From positions 124,001-188,000 of the forward strand of contig DF237064.1 in NCBI GenBank assembly GCA_000708835.1: DNA of 64,000 nucleotides. Direction: 5' to 3'. A program made the position numbers and the translations under genes. The DNA comes from Klebsormidium nitens. Taxonomy: Eukaryota; Plantae; Klebsormidiophyceae. A model generated the notes under the pieces. It ran no database searches, had not been told where the DNA came from, and saw nothing but the letters and a program-made list of their open reading frames with translations. Shown piece by piece: positions 1 to 64,000 of the stretch. Numbering within the stretch: position 1 is the first letter of the stretch; each line of letters opens with the position of its first letter.

Positions 1-272
1 AGCATCATTCGCATCCAAGTAGAGTGCATGGAAAATTACGACCGGGCGGCATGATCACAAAGGGCGCATTACATCCATGAATTCGAGTTGCTAAGTTGTT
101 AAGATGTTCGGGTGCTGTGAAGGTGGAACAAACACAAATCGAGGAGAAACGAAAATCGCCCATAACCTGGCTTCAACTGGAACATCATCTGCACTCAGCT
201 GATCTAAGTTCTCAGAGGAAGTGCCTCGACGGCACCTGTTTCATCCGGCCCATCTTCCCATCTTCCGTCCAG

Positions 273-3200
273 TCAACCCAGGTTTTTCTTCAATTTCTTT
301 TTACCTACATACTCGACAATCCCTGCCTCTCCTTCTGCGTCGGGTTCCGCACTCGGCGGCTCCGCCTCCGCTCCTGCCGTCCGTTTGGACTTCTTGTCTA
401 TTCTGCGCTTCTTCGACACTATTTCGGCTTCATGCACTGCCGCATCCATTTCGGACTGCTCATCGCCATGCCTCTCCCTCCTTCCCTTCTTCTTGTTCTG
501 CTCAAACTCGGTTGTTTCCTCCTCTTCAGCAGGCTCCTCTCCATGCATTTTTGCTGCAATCTCATCAGATACCGCCCCTTCATCTCGCTTCGCTTTCTTC
601 CCCTTCTTTGCTGGAAGACCTTCTCCGTTTGCCCCCTCATCCCGGTGCCCAACTCCTTCCATCGCCAAACCCTCCCTCTTCCCCAGCTCCTCACCGTCCA
701 CGTGCCGCTTCCGTTTCCGCTTTTTTTCGTTCCGTTCCGTTGCCCCATCATCCTCCACCACCAAAGCTGTCTTCGCCTCATGCTCAAGCACGTCACCGTC
801 CACCTGCCGCTTCCGTTTCCGCTTCTTTTCCTTCCGTTCCGTGGTCCGACCGTCCTCCCCGGCTTCGTTGCCCCCATCGACCCTGTCCTCATCTTCTTTT
901 TCAGGGAGTTCGTGCGCCTCTTCTGTGGCCCCATACGCGCCCCCCTTTGGCGAATTCTTAATCGGACGCTCTGAGAAAAGGTCCGCAAACATCTGACGCG
1001 CCCCCTCGGACGCAGACACGTGGGCCCGCCACGAGACCGGCGAGCTCTTGTACCTGAAGGCGAGGCCGTCAAGGTGCCGTCAGTTTTCAAGGCCTCGCTT
1101 GACTTTTGTTGAATGCCCTAAGCTTCCACCCTCGGCCTTGCTCAGAACGTTCTCCTGGCCTGGGCAAAGTTCTGGATGCGAGAACTTGAGATACCGTACT
1201 GCTTTTTAGTTTCGGCAAAAAACGAAAGATTACTTGCCCCGCTGAGAATGTTGAATCATTATCCAAGCGCGATAATGGTACTTTTTAGCAGGCAACGCTG
1301 AGTCTGCCGAAAGTTTCGAACGTTTGAATACTCATTTGGCGTCGAAGGAGCCGAATTGAAAAGCAGTTCTGTTTGGATACCGTGTAGAGCAAAATAATAT
1401 GCAAAATCGAAGAATAGAACCGACGAGCGAGTTGTCCAGAGAGGGCCTGAGCACGTAGATTCTTGAATTCTCTCGTGAGCAAAAGATCACAGTATTGCAG
1501 AACTCTACAAGGCAGAAAATACGGGTCCAGGCTCAGAAAGGGGTCTATTTGGCCGCATGACGTGCAGATTTCTGAGGACAACTCAAAATTCGAGACACCT
1601 TGAAGCCCCGAACTTTGAGGTGGATCGTTTGCAAAGAGCCACACTGACCCCGCAGATCGTGTGGTTGCCGGATAAACGCGCACAGCGCGAGAGGAGACAA
1701 AACGAATGCAATGAATAACATGTTAAGAGGAAGCTCACAGTGAGACGCTGGCCTTGAACAATACGTGTGGCCCGTGCGATGTGCGCAGGAGCGCAGCTTC
1801 GCCGTCAGCCAGCTCACCTACAATTGCCTGCATTTGGGGTTTTCAAGTTTTAGGGTTTTAGGGTAGAATATCGCAACCGTACGAGATGCACCGCTGCGCT
1901 GTTGCCCCTGTCACGGTTGCCGACATTACAACCAGTCAAAAGTCGCCTCGCTGTTCTCAACCTGGTGAGATGGACGGCTGACGTCACTCTCGATCACAGC
2001 TGCTTTGCTGGATCAAGACGGGTGGACACATCTTCTAAACCCAACACTTTGGTCGTTTGCCCATGACCCTTTACGCTCTCCGCATCAGAAGCCCGACATG
2101 CTGCACTGAAGTAGCATGCGAGCCGCCATATAGATCCGGACAAATATAGAGTAGCTAAGCCTTCAAAACACAAGAACCGTCAATTTGCAGCATCATAGGG
2201 CACTTACGAGGAAAGCGCGTCCGTCAGATTGTCCGCGGAGGAACAAACACCGGCCACGGAGGCACACTATTGAAGAATCGAAACACTTGTGGTCCTCGTA
2301 CAAGGAATCAGCAAAAGAGCCGAGCTCAGAGTGCCAAGACTGAATTCGCACATCGGCACGTGTCCGCACCTCTTTCAGCTTAATGTCGGCTGCCGTGAAG
2401 CATTTTTCGACGCAGTGCGAGCCGGAGGGATCCCTCGCCAGCTCAGCAAAGTGTCCGCGCAACCTGCACACGGATCTGTGCACTTCAGACATATTTCGGG
2501 AAATTGTGCAGCCGTATTTCAGCACGTCCAAGGAAAGGTCGAGTCTTCGTGCACAAGGAAGAAGGGGGGAGGGGAAAAAAACTGCCAGGTGAACATTCTC
2601 TACAAAGCTTTTCCCAGTACGTTGTCAAAAGTAGCTTCAAGGGTGGCTTCTGGTTGACACGTCAATATTTCTGAATGCTGTGTCAGTATTTTGTATGAAA
2701 AACGGAGTTATCGGCTCAGAGTCGCGATCCAGCAGCTCAGAGATCTTCCCTGAACACCACCAAAACCAACCCCAGAAAAGATGCAGCTGAAAATTCCAGA
2801 TGGCATCACAAACAATCACAGTTTCAGCGTTGTATCTTGCTTTTCGCACCTCAGGAGCATACGTGTTTAAAACCCAGAACTCTACTGTCTAGGAAAAGCT
2901 TATCGTTGAAGGAACGAGGAAGTATACGCAGTACAATGCCACATCCCCCCTTTGTTTTTTCTTGGAGTGCGGCTAGAAAAAGCGTTTCCTGCAAAACCCG
3001 ATTTTGAGCGTTCTCACCGGCCTACAAACAGCCGCTTCTGCTTGTCTGGCGTGGGCCCCGTAAGGAACGCTTCCACGACGCGGCTGCCCCCTGGGTCGCT
3101 CGCGAGAGCGACGCACTCCGCCTCCGTCAGGCTGCCCACACTGTCCACAAACGGCTGGCAGCTGCCCTGCAATCAGAATTGCATCATGCAAATGTCAGCT

Positions 3201-6200
3201 GTTACTTTGAGTGAGCATGACAGGGAAAACAGCGTCAAGGAAAAAGGATTCAATTTAGCCCGGAAAAGAGTAGGGAAAGAGGGAATGTGTCGTTGGAACA
3301 GCTCCAACGGCTGCGCTCCAAGGTTATTTGCGAGCTGGTGGATCTCAAGATTCTCTGCCTGATCTGGAAGAGCTATCTTGCACACATAAAAGACACGATT
3401 TAGGATCACACGTTGCCACGGCTTGTGCCGGACTGACACCACCTCACGAAGGTACTTGTTGCACCAGGGAATGTTCAATTGAAAATCAGGCGGCCCAAGC
3501 ATGCAAACCAACTTTGCAGGTTTCAGGAAGCGATTTCCGCGACCTGCAGAAGCCTCCGACATCAAAGCAAGCATAGCGCCAAAACCATTTGCTTCTATGG
3601 TTGCTCGAAGCACCCACACCGGCAGCTGTGAGGCTTCCTTCCGCAGCCTCTCTCACTCGTTGGTCGGCTATTTTGCGGCCACAATACTCTGTTTCGGCTT
3701 CTACTGTCGCCCTGCATCGCTTCCTGACCCGCAATATTAGCAACACTCCTGCCTGGTGCCTCACCTTGGGAAAGCCGAACATTGTCGTAAGGATCGCACA
3801 ATTCAGCGGGGGCAGTTTGCCCCACCGGTTGCCAGACGCAATGTGCTGGTCGAGAGCCAACAAGTCGGAGACGACTCGAGTGGGGGAGGACGATTGGGCG
3901 GTCAGGGCGCGTGCAAGCGCCCGGCAGACCTGGACAAGGGAGAAACAACAGAAAAAGACCTTGGTTCATTCGAAAAACAAGTTTGCCAAGCCGGTTGTCT
4001 GATAAAATGTGCTGGTCGAAAACCAAGAGGTCGGGATCAACCCGAGAAGGGGAGAACGATTGGGCGATGAGCACACGCGCATCCGCCCAGCAGACCTGGA
4101 GAAAGGGAACCCACAACGGTGTTTGTGGTTCCAAGGGGCCAAGTCTCCTGAGAAGTTTCCGTTTGTTTGACGTAGATTGCTGATCCCGAAAGTCCCGAAA
4201 GGTCTGAAAGGGCTGTTGGTTCTGAAGATTTTTGGGGAAACGGACGACTAAGTACTGTGTGCGTCCTTGCTCAAAAGCGTCGCAGACCCTGGGCTTTGAA
4301 GAACAGTACTAAATCTATAAACCCGAAGCAACACTGGAGAAGCTGGAATAGAGGAGAGGCGTGTTCAGCTTGCTAGAGCAACCGGCCAGCGAGCTAACCA
4401 ACGGCCAGACCAAGGTTTCTCCCGGCCAGGCCCAGTTGATTTTATTTCCCCCCGAAACGCGTGTTCAGCTTGCTAGAGCAACCGGGCAGCGAGCTAACCA
4501 ACGGCCAGACCAAGGTTTCTCCCGGCCAGGCCCAGTTGATTTTATTTCCCCCCGAAAGAGAAGCACCCTGTGGCTCCACCTCTTAACGTCCCCGCGCTTG
4601 TCCCTGAATTAGCTTCCACGATTCCACAAAGCCCGCTTTGCCGTTTGCACATCCCCTTCGTGAAACAAGTCTGCAAAGCCGCAGGGCTCCTGAACCTGCA
4701 AGTAGGGGCGACAATATCGGAAAATTCGGGAGTTCAAAGCCGATTTCTACCCCTTTCGCTTCAGATATGGACGATCGCACTAACCTCCTTCTCATAAGTG
4801 CCCAGACGGCCGCAGCTGGCCACGAGCGCAGCGATCACGCCTCCCCGGTTCTCCCGCAGCAGCTGCGGGAAGTGCTCCTCGAGTTCCTCCGCGGCAGCTC
4901 TCACCTGCGGATATAACTGAATGTTAACCAGACCTCGGCAAGAGTTCCTGCATACATCAGGCCTGCGAGAGTTGGATGGGGGTTCGAAACGACTTCCGAA
5001 TCCCAAGGACCGAAAGTTCCGCAAGCAAATGCCGAAACTCGGAGCGGTGGAAGACCCGACGTGATGACTCGCTTGCAAAAATAGTTGTGCCTCTCCTGCA
5101 AGAGCGACGCAATGACCAGAACGCTGTTCATTGACCAGAAACATTGCAAGTCAGATCATATTATCTGTTGCTTGAAACAATCCTGGGAAAATATGTGTAG
5201 TGACAGGAGCGATACTATGTCTCGTATGATGGCTCAAATGGGAGAGAGCTCTTGCGGACCAAATGCGCGCCTACTTGGCAGAAGCAAAGCGACTCTAAGA
5301 AAAAGCTTCGTAGGAGCCCCATACACATGGATCTACAGTGATACCAGATGCGAGCCTACCAGATCGGCGCCGTGGGCTGCGGCAAACATGGCCTGGAGCA
5401 CGAAGTTGGCGGACGGATGCAGCGCCAGGTCTTTCAAACTGCCCCGGAAGAAACGGTCAAAGAACTCGCTTTGAAGGCGGGGCGGAGAAACCTTGACAAT
5501 CACCTGCGGAGAAAGACATGGGTTGGTGAGGTGGTTAAGCGAAATCGAATCAAGCCGTTGAATTGGAGCCTGGAAGCTCTTTCAGGCTGCCACGGAAGGA
5601 GGCATAAACAGCGCGGCCTGGAGGTCAGGCGGGGACAATTTCACGATGACCTGAACAAACGAAGCTTCTGCTACTTGTGGCTTTCGATCTAGACTTCTGT
5701 CGTTTGTTTTCAAAGGTTCCTATGGATGACCCAGGGTCTCGCCATAGTCCTTAGTTAGCTGTTCCTGTCTATATCTATTTTACTCGTAAGTTAACGGGAA
5801 TTGATGCAAATTCAGCGGCGTCGAAGCAGTCCGTTGAGCGGATCGTGCAACTGCCTGCTTGAGAAACGGCCCAACACCAGCAATGCCGTGTACGTATCGG
5901 TGTGAAAGATTGGATGGTAATTATCAATCACGTCCCGAACAGGAATTTCGCACCTCCGAAAGACAGGTGCCAGACCGAGTCAGAACAGGAGAATTGCAAC
6001 TCTGAATAATGAAAGCCAGAGTGGTTGAGAGAGAAGTGAATCAAACAAAGAATTGTCCAAGCAGCCGAGAACAGGCTCACCTCGACCAGGTGGCTGCCGC
6101 TTCGCTCGCGCATCAGCTCCGCGACTTCGTCAGGGTCGGCGCTCGCGAGAACCTCGCCTGGTCTAGTTGTGATGACCTCCTCGGGGCAGCCCAGAAAGGC

Positions 6201-9001
6201 GCGCACCATTCGTTCGAGCGGAACTTCTTGACCCTCAAGAGCGAGAAGAATGGCCTGCCGAGAAAAGATAAAATACTCAAGGCGAGGGCTTTTGTGCATG
6301 GAGAAGCTGAGAATCAGGGGAGAGTTTGCGGAAGGGAGCGTTGCAGATAGAGAAGCTGGGGACGAAGGGAAAGGTGAAGGCTGGGGCCTTTGCAGATGAA
6401 GAAGCTAAGAGCGAAGGAAGAACTAAAGGCTGGAGGCTCCGCAGATAGAGTACGATCGGCTGCAGTCCTGAGATAGACGATACCGTTCAACTTTCTCGTG
6501 AAGTTATTCCCTCCAAAGCCAGTCCGGATAGTGTGCAACAGACGAGGGCCACTGCTTCCTCGGAAACGAGAGGAGTTGCAAGAAAAAACAAAAGCCTCCG
6601 AAAATGCAATGTGAAGATCGATTGGCTTAAAATGCTGATCTTGACGATTTTCTTTTTATCAAGAGAATATGCTCTACTTTGAAGCTCAGGAGTCGAAACA
6701 TTGGGATAAGTTACACAGCTGTCAGATCGGGACAAAGCCTAAGCGAAGACACTCGAACACGCATAGACCCACTGCTGATGTCAGTATCCCCCCAGAACAA
6801 GCGTCCAAACCACCCTGTGACTCCACGCGAGACCGATCCAGACAACCATAAACGAGTCAGCTATGCTTTCAGGACTGCCCGAATCAACGTAGACAAAAGA
6901 TCGACCAACCTGCAGCCCCGGCCCTGCTGACGAGTCCAACCTCAGCTGCTTCACATGTGGCCCGGCCGCGGCAGCTATTCCCTCCGCAAACTGCGCCAGA
7001 AGCGCTGGAAACGGAGCCTCAACCGGCCTTTGCCCCCGGTTATTCCCTCTGGGCGCACGCTGCCCGTGCCCCAGGTGCTTGGATTGGCCCGGTTGAACGT
7101 CCCGGCCACTCAGAGTGGAGAGGATGCGCCGCAGGACGTGGCTCCCGTAGCGGTCGCAGAGGAGGTCGACAGCGGTAGCGCTGGCGGCCTGAAAATGCGA
7201 GCATGTCTTTGTTCCTCGACGAAATATGAGCATTGGTGAAGTGCCTTTTGAAAGCGTCCCAACTGCGACATGAGATTGCAGGGCTTCGACTAAGCAGGAC
7301 TTGAAAGGTTGAGGCAAAAGGGGGACGTAAATCGGCAACTCGCAACTGAAGCGGGTAAGTACGGATTGCCGGATTCCAAAATCTTCCACCTCCTGCCACG
7401 AAAATGGCTAACACATTTTCCGTGCAAGCAATAGATATTGGAAGGAAATTACACTGAACATACAGAACCAAGAAGAATGCTAAAAACCGATGGCAATCAC
7501 TACGAAGTCCCCCCCATCGAAAGGCACCAAGTGAAGCCAGCGCCAAAGTACGCAGATGAAGGAGAGCATACTGAAGCAGACTACCGAAAAGAAAAGAACC
7601 TGCAAGGTTAGAATAGCGAGCCCCACCTTGCAGACAGCCGAAAGAGCCTGCCCCGCCGCCCCCACATCTCCATGCTGTTTGAGCGCTTGAAGCGCCGTTT
7701 CTATGATGTGGCTCCCAGAATGGTGGCGTGCCACGGCTTCAAAATGGTCCCCGCATAGGCCAGTTAGAAAGGACAGGAGGCTCGGCAGCTCCGCTGACGT
7801 CAGCAAGGCCTCGAGTGTGCGGCCACAGGAGGCGTCGCACGCGAGGGCCGCCTGGGGGGAGGAGAACTTCCTTTGAGATTCACTTATTTCCCATTTCTCC
7901 ACAGCAGCCTTGTCGTTGTATCCAGAACTTTGACTCTTGCATATTCAAGCAGGAGTTTCTTGCGTACCTTTCTTAGTACGCCTCTGCAGACTGACCTCTG
8001 AAGTGCTGGCCAGCTGATCATGATTGAGGTTTGAGCCGTCTGTTTGCATAATCAAGATGTGGTGTCTTTCTTTTGTTGGTGCAATAACTCTCTTCCTTTC
8101 CACACGATGCACAATTCCTGGCATTCAACGAAGCATGGAGACCGATTCACCAGGAAAGAATGCATCCATCCCCTCGCTCCCGCTGCCCTCAGCTCTTCCG
8201 CCCCAAAATACTCAATATATCCATTGGTGGTAATGGATGCAGCAAAACTGTTATAAGCTGAATCAATGAAAACGTGCATGTGTAGCTGTTGATACGAATG
8301 GCTCATACCTCGCTTCCTTGTGCTTCTTCCAGCCCGTTGTTGCAAAGGATCGTCAGCTCTGTAGAGGACAAGTAACAACAAGAATGAAAGAGGTCAAGAA
8401 CTGCGATGGCTTAGGCTGTCTCTGGGGCAAATCCCACTTCTGCAAGAAAGTTTCAAAAATAAAGGGTCCCCTGACACAAGCAAATAAATGTAAGGAGAAA
8501 ACGGAGCACAGCTATTAGATATCACTTCAGCATTCATGAGGAAAAACACACGTCCAACACCAGAGGGGGTGGACACAAGTCGTAAAATCTTTAATCAAAG
8601 TGGTCAGTAACAATGATCATCATGGCCAGAAAGAGTGGTGGTTAAGCGGTCCGCACACATAGGTTAAACCACCACCTCAATCAACATGCATTGTTTTTCG
8701 TCGACGCTTCGCAAAGAGTCTCACCCTCTGGATCTTTGATGGTCCCATTTGGCCCAACAAGTGGCGCAATCTCCTGGAAATACTGCCGCAAATCTGCATT
8801 CAATTTTAAGCCCTCGCCCAGCACTGGGTAACTCTCATTGTAACTGTTGTCCCACTCTTCGTTGACTCCTCTACAACCGCCAGCTTCATAGCCCTTCCCC
8901 TTTCCCTTTCCTCGAAAATCTGAACGCCCTCCTTCAGGTTGGCCCCTGCCAGAGTACTCGCTGCGGGGACCAGCATTCTCTCTGCTCTTGTCACGCCCCA
9001 T
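273..9001 (-). CDS. NOP9: Nucleolar protein 9 / Pumilio-repeat protein APUM23 (18S rRNA maturation), 12 exons, ~848 aa
   Basis: Exons read 5'->3' on minus: 9001-8725, 8358-8309, 7851-7627, 7188-6910, 6254-6081, 5503-5360, 4904-4785, 3929-3765, 3166-3018, 2463-2370, 1827-1739, 1053-273. All are GT-AG and in phase. Nop9-type PUF motifs are present: HSGSHIIETAL, RYGSHVLRRIL, RSGSHLVE, PSANFVLQAM, DPGGSRVVEAFL, DPSGSHCVEKCF. There is a long K/E-rich C-terminal tail. Confidence 0.93.
1848..1863 (+). repeat. Two tandem telomere-like TTTTAGGG units in a NOP9 intron
   Basis: ttttagggttttaggg read directly, about 20-35 nt upstream of the acceptor of the 1827-1739 exon on the minus strand. Confidence 0.7.
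3975..4105 (-). repeat. Degenerate copy of the acceptor and 5' part of NOP9 exon 3929-3765 (exon echo)
   Basis: The copy ctccag|GTCTGCTGG... encodes VCWADARVLIAQSFSPSRVDPDLLVFDQHI. The real exon gtccag|GTCTGCCGG... encodes VCRALARALTAQSSSPTRVVSDLLALDQHI. Confidence 0.85.
4359..4557. repeat. Near-perfect 100-bp tandem duplication in a NOP9 intron
   Basis: The unit gcgtgttcagcttgctagagcaaccgg...tttatttccccccgaaa starts at 4359 and again at 4459. One substitution seen (ccggccagc vs ccgggcagc). Confidence 0.95.
5575..5660 (-). repeat. Degenerate copy of the acceptor and 5' part of NOP9 exon 5503-5360 (exon echo)
   Basis: The copy gttcag|GTCATCGTGAAATTGTCCCCGCCT (VIVKLSPP) matches the real ccgcag|GTGATTGTCAAGGTTTCTCCGCCC (VIVKVSPP). 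Confidence 0.75.
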
Positions 9002-9147
9002 TCTTGCGTTAAAGTTCCCAGAACAAAACTAAAAACACTTCAACAGGTGGCACTGGCAGCCCCCTCTTTGTTGCCTTCCCCTCTTCGTTGCCTTGCCAAT
9101 GCAAGTTGCACTTGCAGTCTCTGCGCCCAGAAACGCTGAACAGTGTT

Positions 9148-9155
9148 TAGGGTTT
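9148..9155 (-). promoter_or_regulatory. Telo-box (AAACCCTA) upstream of NOP9
   Basis: tagggttt on plus equals AAACCCTA on minus, about 150 nt upstream of the NOP9 ATG. Telo-boxes are typical of plant ribosome-biogenesis genes, but this is a single 8-mer. Confidence 0.45.
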
Positions 9156-9955
9156 TCCAATCTGCGACTTCGAGCATATTAACTCATGAAACTTTGTGTG
9201 TACATACTTGAGGCTGAGCTGTTGCATCGTTTTGGATGCGCTGAAAAGCGGGTAAAAAGCGCAAAAGTGGAGCTATAGGGCTGCACATTCCACCCCCTCC
9301 AGGTGGAACCATCATCCAGGCGCCCGTTCCGGGAGGGAACTCCTTGTTGCAAGTATCCACCGCAGATGGTGCCAAGCCGCAGCGCCTGTGCTTGAGCAAC
9401 CAACAGCAACTCAGGTGAGGGGCAGATATTTGCCGTCTAGCTTAGCAGTCGCCAGACGAGCAGGTAGGGTAGATACAATGCTTCCAGAATGCAGCAAAGA
9501 GACTCTCGTTGCTCTAGTTATTTGATTTCAGACTGAATCGAAGGTAAAACAAATGCGCGTTGATTTCCAGAATGGTCCACTTTTATCGCAGACATGGCTG
9601 GCGAATGGCCTCTAAGCAATGTCATTACAGAGCAATGCGTTTGCTATTCTGCATAGGCGCCAAGACAAGGATGAAAATCTGAAACCCTTTAGGACATATG
9701 CAGGCCAGGATTAAAATTCCAGTCACCGACCAGCTACTCAAGCGAGCTTTGAGGCTCTTAGACCGCGGTCATCAACCAGATTTTGATGCATTGGAGCAAG
9801 TGCACAACAATTTGAACCATTTTGAGAGATGAGACTTGCGTTCCAATGCTATCGTCTCCGATTGAACATTCTAATTTGCTGCCTCTTTGCAGGAGTTGCT
9901 TGCTGCATAGAGCTGCTCACTCGTGGCTTTAGCCTTTCATTAGTTTCTTGGAAAG

Positions 9956-11421
9956 ATGGCGGCAGCAGTAGCAGCCAGCAAGGGACTGGTTCTGGCCTCT
10001 CTTCCATGGGCTGCTACCACTAAGGGGTCCTGTCTGAAGGGACTCCGTTGTCTGCCGCCACTGCCGGCACGCGGTCGTCGATCTCCCTGCTTGAAACGCT
10101 CAGCAGTGAAGCAGTGCCGCGCCGCCCTCCAGGAGGGCACAGAGCAGGGCCTGGAGCGTAGCTCCAGGACTTCAGAAGTCGTTGAACGGGTTGTGTCGGA
10201 AGCTGAGGTAGGGAGACAATCTGCCTTCTAAGAGGGATCTTGCTGCAATGAAAGGAGTTGAAGCTTTCATTCTGGAGCACCTTGCATCATCATACTTTGT
10301 GGTTGTTGAGTCCGTGAAAATCCACATTACTGACCGAGCTTCAAGGACTCAGCACTGTTTGCATAGGTTGCTCTTGAAATTCTTGGGCCTCAAAGTCAGC
10401 AGTGAACCAGGCTGTCACAATTCAGAGTGCTATTCAATCTTGCAGGCAGCGTCAAGTGGCTTCGCTGGGTTGCCCGCTGGGTTGACGATCTCATCAGCGG
10501 TGTGTTTGCTAGAGGTGAGTGAGAAACTCCCCCCACTATTTTCCTTCCTTCAATGCAGCACCTTCCTTGTATGTATGTTTTTGAGCGTCGAGGAAATTTT
10601 GTGTGGAATTTCAGCAACATATTCCAGTCCGGATGCACCTTTGGGGGCAAAGTATCGCCGCCGCAATCACTTACCACTTCAGCTGTCTGACACAAATGTG
10701 TGGTCGTGACAGCTATTTGCCACTGGTGTGGCGGAAGCGAAGCATGCGCCCCAAGTGGACGCCGGAGCCTTCTTCACCAACTTGACCGTCGATGGGCTCA
10801 TTGAGTGGACGCTCACGGTTGGAGCCTTGACGGTCTTCTACTTCCTGGTGGCTCCGGTACGACGAGCGCGCCCGTTTTGGTTTGTTGAGTATGCAACAGA
10901 GACTCTTTTCCTGATCTTGCAAGTCTTCTTCACAGTGTCCAAACCTTGCTTATTCCCAGCACGCAAGATCGGTGCTTTTTGGGGTGTCTTCTTGCACAGA
11001 CATCGAACCAGCACCTGTGGTCCCACGGCCAATTTGATCGCATCAGTTCAATGTCTTCTGCAGCCTGTTCTGCTCACGTACTTCCTGAAGCGGTGGAAGA
11101 AGAAGCAACTCGCGGAGACCATGTTCATGTTTGCAATGGTCTTCATCTTCTTCCCGGGGTAAGATCCGGTTCCATCTTCTGTCTCTTTGTCGTGGGACTT
11201 TCAACGATGGTCGAGCAGGGGTATATCTTGAAGCAGGTTGCAAGCATCTCGTTAGCTTCTTGTTTTTCCATTTGGAGGACTTTACTCACGATTTTACTCG
11301 TTTTCTTTGCAGCCTCATGATCTGGGCACCCTTCATCAACACAAGGCCTTTCGCTAGGGCTACCGGAAGGTACACAGCGGAGACAGACAAGGCAGCATTC
11401 AGAGGAGACGAGTGGAGGTAG
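9956..11421 (+). CDS. ndhL: Chloroplast NDH complex subunit L (NdhL/CRR23) with transit peptide, 5 exons, ~222 aa
   Basis: Exons 9956-10207, 10446-10514, 10713-10856, 11064-11158, 11313-11421, all in phase. The N-terminus is rich in A/S/R like a transit peptide. The core YFLVAPPVLLTYFLKRW...FMFAMVFIFFPGLMIWAPFINTRP matches the NdhL pattern YLL.P...RW...F.VF.FFPGL...PF.N.R. Confidence 0.9.
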
Positions 11422-12616
11422 TATATGATGTCACTCGGTCACTTAGTACTTAATTGCGCGTAAGGAAGGGGTGATCCAAGAACTGTTCCATATTGGAAGC
11501 TGCACCATCTGGATTTGAAGGTCAGTTGTGGTTGCCCTGCAGACGCTTCTTATCGACCATTGACGGTAAACTGCGTCTTCATTCACCAGACTAATCAATA
11601 CAAGGTGGTCGAACGGGCCTGTATAGCCAGCCAGCACCATATGACCAACCAAGCTACCTAGCGCGGCCGCCGTTTACTCATGTGCCTGCTGGCCTTGCCG
11701 CCTAGACGGAGCATTCTGCTGCTGCATATGCAACCCTAGCCGGCTGACTTTGTAACGAAGATTTGTTGACGCGGGCCACTGATGCTTCAGTGAAACAGAT
11801 GTCAATGCATCTAGCTTGGGTCTGACACATTGAATGCTGTGATATGAGTCGGAGCCGCCCGGATTACTTGTGCGAAACCTTTGATCATTCTTGCTTCCGG
11901 CTCTGCCATTGGTATCATTGGCCGCTTGCCGCTGCTGGCATGTCAGGCGTGTTGATCGCTACAAGCTGACAAAGTCGACTAAGACTGATAGCGCACATGT
12001 GCGAATCCGGCCTGATCATTTGCACTTGATGCTAGTGCACGGGGGGGCCCAAGATCAACCGGCCAGCAATATTACTGCCATGCAGGCTGAGGGCCATCAC
12101 AACAGACATGATTGCCGTCACTGTCTGATCGGCTAGGGAAGTTTCGATACGATCAATTTGTAACCACCTGGCATCTACCAATCGATCGACCGCATCTATG
12201 ATCCTGCATATACTGATTCCAGCTAGAAAAGAGGTGCGCATGTGGCACCCAAGCAGCAGCCCGCGCAGACGGTCCTTTAATCCGAATCGACTGAATCAAT
12301 TGATGACCCAAGTCAAACACCATATATAGAGTCTTGAACTGGTGCCCTTAAGTGACGTGATCATCCAAATTAGCTGTGTCAGTATAGATTCATGAAAAAA
12401 ATACTTATGTTCAGGCCTGCATAAGACGTATGTTTTTCAGGTATGACCCGGAGCACCCGGAGCCGCCCCAAAGGCAGTTAGGCTTATTGGCTACCACTAT
12501 ACAACGACTGAAAAGACGAAGACCTACACTTCCTCTACCAAGGAGCCTTCGCATAACAACTCGTCCCACGAGATGCGAAGGCACCCTCCTGCAGACTGAT
12601 CGGGCACTACAAACGG

Positions 12617-13838
12617 CTACCGACCTCGCGGGGCTGCCATCTGTTTTAAATGCTGAAGAGCTTTATTCTGAATCCATTTCCGGTCACATGGAATATAAGC
12701 ACTCAGCTCCTCGTCGAGACTGCACAACAGACAACAATTGCGGTTGAGCTTTCACAGATCGTCTTGTTGGCACCAGTTTCCTTAATAGCATTGAAGATTC
12801 ACCAAACCTGCCAACTGTACGTGTTTGAAGAGAGGTGGTTGCTGGCTCAAGGGCACAAGCAACTTGCGACCATAAGATGGAAACAGTACGACCGAGAGTC
12901 ATGTCATCAGGATAACACAAGTAAGAGAAACGGATGGAGAACTTACACGAGGGCACTGATATCATACAGGCTGTCGATATATCCTGCGGAAGGGCCGGCA
13001 GAGGAGTAAGGTGAGGGGGGTCACCTCAAAACCACGGACTCCACAGAGATGAAGGAACCAGGAAATGAGGTCCAGGTTGGATTGGCTCACCAGTATCTTG
13101 TTTTGCTTTCTGGACGATTTTAGATCCAGCGGAGCCATCAAAAGAAGCCTGTGGCACACTTGAAGCACTCAATCTGAAGCCCAACGTTTGTGTATGCGAA
13201 GGACGTGTCCTGATGAGGAAACTTCAGAAGCATCTTCATTGGAGTGCGGTTAAAGTAACTAGAGCAATGGAAGGGGCATACCAACGAGGGTATTGCAGCT
13301 TGTGAATTGCAGACGCAGTTATGTGGGCAAGGGGCTGTGTGTGACGTCCACTCACCGAACAGGTCGGAAACATCGTAAGTAATATTCCGCACGTTGGGGC
13401 TTCTTTCTTTTAGAAGTTTCTCAAATCTTGCACATAGGGCATCCATGGCTGCACTGATGGTATCATGCGATTCCCAGGTGCGAGACCCTTGGGCCTTTTG
13501 TAGCTGATACAACATGATTGTGTGGCCATTACTTGAGGACCCCTGCACAGCAGAGGGGGACAACAATCTGTTCAACAGAAAGCAGGAATTCAATCGACTC
13601 TGCCCGTACAGCTCAATGCTTGCTGTCAGCTGCGTCTGCAGTACAAGACGCAAAAACTGTTTGCACACAGATGAGGCATTGTGTAGCAAAATCCTAAACC
13701 ACCTGTCACATCCAGAAGTGCCTCAAAAGCATTTCTTGGGCCTGATAGAGTGTTGGCCACACAAACAGCCACATGCTCAAAAGGTGAGCAGGATGTTGAA
13801 AACCTTGTGTTACATGACCTTTAGGTTGGGCTTACCAT
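12617..13838 (-). CDS. ERH: Enhancer of rudimentary homolog, 4 exons, ~109 aa
   Basis: An ATG-only first coding exon (13838-13836, followed by gtaag), then 13542-13356, 12983-12947 and 12719-12617. The protein reads MGSSSNGHTIMLYQ...RNITYDVSDLFGYIDSLYDISALVLDEELSAYIPCDRKWIQNKALQHLKQMA and fits the ER family. Confidence 0.93.
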
Positions 13839-14700
13839 TTTGCAGCGACTATGCGCCACCCGCAGATTGGGGCGCTGTGTTGAAGCTGACACCCTTGCCT
13901 CGTGGACTTCAAAGCTGCTCGGAGGCTGCAGCAGAAGCCTAAGGCAACTACGGTACTCTTGTCAATCCGTCCACCCTCACACACTTCGGGCACTGCTGTT
14001 CTGCTCGAGTTCTCAGGTTGTGGGAAAGCTGTGGAACATATGGAGCTCTTCTTGTGAACGTGCAAGACAGACACAGCGAAACGCCTAACCTTTACGTGCG
14101 GTTAGCCTAACCAGCCCGCGCCGCTGGTAACAGAATCCACCCGGAACACTCAACCGGGAAGCTGCCGCAGGACATCTCGAGGTCGGCAAACCCACCAGTG
14201 GCTGCCCTACGTTTCACACGATCGCCGTCGCAACAGAACAGGTTCGAAATGGTCAAGGGAACGAGAGCGACCATGCATCATGCAAGCTAGGGTTGAAAGC
14301 CACGAGAGAATCAGCTCGCAGAGTTGCAGCTGGAGGAGTGGTTGAAACATCGATGGCTGCGCAATGGCGGTGACGCACGTAGCTATTTGGAAGCTCTGCT
14401 AGCGAGCGGCATACATTCTCCTTGAGAACAGTTGATGGCAGGTGGTGGTCAGGGGCAAATCCGAAGGGCGCAGTGTATGACCTGTGAAAGAACGCAAGGT
14501 CCAAAAGCGACCTTATTGACTGCACCTGCAAACCAGCAGAAAATCATCTAGAGCACTTTCCTCGTGCTTTTCCTGATCAGGATTCCCTATCTAAGCAGTC
14601 TGATGCACATCAAAGGGGGGCCTAGCACCTTGCGGTGCATTACCAAAAGTTTCCTTTGTAGCTAGTGAGCTGGCTCCCAGCTGCAAAACCCCTCAGCATA

Positions 14701-17700
14701 ATGCACCTCTCCGCTGTGTCTTGTCTTGGGGTTGGGGCCCTCACATATTCCATCTCCCCAGCATGGCTCCTTTTTGGAGCTCTGTTTGCCACCCTGTGGG
14801 ACCATTTTAGGAGTCCGGCGGCAGGCCAAACCCTACTCACTTTAATCTTCCCCTTTGTTAGCTGGCTATCTTTTCGGCTCAGTCTGATCCTCGCCTTGCT
14901 GGTACACGAATGGGCCCACCTATTGGCGAGACTCCTCCTCCAAAGCAGAAGCTGTCTTCCTGCTGACGTTGGTGAAGCTCCGAAGCGCACAGCTGACGTC
15001 AGAAGCGCCGATTGGCGCGCCAACGTGAACCTCCGGGACTGGTGTCAGTGCTTGCTGCCATGGCGGCCCATGCCGCGAGGCATGACACCACACGTTTGTG
15101 GTCCCAGCTCAACCAGATCAGGGGGTTCTGCTCAAGGGGGCTGGAGGGACGCCTGCGTGCGCGGGTTTGGGTGGCTTGCAAGCGCTGTGTTCTGTGTTGG
15201 AAGCTGGAGCGTGAGAGGGTCGCTGGGGCCAGTGGGCGATTCCTTGCAGGAAGAGCTGTTTCAGGTGGGCTGACGGATTGAATCCAATGTGACATCATGC
15301 CATTGCTACTACTGCCACAGCTGTTCTGGGGTTGTTCTTTCTGGATACATTCAACTGAATTAGCTTGAAAAAGTAAAGACAATGCCAATACCAGCTGAAT
15401 TGGCTCCACAGTGCACCATTTGCTGTAAATATCCTGAGATACTCGGTGTCCATTTGATCCTTGGTGTCTAATGTCCAGGTTTAATGCAATGGCTTCCCCC
15501 ATCTCTGGATTCTTTGGACCCATTTCGTCTTGGCACCGAGGAGAGCCACTCTCATTCATGTCGCTCTCTTTCAGAGATTGCCAGCATCCATACTTGCTGA
15601 AAGACACTCGAGGCCAATCCAGCCAGCATTTATATTTTGCCTGCTTGTGCTGTCCAGGTACCCAACATGTTTGCCCATCAATTGTTTTCACCGCGGGATC
15701 TAGAGTTGTCCTCTCCCTTGTCCCCTGTCTTCTTGCCAGGCACATTCGCTTAAGCTTTCGAGAACGAGCACATCAAGCATTTGCTCCGTGATAAGTATGC
15801 CCGTGACAAGAGGAGTGCTGAACCGACAGTGAGGTACTCAGTAAAGGTCGACCACTCCTTGCCAGGCCTGTTCCATTGTCCTGCTCTGCTCCACCCTAAC
15901 GGACCTGTGCGAGATGCTGGGGCTGGCGCCGTCAAAGGCGGGCGTCTACCGCTGCGGCAACTTTGGGCTGCTTGTGGCAGGCGCAGTGGAGGGTGCCCGC
16001 TCCCGGGGGCTTGACTGCCTCCGCGTGTTGCAAGATATGGCTGCTATTTCCACGCAGGTGCGTGACAACCCTCTGGACGCGATCCCATCGACAGAATTTG
16101 TTTTAGATGACTTTAATTGCCCGAGATACTGCCAATCAATTGTTCATTTATCTTATCTCGCGAGCTCTGTCCGGCGCAGCCGACGAGCTTCTATTCGAAG
16201 ATCAGGGCACTCAGTTGATCTTAGGTATTCGGAGTCTCCTTGGTATGGGTCAAGCTCCATGAAGATCAGCCGAGGTTTGTTGGCTGCAGCAGCTGTATGT
16301 GGAAGATGAGCTAGGTTTGTTTCTGGCTTGCGCTGGGCATAACAAGTAATGCGGTCTAATTCAACTCCGAAATCGCAGGTCCTTGCTTCTGCCTCTCGCG
16401 TACAGATTTGCCTGAACTACCCTGCGAACGCTATCTTGTTCGTGCCCTTCACTTTAATCCAGGGTGCGCGACTCTGATGTTTGAAATAGCCACGTACTTC
16501 CGAATTGCCTGTTAATGCTGCTTGTGCAAATGATTGGTCCACAGGCAGAGACCTGTTTCCATCGCTTCCCACTCTCGACAATGAACTTAAATTCAGGGAA
16601 GCTCGATTCTAACAGCCATTTTACAAGTAGGACTCCTGAACAGGAGGATAAGCTGGTCAAAAGAAACAAGACGCAAGAACAATCAAGGTGTCCAGCATCC
16701 CTAGTCAGTCAAACTGCAAACCATTGTGTGGGTTGATCGCATGGGTTGACGTTGGCCGCCCTTTTCATGATCCAGCGTGGCGGCCAGTCTGGGGGACTGG
16801 TGACGTTGATCCAGTCGGAGGGGGGCCAAGTAAAGGGGCTGCGCGAGCGGGTGTGCCCAACCAAGCGCCAACACCTGGCCGTGCTGGTGAGACGCCAAGT
16901 CGATGCCCACGTCGACATTCCACGTTCTGAAAATTTGAACGTTTTCAATTTCAGGTTTCGGCGTTGCAAGTGCAGAATAGGTCGCAGCTGCCAAAAGGCT
17001 GCTACTCCATATGCAACGTTCCCTACTACGCTGTAATTTAGCTTCATGTGATGACGGCCTTTGGACTTCAGGGCTTCGAAGTTGAGTTGTGGAAGATCGG
17101 ATCCGGGGACTACGTCCTATAGATTCTCCTCTCATTTGATTACCCGCAAATATTTCAGACGAATTACCAAACGAAGACGCAAGTCGGTTTCTCATGGATC
17201 AAACCGCAAAATTAGCAGCTGAATAGAGACCGTCAGGTCATTAGTTATTGACACGCGACTTCGGCTGCGTGTTGGATTCTGAGATTGTCCGAAAAGAAGG
17301 AAGCTCAAAGCTCTCGGAGCTTTGGCTAGGTCACAATTCTGATTCATGAGCAATTTTAGGGATGCTAAACCAATTAGAAAAAGAAGCAGAAGAAGAAGAC
17401 TACGAGATTGAAGAGCTAGAGGACGACCCTCCAGAGTGCTCCACCCTGAGCAGACTACTTGTGTGCTGTCTTGTTTCGCATGTTCTATCTTCTGAGCGCT
17501 TTTTGTCCTCCTCAGCTGGCGGCACGTTTCCGGCGGAAGCTGGGCTGGGCCAGCCTGTGGCAGTGGCTGCGCCGTCTGCTGCTCTGGTGGCGACCGACCG
17601 GGAAGAGCGCCCCGGGCGCTGGCCCCAGTGTGCGCCTCTTCCTGGGCCACACCCGGTTCGCCACGTCGAGCATCCCTAGCGTGCGCGAGAGCCACCCCCA

Positions 17701-20700
17701 CCAGGTAAGCCGGTGAAGGACTTGCAAGAAGGCCGTGCAGTCCCCCCAGGCGTTGAATGATTCCTTAAAAATGCTGATAATCAGGTCTTGCGTTGAGGAC
17801 CAGGAGTTTGCTTTGTTTGTCCCTTCTACATGACACGTTGTTGTCAAGAAAAGGCTTCGTCTTTTCTGCAAGCCACTCTTGAGACCGTCCACAGCAATCA
17901 GCCGGGCTCTTAACACAGAGTACGGCCTGTCGGACTCAACCTAGTAAGTACTGGTGCTGATTCGACCCACCGGTAGGCTCGACCCTCCGCTGCATCCCCC
18001 ATCCCTCGATGCTAGACTAATGCTGTAAGCATCTTTCTCTTTCCGAAGCAACGCGCTATTTTCAGAAGCGTTCCATCTTATACACTCCTTTGTTTTGACC
18101 TGCAGTGGACCCCCACTTTCCGTTGCAACATGTGGCGCCAGGGCCGGGGCATGCAGGCGGAGCAAGTCGGCATTTACATCACGCACAACGGAGACTTTGA
18201 GTTCTGGTCGCTCTTCGGACGTGACCGGACGCACACGGAGATGGGTTTCTGGCTGCAGGTAGGTCCAGCTTAATGCAAAATGTTATACGTGGCGGCTGTT
18301 GCAATGTGAAGGAGGGGAAAGAGTCCGAAAATCATGCAAGCGCCTCGCTGATTCCGGAGGGAAAGTTTTCGCGTGCACTGAGACTCCGAAAGTGCCAGTG
18401 CGATGTCACTGCTTGCACGTGACGCAAATTCTGAAGCAAACGAGTCGAGTGCTATGCCGTCGTATCCGACTACGATGTGTCTACTTCGACACTGATACAG
18501 ACTTCCTTGAAGCCTGAAGTTGTAAGATCTTCGTGCCGGGAAAACAATAGCCAACGAAGGAGTATTTACTGGCATTTACAACCTTCTCTCCGACTGCAGC
18601 GCGTCCTGGACTGCCCCCAGTCGGCGCACTGCGACAGCGTCATGATCGGGGGCCTCGTGGAGCTGCTGCGCACACAGGGCCTCTGGATGCACTCACTGCG
18701 CCTCGCCTACCACCAGGTAAACAGGGCCTCCACAAGCTGTTTTTAAATGACCTTGCACAGTGTCTACATTCCCTACGCTTTTGGAAACATCGCTCTGCGT
18801 TTGCACAGTCCGTGACGCATCTTTTCGACATGCTTTTGGACTCCCGTTTCGGCTCGGGGATTGCCTAGTAAGGCGAGGATCGCAAGCGATCGACCGTGGT
18901 CCTTCCATATTGCCCCGCATTCGCTTTTTACGGCGAAATACCGTCTTTGAGGAAGTCTCCTCCAAAATAATGTGCGAACTCACCGACAATCAATATTGGA
19001 GGGGTATTTGAAAGGAGGTCAGACAACACATGGTCAACACACTCTGGTAACTGGACTTCAACGGGACAGTAACTGGGCCAATTTGGGTTCTTCATTGACA
19101 GAGTATCTACTCATGTTCGTCTTGCGTGTATGCAGACGGTGACGCACTCCTTCGAAGAGGTGTTCGATTACGGCCTGCCGAGCGACCCCGCGACCGCCAA
19201 CGCGGCGCCCACGCGCGCCACGCTGGACGTGCTCGCGCGCATCGCGGAGGCCGCCTTCCTGCGCTTCCTCGACCAAGCATCTCCAGGACCAGAGGTGCGC
19301 TTGGCCATCTCTTATTTTCTTAGAATGTTCTGGTTTTGTAGGGGATCGTGCCCTTTTCCGGCAGGTACCGCCAGACAGAGGCCATCCGAGCTTTGTGTTT
19401 AGCAGGTTCAAAGTTTGGAGCACGTTTCTGCGCTTCCTCGGCAAAACGAGCGGACCCCGGTATGCCACACGAGAACCTGAACCAAGTATTGGTACACAAA
19501 CTAAACTTCTGTTGGTTTTCTGCTGGATGTTTGAAGCAAGGGGTTCCCCACTTTCAATTACGCCTCATCCTCACTCTCGCCTGTTCGGAATCACGAGAAA
19601 TTACCAACTTGAGTTTGCTGAGTGTTGAAACGTCGAAAAGGATCGCAACAATGTCAGGAGGCATGCGCGGGCGCAAGTAGATTTCCATTGGTCCAAAAGA
19701 GGTCCACTTTCCCCTGCGGTTCGTTTGATGAACCGGGTTCCAGGCACATGTAGGCAAAGCGCAGGGTTCGTTTCCTCTCTCCTCGCTCGTGGGCGGTTTC
19801 TCAAAACTACACCCGCTGTTACATTGACGCACCGACTGTATTGGAGACGGGTGGTTTGCTCACCGAGTGTTATTTGCAAAAGCGTGCTGACGTCACTTTG
19901 TGTGTGGGCTGTATGCGCAGAGTCACCAGAGCGGACGTGTGCACGGGGAACAGGAGAGACGCGCCGGCGCCGGTCCGCACAGCATTGAGTGGACCGAAGA
20001 AAGCATGGAGAACTTATCCCAGGTATGCCAGCGCGAAGTCTGCCGTCCACATGGAGCAGTTTCAGGATATCGACTCAACTCTAGATTGAGAGCTCCATCC
20101 AAGTGCTGAGAGGAGCGGGGCTAGACAAAGCGTCTGGATCGCACGGTTGTTGAGCGATTCGCGAGGTTTGTTATGGGTTTGCTTAGCGGGGCGGCCCCGT
20201 TGCTGGAACGTACTTACAACCGACGCTTAAGAACCCCGCCCAAAGTACAGATCTATGAAATACGGGAGGAACACTGTCACGTTTCCGGTGCAGGCACTCA
20301 AGGCGGCAGTGCTGAGCGACGCCTCACTGCGGCTTGAGTCTTAACCAAGCTCAACTAATCAACAGAACGTACAAAGTCCACAGACTGACGACTAAACCAA
20401 GCATACAGAAAAGTTAAGAACGATAAGGAAGCCTTGCCATGTGTCTGGTGCAGGCCCTGAAGGCGGCGCTGTTGAGCGAGGCGCCGGCGCTGCTGCAGAA
20501 GAACGCCCCCGAAGGGTTCCGCACCCTGATCGAGGACCTGCAGGTCGGGCGTGGGGAGGCGTTCTTGGAGCTGCTTGCGCGGCAGGCCGTTGTCAACTTC
20601 CTGCACAACGACCTGCACTGGGCCGTCAAGAAGTTCCTCGCCAATGCAAAAGTGAGCGACTTAGCTTGGTCGCCGACGAGAAAATATGAAGTTTCTGGCG

Positions 20701-23700
20701 GAGTCTCGGCAGTGGACCTTCGTCAAGTCCTTCGGAACAACCTGCATTGGCCTGTCAAGAAGTTTTCTCACCAACGCTGAAGTGAGCTATGTCAGGTCGT
20801 GTCCAAAGCGATTACTTAGAACTCTGAAATGCCGATACCTACTAAGACCCGGCACTCGTTTGCAAGAGGCCGTCGTCAACTTCCACATAAGGATCTGCCG
20901 TGAAAATTTTCTCTGCAAGCCAAGGCGGGCTTGTCCTCCTCTTCCTTCCTAGAGTCTTTCATTTATAGAAGCAACCCCCGTTGGACTTCAACTCGTCGTC
21001 CTTGCTGCGCTGAAGCAGCCATTTTTTTTGAGCTGAAGCTATTGTGACGTCACTTTCGTGGGCTGAGCGGAAGGTACCTTCCTGCGCAGGGCTCGTTCGG
21101 ACTGGCGGTGTGCTGCACGCTGGACCCCAACCGCATCGTCCTGGCTCCGTTGGATCTACCGCTGTCCGTGGGCTGACGCTAAGCTGCACGTCATTTGCCC
21201 TAAGCTGCCGCTAAATCTGACGTCACCATTCTTGCGCAGGGCTCGTTCGGGCTAGCTGTGTGCTGCACCCTGGACCCCGACCGTGTCGTCTTGGCTGCCC
21301 TGAACCAGCCGCTGTCCGTGGGGCTGGCACCCGAGCAGCGCGCGGTGCTCTACTCATCAGAGGCGCAGTCTCTCAAGGTCAGAAATTTTGTGGTCAGAAG
21401 CGATCTTCGGGTTTCACGAGCAGAGCTCGGCTCTAGAGTCAGGGGTTTTATCGTCAAAGCTATCAGACTTGACAACACTTCCCTTCTTGCCGCTTCAAGG
21501 CCTTGTCTTTGATTGCCTTTGGCGGGCAAGGTGCCCGCGCCAAGCCGTGGTCTCCTTGCCGGAAGCGTCGACTGCGAACGTTCACACAGTTTCTAAGGAT
21601 CAAGTTGCTACTTTGGTTGAGAGGATAAGAGAGTTGACTTGCTTTTTGGAGGCATTGTGCGCGTGGGCTTGGAGGCAGCTTCAGAGGACCTTTAAGAACC
21701 CGCTAGTAACTCAGAGGATCTTTAAACAAATACTATAACTAACGACTTCAGAGATGAGCTTGTATGTCACGCCCATCTTTTGTCGCCAGGGGCAAACAGA
21801 CGTTGGAGGTTGTCGACCCAATCAGCCGTTCTTCCGTAGCCTTCTGAAGCGTCGTCGTTTCTTGTCATCGAGCATTTGGCCTTCTGAAGCGTTGTCGGTC
21901 CGTCTCCAAACAGACGTCCCTCTCGAAGCCGGGCGCGAATGGACCAGTGGAAACAGTGGCGTGGCGCGTAGATCTGAACGAGGCAGACGGCGAGGTTCTG
22001 GAGATCAGGCTGACGTCAGGGGGCGGAACGCCGGGTCAGCCACCGAGCCAGTAAGTAAACCAGAAGATCAGCACTATCTTGCTTTGCGACGGCAGAGTGG
22101 TGCATGCGTCATGAATTTGAGCTTTACGCACCCCCCGAAGGAGCACCTCCCCTTGGCGTAATTTAATGGCTTCTTCGGCGTTCGCAAGTCGAGGGGAAGA
22201 GCCTGGTTGTGCCAGGGCTCCACTTCCTATCTTTTTGAACGGGGGCGGAAATTGGACCTCAACCCTACTTTCTCCGCTCCTAACCTCCGATGTTTTCTAA
22301 CGACAAAAACTGGGTTTACTTTTCCTCGTCTGCAGACACTCCACAGACGGGGAAGCTCGCAATGGAAACCCAACGAGCGGGAGTCAGAAGGGACTGGTGG
22401 CCGATCTGGAGGCCGGGAACGGGGGCGACCCGCTGATCCAGCCGCTTCCGGATGCCGATTTTCTGACGCTGCGGCTCTACAGCCGGAGGCAGGACAAAGC
22501 GATTTCTCAGGTGCGGGTCGTGCCTCACTATCTTCGCTGATGGCTCAGATAACGTCTGCGCCTTAACCGCTCGTTGCTGGTTAGAAATTGCTTGGCATAG
22601 TCTCGACACAATTATCCAGCTTGAATGCAAGCGATTCTAGGTCAGACTTTGAAGTCCTGACCATGATCTCGGCAAACGCTGGAGATTCAGTTGAGGGCGC
22701 GGGGTTGCGGACGTCGCTCTTGGCCGCGCGTATCTCATGCTCCCTCGCTGCCTCCTTGCATCCAAGAATCATCGGGAACTATTTCTGTCTCTCCTTCAAC
22801 CACGCCCTATTCATCAACAGAACCGCTGGGAGTTTCCTAAGCAGCAGGCAGGATCTTGCTTTCTTGAGAACACCTTACAAGCCGTAACGCCTCCGACCTT
22901 GGTGAACAACCCGCGGCAGTCCACTTTTTGCATCGTTCTAGTTCTGTTTTCACTATGCGTTTGCCTGTAACAACGCGCCGGATACCCATTCTTTTTGCAG
23001 TCCGAGTTCGAGGCCTCTCAGCGACTCGTACAAATGGCAGGCAACCCGTACATTACGTTCGACGACCCTGTGATAGAGCATGACCTGGTTGGAAACGACA
23101 TCCAGGTACGTCTTTGTGAGCGAAAGGAACTTCGGTGTTCATCTATCTTATTCTTCTTTGTCAAAAGATCCTACAAAAAATTCCTAAGAGATCCTAAAAT
23201 TTCCAAGGATGGTAATCCTTTCGAGGCAGTATACAGGGGGTATTGTCAAGGATCTTGTCGCCACGTTACTCTAATCTCAATGCCCCAGATCGTGCAAATA
23301 GCTCACGGGAAGAGAACTATCGCTGACTGGGGAGTTTTCGATCGGAGCTGGAAGCTTTGAAGTCCTGATCGAGCAGGGTGGCTGACTTCCCTCCTATTTT
23401 CCAGGACATCCCTCGTGTTCTGGCGACCATCCGCCGCGAGTGGACCACTGTGGGCAGTCTGAATCAGCAGACAGCGGGCGCCCTCTTGGCGCTTCTCCAA
23501 GAAAAAGCGGCCATGATTGGGGACGCGCCAGGGGATGGGAGCACGCGCAAGGAGATCGACGTGTTGGTTACAGGCGTGGAGAGCAGCCTTTGGGTCGGGG
23601 AGCAGTTTGCGGCGGACCTGCAAAACTGTGAGGCCGCATTGAGCTTATTTTCTTTGATCAATAGGTGCATCCTCCACACTCACGAAGAAGAGTCTGCTTT

Positions 23701-26700
23701 TGCGAGCCACGCTGCTTCTGCGGAAGGTTGCCATTTGCGCATTGCCGAGCGACAAATTGTCTGCGGCTGGCTTTGCATGCAGTCTTGTTTCTCAAAACCA
23801 ATCCCCCGAAGACTCCTGCAACAATTGCACGAAATGCAAATTAAGCGGCAACCAAGTTGGCGTGCTCGATACAACCTGTGACTGGGTATCATCTCTAAGT
23901 AGCTTTTCCGTTAGTATAAACCGTGCTGAAGCTTGATAAACAGTCACCCCTCGTCAAACAGCGCTCGGGCCAGTTAGGATGCTGCTGACCTCCTACTTCG
24001 ACGGAAATTTTGCAGAAAGCCGCTGTTGACTGCACCTTGTGTTGGGACCCTAAAAGTCGCTTCTAGACCTAGTCAAGCCTCTGACCATAAGCCATGTCTC
24101 TGCAGTCCTGCCCCAGTTGCGCGTCGTGCCCATCTCGAGCAACAAGGTGATCGGCGTACTGGGCAACGCCCGGGGCAAGATTTCGACGGCCGGCTTTTCC
24201 TTCTGCCGCCTCACGAGCAGCCTGCGCAGCACCATTGTGATCGCCATCAGCCAGTCGGGGCAGACGTTCCCGACCCTGCACGCCACGCGCATTCTGCAGA
24301 GGGAGTGCCCGGGGTGAGCGGCCGGGGGAAGGGTCCAGTGCATTTTGAGTGTCGGCTTGCAAAAGCCGGGAAGTCCTCAGAACTCGACCTTAGCCGAGCA
24401 ACACTGCAATGTATTCCCATGAAACGGAAAGTTGTTGCTGGAGTACGCTTGCAAAGAGGTACTATATCCTCGCAGATTTAGAAGCAATTTTCTGGGGTGC
24501 TAAGGTTGGCAGTTTTTGATTCGATTCCTCTCCTGGGTCGGCCTCAACTTGCGACAAATTTGCGGCAGATTTGAACCACTTTGCGCTTCACAACTTGGTC
24601 CAGGGCCAGAGCCCAGTTTTCAATTCTTCAAGTCAACAGTACATGATTCCTCACGGTTGCGCCTTCACCGGCCTGCCTTCGAGAGTCTGCCTGCAACGGG
24701 TCTTTGACGACTTGTCTGAACGGGTCTTTGACGACAACTGAGCACGCCACGTGTCGTGTTGTAGGCGCGTGTTCGTGGTGAGCGGTCTGCTGGACGGCAA
24801 AATGTCGCAGGCGGTGGGTCAGCGACTGGAAGCCGGTGCGGCATTCTGCCAGCGCGTGTTCTGGACCGGGGCCGGCTGGCGCGCCGCGGAACCTGCAAGG
24901 TGAGGGCGGGGTATTTTGACTAGGTTCATAAAATCAAACTTGTGCCTAAGGAGTTATAGTGGTTGAGGTTGTCACGTGTCGTCGTCGATGGATTGCCAGC
25001 GCGTGGTCTGGACCAGGGCCGGCTGGCGCACTGCGCGGAACCCGCAAGGTAAGGGGAGGCGGATTAATCAGGTTTGGATAACCAAACTTGTGGCTAGTCA
25101 TTTGTCACAGTGGATGGATCATCACGGCTTTGTTTTGACTGTTTGCCACGCGGTGTCTCTACGAGAGCTGGATGTCGCGATGCAGATCGAGCTTGCGAGG
25201 TAATGGGATGCGATTTAGCGAGTTTGAGGAGCTAGATGTTTGGGAAACCGCTTATCAAAGAAGTTTTGGAATGTCGTCGCGTGGTTTTCAAAGACGGAGC
25301 TGGCTGGCGCGCTGCCGAAGCTGCAAAGTACGGGGCGGTTCTATTGAGTGCACCGTGACATGCTGAGTAAATGGGGCTTGGCTCGAGTCCAGAAAAGGTT
25401 TTGATTAGGCTGCAGTCTGACGTAGCTGTCAACAAACCGCCTCTTTTGAAGCGCATTGGGCTTCTCGGTGTTTGCAAGCCCGCAAAGCCTGCGTTTTCTT
25501 CTGATTATGATTTTGCTTGTTTGCAGTGTGTCCTGTGTTGCCGCCCACGGTTAATACTCTGACGGAGCTGCTGCTTTGTTTCGGACGTCCAGCTGAGGGC
25601 TGCCGCCAAGCAGAACCGGGACTTTTTTATTAAGTAAACGACGACCTTTATACCCTTCAAGACTTGCCTTTTGTCTCTTAAACTGTCCATAAGATTGACA
25701 CTGGAATCGCTCTTTTGCAGTGTATCCTCTGTCGCCGCCCACGCTACTCTGACGGAGCTTCTGCTCTTCTTGGGCGACCAATTGAGGGCTACCGCCAAGC
25801 AGCACCGGGGTCCCGGGCCTCTTGGCCTCCGCCTCACGCGCAATGACATCAGTGAGCGCCGCTTCTTGTTTTGGCTTTAGCAAATCTTGTGGTGGTCAGT
25901 GAGATCAGAAGAAGTGGTCGGGCGGTCAGAAAAGATGGTCATCGCGTGTCAGGGGTTCTTGTGTTAGCAATTCATGGTGTCAGGCTTTCTCCAAACAGAT
26001 TTATCCTTCTGGATCTTCAATTCATCATCCAGAAAGGGGATGCACTTTTCCTGAATGCTGGTCACGCTTGAAAAGAGCAAATGGTGCCCCCTGTTCGGCG
26101 AGCAACACCTTCCCTCTTTTTGTTTCAATTGTTGACTGTTTCTTCACATTGTCCCCCCAGTTCTCGTAATTGCACTCAGTATCTGACTCATGAGGATTCT
26201 CCTTTCGCTGACGGCAGAATGGGCAGAAAGACTTTTCTGACAGCAATAATTGCTGCTTGCAGAGGACATGGGCCGGGTGCGAGACGCCTTGGTTGACAGC
26301 ACAGCCGGAACGTAAGTCCACTTTATCTCAGACAAACTCCAACTTAGGTAATCAGACAGTTGATCGAAGCTTTTGCCCTGCCATACGACTTCGCCAGATA
26401 AGCTATCGCGCGTGCTTCAAAAGACAAGGAAGAACAGGGTCCATTTTCTGATAGGACGCGCCAGAACTTCTGTTTGGAAGCATGCCGCAGGCGTTTCGAC
26501 CTAGAGCAGAAAGACACATGATCAATGCGAGCTTCAAGCCCTCGTCTGCCCGAAGAGCTGTAGACCTTCTGTACGAGCTGGGAGTTCTGAATATCATCGG
26601 CCGACACAAGAAAAAGCAGTCTCTTGCGTTGCTTACAGAAACGTTGGAAGTCCTCTTGAAGAAGTATCTCCCCCTTACATGTCTCCATTTCTCCTCCAGG

Positions 26701-29700
26701 CTGACTGGATCAACCGCAAAGGGCGACCACATCCCCTCTGCGCTGCACTCTGCGCTGGTCGCCCAAGGCCGCTGCTGGGGGCACCATATCATAGAGACCC
26801 CCGTCGCATGGATGCTGTCATCCATCTACATCTTCGCAACCGTCATCTCGGGGTGGCCGCTCTTTACTGCAATACGGCGCGGGATCGGTGCAGGTGGGTG
26901 TTTTCTTGACGCCAGCTTCAGAGTGTTGCTGTGCTGACGTCAGATTCAGGGGTTACCACTGTTTGGGCGACAATGTGTGGTCTAGGGCGGGGTTATCGCG
27001 CACTGGATCGGTGGAAAGAAAGATTGTATGGATATCAACTCACTGGCGAGGGGGCCTGCCAACAAATGCTTCTCATTAAGTGTGGAAGCGCAAGTGAAGA
27101 GGCGGGTGACCAGAGGCACAGAAAAGACGATGAGAGGGAGATAAAGTAGGCGAAGAAGGAAAAGGGACCAAATGCTGGCCTGCGACTTCGCCCCTTTCCA
27201 CGTTGATTTTACCTGCCCCATCTTTCTCTATCTTCCGTCTGCCTCCTTTATCCAAGCCGTACCCTTTTACATTTGTTCATTGTCCTCTTGATTCTCCTGA
27301 TTTGCAAGGCACATCATTCTCAGCGCCTATCCTGACGTCACTCTCCCTTTACAGGCGGGCCCGGCGGCGAGTTCCTGGTGTACTTTGCGCACGCCCTGGA
27401 CGCGCTTTCTTACTGCTTCCTGCCTCTCGTGTTTTCGTACCTCCTCCGTGTGATCCAAGGACGACAACTCTTGGCCCGCCTCGGGAAGAGGTGAGCTCTT
27501 TTTTCCCCACTTTGATTTGGGCCCCAACCGCTAGTCTAGGCTTGCTGACGTTTTGATAGGTAGCGTCGATTCGGATGCTTCACGGCGCCGTTTTTTGACG
27601 CACGGGTTCTTGATCGCGGAGCAGGATTTTCTTCTTCACGTTTCCTCCCTAGAATATGCGCCATTCACGTTCCTTCTGTAGTATAAGCGCCATTCAGGTT
27701 CCTTCTGTAGAATAAGCGCCAGCGAAGGAGACCTCTCATAGCATATATCACCGTTGAAGGTAGCTGAATCTGCGGACAGCACATGCAAATCCTTTCTTCA
27801 ACTGTTCTATGGCGGTCGTGCTTGCTTTAGCTGCTATAACCCTGTGGCACTGTTGTTGCAGGACGCTGGTGATCGGAGACGTTCCTTACGTGCACCAGCT
27901 GCTGGAGGTGTATGTCTCCAAGCTGGTGAGTGAAGCGGAACGCGTTCGTGAGATTAAATCATTTTTCGGGGGACATTGTACAAATAATTCAGAAGCTTTC
28001 AAGATACAAGGGAGAAAGACCACAACAAAATCATTACGATGAGGAAGGAAATAAAAAGAAGAAACACGCACAGCTAAGACGGAGAAGGCAGCTTGAACAA
28101 GGATCAGTCCAAGATCTAAAAGAAATCTATCGAGCAGCTAGCATTTGACATAAACAGAACTCGCGATTTTTCAGAATCTACAGTAGAAGATTCGGGAGTA
28201 ACGACGCTGGTGCTCTTCGGCTGACGTGACATCCGTTCTCCGCAGTTCGCCCTGAGCTACAGCATCGCCAGTATTGACGTACACGGCAGCAACCCACTGG
28301 ACCACCTCGTACACAGGTCAGCGAGCCTTTCCGAATAGCTGAGACATGCGAGGTTTTGGAACCATTTGTCAAGGTTTGTCAAGCTTAGATCGACCTGCAA
28401 GCACTGGCCGGCCTTTGTCCGTGCAGCAACCCTGCCAAACAAGGCTCCTCAGGCCTGCGAAGTCTTGAAGGAACTAATCGTTTCTGACTAAGGCAGTCTG
28501 TTTTCTTGTTGTACGATATAGAAAGAAAGACACTGGGACTTGACCAAAGCCTGCCCTAATCTGATCGTACCACCTGAAAACGATGCGTAGCAAGAAGAAG
28601 CTGCCCCCCCCCTAACGTGTCGGTCCTCGAACGCCTCGGTTGACCAAGTCCGGGCTGAACTTTCGACATTTCCTTGTTGATGTCTCTCAATCTTCGTCAA
28701 GCAACTTCCTGATTCTGCAATGCTTCATTCGTTTGCAGGTTTACCCACCGCATTCCTTGTTGATGTCTGTCGATCTTCGTCAAGCAACATCCTCACCCCA
28801 TATTAACCTTGTCTGTTTGCAGGTTCACCCATCGCGTGGTGCGCGGCGTGTTGCTCGCCATCGGGCGGCCGGACGGGCGGCTGTGCACGCAGACCAAGAG
28901 CGAGTCGTGGGTGCTCATGGCGCTGCTGCAGTGCAAGTCCATCATCAACGGCGGGTGAGCCGCCACGTGTCACGTTGCGTCAGTCTGTGACGCGCCTCTG
29001 CAGATGCTGTCCTAGTTGCGCTTTCGGTGCCAGGCGTTACACGTTGCGTGACGATAATCCGTGACCCTGGTCAGTTTAGGCAAATATGTATGCCGTCACG
29101 TTCTGCAAACGCCACGGGTGTGGCCGGCGCCCTCCTAAGGAACTGAAAGAACTTTTGACACCACACTTAAAATAGGTGACTGAGCGCTGTCGCCGAAGTC
29201 AGCAGCTGGTGTCAATGTGTAGGAGGAGTGTAGGCACGTATCTTGGGCGATTGGCGCTCGTTCGTAGGCCTGGCTCCTTCCATATTGGCTACTTGTAGAA
29301 GAATCCAAGCACGACCGTTCGAGAAGACAGTTGGACGAACATAGCCTCCTCTTAATCGTAGTGCTGCCGCAGAAACGTTCAAAGCGGCCAGAATGCAAAC
29401 CTCAAAGCTTCAATCCCGAGCAAGCGTCCACAAGTCCATTCGATCTTAAGACCCTACAGCTTCAGAAACCCACATATCTTTGGATCCGTGCGTTCCTCCT
29501 TGCAGTGCCGATGCTGAAACTGATACCGTGGGCCACAACCAGATGGTCCTGGTTTCCCTGACTCAATTTCTCGAGAAACCGCCCAAAGATTCTGCAATCT
29601 CAAGACCCTAAAACCTTCCAATGACGCATCTAGACTTTGGCATTCCTCTTTGCAGCGCCGGCGCAGAGACTTTCACGGTCGGCCATAACCCATACCGCAA

Positions 29701-32700
29701 CCCCATGGTCATGGACGCCTCCGTAATCCTTCCGAGCAAGCGCCCCCAGTTCCTGTGCGAGAAGATGATCGGCGTGGATGCTCACGAGCCGCTCGCGCGG
29801 CTGGCCAGCATGGGCCACGTGGTTCGCGGGGAGGGCGCACACGAAGCCGGGTCCAAGTTCCACGACCTGGACGGGCGCACTGTCGGGGAGCATCTGATGC
29901 AGGAGGGATCAGTGCAGCGCGCCCGTCGGCTTACGGTGAGGAAACCTGGTCACTTTTTGATTCAGAGTTTGGGGTGTAAACGAGTCAAGGTGGTTTTTGG
30001 TGGGCTCATGGGTCACGTGGTCCGCGGGGAGGGCGCACACGAGGCGGGGCCAAATTCCACGATTTACACGGGCAGACCGTTGGGGAGCATCATTTGATGC
30101 AGGAGGGATCGGTACAGCGTGCGCGTCGGCTCACAGTAAGTGCTGAGGGCCATCTTTGGTAGCTCCAAAGTTCTGGCGATTTGGACTTGTAAGTAAGCGT
30201 GCGCGCGCGGCGACTCACAGTGATCCAGTTCTGTGCTTTGACGTTTCAATAGTACGAGTTTGCGAGACTTTCCGCTCGCGGGGAGGGCGCACGAGGCGGA
30301 ATTAAAATCCCCATGATTTGGACTGGCGCGCCGTTGGCAAGCATATGATGCAAGAGGGGTCGTTGGCTCACGGTATGTGTCGTGTTGCCAACAGTTTCTC
30401 TCGTTTCACGTTGTGATGTAGAGTTCCAAAGTGTTTGGCTCGCCAAGACGGTTGACGTTGACTTTCAAAAACACGCGAGATGCCTGCTCCGAGTCCCATG
30501 ATCTGACTGGGCGCAATTTCGATGCGCGGCTGCTGAATGGAAAGTGCGGCGCGCGGAAGTGTGAAGCCTCGGAGCAACCGCCTTTACCCGTTGCGGGCGA
30601 GATTTTCGGACATACGTTCTCGTGTCCAGTACAACGAGCGGCAACTCTTCAAAGCCGTTCCTGTTGCAAGTTGTTCACGAGATCAACACGGTCATTCTGT
30701 CGCCATCAAACTTCTGACTATATTTGGGAGATGGTACGTGATTTTGAGAATACAATTATGGAACCCAAGTCATCTGAAACGACTCTGAGAGTGTACATGT
30801 GCCGTCGCTGTGTGAGCCAGCTGTCGAAGTTCAAGTCAGCGACCCGGGGGCGTGACCAGGTTGTTTTTGCTGATAGGGCGGTCACATATGAATATTTTCG
30901 GGGTGCACCGTCCCTCAAGGACCGAAATTTCGTCCCTCGGGGACCGAAAACCGGTGATTTCGTCCCCCAGAATTTCAACTCGATATTCTGGGGGACGGTA
31001 CGCCCCTCACGGACGCCGGTAAAAATACTTATGGAGGGTTGGCGGTCACTACTCGGACAGTCTGGCTCGCCGTATAATCCGGGAAGCTTCAGATTTTCGC
31101 GCGATGTGTCCCTGAGGGAAATATGACCAAAGCAGATTCTCAGGGAGCAGACGCTCCCTCAGGGAACACTCCCCACTTCCCCAAGAACTCATATGTGACC
31201 CCCCTATGAGATGGTATTCAAGACTGAGATGGTATTCAAGACTGCCGTAACGAGCGTGTTTGTTTCCAGTTACGCTGACCATCTCTATCTCGCTTTTGCC
31301 TGCCAGCTGTCTATGCTCGCGCACGGTTCTCACCAGATCGACTCGGTGGAAGCGGGCGACCCGGGGAACCGCGAGCAGATCCTGTCCGCGATGGAACTAG
31401 ACGTGCGGCGATTGTTGGACAGCCAGTCGCCTATGGAAGAATTCACCGAGAACCGCTTCCTCTCCCTCGAGCGCTACATCGCATTCCTGGTGAGTAAATA
31501 GATTGTTGTTCGAATCTGCTTTGATACTGCTCCACTTGCTTTTCGGTTCACGACTCACGAGGTTTGGACGTACCCACAGTCGATGCTGCTGACATTCCCC
31601 CGAGAAATTCGTTTGGAGTCGTAACCACGACTCCTGAGACCACGACCAAGCCGCGGATTCGGATCTGCTTACCTTCATTATACAGGTACTTGCCTTTTTT
31701 GCACCCTTTCTTATCCTTCAGGGCGACTTTTATCCATTCCCCGCCCCCAGAAGCTGAAATACGAAACTTTACAAGCGTTGGATACATTGCCGTACACCCC
31801 CGACCTTTCGAACTACCTACATCTCTCAGGTGACGTTTCACGCGATGGCGCGCACCGTGGCCTCCCTGTGGTCCCTCCGCTTGACGTGTTCCGGGTGCCC
31901 TCGTTGTATCTCTTAACCATGTGATATTTACCATCTGACACGCAATTCACCTCTAGACCTTAAGAACAAGGGACTGTTTCACTCCCCAGGTAGCCTTCCA
32001 CGCAATGGCGCGAACCGTGCTTCCCTGTGACCTCTCCGCTTCGACCTGTCCCGAATGCCCTTGTAGTCTTCCTTGTGCGTCCTGAAATAAAGCTTGAATG
32101 GATCTCTCTCTCCCTCAAACTGCGCCCATCATACCCGACTCTAACAAACACCCTGTTCTCAGTAGCAGTAAGCATCGAACTTGTTTCTTTTCCTAGGTGA
32201 CCTTCCACGCGATGGCGCGAACCGTGGCCTCCCTGTGGCCCCTCCGCTTCGACGTGTCCCGCAGCCAGAGCTGCCTTCGCATCGCCACGACCGCCGCGCC
32301 GGTTTCCGCCGCCGATCTGGAGCGCGAGTGGCTCGAGAGCGCAACGGACCCGGACGAGGGCACCATCCACGTGCGCACGTTGCGCAGGCGGCCCAGGTCA
32401 GTCATCCCTCGAGCGTATGCATTCCTTTGGTCACTAAATCAGTTATGAGGAAGAAGCAACAGGCCCATGTTCGACTGCGTGTGTATACTCCAACCAACCT
32501 CGGCAGACTATACTGGGACGTACCCCTGAGATGGTTGAAGAAGATTGGTCAAGCCAAGGCCGCCACTTTCGGATTCGCACCGCCTAAAAGGCACTTTTTG
32601 TGGGAGTAGAAAGCCGGCTCCTTCCTCCCTTCTCTTTGTTGATGTCCCTTGTCCTACGTATTGTCTTCTACCTTGTCATCTCTTCCTCGTGCAGCACTGA

Positions 32701-33389
32701 CGTCCACGTGTCCCCTGTGCAGCTTTTCGGGTGCCGACCAATACCCGGACCGCCACACGATGCCCTCGGTCCGGGGAGCCGCCCCGCTCTTCGCTTCCGT
32801 CCTTTCCGGCTTCCGCCGCTCCCCTTCCGCCTCCAAGTCCCCGCTCCTCGAGGGCGGATCCCAACGCGGGTCCTCCCAGCGCAAAACCAGCTTCGACCTC
32901 AAGGATTTGTCTGCACGGGGGGGGAAGCACGCGGGCGCGGTTCTACCCCCCCTCCACATTCAAGATGTCTCCGTTAAGGGGGGCACGGCCCGGCTGAACG
33001 TTAGCCCCGGAAGTTCGTTGAGGGGGGGCATGTTGGGGTTACCGAGCCCGGCGGTACACGCAGGGGGATCCCTCCGGGGGGGGAACGCAGTTGCGGGGCT
33101 GGCCCTCTGGCAGGGGGGGTCCCGGAGGGGAAGCACCGGGGGCCTGAGTGTGTTGGACGTGTTGCGAGAAGGGGCCTCGGAAACGGCCCTCGGAAAGGAG
33201 GAGCGGAGCCCGAGAAGCGACCGGGATAAGGAGTTGGCGGGAGCGGAGGGGCAGAGGGTGAGAAACGGACGAAGCGACGCGTTGCGTGCCAATTATGAAG
33301 ACGGGGGTGCGACGAGTGACGACGCGCGCGATGATGGGGAGAGGGGGCCCGGACGGAGACGGAAGGGCAAGCCCGTGTTGGATTCTTGA
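14701..33389 (+). CDS. Large membrane-anchored GlmS-like protein (N-terminal TM/HExxH segment, class II glutamine amidotransferase domain, SIS domain, TM hairpin, second SIS-like region, disordered tail), 27 exons, ~1660 aa
   Basis: Exons 14701-15264, 15866-16057, 16776-16886, 17516-17704, 18106-18258, 18600-18716, 19136-19294, 19921-20022, 20454-20651, 21240-21377, 21914-22050, 22336-22510, 23001-23105, 23405-23627, 24106-24313, 24765-24899, 25721-25851, 26263-26311, 26700-26893, 27355-27490, 27862-27925, 28246-28316, 28823-28954, 29656-29935, 31337-31489, 32197-32396, 32723-33389. All are GT-AG and in phase, totalling 4983 nt. Motifs: CGNFG, RGGQSGG, GHTRFAT..HPH, ITHNGDF, DS, GSFG, SSE (GATase_2) and AISQSGQT (SIS). 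The start codon is the least certain part. Confidence 0.85.
20287..21177 (+). repeat. Cluster of exon echoes around exons 20454-20651 and 21240-21377
   Basis: An acceptor copy at 20287-20333 (ggtgcag|gcactcaaggcggcagtgctgagcga), a donor copy at 20695-20787 (...cctgcattggcctgtcaagaagttttctcaccaacgctgaa|gtgagc) and an acceptor copy at 21078-21177 (cctgcgcag|ggctcgttcggactggcggtgtgctgcacgctggacccc). Confidence 0.88.
24993..25620 (+). repeat. Exon echoes flanking exons 24765-24899 and 25721-25851
   Basis: A donor copy at 24993-25056 (tgccagcgcgtggtctggaccagggccggctggcgc...cgcaag|gtaagg), a weaker copy near 25295-25335, and an acceptor copy at 25515-25620 (ttgcag|tgtgtcctgtgttgccgcccac...actctgacggagctgctgc). 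Confidence 0.85.
27650..27722. repeat. 29-bp tandem repeat, about 2.5 copies, intronic
   Basis: tagaatatgcgccattcacgttccttctg / tagtataagcgccattcaggttccttctg / tagaataagcgcca. Confidence 0.8.
28665..28840 (+). repeat. ~83-bp intronic duplication carrying a copy of the acceptor of exon 28823
   Basis: cattccttgttgatgtct(c/g)tc(a/g)atcttcgtcaagcaac occurs twice. The copy gtttgcag|gtttacccaccgc matches the real gtttgcag|gttcacccatcgc. Confidence 0.8.
30005..30380 (+). repeat. Two or more degenerate copies of the 3' half and donor of exon 29656-29935
   Basis: cgcggggagggcgcac...catgat/cacga...gcat..gatgca..gaggg..tcg..gctcac(a/g)|gt repeats at 30005-30140 and 30275-30378. Confidence 0.9.
30874..31206. 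mobile_element. Non-autonomous DNA transposon (MITE), 333 bp, in an intron of the GlmS-like gene
   Basis: 18-bp TIRs TAGGGCGGTCACATATGA (30874-30891) and TCATATGTGACCCCCCTA (31189-31206), with 1 mismatch. Both ends are flanked by TGA; an alternative reading is a TA TSD with TIRs starting GGG. There is an internal perfect 13-bp hairpin at 30961-30997 and no transposase. Confidence 0.8.
31207..31242. repeat. Perfect 18-bp direct tandem duplication abutting the MITE right end
   Basis: tgagatggtattcaagac x2. Confidence 0.9.
31822..32055 (+). repeat. Two copies of the acceptor and 5' part of exon 32197-32396
   Basis: ctctcag|gtgacgtttcacgcgatggcgcgcaccgtggcctccctgtgg (31831) and ccccag|gtagccttccacgcaatggcgcgaaccgtg (31990) match the real tcctag|gtgaccttccacgcgatggcgcgaaccgtggcctccctgtgg. 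Confidence 0.9.
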
Positions 33390-35104
33390 GTGAATCGGCA
33401 TGTCACGAAGCGGCTGCCATTTAATTGGTTGCGAAACGGAGAAATGCAATTATTGGGTTCCCATATTCTAAAAGGCTGATAATGAATACTCTAGTAACTA
33501 ACGAAGGCAGATAATCATATTGAATGGATCGGGCCATTCTTCAAAGTACCATCACCTATCCAACAGAATGCTAGACGGACAAGTAAGAGGTTTAAGGTGG
33601 AAGAAGCTACATTCGACATCGGATCGAGACTTCAAGAGTTTCTCAGATATATGCAACTGAATCGACGCCTTCTTCGCGTAGGTTGACATTATAACCTTAG
33701 TATACTCAAGTTGCGGATAAGTTCAATTCAAAGGAATTGAACCAGGAAAACAAAAAGCAGCTCAAAGGACAATCTATTTCAATTGTAAAATCTGCATTGT
33801 GACTCCTGATTCCGACTCGTTTGATGCAGAACTGAACTTGATGTTCTTCCAACTAGCTCTTCAGGCTTCGATCCTAGCTTCGTAAATGCCAATTGCCATG
33901 TCGTCCGACTTCTGCATGTAGTTGATTGTAAGCATGATGACGGTACTACTTGCCACATGGGCGGCCGACGAAATTGCATAAGTGATAAGATATGTTAAAA
34001 ATATATCTTAATATATCTTATCTTAAAATTATAAGCCATGGCCCATCATGTATTTGGGAACGTACTGCAATCGGATAATTAACTTGAATTCAGATTCGTC
34101 ATTTGAACGTCTTTTCCATGTTACGAGCATAAGCTCATGGGCTAGCTAGGCCATACATCTAATCAGTGGTTGAAGCAAGCACGATCGGACTTGATGTTGC
34201 TTACGGCGTAGAAGCCTCTAGCTCATGAGTACGCCAGGACTTGTCAGTTGGAAAGTTGTCCATTGGTCAAATTTGCCAGTTGCAACCCGGCCCATGCAGT
34301 CGCACAATCTTTGCGCGGTCTGCAGATCGATATGTTTACCTACTTCCACGCAGATCGGACGCCACGCAGAGGGCTGAAAATACTGTGGGACTGAAGTTCT
34401 CCTCAGTTTATCAGTGCTTCGACTACCGTACCAACACGCCGGTTGGGGATCAAGTAACTAGGTCGGCATTTTCAATTCTGCCCAAAACTTTCAATACGGT
34501 ACTCTGAATAGTCTTCCATACATTCTGCTCGAATTTTCAAATGAATGGAAATTCTACTATTATGTTATATCTTTGATCTTCTTCAGCTGGTGGAAAAAAG
34601 TTTTTTTAGCATATATTCCAGAAAGTTTCAAAATCCTCAGAAATTCCAGAAGGAGTTGCCCAGTTTTCAAACCGTACGTCACTAATCATTGGGCTTTTTT
34701 CCAAAGAGCCCTTACCAAACCGTCAATCACTTTGATCGGACGGTGATTGTGGGTTTAAATCGTTGCATGATCTTCTAAAGATCCCAGGCATATGTAAATT
34801 GACACTTGGCAGCTCCATGATTGGTGGCCTTATTCTCGCCTTTGGTGGGGTGGTGCTTAGTGCTGCTGCTGCTGCTCCTCGGCCTGCTCTGGCTTTGCTG
34901 TGTCTAAATTGTAGAACCCTTGCTTTTCTGATACGCCTTTCATCAGCAACTTCGGGTTTGGCAGCCGTCTGCAGGAGCTTGGCTGTTTGCAGCTCAGGCA
35001 CAACGTTGAGGAGCTTGTAGCTGTCGTTGGAATTGCCAGACCTTCTTTGATCCTGATGTTAGTGGTGGTTAGCAAGGGCGCGCTCAACGTAAGATCAGAT
35101 GAGG

Positions 35105-38100
35105 ATGTTGCGCGGTTACCTGGAACTGAGAGGAACCATTTTGTTCCGCTTGCCTTTGTTGCTCCTGCTGGTTTCTGTTGGTCGTACAAGGGCGAGCTCC
35201 GGTGACAGAAGTGAAGACTTCAGGTAAGATTTGTTTCCGTAGATCTGTTCATTGACTGGAAAAAAGTTTGAAACTTCATCATTGATGCAGCATTTTGTGA
35301 CCTGTTTCAAAACAGAGATTGAACTTTTATGAAGTCCTCTGCTTCGATGTGTACCTTTTGGCAAACTCTGCTTGTGAAAAGGCAACCAATGTAAGAGAAT
35401 GGGGCCAACGACTTTCTGCCAGACTGCCAAGCTTTTGATTTTTAGGGTTTCGGTCCAAGGAGCCGTGTTATAGCGATTGTCCTTTTGCTACTCGATGTGG
35501 GCACACCTTTTGTTCAGTAGGCTGACATACTATTGCTTGTCATCTAAGAGCACACCACTCAGGTTGAATTCAGAGAGCTCACATCAATCACCCTCCCATC
35601 GGCTGGCGCTTTGAATTGGTTGGCGCTTTAATTTGACTGAGGTATTTACTCACTCTCTCGAGAATCGCTTGGTTTTGGTTGTCTACGCACCTCTATTGAA
35701 GGACATTCTGTTCGTTTCGGAATTGACCAAGGATGGTTTGCCGCTCCATAGTGAAAGTCGCTTGAGGGCAACCAAACTTTTCCACAGCAAGTGTTTCAAA
35801 CTTGCGATCAATGAAGTGTCATCTCTCGGTCTTGCAGCGGGTGCCTCGCCAACTGCCGAGCGAGTGGGTGCGCATTTCTCTCGGCTCAAGCGACCAAAGG
35901 CGCCAAAGGTTCCACTTGCATCCCAGATTGCATACCGCCTGCGAGCGGTGAGGCCGGTGAGGGGGGAGCCGAGAGCAAACTGCTTACCACCGCTTGGGAG
36001 CTGCGGGTGAGAGAAGGTCGCTGTAGAGTTCCCTGTATTGTATCGGTAGTTCAAAGAGTCTAGATTGCTCAACAAAGGTCTTCAACGTCAAATGGAACTC
36101 CAGGTTGGCTTCTGAAGTTGTACGCTGCGTGTGCACGCATCTTCTCTGTCGTCAAGGAAAATGTGCAACTGTTTGCCAAGATCGTTACAGGCGAAAGGAT
36201 TTTGTATAGCCAACTTAAACCTCGTTCAATCGCTTCCGTTCGTGATGCACAATTGTTCAGCGCTCGTTTTGAGGATGGACTTTCTAGATAGGGTGGAAGA
36301 TGATGCTGTGAATAGATGGAATACACAGTCGTTTTTTGATTAAGGATCGACGCATTCCCTCTTAAAGACTTATTCCCTGACATCTCCAATTTGACTTGAG
36401 CTCCTGACTCCTGCAAAGCTGCGTATGCGCACTTCGATATTCTACAAAGCCACCATGTTACGGCCAGCGATGGATCCAAGTCCGATTCCTCAAAATCATT
36501 TGTTTTGATCCTTGTCAGGCGCTGCGATGGACGTGCAACAGCGAATGCAAGTACCAGTGCATGGTCCAGCGGGAGGCCGCCAAGACCGGGGCTGCGCCTG
36601 AGAAGTACTATGGAAAGTGGCCGTTCAAGCGAGTGCTCGGTGCACAGGTGGGGGCACAATGCAAGTCATGCGTTTTCTCTCCGACCAAACGGGTGCTGTT
36701 CTAGTCATCGTTGTCCTTGACTTTGCAGTAGCTTGATGCGTTGTGTGTCCTCCTCGTATGCCGGTGAAGTTTCTTATCAACTGGTTTTTGGAGAAGGAAC
36801 GGTGCGTGTGCTGCAAGCCAAGGACCATTGGTGCCAGTAACTGGATTAGTTCTACTTTCTTTGCAATGATGTCGAGCACCGAACATCAATCGGTGAGGAA
36901 TCGGTTGCTGGTTCCCTAGAACCGGACCGAAGGCGGTCGTGGGCTGCAAATCTGCGGGATGCTTGCCTCGTTGTACGCTGCAGGAAGAACCCACTCCCTT
37001 TTGCTGAATGGAACGGTTTCGCTTCGATCTTTGCGTTCTTGTGGAAGACCCACCGAAGCTTAAATCTGCCAGGTGAGAGACGAGCCTTCAGATCCTCTGT
37101 GGTTGACCAATCCGAACGCCAGCGATTGTTCCCGTCCTTGCAGGAACCCGCTTCCCTCCTCCTCTCCCTTCTGAATCTTCTGGCGCACGCGTATGGCCTG
37201 CTCAGCCTGCGGCGCACCGTTGCGCGGCTGCCGCTGGTTGAGGGCCGCGCCGCGTATCCGTACACGGGGCTGTGGCACTTGTATGCAATTTTCAACATCA
37301 ATGCCTGGCTCTGGAGCGCCGTATTCCACGCCAGGTGAGGATCAATTGCTTTTTGGTGAATTTGAGATTCCGCAAGGATAGTAGGTGTTTCGGAAACTTC
37401 TGCTTCCAGAAAAGTGGGGCAAAACGCCGTCGACGTAGGGCCAAGTATCGAGAAGTTCATGCGTAAGGGCGTGTCTGAGCGCTTCGGAGGGTATGTCATG
37501 CAGTGCTCGCAGGACTTCGGACTGGGTTGTTTTTTATCAAGCTCGGTTGAAAGGCAGACAACCAAGGCTTTGCCAGCATTTTCAGGTAGGGTAGACCTGA
37601 ATAGAGCCGTATCAGTAATGGTTTCTGGCAGATATTGTCGGAGGGAAGACGGCCAAGAGTGCGCTCTGGAAGCACCTCCACCCAACGTTTGGTTAGGCAA
37701 GCCTCGTGAGGAGGCGGTCTGTGCTGGACCAAAAAGCGAGACGCCAATCTTCAAGTATTGCAACCGGTTAGCTGTTCTGGCCGCCCAGAACTGCACGAAA
37801 GCCATCAAAGATCTTCTCTGAGATCCTCCGAAGTATCACACTTTTGCAAGCTCTGCAATGACGGATGTGTAGCCCTTTCTGCGTAACGGCTTGACGTCGC
37901 TGCGAAGAAAAGAGCTTGTGAGTCCTGTCTGAACCTTCTTTGGCAAAGTAATGAGGTTCGCTGGGGCAGTCTGCGGACCTCGGCTAACAGTTTTTCCTGC
38001 CTGAGTAGATACTGACACGCAAGCAGCACTGATGCTGGTACCTGAACTTGGCGGCAGCTCAAAAAAAATCCTTTCAGGTCCTGTTCGGTCACATCCTCGT

Positions 38101-39355
38101 GGTTTCGGAGTAGGAGTGACTCCATTTTGTTTAAGGTTTCGTCAGAACGGCAATCTTATCAGCTTCCGGGGACCATCTGTTGGCCCCGAAAAGACTTCAT
38201 CGGTCTGTCCTGTTCCTGCGTAGGTTGGGCAAACGGTTTGGGGCTTGTCCCCCATTGTGATCTGCAGACGAGAGCCCCGACCGGTCTTTGCAATTGCAGC
38301 AAGGGGACACGTGTCGTTGAGTCTCGTCAATTGCAAAATCAAGGGATCAAAGCTTTGCGGCATTCGCGGATGCAAAGTGAGAGTTGATGACCGTTCCTAA
38401 TGCGTTACAGGGACTGCAAGGTAACGGAGCAGCTGGACTACTACTCCGCGGTCGCGCTCCTCGGCTTCTCCCTCATCGTCGCACTGATCCGGGCGCTGGG
38501 GCTCCGAACCGAGGCGGCGCAAGTGACCGTGTCCGCGCCAATCATTGGCTTTACCACGACGCACATCTTCGCTCTCATGACCTTCATTGACGACTACTGT
38601 GAGTTTTTCTACCTTCTTTGTTTCGTGGAGCTGTGACGCGAGCAGTCGAGAAAAGTTCTACCTGATTGCAATCACGAGTCGAGAAGTGGAACAAGAGAGT
38701 CCTTTGAAGTGAGCAGACTGCCAAAGCAGTCGCTCCACGACGAATGTGGTGGTGTTGCAATAGATTCACGAAAGTGGTCACGAGCGATTTTGCACTTTGA
38801 CAATTGCATCCAACATTTTCGAGTCGCGTACCTTAGGATCAACGAACACAGTTTGAGGGTGCTTTTCTCTCGTAGTGCCTTTCGACCTTTCATAATTCAG
38901 CTTGGCGTGGCTGAGCCTTGTGTAATCGGCCCTTGTTAATTTCCGCCCTTCGATAGAAGATGCAATCGTTGATTCTTCTATCCGTACTCTTCGTTACACT
39001 TGGCAACCGCTTTCGTCTCGCATAGCCACCGTCCGTTTCTGCAGCATGGAACATGAAGGTCTGCCTGACGATGGGCGCACTCCAACTTGGGACGTGGGCG
39101 ATTTGGGGCGTTCGGTCGAGACACCCCAGTCTTCTCAAGCTGCTCGTTGCAATCTTGGGGGTTGCTGGTGCGACTGCGCTCGAGGTGTTTGATTTCCCCC
39201 CTTATTTTGGAGTTTTTGACGCGCACTCTCTGTGGCATGCTGCGACGGTGCCACTTGTGCTACTCTGGTGGAGTTGGGTCAACGATGATGCTCGATACGT
39301 CGCTCAAAAGGCTTTGAAAGGCAAAGACGTGGCAGAAAAGGGCAAAACTAGTTAG
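35105..39355 (+). CDS. PGAP3: Post-GPI attachment to proteins factor 3 (Per1-like), 6 exons, ~368 aa
   Basis: Exons 35105-35223, 35838-36006, 36519-36647, 37144-37334, 38411-38598, 39045-39355, all in phase. A signal peptide is followed by ASSGD. Per1 motifs: C.SECKYQCM, KYYGKWPFKRV.GAQEPAS, NAWLWSAVFHARD, LDYYSA, EVFDFPPY..FDAHSLWHAAT. Confidence 0.94.
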
Positions 39356-42208
39356 AAGTCGTGTGGACGTTTGCTTGCACTCTGCGTATATAAAAACTCA
39401 GGTAATTGCAACCTTAGCCGTGGTAGTTGATAGTGTCTATGTCGGACCCTGCCCTTACAAGCTTGCGGTCTGGCTGCGGCGTTGCAAACGAATTGGCGAG
39501 GAAGACTGGATAAATCAAGTCCAAATGTTGATGACTGTGTGACACTTTCTAATGGGACTCGCTTGACGGCCCGCGGCGGCAGCATCACATCTCAACGTAG
39601 ATTTATCACAAGGCATTCAGCAGTCGTGCACGTGACATAGGTATGCCAAAGCGTGCGTAATTTTCGTACACGTTGGTCACGCTTGCCTCCTGTGTCCGAT
39701 CAGCATGTGCCATCGGTTAGGAACTCATTGCGTACTGTACGAATGAGTCCGCGATCGAGCTTGCGTCCAGAGCTGACCGAGCGTACAGGACAGTAAATTA
39801 GTGACTGATAGTACGCCGCGCATTGCCGGGCCAGGCTGGGCTCCTCCGCCACTGGGCCAGGTCGTATTGAGTGCTCAATGTCTGTCAGTGACTCACGGTC
39901 TACTCATGGTGCCCGTTGTACCAGGTCGGTACGTAGACCGGACAGTCACGATCAAGTCACAATATGTCCACGCGCGGTGTCCGGGCACGGCGACCCGTTC
40001 AAATATGTTGAAGCAATTTCATGATTGCACTCACTGAGGCCAGTGCATCTGCTTGAATAGCCTGCCCGGCCGTGCGGCTTGTAGCACGTCGCTTGCGCAT
40101 ATATATTTCACAAATACGCCAGCTAGCTTAGATTGCCTGGAATTAGTGAGTATATTGAGTGGCCGGACTCACATTCTCGTACTTCGCAGCTCAATTCAGA
40201 TATTTCATGTGTCGCCGGTCGACCATACTCACCGTCGTAGCCCCCGGGGCGGCCCCTTCTCTACACGTCATGAACGTCGATCCAAGGCGACGCAAATGCT
40301 GCATGTATCGAATTGATCACGTACTGGCAGCATGAGTCGGACTCCATAGATCCACAGGCTTAAGAAGGTGCTTGCCTAAGAAACTTGAAAGCGGCCTGCT
40401 CGTGTGTTGTGTGCACGCTCGAACCTGACTGAGAGGGTGTCCGGGCCTATGGCGGGTCCCTTATCCCGCTCTCAGAGCCGAGCTGCACAGTGATCATATA
40501 CTTACACTTTTACACTTTAGCTCGACAAAAGCCTCCGCACAGTATACCGTACATAACCCTGCCCAAAAGCCCCTGGAAACGTGCCACCAGTGCCGAATTT
40601 CAAGCTCAGGCTGCCTATTTCTCGCGCTTCGACCACCGTAATTACTACACAATTACCACCGCGGGGACCACAGCGGGCGGCCAGCTTAAATCTGTACGTT
40701 CCAAAACTTGCAGTACTTTCATCCTAGTAAGTCAGTATGGTCGATCATACAGTCTTGATCAGCCGTGCCCGCGTTTCCTTACTTCACATCGACTTCCCTG
40801 GCATATTAGCCTTCAGCTAGCCCCCCTAAGTGGACAATCGCGGCGTTGCCTCTGGACCTTTAAAGCTTTGCTGGTTCCTCTCCGCGTGTTTGCACGTTCT
40901 GATTTGCAGTATTGAGACAAGGCAATCTCGCGGTCATGATGATGAATCACCCTGACGACACCAGCAGCTTCTGCTCCAATTGACGCCCAAGCCTTGCCTT
41001 CATGAGATCATGCAGAAGGTACGGTGAATATTATTCCTTCGAAGTCGCGGCCGCACTGCGCGACTGAGGGTTTAAGACAGGCAGGCTCCACAAGTTCGGG
41101 TGCCAGCCTACGTAGTACCGTACCGTACGGACTGAGGACTCCGGGACCGTCTGATCAATCCACTGAGCTATCGCGGGTGCGCGGCCGCGCGGCCCCCGGT
41201 CCGATCACGGCGTGCATCCCATGCGCACCGGCTGCGCACATCCAGCAAATTCATGTTAGCCGTCCAAGGAGGCGCCTGTCCATTTGACCCTCGAACAACA
41301 TAGTCACTTGGCTAATGTTTACTTCTAGTAGCTAGCTTTGGCATTCACGAGTGGGCCTGCAATATCAGGAATCCTACCATGCGCGGAGCCACCACAACAT
41401 GACACATGCATTACCAATTCAGTGATGGTAGGCCTGATTTTAGCTGCTGGAGGGAATGTTTCGGACCAGATCCCAGGCGCCGGAACGTATCGATACATTG
41501 AATGATGGCGCATAATGATGAAGAGGTGCCTGCTGTACGACCGTAATGAATGCCAAGCATATTGCCGGAGTAGGTTTTACAAGATAGTGGACATGGAGTA
41601 CTTCGCCGGGATGACAGGCAGACATATCGTTCTTGCTGGTACTCATTATGGACGTAAACTTCAAAAGTAGCCACAAAATGCTGTAACCAATCAAAATGAA
41701 TGACAACAAGCGGGCTCATGCCGCGCTTGTTGAAAACTCGTGATGGGATTCCCTTTGGGGGTCCCTCCTGGGATTTTCTCCATGCTCTCATGTTCGAAGC
41801 AAAACTTTCTGATACCGTCAAAACAGCCCACAGAAACAAGCAGCCCAATTCGTTTCTCTGCTCGATCTACACGATTGCCGCCACGATAGCGGGCAGCTTA
41901 CGACTTCTAGACGTCGACCTTTAATTGCCGTATTCGACTTCAACCCTTGCTCACGAAGTGCTCACGTTCCCATGCATGATTGGTTCCAAACCTGACCGTC
42001 TATACTGAAGAAGTCCCGCGACCTTCAACTAGACTACAGAAGACGTCGTTCAACCTCAGCTACGTGTGCACTGTAGATTATCAACGCAAGCGCCGTAGAC
42101 CATAAGCTATGCCTTCCCGTCCGGTTATTCCTCATCCTCGCACTTTTCCGCGACGCACGCCCGGCTGCGCGTCTTCACGTCTGACGTCACCTCCTTGGTG
42201 AGGCACTC

Positions 42209-45200
42209 CTAGAAGCTCTTGTTCAGCTCCTCTCTGTCCAGGTTGCGCCCGATGAAGCACAGCCGGTTGACACGTGTCTCGCCCGGCTGCCACGCCTTCC
42301 CGACGCCGTTCGCGGATGACGTCATGCCCATCAGCATGTGGACGCCTGCGCACGGGGTGACGTAATGTTGGGAATCAACGATGATCAGTAGTAAGAATCG
42401 ACGTGAGCAGCTGCTGAAGACGGCGATGGTCCTGGCATTCTCGTCATGCTGTCAAACCATTCAGCCCTCTAAGTTGTGGAGGAGAAAAGCAGGATTCTCA
42501 GCGTTCCGGTCAGATGAGTAGCCGACCGTTAGAAGAGTTTGTTATCGGTAGCCCTGTTCATGACGGGGCGTTTTTGTGGAGGCGACGTGTTTCTCCGACC
42601 AAAACTACCAGCGGGAGCCCGAGTTGATACGGATAAAGCCTGAACGAATGTCCGAGAGAGATATGGCTTCCTGCTCTTTCGGCGCTCAGAGCTTACCCTG
42701 GAACACGAACTTCTCGTCCGTCCCCGCAACGGATAGAAGCCCCTTGGACCGGAAGATAACCGTACCCTTCTCTCTCAGAAGCGTGCTCAACCATCTGCAT
42801 ACAGAGAAAGATGGTTAGCAAGAAGATATAGAAGGAGGATCCCATGAAGAGACACGTTGCATCAGACCTTACCTGCCGTATGACGGCTGTCTTTCACTTG
42901 CGACAAGGACTTGAGTACGTCGATCAGACGTCAACTTTGCAGACCGGCCTGATTGTATCTTGGCAAGGAAAAAGTGACAGCACCTTGCATATCCATCACT
43001 AGAAACCTCGAATGGCGGTTGCAAAAGGTGCAAAAGTTCCGTCACTCTAAGTTAATAAAGGCGGCTCTGCCAATGACGCAGGTTGCAATAGAAAGAGGTT
43101 AGCTCCGAAAGCGGAGCAGTGGAAAACAATCGGGGAGGGCGCACTTGTTGAGTTTCTTCATGTCGACGTTGCCCTCCAACAAGATGCCCACGCTGGACAC
43201 GCTGACGTCATGCATGTGCTCAGCATCGACGTCCATAAACTCGGGGTCCATCTCCATGACGCGGCCCAGGTCGAACGCCTGCGCGACACGTGGCACTTTC
43301 TTAAGAGACCGATTGCTTCCCCTTGAGCGAAGCGATGCTGGCTCATATGCACGTCGAGGTTTATCTCACCGGAAAGCACAACTAGTGCTTGGAAAATTTC
43401 GGTCTGGGAAATTTCTCGGACAAAGAGCAGAATGAGATACCCGTTTTCACAATTTGATGAAGTTGCAACAATTATTTGGTACAGGCAAACCGTCGAAACG
43501 ACACGAGTCCGTGGATGTATTTTGCAGAATGTGCTGGCGTCGATCAAGTATATTCTTGAACCTCTCTTCACCAGTACAAGTGTTTGGATATCCGATCCCA
43601 CTGGGCGACCCAAAGGCTTGCAGTTGCCTGCTTTCTACGAATGCTCGAAAGCAAGCTGTTGCGACGAATCTTTACTTAACGATACAAATAAGCAATCTCG
43701 GGATGACAGAGGAAAGTTGGATCAGAGAGGACAAACCAGTACGTGCGCGGACGCTCACCTTCAGGCCCAATATCTCATTCAGAGGCACGCGCGAGTTCTG
43801 GCAATCAATCATGTCGCAGTACTGTGGCGGTTGAAAGCAACACGTGTCAGTTCGACGCCTTCGGAACCTTTGCTTCCAGTATCGAGGAAGGGGATTGCTT
43901 CTTGTAACCTTTCCTTGCCGGGAATTCTGTGCTAAGATGGAGATATGATCGACCAGACAACGTACGTACAGATTCGGAGATAAGTAGGGCGGCACCTTCA
44001 TGCATTCCACTGTCAACTCCATTGCCCACTTTTTGAACAATCCTTCTCTCGTCTTACCAATCAGTTTTGAAACCTTGGTGTTTCTCCTATTCAACCATAT
44101 ACTCTCTCAAGAAAACTCTGACCAAAGGCGTCTGCACCACTTAGTTGGGCACTTTGTCACGATGAATGATCTCGTTTTGCGGTAGCCGACCGCAGCAGTC
44201 GAGAGGCTTTTCTCACCCTGTTGATGGCGCGGATGCTCTTCTTCACTCGCTCCTTTTCTTCGGGCGTCACGAGATCGATCTGAGAACACATTGTTTTTAA
44301 AGATCAGCCTCTCCACCAGGGCGTTGGAAGCCACACTCTTACGACACGATAAATCGTTCTTGCGGAAACTCGCAGGATAAAAGGTGAGTCCGTTCTTACA
44401 AATCGAAAGAATTCTGATAAGCGTGCCGCTCTTACCACGTTCTTCCAAGCACGATGCCGAGAAAATCAGACGCTTTAGTGCTTATCCTTTTTGAGTCGGA
44501 GGGTCAAAAAGTCCAGCTCAGCTTCCTGGCCGTTCCAATAATAATCACCATCCAAGACCTTCTGTAAAGGCTTGGGTGATGATTCATTTACCTTGTTTAG
44601 TAGGATCTTGTCGGCAAACGCGACCTGTTCAACTGCATGAGAGAAAGGCAGAGGGCTCAACACTTGTCGTGACCAAATCTTGAATTATGCTCAGGTCAGC
44701 AGTTTCCGTCTGGCTCTTTGTACCCCTTGTGTTAACCTTGAACCTGTCAAGAAAGGTCTTTTATCACTGACCGGCCTTGGATTTTGATGTCTTTCAAGGT
44801 CAAGCCTCGCCGCTGGGAATACCAGGAACGGCACAGCGCTTGTCACTCCCACAAACTTCGAACCCAGCGAGTGCAAAGAAGAACATGGTTGGCAGAGTAT
44901 CCGAAGCGGAGTTGCCTCGTCCCTCGTCACGACTCAAACAGGGGAATCTGGGATTGTCCTGCCCCAGTTCTAGCAGTCACTTACACTGGATCAAAGCCAC
45001 TGCCTTTCGACGCACTTCAGAAACAGAGGCCTCCGCAACTGACTTGGATGTTGAAGATCTCTGCCTTGTGCTCCGCTCTAATACATAACACTACCCAAGC
45101 AGAGAAAGGACTGTCCATGTACCCACGTTTTTTTAAAAAATTGACCGTCTAAAAAGCTCTGTTTGAAAGCAGACAATCGGGGCCGCTGATCTTCCTTTTC

Positions 45201-48200
45201 CTTCAACTGCGACTAATCTGTGACTCGCCATATGGTTATGTGACCTTCCCTGCTTTTGATTCAGAGCCTGTGAACCACTGAACCTTCGGATTCCAACCTT
45301 CCCTTTCCTTCGTTTCAGACCCTGTGACTCGCGTGAACCTCTGAATCTGACCTTCCCTCTTTTTCGATCTCGGACCCGTGACTTTCAAAGTTATAGGAAC
45401 GTCACGGGGCCGGAGAAAAAGAGCCCACATAATCGTTCTCGGCGCCGACCTTGCAGATCCCCTCGCTCGATCGGACCCTGTGACTCGCTGTAATCTCGAA
45501 GCTTCCCAGCTACATCAAATAAGGAAACAAAAGAGAGGTTCCACGTACCTTACCCGTTCTCGACGCCATCGGGCTTCTTCTCCTTGAGGTGCTGCTCGAT
45601 GTGCTTGGCGTCCACGACCGTGAGGATGGAGTCGATCGTAAACAGGTCCTTGATGTCGTCACCCACGAAGGACGTCTGGAACAGAGAACAACAAAGCCCG
45701 TACTTCTGATCTGTGTTCAACTTTCCTTGCTCGAAAACTATCAGGCAGGAAGGAGTGTTTCGGCAGCTGAAACGAAACTGATCAAGTACACGTGCAGAAG
45801 CCGATCTTGGGCGGAGAAGCACACGTTTCTGAGCTTTTTGTGAGGTGTAAGTGAAACAAGCGGAAGACTGAAGAGAAGTCACGGCCTGGATGCCAAACGG
45901 ATTCACTTCTCACCTGAGCGACGGGGGCCGGATCTGCAAGCCCAGTGGTCTGCGGGACAGATAGTGATGGGATCAGGGGACTCAGACAAGTCCAATGCAG
46001 CAAGCCGTCTGCGAGAAGTGGCCGTTCCCTTGTGCAAGAGTTTCTCGGTTTCTCCACGAACTCAATCTACTGCACTTTTTAAACGCGGGCTGGCATGAGC
46101 GAATCCTTCTTCGTCCATGCACAATAAGCATTCAGGTGACGAATCTACAAAATGGCGCACCAAACATGCCGTGCGTGTCGAGTTGCTCAAAGGAACGGCC
46201 CGTTCATCAGCCGACCGAACGAAACAACGGTCAGACGCGCAGCGATTAGAGACTGCGCACCCTTCAAACGAACATGCGAAGTTTTTAGCGATAGACCCAT
46301 AAGAACGATTTGGCTTGTTCCAAAGCGCCGCAAGAAACGAGGACGGGGTCAGCCGTACCTCGATAATGATTGCGTCGAACTGGTTGCGCCGCGCAGCCAG
46401 CTTGGTTAGGATGCGGATGAGATCGCCCCGGACGGTGCAGCAGATGCATCCATTGTTCATCTCGAAGATTTCTGTACAAGGGAACAAGGGTAGTATTTTT
46501 AAGCGGGGGTCATGAACGCGTTCCTTTTGCGCTGGCTCAAATGCCGCTCCAAGAGAAGGCCGTCCAAAAGGTATCTTTCTTATTTTCGATAGGGCAGTCG
46601 ACTGTAGAATTTTGCTTTTGCAATCAACTCTAGCGGCTGAAATGACCCAAGATATGGCCGGTGGTGACTTGATGCGTCTTCCAATACGTGGAACTTATAA
46701 GTTGACAGCCGGACAAAGTTGCTCCGTCTGCAAAGGGAAAGGTTATAAGATAATGGGGACTAGGGTCCACGACCTTACTGACGACACGTAGCAGAAACAT
46801 TGTCGCAAACTGTTCGACGATTGAGCGCTTTCCGAGCTTTGGAAGTTTTGAGAAGTATCGCTGCACTCTGCATGGAAATCTGTTGGGCCTTCAGAAGGCA
46901 TATAAAGTCAAAGTCGTGTCTCAGCAAATCTAGTGTCAAGGACAGCAAAATCGATACCAAAACAGACCTGAGGACCGCCGTTACTGGGCTGAATCGATTT
47001 CTGGTGACCAAGGATCCGCCAAACCCACCTTCTTCCGTGTCAACGACCAGAGCGTCATCGATTCCAACCTCACCAAACCTGCAAAACAGAGCTTCAGTGC
47101 TTGGAGCAATCAGTTTGCATCTCGAAATTGTGACAGGAACTTCATCTTTCTCTTTGCAAATGTAGCAACGAAAGACACTAGGCTCCGAAAGGCAGATTGG
47201 AAGAAGCCAAAGGTCTTTGACAAAACTGGAAGACCACAGCAATGGGTCCAGTAGTATCCAGCACATCAAGCAAGGCCAATGAGATAGAAGCCCGGAGTTT
47301 TGGCTCAAAGATGCCCAACAAGGAGAGAGTCATTGAGGTAAGAAAGGCCAGTTTGGCAGAAGCCAACAGTGACTGGAAGGTGCGGGGCAAACGATAACGG
47401 CCCACGTACTCGATGAAGGCAAATAAGTGAGAAGCACTTTTTGGCTAAGAAGCCCAGACCTGTGAAGCCACCTAATTGTAAGCGAATGCTATTCATTCGC
47501 CCAAAGCAAACAACACACTGCAATAGAGATTCAGAATGCGGACGTTGCACTTACTCGTTCTCAATGATGGCAATCTTCATGCCATGGTTCTCCTTCAAAA
47601 CTGCAGGACAAAATCCATACCTCAGTGAGAGGAGAACCAGAGATAGCTTGAGTCCGCAAAGTATCAGCGTTATGGGGGTCGAAAGGTCTGGATTTGCAAA
47701 GAGGTGGCTCCATGGATTTCCTCTTGTACTTTGCAGGTACCTTCCCCAGGGGGCTTTGGAGACTCCTGTGGCCATCCCTTTGGCTGCCCATAGATTTTGC
47801 CTCTAGGTCTGTACAGCCAGACTTCCCAATCAATGCACAAGACACCATTTCAGCGGGGCTCGGAATCAGCCAATTGCACTCACTACAAAAGGATCTCAGG
47901 CATCCTTCAAACCCGCTGCAGCACGAGGCACCTGAATGCTTCTGCGTCGGAAACTAGAGCATCAATGGCGCCACCAGCCAATAACTTCTATCCGTTTTAG
48001 TGCATGACAGCTCAAAGCAGATGAGTAGCTTCGCATACATAGGCCTGCTTACTGCCGATCTAGGTGGTAGATAAGGACGAGGTGAGTCCAAGAGCATAAG
48101 AAGGGGAGAACCAGTTTCACTACTTTCAGAAAGCTGAATCCAATTTCCCTTTCGAAATTGTGCACAAGAAAGCTATGTAGAGTAGAATCAAACCACTTCG

Positions 48201-48391
48201 CTGCCCTCAAAGTGGTTTGCAGGACTGGAATCGCGACTTTCCGCCAGCTATGCGCTTGACTTGGAAATCCAGTGCGGTGCTCAGTACTTACTATAGTTGA
48301 TGAGAGTGGTCTTTCCTGCACCCAAGAAACCAGTAACCATAGTCACTGGGATCTTCTTGACCGCTGTACCATTGCCGTTCTGCGCCGCCAT
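42209..48391 (-). CDS. COG0523/CobW-family (ZNG1-like) G3E GTPase zinc metallochaperone, 12 exons, with two apparent lesions
   Basis: Exons 48391-48292, 47600-47555, 47078-47029, 46471-46359, 45949-45914, 45675-45554, 44632-44592, 44279-44217, 43821-43759, 43278-43145, 42794-42697, 42345-42209. Motifs: IPVTMVTGFLGAGKTT, IENEFGEVGID, NNGCICCTVRGDL (CxCC), ETTGLADPAPV, QVAFADKILLNKID, and CobW_C GVHM...FIGRNLD. The exon 6/7 junction is out of phase, and a TAG interrupts the terminal FxxCL motif. Confidence 0.88.
45222..45490. repeat. Degenerate short tandem repeats in a CobW intron
   Basis: Recurring cctgtgactcgc / gaccttccct...ttt.gat(t/c)..ga.cc.gtga motifs at roughly 55-60 nt spacing. Confidence 0.5.
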
Positions 48392-49383
48392 CGTTCCAAG
48401 CTCGAGTTTTCCCCGGTTTCAAGCGAAGTACCCTTCAAACCCCGCAAGCGCTCGCTCACAAGACAGGACCGCAAAGGTTTCGAGTATGCACTGAGCTAGT
48501 AGCTGCAAAGCTGGCTGAATGCGACACAGTCCGCTCGTAGATTCGTATGCTTCTTTGAAGTGCGTGATGCAACACTTGACTCTGGAATGTAGACAACAGG
48601 AGGTCTTGATTCGACTTCACTCACAGCTCAAAAGCAGTCATAACACCTACTAGTTACGTAGTCAGCATAGGAATAGGTTCTGGCCTCGGTTGCTTTTGTA
48701 CCTACCTAGGCAGCTAGGCAGCCAGTGGCCACAGCGAGCGGAGCAATCTTCAAAGTACCGTAAACGTGGCCTCTACATGAGATATTGCTGACCACAAATC
48801 CGGTCCCACGAAGTTCTCATTCAATGGACGTGCATGGAGTGAACGTGTACCGGTGAAGCACATTACTACTTAGGTATACAGATTCCACTAGATTCGAGTG
48901 TACGGTAGGTACCGTATTGCTTCACCATGTACACACATAAACGCCATGTAGGTATCTATTTGCGTGGCAGGGCAAATCGAACTGTGGGCGCCAGACTGCA
49001 GCTAGCCGTTCTCGCACTCCAACCTTGTTGCCAATCGGCGAGAAAGCAAATTGGTTCATACACACATACACGATTGTAAGCAGAGTGTGGGCCATTTTGG
49101 GACTCGTGCATGAGCGGTAAGCAGATCCACGACGACCTTGCCGCTGGGGCAAACCAAGATATGCTGAAGATTCAACGAAAGGGACAACGCACGAATGGCA
49201 CTGATGAACGCGGACGCCAAATGAAAGCCATCGCTCAGCCTGGCATGCTGTACGCGAAGGATTCACATCTTTCCAAACTCCGTGAATTTCCACACGTTGT
49301 GTAACGGATATCAGCCAGCTTTTGACAAACGTTACGCTTCAGACAAATATATGTTTTGACAGATGACACGACCCTGGTCTTTG

Positions 49384-52300
49384 TCACCTCCTTGACGGCA
49401 CTTTCTTTTTCTCCTTTGCTTTCAGCGCCGCCTTGGCGAGCTCCTCCTCCTCCGCTTGCTGCTCCTTTTCTAGCCGCTCTAGTTCCGTCAGCACCGGCCG
49501 CAACTCCTCGTAGCGCGCCTCCGCCAGCTCGAAGCCGTCCCTGCGCACACGAAAAACATACATCAGGGATTGAGAAAAGCAAAGGCGAGAGCGAAAGAGG
49601 TGCAATTATCTTTACCCTCGATGGAACACCGGCAAGTGCGTCCCGTTTGCTTTCGCCTCCTTTGCGACCACTGTTTTGAGAACGAGCGCGCTTGGGTTGT
49701 CGATGTGCCAAGGGGGGCGCATAAGGGCGGAGAAGCCCCAGCGGAACAGAGCGCAAGTAGTTCAGAGTGTGCACGTTTTCCGAGCTTCTAGGCCTTCACC
49801 TCAAAGAGAAGCTTTAGGCCTATCATTACCAGGGGCGGTGCTGTTTCCAGCGGATGACAGCCATCGTACAACTTTGCACCTTCTACGACTTCGAAATAGC
49901 AACAAAGATACTTTACTCCGTGGTGGCAAACATGCCACGCTGACCAGAAAAGATGTGCGCCAATGACCTGTCAATTGCAGTGTGGATTTCAAAGTGTCCA
50001 CGATATTCTGGTTAATTTGTCTGAAGCTCCAGGTTATCACTCTAGCAAACAAATCAAAGAATTTTACATTAAGGCAATGGCATTCTTACCTTCGAAGCTC
50101 CTTGCCCGTATGGCTAGTGATCTCGTACGCTTGTATTTGCCAGTGCTTCCCTGTCCGCGCGAAGAACTCCCGAAGGCTTTCTCCTGCCTGCAAAGTCCGG
50201 GGGTAGGCAGTCGCAAGCGATACAGACCATTGACAAAAACTTCCGAGCGCCAACATTTCGAATCTCGAGGCCTTTGCGTTTGCTTCTGAGTTGACCGCAG
50301 AATATGCGTCCGAGCTCACGTTGTATTTACAACCTCTTGGTGCGCAATCTTTCACTCTCTGATCGGAAATCAATAGAATGGCGTTACATCGTTACTGTAA
50401 ACTGTAAAGTGTAAACTGTACAGATCCAACTGATGAGCTCCTGACAATATCGTCCCTGGATCAGTAGCCAGATTTATCTGAGAAAAGCACATTCCTAGGT
50501 CAGCGATTACAGTCATCGCTTCTTCTGTTTACTCCTACATACACAAGCAGCAATTGCGGACGGCTCCGCCTTACCAGCGGCGTCCGGTCCGCGTCCTGCA
50601 GTCCGAGCTCCGACCGCAGCCTGTCCCAGCTCGATCTTCCGCTGCTTCCGCAACATCTTTCCGGCCTCAATCGCGCTTAGCAGATGAACACAGATTTCGG
50701 ACGGCTCTGAACTTACCAGTGGCGTCCGGTCCGCGTCCTGCAGTCCGAGCTCCGACCGCAGCCTGTCCAGCTCAATCTTCCGCTGCTTCCGCGACATCTT
50801 CCCGGCCTCAATCGCGCGGAGCGCCGCAGCTGCTTCTTCTCCGGCCGTCAGGGGGGCGGGCTCCTCGCCTTCCTCCTCGCTCTCCTGCAGAATCGTTTGG
50901 CTGGCATTGGGATTTGACTTTCTAGAAACTGCTCTCCGTCGATGGAGGATTGGCTGCAAACAACTTTCTTTATTGACGTCGTGGAGGACTTCTTGGGGGC
51001 GAGTCATCGCGGCCTCACGGTTGACTCCTCAGCAGAACGCGCAATCCAGGGCTCTCGGGAAGGGAATGACGTCGACCGCCATCCTGCTGAGGACGCAGTG
51101 ATCAGGAGGGACGAGCGGAGCATAATGCCAACGTTGTGTACTCTGATTCCGACTCAAATCGATTGCAACCAGGCAACCGCGGCTTAACAAGTTAGCAAGT
51201 GCGTGTCACCCTTGTCGTCCCCGCGGGATGCCTCGATGCGTTAGCGACAACTCAAATTGCTCAGTCCACCAGCTTCTACACAATCAGTGTCTTAGCCATG
51301 CAAACTTTTTCTTTCAAGTGCCTTTTGAACCACCGCGACGACAAAAAGTCAACAGATCACAAAATGTTATGGGTTGCACCACAAGAACGTGCAGAATCTT
51401 TCCCTAGGCAATGGAACGCCGCCCCGGGCTTTGGGCACCTCTGACGCTCACCTCGTTGTCACTGCTCCCTTCCTCCTCCTCCTCTTCGTCATCGTCGCTC
51501 TCTTCCTCGTCTTCTACCTCGACCCAGTCCGTCTCCGTGGCCTGCACAAGACCAATTTCGAATTCTTACATTCTCTCAGACCGACTAGGGACGGCTTCGC
51601 AGAGCAGCGACAAAGTCGAGATCCTGAAGACTGCGTGCGTCGCTGTTCGTCAGGTTCTGCTAGTGAAGCATAACCCCCACGCTGTAACCAGGAGAGTTAC
51701 GCCGCAGCTTATGTTGCAGCGCAAGCTGCAAAGGCCCTGAGTAGCGACGTGCCATTAGCCTGTTCCCCGGCGTCTAATGGGTCTTTACCGCCAGCAAATA
51801 AATTGAACTGCTGCCAGCAACTAAGCAACAAACTCCTGCTATTTCGTTTCCCGGATGAAGATGATCAAGAAGCACCAACGTATCGACGTGAACACACCGA
51901 CGAGACTGCTTTTAACAGATTAGGCTGGCTTTGAGCAATAGGCGGCTCAGAAAACCACATGACTATCGTACGCTCTGCACTCCAGGCCGCATCCAGGCTT
52001 TGGGCTAAACCCCTGAGCCCTCGAAACGTGCACCGTACACTGACGGAGCAACAACAACCATAGCGCCCAGTACCTATTTTTCGGCCTGATCACATCCATG
52101 ATCGCCGCTGACGTCACCTCATATGCTGACGCCATCACGCCCACAAAGAAAGCGGAGCGCGCACCTCGATAAGTTGCGTCCAGCCGTCGAGCTTGGCGAG
52201 GTCTAGCGTCCACAAATCGTCCAGCGTGATCTCCTTGTCGCCAGCCTCCATGATGCCGCCGTACAGCAGCAGCATGTTGCCGCTCACAACTAGAGATGCG

Positions 52301-55300
52301 TTGATCCGCCCGCAAGGAACGGAAGGCTGCAAAGAAGGAGAGATGAGATCTGGTCACGGATCGACGGGTGCCTCGTCCAGGATTACAGGAGAAATCAGGA
52401 GATTTGGGATTATGAGCGAGCAGGGGGCCTCCATTACAAATACGAGAGAAGGTAAGGAGTACAGTAGGTGCCCAAGGGTTGAACAAGCGTCGATGCATGC
52501 GAATTAAGCTGGATGCAGTAGCATAGAATCAGTAACATTTGATACGTTCCCTCTTCTCTCTACTAACGTGGAGAAAGTAGAGGTGGCAACGCTGCACAAC
52601 TCTCAAGGACGACAGAGTAACGGCTCCATTGCAAGCACTACCTTTCCTGCAGTCTATCAACGGACACGCACAGAATACGCAAGGGAACACACTGAGTTCT
52701 GTGCCACCTGTGTTGAGAGTCTTGGCCGAATCTCCGCTGAGCAAGAAGAAAGTCAGAACCCTGCAAAGCTTGCTCGACGAGCTTCTTGCAGATAGCACCA
52801 AGGATTTGCGAAGTCGGAGAAACAGATGGACTCGTCAGATGCTCACCGCATCTTCGCTTTGCTCGGCTTGCTCCTTCGATCGACTCGGAGCCTCCTCCGC
52901 ACCTCCCTTCGCTTCTTCCGCCTCGAACCGCTCCTCTAGTTCCTCGTCCAACTCCCCTAGAATCGCATCCGCCGACAACTCCTCCCCTCCGCCAGCGTCC
53001 TCCGGCGCGTCTTTTTCGGTTTCGGGGGGATCCGTTTCACCCGCTTTCGGACCGCCTGGCCCGACTCGCCTCTCTACCTCCTCATCCATTTCGCCCACTA
53101 TGTCGTCCAAGTCAATCTTCCCCACCCCTTCCCCAGCGTCCGCCACGTGTGCGTCCTCATCGTCCGCCACCTGGGCCTCCCCGGTAAACTGCCGGTCCAT
53201 CTCCTCGATTAAACTTTGTCCCTCTTCCGAGTTTTCCGCCGCTGCTTCGCTGCCCCCCGCAGCGCTACTCTTCAGCCCCCCTCGCTTCTTCTTCTTCTTC
53301 TTCGCTTTACTCGACACAACCTCCTCGACTTCTTCGTCCATCTCTTCGACTACCTTTTCTGCGTCAAAGTCGTCCCCGCTTTCCGCATCGTCCTCCTCTA
53401 CCTCTTTCTGGGCTTGCACTTTGGCGACCGGCTTGGACTTTGTTCGGCCTTTAGGGGCCTTCGGTTTTCGCAACTCTAGAGGGAACCTGATGCAGAGGGA
53501 AGTTCCATATGCGATCGGCCTTCTTACTCGAGCTGGCACTTACGTTAGCAGCGAGCAAACATCATAACCTCGACTGAAACAACCAATCGCTTGTTAGATG
53601 ACTGACAAAAGAACGGAAAATACCCTTAGATTGGACAAGTCGTCGTTTACCTCGATTCAACAATCATTTCCACGAAACAATGAGAAGAAGTAGGAATCTG
53701 ATGCAGCCGGGTTCATGCACGTTAATGTTGTATGCGGCTTTAGTGAAGTCTACTGGGATTCTAATAGAAGAGGTCTGAGGATCTCCGTGAAGTACGAATT
53801 GCTTTTGGCGAAGTAAGGAAGGCCATCCCGCCCCGACTCAACCACTGCCGAGCCAAAGAATAAGCTCAGGAGTAAACGATAGCGCGTGCTCACCATCGCT
53901 TATTGTCCATCTGAAAGATGAACATCTCGTTCAGAAACGTGCTCTTGAGGTCGTCCTTCTCCTTGTCCTCCGCATCGACCACGCCGCCAAACATGACCGC
54001 CCGCTTCTTGTGCACGCACAGGGAGAAGCCTGCTCGAGGGCCGGGGGGGCTGCCCTGCTTCTTGACCTGCACAAAAACAATAGAAAGACGGTTTAAAATT
54101 ATTCCGAAGCTTGTAGCTCGCGATTCAGATGAGGATGTTCCATTCCCGGTTCAAAAACTCCGGAAGGAGGCATGCGTGCTGCGGCGAGGAGTATTTGCCG
54201 CAGCACGCAACAAGTGCAGCAGGCAACACACGGCAACGTCCGGCGCCTTCAAAAAGCCTATGGCATAGAGCGGATGCGCATTGGCAATCGCTGCCAGGAC
54301 GGGTCGTCATGGTCACACTACCTGTAAGGTTCCGCGTCGACCGAATTGGCTGAGCGCTCATCTCCGGTCGTGACGACCAATTAGAACGCTTCGATGGATC
54401 AAGTGGGAGAAAAAGTACAGACCTAGTACAGATTTTAGCTGGACCGGTACTATCCAAAGCTGTACGCGGACCGGAGATGCAAAGCTGGCGAGCCAAGCAG
54501 TTTTCGGTCGACGCGGAACCTAAGGCTCTACAAACCCTCGGAATCTTGTCGTGTGGACCATGCAGGCACCCGAATATTTGTCAAGATTGAAGACCAAGTC
54601 TATATTCTCGAAATGGAGCATAGCGGCTCTGACATTGGCAAAAACCATGTGGCGACCACAGAGACTTGCATAGGTCACCATCACGGCCCGAGGCGGTTTG
54701 AAGCGTGCAGATGCTCGCCAAAATCCTCTTCCAGAGGGCGAAAACACTCACTTTGTTGACACTGAGCAATGATTGCTGCGACCAGAAAGTTGCAGAGTTA
54801 GACAACCTTGAGACGGCAACTGACAATCGCGGCAATAAGCCGCCCTTTTCTCAGTTAAGGTCTGCCAAGGGGTCTTCCCGAAGATTTCAAAGAAGGACTC
54901 GAGGAACAAGCACAAGCGCAGCTTGGAAATACCAATCCTTCCACATCTAAAGACGATAAAAATGAAGGGACTTGCGACATATAGAAGATGAGGTCTCCAA
55001 CAAGAAAAAAAATGTGGCGGAAGAGGTGTGCCAAGAGAAGCTATCACTGACCCGGGAAAGTGTCCACAAAAGGCGAAGCTTTTCAATAAGAACACGACCA
55101 CCAAAGTCTTCCTTCTCAAATTCAAAGAAAAATTCCATCTCAACCTGTTGGCGTTCAAATGTTGATAAGATAAGTGTCAACACGAATACGTTGGGCTGAC
55201 GTCTCTGGCTTTCTATCATACTTAGCAAGATTCAGCGACGAGCGTTTGAGGTATGAACTCAAAACGAACTGCTCCGTCTCAGGTAGACCCAAACCAATCG

Positions 55301-58300
55301 AATGCACAGGAAGTAGCCGCTTCCGGGCAACTTATGCCGCATGATTTCAACACTTCGCACTTACGCACTTGACAAATTTTGTCCGGGAAAATGCGCCTCT
55401 TTCAACTTGCAAGACCAACTTGCAACTCATCGAACGGTGCAGCAACTTCGAATCGGATAGGATGAAGTGGTCGACGTTAGAGAGACTGCCAGCATGAACG
55501 CAAACAACAGACTTGGACCCTTTCACGCGGTGTCTTTCTGATGAGCATGACGATTGACCATCGATGATGTGACGGCGTACGCGCAACGGCCGCGCCGTGC
55601 CGCTACTGCTCCGGCCATCAGTGGAAGTAGGAAATAGGGAGGCCAGTCCATTCTGAAGCGTACTCCTAGGAACGTCATCTGGGGCGTCAGAAAAGTCTCT
55701 TCAATCCTGGCTTCTTTGGTGCCAGATGCTCGACATCACAACCCAAATCAGTAAGCTTCCTGAGGAGGGACTAATACCAAGGGTGCATGGACAACACCAA
55801 ACCTACGGTGATGGAGTTGGCCACCATGGATTAAGTAAGGCACGATGAAAACACAGTGCAGATTCTTTCACCAACCGTGGCCATCTGCTTGTGATGAGCA
55901 GAGCAAGTCTGGCCATGACCTCTTATAACTCTTCGACATACTGTCCATGCACTTGGAACCTTGTCTCAGTCCCTGTAAAGTGTTTGTTCTCTAGTAGGTC
56001 ACGCTCTTCCTCGCTATGGGTAGAAAATCACACTTTCAAAACTTAACGACCATCTCGAGTGCAACTAGTGGTGGCTTCAGTCTCAACTGCCTCGTCTAAC
56101 AGAGTGTGCCAGACACCTTCCTCAAGGCCACCAGGATTTGACCCGCTACTTTGAAAATTACAGAAAGAGGGCGGAACAACGACACTTTTAACACGGTCTT
56201 TGACACTTCCCAGACTGGCAGCGTCATGAAGCTGACGGCTTTGAATAGCTTGTTCTTGTGCGGCGCAAGCTTTCCCGGTCTATCCAGAGCGCTATGCTCG
56301 AGATTCACCGAGAGCTCATGGAGCTGCGCTTGTTGAAGAAGGAAAGCAACGGAAATCCCTCAGATGCTCGCGCCAACCAACAACCTCTCCCACGCGCACG
56401 TGATTGGAGTCACTTGTAGGAATTCATTGGGGGCCGAGGGGGCGTGTAAACCGATCTAGATACGGTTATTTTTGGTAGCAGGCCGATCGAAAAGCTGGCT
56501 CCGCCGCATGCAGAGAGAGAAACTTGCCATTGGTGCAAAGTGCTAGCACGTCACAGCCAGGCGGACCATACGTGGATTATGAGATGCTTACAAAGATCTA
56601 CAACGGAGGGTAGAAGGGGTTTGCATGACGACCGGAATACGCCCTCGGTGCGAAGTACGGACGTGCTCAACACAACGGTCCATTATGGAAGCAAGCTTCC
56701 AGGTTGTTTGCTTCCAGCAGAAAGTTCACAAGAATCAAGTTTCCAACTGATGAGGCCTCCTGATCGGAAACCAATACTATATTGAGCCAGAAGCTCACAG
56801 CAGACATCGTCATTGCCACAACGCCAACAGAAGTGCGTTGGCACAATAACCCTTGCGCTTATTGCACCAGACAACGAATACCAAAACAGCGCTACAACAG
56901 GGCGCTTCAAAACCCCGTTACTTTGATGATTGCAATCAGAAGACGATACAAAGAAACAATACGACGAAGACGGGGCTTCGAAGAAACTCATTGGAGCCGT
57001 GGCAATCCGCTGGGCGTCGTCAACTCACCAGCCGCAATGCAAGTAGGCTGTAAGCACAGACGTCCATCTTACAGAAGCAGTATAAGCACTTCAATTTTTG
57101 TAGAGACACGGTCGAACAAACCGTCACCAAAAGCACCGTCCCTCGTTCAAGCCCGGCGTACCCAGGCCCTCATCCGAGAATGGCCCGTAACAAACACAAA
57201 CAGAAATGGTGCGACACTTCTGCTCCTCCTGATTCCCTTCTTTTGACAATTGATTATTGAGTACGTTCTGCTCTGGCCCAGTGCTTTATTGCAGCAGCCA
57301 AGGCGCAGCAAATCAACCTCGTTTGCCTTTATCGCCGACAACACCGTTGACTTTCTGACTCACCTTGTCACAGTTGCAGGTCCGCAGTTGCAGGTCCGCA
57401 GGTGCAGCCACCACATGTTCGCGACAACATTGCCTCGGGTAATAACGGACTTCAATCGCTTAGCCCTCTCGGTGAAAACGAGATGCTCTTTCAGGTGAGC
57501 TACTTACTCGAACGGCGGAGCGGAGGACGTTAGTTGCCGTGCCCCCCGTCTTTGGTCGCTTTGTAGTTCTCGAACCCCTCAAACCCTACAAGCCTCAAAA
57601 CCTCTAAATCCAGAAGTCCAAACTAAGAGGCTCACCTTTCCCCACGTGCACGTCCGCGGGTCCAGGTACCACCTGGCTGCGAGCACGTTGCCCTTTGCCT
57701 CCCCCATCTTTGAACGCCTCATTAGTCTCGAACCACTTAAACCCTAAAAGCGTCACAAAATCTTAAAAACAAAAATCCAAACTAAGAGGCTCACCTTCTC
57801 CCAGGTGCAGGTCCGCGGGTCCAGCCACCACATGTCCGCGAGAACGTTCCCCTTGTCGTGTCCCCCGTCTTTGGTCATCTTGTAGCTTTCGAAGCCCTCA
57901 GACCCAATAAGCCTCAAAACCCCTGAAACCCAAAAGTCCAAACAAAGTGGCTCACCTTCTCCCAGTTGCACTTCTACGGGTCCAGGCACCACAAGAACGT
58001 TGCCCTTGTCGTAGCCCCCGTCTTTTGAGGTCTGAAATCCCTCAAACCCTGTAAGCCTCAAAATCCATCAACCCCGAAATCTATACAAAGTGGCTCACCT
58101 TCTCCCAAATAAAGGTCCGCGGGTCCAGGCACCAGATGTCCGCGAGCACGTTGCCCTTGTCGTCGCCTCCCCCGTCCTTGCTGGCCTTGTAGTCCTTGAA
58201 GTAGCCGCCGTACAGGAACACCTCGTCGCCATTCAACGCCATCTGCAGGAACGATCGCAGTGCTTGGTCAGTTGCAGTCACAGGGCTTCCAGTGACCTCG

Positions 58301-61300
58301 CTTGGCCACAGTTGTACAACTGTCTTGGACAAGAACAGACTCTCAGCATCAGCCTTCATAGACTTGACAACAAGCGGTGGACGGCCAGAGCGCTGAAAAA
58401 GGGACTTGTCACGTCCACAGTAGAGGCTTATGACAAACCCACGAGTGTTCAGCGTCAAGGAGACGGACAGAATCGTTCGGTTTTGAATCGAAACGAGCCA
58501 CGCAGCTTAGGCACGGAACCTTAGCATTTGTCAATACGATGGCGCAAGATTGTGTTCACCCTCCGTAAGGAATCGGCTAAGGGCACCTCTCGTCCAATCA
58601 TCCGGAACACGTATTTCAGCATCTCTTCCAGTCAACCAATAAAACTCGGACGACTCCGAATACCTCACGTGCTGGGCTCCAGGAACCCGTTCTTTGCTCA
58701 CTGCCTCTTCCAAACATTGCTTTTTAGGCCAACCAAGTAACTCAGCGAAACAGTCAGATATGATCGGGCGCAAATTTCCGAAACAATAAATCAGACAGCC
58801 GGGCGGTTGACCAGCAAGTACCGATCGAACTTAAGATTCCTAGGATGATTGATGGCGCCAAAGCGTGCAACCGGGGTGGGCTCTCGGTACCCACTTGGGC
58901 CTTTCACAGCCTTTCGCCATTCCCCACAACGACAGCAGCATTCAGCTGATGCCATTCGCATAACGGCAGATAAGTAGATCAAAACGTCGCCTGGTATATT
59001 GATGGCATCTGAGCCATTGTCGGGACCTTTGTTTTATGGCCTAACGGTTTCGTCACCATTCCGCATCTCTGTGTACTGGCTGGACGTTTCGAGAAGTCGG
59101 AATACAATGGTCAATGATGGCACTTTTAGCATGCTGACAGAACTGACGAGTGGCCTCAAACGACTTAACAAAGCATAGACAATCAGGCAGGCCGGCATAG
59201 CATCGCCCACATTCTGGTCGTCAGTCGTCACATAGTAAAGTAGACCAAGATAGGACATGATTTCGCAGGCAGATCTGGGATTTTGCAAGACCGGCATCAT
59301 CGAGATGCAAACGAATCCTTGGGCCGGGTTCCCACTCAAGCGGCTTGCATCCTCGCCGGCAATAAATTAAAGCTCCACAAAATCGCAGATGAAGGGCATG
59401 AAAACAAAACGAAATGCTCAACTTTGGGGCAGAAACCAGAGCGTAGCATCAGCCGAGGTGGTACTTAAGGAGAACAGACTGCAAGAATGAACAATCCAAG
59501 GTCTTCATAAGGTTTGCCCAAAAACAACACAGCTCCTGAACATGCGGTCGATGCCGCAATTTACGAACAGCACCGTTCCGGGACTATTGTTGCGAGATCA
59601 ACCAAAACAGGGCACAGAAGATTCTCCGCATGCTCACGTTGCTGCGGCCAGATCCAGATTGGTGGCAATCTCAGAATTGCAATAGAGCAGCACTAGGGCA
59701 GGCCCTCTGTCCGGAAACCGGAAGGACCCTTGTTCCTCTCTACATCACCGCTTGGAAAAGGCAGGAAGGCAGCATCCAAACGCTTGTACATCATTGAAAG
59801 CAGAAGGCATGCAAATCAACCGGAGAAACTGCTTGAAGTATACGCGAAGCCATTTCGCCGAGCTGAGAGTCAACTTCGAAGCCGAAACAAGAAGCGCCTT
59901 GGAAAGGCGTTCATACGACCTACTCACTAAGGAGGCGACATAGTTGAGGGCAAATAAGTGACACAAAACTGCCGCCTTGGACGTTTGCAGAACTGTCAAC
60001 ATGCGAGCGGATTGCAGCTTTTCAGAAGGCGGGGATCTTGTGAGCACGGTCAACTATTGGATCTCATACCGCGTCCGAAGGCTGGCCGCTTGATGGGCAC
60101 TAGCCGTCCAAATCTTCGCTCACCAATGCCTCCACAAGTTGCCTTTTACCAAACACGATCATACGCAAAGACGTCAGACACACGGAAATCACCTCCAAAC
60201 CCATTGCTTCGAAAGATTCCAGCGCACAAACAGCAGTTACGTCGGACGAACAATTCTCGTGACCAACCGTTGGCATCAATATGTTCGAGAGAACAGTACG
60301 ATGGGCTGCCAGGGCCCAGGCTGTTTTATTACGGCCTTTGGTAGACAGTCCAGCAAGGATGGCAACGGAGCAGCGCATGATCGTCAGACTGCAAAAGCGT
60401 CAAGTGCTAAGAGAACGTTTTGAGAGTTGTGTTTGACTGGATACCAACAACGACAAGGCTTAAATGGCATCAATATCGTTGAGCAAGCTAAGTGGGTCCT
60501 TGGCAACCCAATGATGACTCCTCATTGCCATCCAAGGGACCCTCAGTCACCAGAAAAGAAGCACAATTAGAAGTGCATGCTAGCTAGGACGGATGAAGTG
60601 CGCGACATCTAATTCTGTGAGCGCGACTAACGCCATGAAAGCTAAGGACACACTAATAGAGCAGATGTGGCTCAAAATCGCCTTCATGGGATCGCTCAGC
60701 AACAGGAGCACGACGCGCTAGTGCAGAAAAGCTGGGTAGTAGCGCAAAGCGTGGGGTCCTGTCATCTCCTTCCAACCAGCTTCCAGCCCAGGGTTTAGGC
60801 GATTGACGCGCTAGCGTTTTATTTCTATGCAGCCTCCGCAACTCTCAAGAGACTAGCAAGCGGTGCAGTACAAGCAATGCAAAAAGATTGGCAAGCTCCT
60901 GAACGTACGTTGCAAGTCCTTGCTGGCAGTGACCAGTAACTCCAACAACTGACCGCTCCAAGATACGGAAGCAACGAAAGGGGAGGCTTGTGAGAAGCGC
61001 AACCTCGGAAAAGTTTGGGTGGCATCCAGCGGAGGGAATCCGGCTGTGAGTCTTTCCCAAATATGCGTGGTCCGTCATTGCCAACATTTTTAAACGCGTC
61101 GTGAGAAACTGTATCTGATGGAAGCATTGGTCTTTGTTGTATGTGTTTGGTGCGGGTTGGCAAACCAGCGACGATTTGACACTACCACAATGCTTCGAGA
61201 GACGGGAGAACCAAATCGAGCATGCAACAACACGCAAGCTTTCAGTGCTCACCATTGATTTAGAAAGGCGAAAGACTCTGCAAGCACACCTTATCATTGG

Positions 61301-63826
61301 GCGCATTGAGGCCAACGCAGAATGCGTGGCCGCTCACTTGGAAGGCGCTTCTGAGAAACACAGCGCTCGCCCCCGGCTTCTGCTTAATTCGATCAACACA
61401 AAAATCCAAGTTCAATACATCAGACCAAGGCCGAAGAAGCGTTCTCTTTTTCACTGCGCAAAGTACATTAAGGCCTTCATGTGGCAGAAAAGCCATCCAC
61501 ACGAGAAACCCAAAGAGCAATGTAACTTCCCTGGAGAACGCTCCGCGGAGAGGCGCAGTTCTTGCTTGACCTCGGCACTCAACATCCAGATCTGGATCAT
61601 TTGACCAATGCCCAAGAGGCACTCTCAATCGCCGTCACACATGCTCTCAAAGGCCCTCAAAGAAACCGGCAACACATGGCAACTAACCTGGAAAGCACTC
61701 CGCAGCGACGGCGCAATCGCCCCCGGCTTCTGCTTGACCTTGGTCCACTTATCGACCATGTTCATTGCACCAGACCAGTACCAAACAAGCAATATTCTTC
61801 GGGTTTTGCCAGAGTAATAAAAAGCTCTCAATGAAAAGGTAAAACCAATAACATAGATATTGCAGGATGCACCTGCAGAAGGTTGAATCTTACCTGAAAG
61901 GCGCTTCTGGGGGACGGGGCGATCGCCCCCGGCTTCTGCTTGACCTCGGTCCACTTCATCTCGTCCAGGTCGAGCACGTGCAGGTCGTCAAAGTAGCGCA
62001 CCTCGCGCAGCGTGTCGTAGAAGCCGCCGAACACCAATAGCTTATGCTTGTATAAGACCATGCGGTGGCCGGAGCGCGGGCTCGGGCCGCCCTTGAGGTT
62101 GAGCTGCTCCCACACGTTAGTGTTAAGGTCCAGTCGCCAGAGGTCCTGAAGAAGAAAGGTTTGAGAAGTCGCAATTGTGTGCAAGTGGAGGGAAGCAGGA
62201 CGTTCAGCTTTTCAAAGAAGATACGCTTGCCCAAGTGCAGGGTCAAATCCATCTTCAGGTTGCTATTCCCACACGTTAATGTTGAGATCGAGTCGCTGGG
62301 GGTTCTGAGGAAAGAATGGCTCTCGAAGATGGATACCTGGCGCAAACATAGCGAAGCAGGGGGTTATGCGTGTGTAAGACGACCTAATGAGAGGCTCCGA
62401 CTGCCCTTGAAACAGGGTGCTCCGAGGTTGGTGTTGAGGTTCAGTCGCCAGAGGTCCTGAAGAAAAGATGTATTTCGGGGACGAAGAGACGATCAGCAGG
62501 CGCAGCAAAGTCGAATGTCTGCTCTCACAGGACAACGCGAAGCGGGCTCTTGAGCCGCAATCACCAGCACGTGTCGATTGGGTTTTACCTAGGTGAGCAC
62601 CAAACCAGCAGAACTTCGACAAAAACGGAGAGCCAAGCGAACTGGGCCCTTGAGCGAACAGAATGTAGCACCACGGATTGAGCCCCTCGCCAACGAGCGT
62701 GGCGGGGGCTCACCACTTAGAATGGACCAGCAGTTTACTCTGCCTGGTGTGTGACGAAAAAGCAGGCCGTGGAAGGCGGCGTTGCTTCCGCTTTTTCCCA
62801 GGGGTGAAAGAATTTGTTTTCAAGCGCGGATCCTTAGCCGCTAAGTGTCAGCGTACTTCGTTCGTGATTCAACTTCTGGATCGGGATCATGATCATGCGA
62901 CCACGGGGACTCGACGACTTTGTCAAGCAGACCAGTGACTTTAACACGTAGATCCGGATTACGGACACAAAGCCAGGTTTCAGGCTTGCATAACCGAGTT
63001 CAGAGTGTCTGCAGACGGCCTTCGTTTCCTTTACTCATCCACATCGAGCTCACACGCCTGGAAGATATGCCATGAAAACAGAATTGACACCGCAATCAAA
63101 ACATACTCCAGCAACAGTAGCAAGCAACGGCTGTCTGACCTTGTAGTGATGGAATCGCTCCTGGTTTGGCGATGTGAACTCGCCCCCAAAGATGAACAGA
63201 AAGTTCTTCCAGGCCACCGCTTGGTGGGCACTCCGAGGGGGCGGGCTGTTTGGGCTGGAGACGTGCTTCCATTCCTTCTTCTCGATGTTGTAGCGGTACA
63301 GGTCTCCGTATACATACGTCTGGAGCGTAGGAAGGAGTACTGAGATCAGACCTGAGACCCGGTTTGTTCGTTGCCTCTGTCAATGCTCTATCCTTGCATA
63401 GGCCCTGGTAAGTCTGTTGGCAGATCAGAATGTAAACTGGACGGTTGGCAGGAGATTTTGTGATGTCAGAATGCGAAGGCTAAGGACCCATGCGAGGTTT
63501 GCCAGATATATCGCAAAGCCAAGGAGACGGAGAACTTGGGGAATGGATGAAGATGTGATTTGCTGATGCTAGGCCATTGGTGGTTATTAACCGGACCGGA
63601 GGGGGAGGGGAGCAATGGGAGCAAGCACGAAGTGACAGTCTTTTCTTGACGCTTAGAGATGTCAGGTCTTGAAGATTGAAAGATCGATTCCCAGTATTCA
63701 GGAAGAATCAATGATGGAGACCAGCGAAAAGCAAGCATCGCAGAACTGGCTTCTCACCTTGTCTCCATTGTAGTACTCCCCCCCATACAGAATTAGCTCG
63801 GTGTCTTTGAGAGGATTCAAGGTGAC
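49384..63826 (-). CDS. KLHDC4: Kelch domain-containing protein 4-like (kelch repeats plus C-terminal DUF4110), 5' end beyond the window
   Basis: Exons 63826-63758, 63319-63140, 62145-61894, 58242-58099, 54066-53894, 53486-52847, 52326-52165, 51541-51452, 50884-50717, 50187-50090, 49540-49384, all in phase. Motifs: [72 protein letters not shown], and GESLREFFART..HW...TGKELRRDGFELAEARY (DUF4110-like). Confidence 0.93.
50570..50678 (-). repeat. Young, near-identical copy of the 3' part and donor of KLHDC4 exon 50884-50717
   Basis: gcgcgattgaggccgg(g/a)aagatgt(c/t)gcggaagcagcggaagat...ggacgcggaccggacgcc(a/g)ctg|gtaag is duplicated. The copy carries a 1-nt insertion (CTGGGACAG). Confidence 0.95.
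55620..56230 (-). mobile_element. Probable decayed reverse-transcriptase relic (DIRS/YR-retroelement-like) in a KLHDC4 intron
   Basis: Broken frames give PLSVIFKVAGQILVALRKV (like PL.V..K..GK.RLI.DLR), then SEEERDLL, then W*KNLHCVFIVPYL (YLDD region), then LLRKLTDLG and FLTPQMTFLGVRF. The order fits an RT domain. Many stops and frameshifts; judged by eye only. Confidence 0.4.
57350..58090 (-). repeat. Array of about 4-5 degenerate copies (~160 bp period) of the 3' half, donor and intron start of KLHDC4 exon 58242-58099
   Basis: On plus, ctcacctt(c/t).ccca..tgca..tcc.cgggtccagg.acca...gaacgtt.ccctt..cgt..cccc.gtcttt repeats near 57955, 57790, 57631, 57500 and 57360. One copy translates to KDGGHDKGNVLADMWWLDPRTCTWEK; the real exon reads KDGGGDDKGNVLADIWCLDPRTFIWEK. 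Confidence 0.93.
58530..60620 (-). mobile_element. Possible decayed DIRS-type RNase H / tyrosine-recombinase relic in a KLHDC4 intron
   Basis: Fragments VPWMAMRSHHWVAKDPLSLLNDID (like W.PR..N..AD.LS) and ALDAFAV*RSCAAPLPSLL...IVLFSRTY*CQRL (like VDAF..W...PP..LI...L..P.W) are followed by ACLIVYALLSRLRPLV...LTIVFRLLETSSQY (weakly YR-like). Heavily degenerate. Confidence 0.33.
61200..62470 (-). repeat. Echo arrays on both sides of KLHDC4 exon 62145-61894
   Basis: Donor-side copies of GAGGTCAAGCAGAAGCCGGGGGCGATCGC...CGCCTTTCAG|gt lie at about 61685-61750, 61525-61600 and 61333-61400. Acceptor-side copies of ttcttcag|GACCTCTGGCGACTGGACCTTAACAC lie at about 62255-62315 and 62405-62465. Confidence 0.9.
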
Positions 63827-64000
63827 CTGAACAGGTCACAGCGCACGGCAAGGTTCAGCAATGGCGGAGCTGCAATAAGCAGACCCATTTGCAGAGAATC
63901 CATGCAATTGGATAGCAACCCAAAGTATGAGACTCGTCATGCACGAGCAACAAGCGCTTCCGTTCACCATGTTACCTGATTTTGACTCTTTTGCTTTGGC

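Follow-up and report, generated by a model that had tools for sequence, protein, structure and literature searches.

How does an enzyme switch on when a folded membrane domain lies exactly ahead of the cysteine that this type of enzyme needs free? The question is raised by a GlmS-like gene of the alga Klebsormidium nitens, which lies in a 64,000-nucleotide window of genomic DNA (contig DF237064.1, positions 124,001 to 188,000); the coordinates below count from the first letter of that window. The gene is on the + strand (CDS 14701-33389) and comprises 27 GT-AG exons that encode 1670 aa with no internal stop. Its ATG is at 14701, an in-frame stop lies upstream at 14659-14661, and the stop codon occupies 33387-33389. 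The original prediction, made from the letters alone, had 27 exons and about 1660 aa, with the same start and stop.

We compared this model with RNA contigs. Four studies yield spliced contigs, 4.4-5.1 kb long, that exactly reproduce the junctions of exons 1-9 (the first eight introns), and one contig continues past 20019 with 3064 nt of exon sequence, a length sufficient for the last exon. The RNA junctions thus cover exons 1-9; for exons 9-27 the model draws on GC3, which is high, on splice sites, which are canonical, on the open frame and on colinear homologue alignment. The features are as follows, P0057 being a paralogue described below.

14290..14700 (start approximate), +, 5' UTR part of exon 1; unspliced RNA contig sequence reaches from 15264 back to at least 210 nt upstream of 14500
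14701..15264, +, coding part of exon 1, aa 1-188, membrane module; RNA joint 15264/15866; motifs HEWAH (14905-14919) and VRGFGWLAS (15157-15183), + strand, of which HExxH and R..GW..S are family-conserved
15866..16057, +, exon 2, aa 189-252, the final membrane-module helix with Asp201 (LTDL, 15896-15907), then Cys218 in RCGNFG (15950-15967); RNA joints
16776..16886, +, exon 3, RGGQSGG (16776-16796; GlmS Arg26 region); RNA joints; R, G, Q and G invariant
17516..17704, +, exon 4, GHTRFATSS (17645-17671) and SHPHQ (17690-17704); RNA joints; H, R, T and H invariant
18106..18258, +, exon 5, THNGDFEFW (18181-18207; oxyanion Asn-Gly); H-N-G-D invariant; RNA joints give the acceptor 18106, the ab initio model gave 18142
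18600..18716, +, exon 6, CDSVM (equivalent of GlmS Asp123); RNA joints; D-S invariant
19136..19294, +, exon 7, helical insert of the glutaminase domain; RNA joints; aligns with P0057
19921..20022, +, exon 8, variable insert; RNA joints
20454..20651, +, exon 9, helical insert with conserved NDL..AVKKFL; RNA acceptor, donor GTGAGC, tblastn
21079..21172, +, intron copy of the exon 10 acceptor and first 80 nt, 83% identical (repeat family D1)
21240..21377, +, exon 10, GSFGLAV...QPLSVG...YSSEAQ, final glutaminase-domain strands; 63 homologues match; contiguous with exon 9 in P0004 and P0057
21914..22050, +, exon 11, linker region; ab initio, P0057 colinear, partial tblastn support
22336..22510, +, exon 12, variable linker; ab initio, P0057 colinear
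23001..23105, +, exon 13, linker ahead of the SIS domain; ab initio, P0013 tblastn, P0057 alignment
23405..23627, +, exon 14, start of SIS subdomain 1, VLVTGVESSLWVGEQF; donor GTGAG; the exon that retrieved the family; 23377 is an alternative acceptor
24106..24313, +, exon 15, SIS subdomain 1, ISQSGQTFPTL (24246-24278); split codon in frame with exon 14; phosphate loop placed on GlmS 337-367 (hhalign, NCBIfam)
24765..24899, +, exon 16, end of SIS subdomain 1, GAGWRAAEP; 38 homologues match; the junction AG|T codes Ser, as in homologues
25721..25851, +, exon 17, VSSVAAHATLTELLLFL helix; more than 30 homologues match; the frame is open only with donor 25851 or 25809
26263..26311, +, exon 18, 49 nt, KDMGRVRDALVDSTAG; ab initio, the homologue stretch D-L-E-R-M-R-D-A-V matches
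26700..26893, +, exon 19, hydrophobic helix 1 of a hairpin (26803-26865); 62 homologues match; hydropathy
27355..27490, +, exon 20, hydrophobic helix 2 of the hairpin (27372-27446); homologues, hydropathy
27862..27925, +, exon 21, start of SIS subdomain 2, TLVIGDVPYVHQLLEVYVSKL; homologue identity 75-83%
28246..28316, +, exon 22, FALSYSIASIDVHGSNPLDHLVHR; homologues; holds family-invariant D, H, H
28823..28954, +, exon 23, beginning FTHRVVRGVLLAIGRPDGR; homologue matches
29656..29935, +, exon 24, end of SIS subdomain 2 and a variable segment; tblastn homologues, P0057
31307..31489, +, exon 25, long C-terminal helix, ENRFLSLERYIAFL; homologues, P0057
32197..32396, +, exon 26, conserved tail motif RSQSCLRIATTAAPVSAADL (32260-32319, includes RIATTAAPVS); 42 homologues match
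32723..33389, +, exon 27, low-complexity, species-specific tail of about 220 aa and stop; open frame of high GC3, no homologue support for the tail

Every motif listed in the original prediction is present, in the same reading direction and where it was placed. The model also stands as one gene and one transcript. The contigs that carry exons 1-9 are long enough for the last exon, and the model does not fall apart into separate transcripts. P0057, a K. nitens paralogue of 1418 aa, is colinear over aa 67-1382 (43% identity) in a single high-scoring segment, and the exons are also colinear with homologues of other algae. One 83-aa exon by itself matches 133 database representatives at E <= 0.001, and the long representatives follow the exons of the window in order from 14.8 to 32.3 kb, which places the observation far beyond chance. 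The gene is thus confirmed as real, transcribed and spliced. Could two or more neighbouring genes nevertheless have been read together? The RNA junctions end at exon 9, and the introns contain decoy copies of exon ends. The copy inside the intron before exon 10 would add 78 nt without shifting the frame, and we kept it out of the model because homologues are without such a duplication. A fusion artefact is already largely refuted by the 3 kb of exon sequence that follows exons 1-9 on the contigs, by bacterial homologues that are single ORFs with the same order, and by the unbroken P0057 alignment; we regard it as extremely improbable.

What does the gene encode? Behind the membrane module comes a class II (Ntn) glutaminase domain, which the motif set and the structure models, made of P0057 and not of the 1670-aa protein itself, show to have an internal nucleophile, Cys218. 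In VIA-align the fold scores Z 26.1 against GFAT1 and Z 25.8 against E. coli GlmS, with an rmsd of 2.2-2.7 across GlmS/GFAT; on E. coli GlmS it superposes 224 residues at rmsd 2.2 and 24% identity, and the Cys falls on residue 1 of the chain. Foldseek ranks GFAT/GlmS first and PurF next, and hhalign places the exon 4 region on E. coli GlmS residues 1-90. Across 52 diverse members the Cys, R-G-x-Q-x-x-G, H-x-R-x-x-T, the His of HPH, H-N-G-D and D-S are invariant. Cys-Gly-Asn-x-Gly is an invariant of the family too, and its Cys218 aligns with Cys1 of GlmS/GFAT. The class II amidotransferase domain, whose full motif set had been predicted, is borne out at the fold level. The nucleophile is residue 218 here and lies at position 100-300 in most members. 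A few are headless and start Met-Cys-Gly-Asn-Phe-Gly: the cyanobacterial ORFs L010, L013 and L028, and five metagenome proteins.

The second half, announced as an SIS domain with SQSGQT and a second SIS-like region, is borne out as a double-SIS domain of GlmS type at the fold level: the P0057 model matches GlmS/GFAT isomerase domains with Z 27-29 (333/343 residues, rmsd 2.6). The loop S-x-S-G-x-T and the Ser of E.SLW are family-conserved, and ISQSGQT aligns with LSQSGET of GlmS. Profile comparison with the GlmS isomerase aligned only 31 columns and did not locate its catalytic residues Glu488, His504 and Lys603; Glu488 falls on Ala in what is a hand alignment only. The expected hydrophobic pair in exons 19 and 20 does lie between the SIS halves; its helices are moderately hydrophobic (1.5 on Kyte-Doolittle) and might be buried instead of membrane-spanning. 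The IATTAAPVS motif foreseen near the end is present within RIATTAAPVS, which is conserved from bacteria to algae and contains no Lys (compare GlmS Lys603).

The same model also matches GlcN6P deaminases, AgaS and FrlB (Z 22-27), about as well as GlmS. One could thus imagine that the Cys, so far from the N-terminus in most members, is never unmasked, that the glutaminase is silent, and that the double-SIS acts as a phosphosugar isomerase, deaminase or deglycase, as in NagB-II, AgaS or FrlB. We find this distinctly unlikely: the whole glutaminase catalytic set is invariant across distant lineages, which argues for catalysis, and the members that start with Met-Cys show the Cys being used N-terminally.

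Is the protein then simply the ordinary hexosamine-pathway GFAT/GlmS of the alga, with extra pieces? The two-domain fold order and the phosphate loop are indeed shared. However, the GlmS family models TIGR01135 and NF001484 gave only 17-25 bits against cut-offs of 381-418 when scored on the K. nitens paralogue and two cyanobacterial members, in short but colinear matches, and a third cyanobacterial member had no match to them. Identity with GlmS is only 10-24%, Pfam GATase and SIS do not match, the tail motif differs, and the family is a separate one with its own K. nitens paralogue. We rejected GlmS orthology on the distance between 17-25 bits and the 418-bit cut-off, and we see very little chance that this is the pathway enzyme.

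The protein belongs to a large family, ancient and retained in many lineages, that is without a Pfam family or a curated name. Its full-length members have no Pfam match (GATase, SIS and M50 included), and we found no paper on it. The ~1200-aa cyanobacterial proteins mentioned in the original prediction do exist: at 37 cyanobacterial loci a single ORF of about 1200-1320 aa has matches to the two halves of the algal profile (E 1e-136 to 1e-195), in the same order. Some other bacteria share the architecture, so bacterial homologues are not missing, and no characterised eukaryotic family turned out to be the best match. Members occur in cyanobacteria, Omnitrophota, a glaucophyte, green algae, cryptophytes, haptophytes, diatoms, dinoflagellates and brown algae; among the named land-plant sequences covered here it did not turn up. 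Some stramenopile members carry EF-hand domains. In 9/37 cyanobacterial loci, response-regulator and His-kinase/PAS genes immediately precede the gene on its strand. A link to the cell wall, plastid peptidoglycan or glycoconjugates had been suggested and is unsupported: the conserved cyanobacterial neighbours are these two-component signalling genes.

Where did the algal gene come from? Eukaryote-type sequences form one clade (100/100), which joins the prokaryotes between cyanobacteria plus unnamed giant proteins and Omnitrophota/Elusimicrobia. In the tree the eukaryote clade is neither inside nor beside the sampled cyanobacteria. An exclusive clade of eukaryotes and cyanobacteria was rejected (AU p 5.6e-07). 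This placement therefore shows the bacterial link and not the donor: of the ancestry first proposed, the bacterial part stood, and the specifically cyanobacterial part is not borne out by the tree. An endosymbiotic origin is possible because the family is found in a glaucophyte, in green algae and in red-plastid lineages.

The membrane head, first noticed as an N-terminal hydrophobic module, contains an HExxH in a membrane helix (HEWAH, aa 69-73). Both His are family-invariant and, with an Asp in an S/T-D-L motif (Asp201 here), are found in 35/35 sequences from eukaryotes, cyanobacteria and other bacteria. Members from eukaryotes, Omnitrophota and Verrucomicrobia have the Glu; in cyanobacteria this position is Gly (HGxGH). 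The best PDB matches of the head profile are two RseP proteins, weak ones (E 0.28 and 0.56) with HExxH aligned; hhalign against RseP gave E 0.004 with a probability of only 8.5%. Four site-2 proteases are the best membrane-protein structural matches, with Z 8.0, 7.2, 6.6 and 6.1, below the level of about 13 that VIA-align advises for helical bundles. The models thus weakly liken the head to a site-2-protease module with a His-His-Asp site. The residues immediately ahead of the catalytic Cys have pLDDT <50 and are predicted to form a linker.

Might the protein primarily be a regulated intramembrane protease, with the head as output and the GlmS-like body as a sensor of glutamine and sugar phosphate, that is, of carbon/nitrogen status? 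Known site-2 proteases are regulated by PDZ or CBS domains, which offers a parallel for such a sensor. The HExxH and Asp in membrane helices, the site-2 proteases among the structural matches, the nine cyanobacterial genes behind two-component genes and the stramenopile EF-hands all fit. However, every sampled cyanobacterial member lacks the catalytic Glu and several members have no head at all, whereas no member departs from the glutaminase catalytic residues. The conserved core is therefore the enzyme and not the protease, and we think the protease reading rather unlikely.

We favour instead the reading that this GlmS-superfamily protein is embedded in a membrane and is synthesised as a precursor, whose amidotransferase would be freed by cleavage between Arg217 and Cys218. 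We give this proposal a roughly even chance of being right. The cut, which would leave a free alpha-amino group on Cys218, could be the self-cleavage typical of Ntn enzymes, or the work of the adjacent HExxH module on its own chain. Once unmasked, the glutaminase would release ammonia from glutamine by hydrolysis and deliver it to a ketose phosphate bound at the SIS SQSGQT loop, to yield an amino-sugar phosphate at a membrane, where the internal hairpin may hold the catalytic body after the head has been removed. If so, an amino sugar or aminated phosphosugar would be made at the membrane, in a hitherto unrecognised branch of nitrogen and sugar metabolism common to oxygenic phototrophs. A more specific idea, which we offer tentatively and consider unlikely, is that the site-2-protease-type module makes the cut itself: it would cleave the chain to which it belongs, a few residues past its last membrane helix, and the N-terminal cysteine created in this way would switch the amidotransferase on. 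Head cleavage cannot be the general mechanism because the cyanobacterial HExxH Glu is a Gly; cyanobacteria would have fallen back on ordinary self-cleavage. If true, self-unmasking would be an Ntn activation route not described so far and would tie intramembrane proteolysis directly to algal nitrogen and amino-sugar metabolism.

How does this protein compare with known systems? Like GlmS/GFAT, it has a class II Ntn glutaminase followed by a double-SIS (structural Z 26 and 27-29), and Cys1, the Arg26 region, HTR.AT, HPH, Asn-Gly, Asp123 and the phosphate loop S-Q-S-G-x-T all find their match. GlmS is soluble, has 600-700 aa and carries its Cys directly behind the initiator Met. Here, in contrast, the Cys follows a membrane module some 217 aa long (few family members start Met-Cys), a helical insert of about 160 aa lies within the glutaminase domain, a hydrophobic hairpin separates the SIS halves, RIATTAAPVS replaces the Lys603 tail and Glu488 appears lost. 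The C-terminal half fits NagB-II GlcN6P deaminase, AgaS and the FrlB/FraB deglycases equally well (Z 22-27), yet these have neither a glutaminase domain nor membrane segments. With the M50 site-2 proteases RseP, SpoIVFB and MjS2P the head shares HExxH in a membrane helix; its helix arrangement is weakly similar to theirs (Z 6-8), and the Asp that it carries in a membrane helix further on may be equivalent to their third ligand. It is much smaller, with about four helices and no PDZ or CBS domain; its Asp motif is S/T-D-L where theirs is LDG, and cyanobacterial members have lost the Glu. The precursors of B. subtilis PurF and of glutamate synthase carry their nucleophile Cys within the chain, and cleavage has to expose it. 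The K. nitens protein resembles PurF and GltS in its internal Cys and in structure (Z 22.9 and 16.7), but while their propeptides are soluble and span 11 to a few tens of residues, the pro-region here is a folded membrane domain with a metal-site motif.

The window is eukaryotic in character, intron-rich and ~52% G+C, and between 14.7 and 33.4 kb its + strand carries short open stretches of very high third-position G+C that hold every motif listed in the original prediction. A dynamic-programming search over exons bounded by GT-AG introns supplied the gene model, which we then corrected with RNA contigs and homologues:

14701-33389, + strand: 27 exons encoding a GlmS-like protein of 1670 aa

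All introns are GT-AG and there are no internal stops. Four studies contribute RNA contigs (4.4-5.1 kb) that map to 14500-20499 with eight GT..AG joints; they settle exon 1 (unspliced from the 5' UTR through 15264), exons 2-8 and the exon 9 acceptor. A further 3064 nt of exon sequence past 20019 is present in one contig, a length sufficient to reach the last exon, and the 31-mer share held by the same RNA runs over 18000-24400 is 0.21-0.25, which agrees with the exon content of the model. Homologues are colinear with the window over 14.8-32.3 kb. P0057, a K. nitens paralogue, aligns with the model as a single segment (aa 67-1382, 43% identity) and reaches exons without support from other homologues. 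Thus, the RNA joints, the colinearity and the P0057 alignment confirm the predicted gene of 27 exons and ~1660 aa, with its start at 14701 and stop at 33389. The same data bear on a rival reading in which the long protein is an artefact: in its favour, exons past the exon 9 acceptor rest on the model and homologue alignment; against it stand the transcribed 3064 nt and the P0057 alignment. The first ab initio exon 1 and exon 5 acceptor, and a 32-nt pseudo-exon at 25017-25048, were overruled by RNA and homologues.

In four introns of the gene, the adjoining exon end plus its splice site recurs as degenerate tandem copies (69-90% identity). For exons 10 and 26 the copied piece is the acceptor with the beginning of the exon; for exons 16 and 24 it is the final part of the exon with the donor. 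Two introns' tandem repeats are listed after the copies, 29-nt unit first and 18-nt unit second (all in window positions):

21079-21172: copy of a neighbouring exon end
24994-25035 and 25295-25347: copies of a neighbouring exon end
30007-30054 and 30091-30140: copies of a neighbouring exon end
31808-31882 and 31975-32019: copies of a neighbouring exon end
27635-27721: tandem repeat, 29 nt x 3
31207-31244: tandem repeat, 18 nt x 2.1

These copies might serve as decoys or be used for alternative splicing; the copy at 21090-21167 spans 78 nt and is hence frame-neutral.

Pfam searches with single exons gave nothing useful (SIS at 0.14, the remaining matches being chance). A single 83-aa exon (23378-23626) used as query retrieved 133 cluster representatives, with members in the following algae:

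Green algae: Closterium, Volvox, Chlamydomonas incerta, Chlorella, Pycnococcus
Cryptophyte: Guillardia
Haptophytes: Prymnesium, Chrysochromulina
Dinoflagellate: Symbiodinium
Diatom: Pseudo-nitzschia
Brown alga: Ectocarpus
Glaucophyte: Cyanophora

The named members are all labelled either hypothetical or "Glutamine amidotransferase type-2 domain-containing", and our literature search found no publication describing the family. Where metagenome members have a long single ORF, it lies amid eukaryotic genes, for example those for ubiquitin C-terminal hydrolase and prefoldin. P0057, annotated as "putative type II Glutamine amidotransferase", is a more compact second gene copy (1418 aa, 43% identical) on another K. 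nitens contig of 129,929 bp. Within the red-plastid group, precomputed Pfam annotation places EF-hand calcium-binding domains in P0093, P0178, P0188 and P0192, which come from Pseudo-nitzschia and metagenomes.

Scanning prokaryotes with a C-terminal-half profile, one genome per species, gave 43 loci, 37 of them cyanobacterial (Leptolyngbya, Nodosilinea, Phormidesmis, Chamaesiphon, Microcoleus, Cyanobium, Synechococcus and others) and 6 in Omnitrophota, Elusimicrobia and Verrucomicrobia bins. At nearly all loci a single ORF of ~1200-1320 aa matches both the N-terminal-half (positions ~8-633) and C-terminal-half profiles, at E 1e-136 to 1e-195; ORFs in the non-cyanobacterial bins are mostly longer, up to ~2900 aa. 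The family of ~1200-aa cyanobacterial proteins with this architecture, suggested in the original prediction, exists. Giant forms of 2300-2900 aa occur in bacterial and metagenome data (loci L004, L034, L035, L041; proteins P0012, P0035, P0040, P0043, P0071, P0084, P0117), and carry ~700-1240 extra N-terminal residues; Pfam recognised nothing in the extensions of ~600-1240 aa searched from the giant bacterial forms. At two loci, L012 (Nodosilinea sp. LVE1205-7 chromosome, 3875-7533) and L036 (Microcystis elabens FACHB-917, 4881-7755), the gene is broken over several frames, reflecting either a pseudogene or sequencing error.

A cyanobacterial-type ancestry had also been proposed, and here the outcome is divided. 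We aligned members to the two family profiles (930-949 columns) and built a quick tree and a careful one under LG+C20+F+G4. The careful tree unites all 17 eukaryote-type rows in a single clade (100/100) and the 13 cyanobacteria in another (100/99); the cyanobacteria cluster with giant metagenome proteins (95/91), and Omnitrophota and an Elusimicrobia bin are set apart (85/73). The shared architecture points to a bacterial link, but an exclusive clade of eukaryotes and cyanobacteria is rejected by the AU test (p 5.6e-07), which is harsh on this hypothesis because the giant metagenome proteins adjoin the cyanobacteria. A root placed among Omnitrophota would make eukaryotes the sister group of cyanobacteria plus the giant metagenome proteins, and an old endosymbiotic origin is compatible with that topology and with the presence of the family in a glaucophyte. 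Among eukaryotes, the window gene pairs with Closterium, and P0057 is sister to both (95/92).

What kind of enzyme is this? Sequence comparison says little: Pfam found no families in five full-length homologues, P0057 or three cyanobacterial members, single-sequence searches of the PDB gave no match, and the C-terminal-half profile recovered no SIS protein from the PDB by sequence, only a chance beta-lactamase. NCBIfam glmS models score only 17-25 bits, yet run colinear across the glutaminase and SIS parts. Structure prediction, carried out on P0057 with two family alignments, gave confident models of mean pLDDT 81.6 and 85.4. For the N-terminal half the best structural matches are the glutaminase domains of GFAT1 and E. 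coli GlmS (Z 26, rmsd 2.2, 224 residues, 24% identity), its Cys superposing on Cys1 of the experimental chains; next come PurF, EgtC, AsnB and GltS. Superposed on GlmS/GFAT isomerase domains, the C-terminal half scores Z 27-29 (333/343 residues, rmsd 2.6); other double-SIS enzymes match nearly as well. The two-domain fold is what an ordinary GFAT, one rival reading, would lead one to expect; the low glmS scores and the lack of a Pfam family argue against it. In a language-model search the nearest clusters, before true GlmS clusters, are two of cyanobacterial "hypothetical protein" (1234 and 1262 aa). The GlmS sequences gathered as a diverse set for profile-profile alignment all shared at least 89% identity with E. 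coli GlmS and yielded no usable profile.

The full glutaminase catalytic set is invariant in 52 diverse members. In 60 members little or no variation is seen in the phosphate loop S-x-S-G-x-T, which aligns to GlmS 337-367, or at several Arg/His/Asp positions in the second half of the double-SIS domain. The near-equal match to other double-SIS enzymes fits the rival idea of an SIS-only enzyme; the invariant glutaminase set argues against it. A helical insert separates the SIS halves and bears two hydrophobic helices (aa 1064-1084 and 1100-1124 of the window protein), and the tail motif RSQS.LR(I/V)ATTA(A/S)P(V/I)S is kept from bacteria through algae.

Most members carry, 100-150 residues ahead of the Cys, an HExxH motif in an N-terminal membrane module, the head, followed by R..GW..S and then S/T-D-L in two additional hydrophobic helices. 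Across 35 eukaryotic, cyanobacterial and other bacterial members, the two His, the Asp and one Gly never vary. The Glu is variable: eukaryotes, Omnitrophota and one Verrucomicrobia bin keep HExxH, and all sampled cyanobacteria (L006-L046) have HGxGH, a site that keeps the two His and the Asp and has lost the catalytic Glu. Searched against the PDB, the family profile hits two site-2 proteases best, both RseP and both in register at HExxH (E 0.28 and 0.56), and hhalign to E. coli RseP finds the same register weakly. Among membrane-protein structures, residues 54-230 most resemble four site-2 proteases (Z 8.0, 7.2, 6.6 and 6.1), values under the level advised for helical bundles, so we term the head site-2-protease-like, with M50 membership unproven.

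Nine of the 37 cyanobacterial loci have two signalling genes directly upstream, one encoding a response regulator fused to a ParA/MinD-type ATPase, the other three receiver domains, HisKA and PAS:

Upstream signalling pair, same strand: L009, L010, L012-L015, L017, L020, L031

Four Nodosilinea-type loci have a lineage-specific neighbour trio, the remaining loci have no common neighbour, and no metabolic partner was found around the 37 loci. The neighbourhood hints at regulation and says nothing of chemistry. A rival reading, a sensor-regulated protease, would draw on the signalling pair and the His-His-Asp site; the HGxGH of all sampled cyanobacteria weighs against it.

Headless members, cyanobacterial L010, L013 and L028 and five metagenome proteins, begin Met-Cys-Gly-Asn-Phe-Gly, the classical start of Ntn amidotransferases. 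These starts are the best evidence that the Cys would serve as N-terminal nucleophile and that a head, where there is one, would have to come off. The five residues preceding the Cys are disordered in the P0057 model. On this transcribed architecture, with its conserved glutaminase, phosphate-binding and His-His-Asp residues, we envision that the precursor would be cut ahead of Cys218, either through self-cleavage of the Ntn kind or by the head, working on the chain to which it belongs, that the glutaminase would pass ammonia to a ketose phosphate held on the SIS domain, and that the hydrophobic hairpin would hold the enzyme at the membrane. We give this scheme as a whole an even chance; that the head itself performs the cut seems unlikely.

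The component folds are all known; what is unusual is a head set ahead of an Ntn nucleophile.
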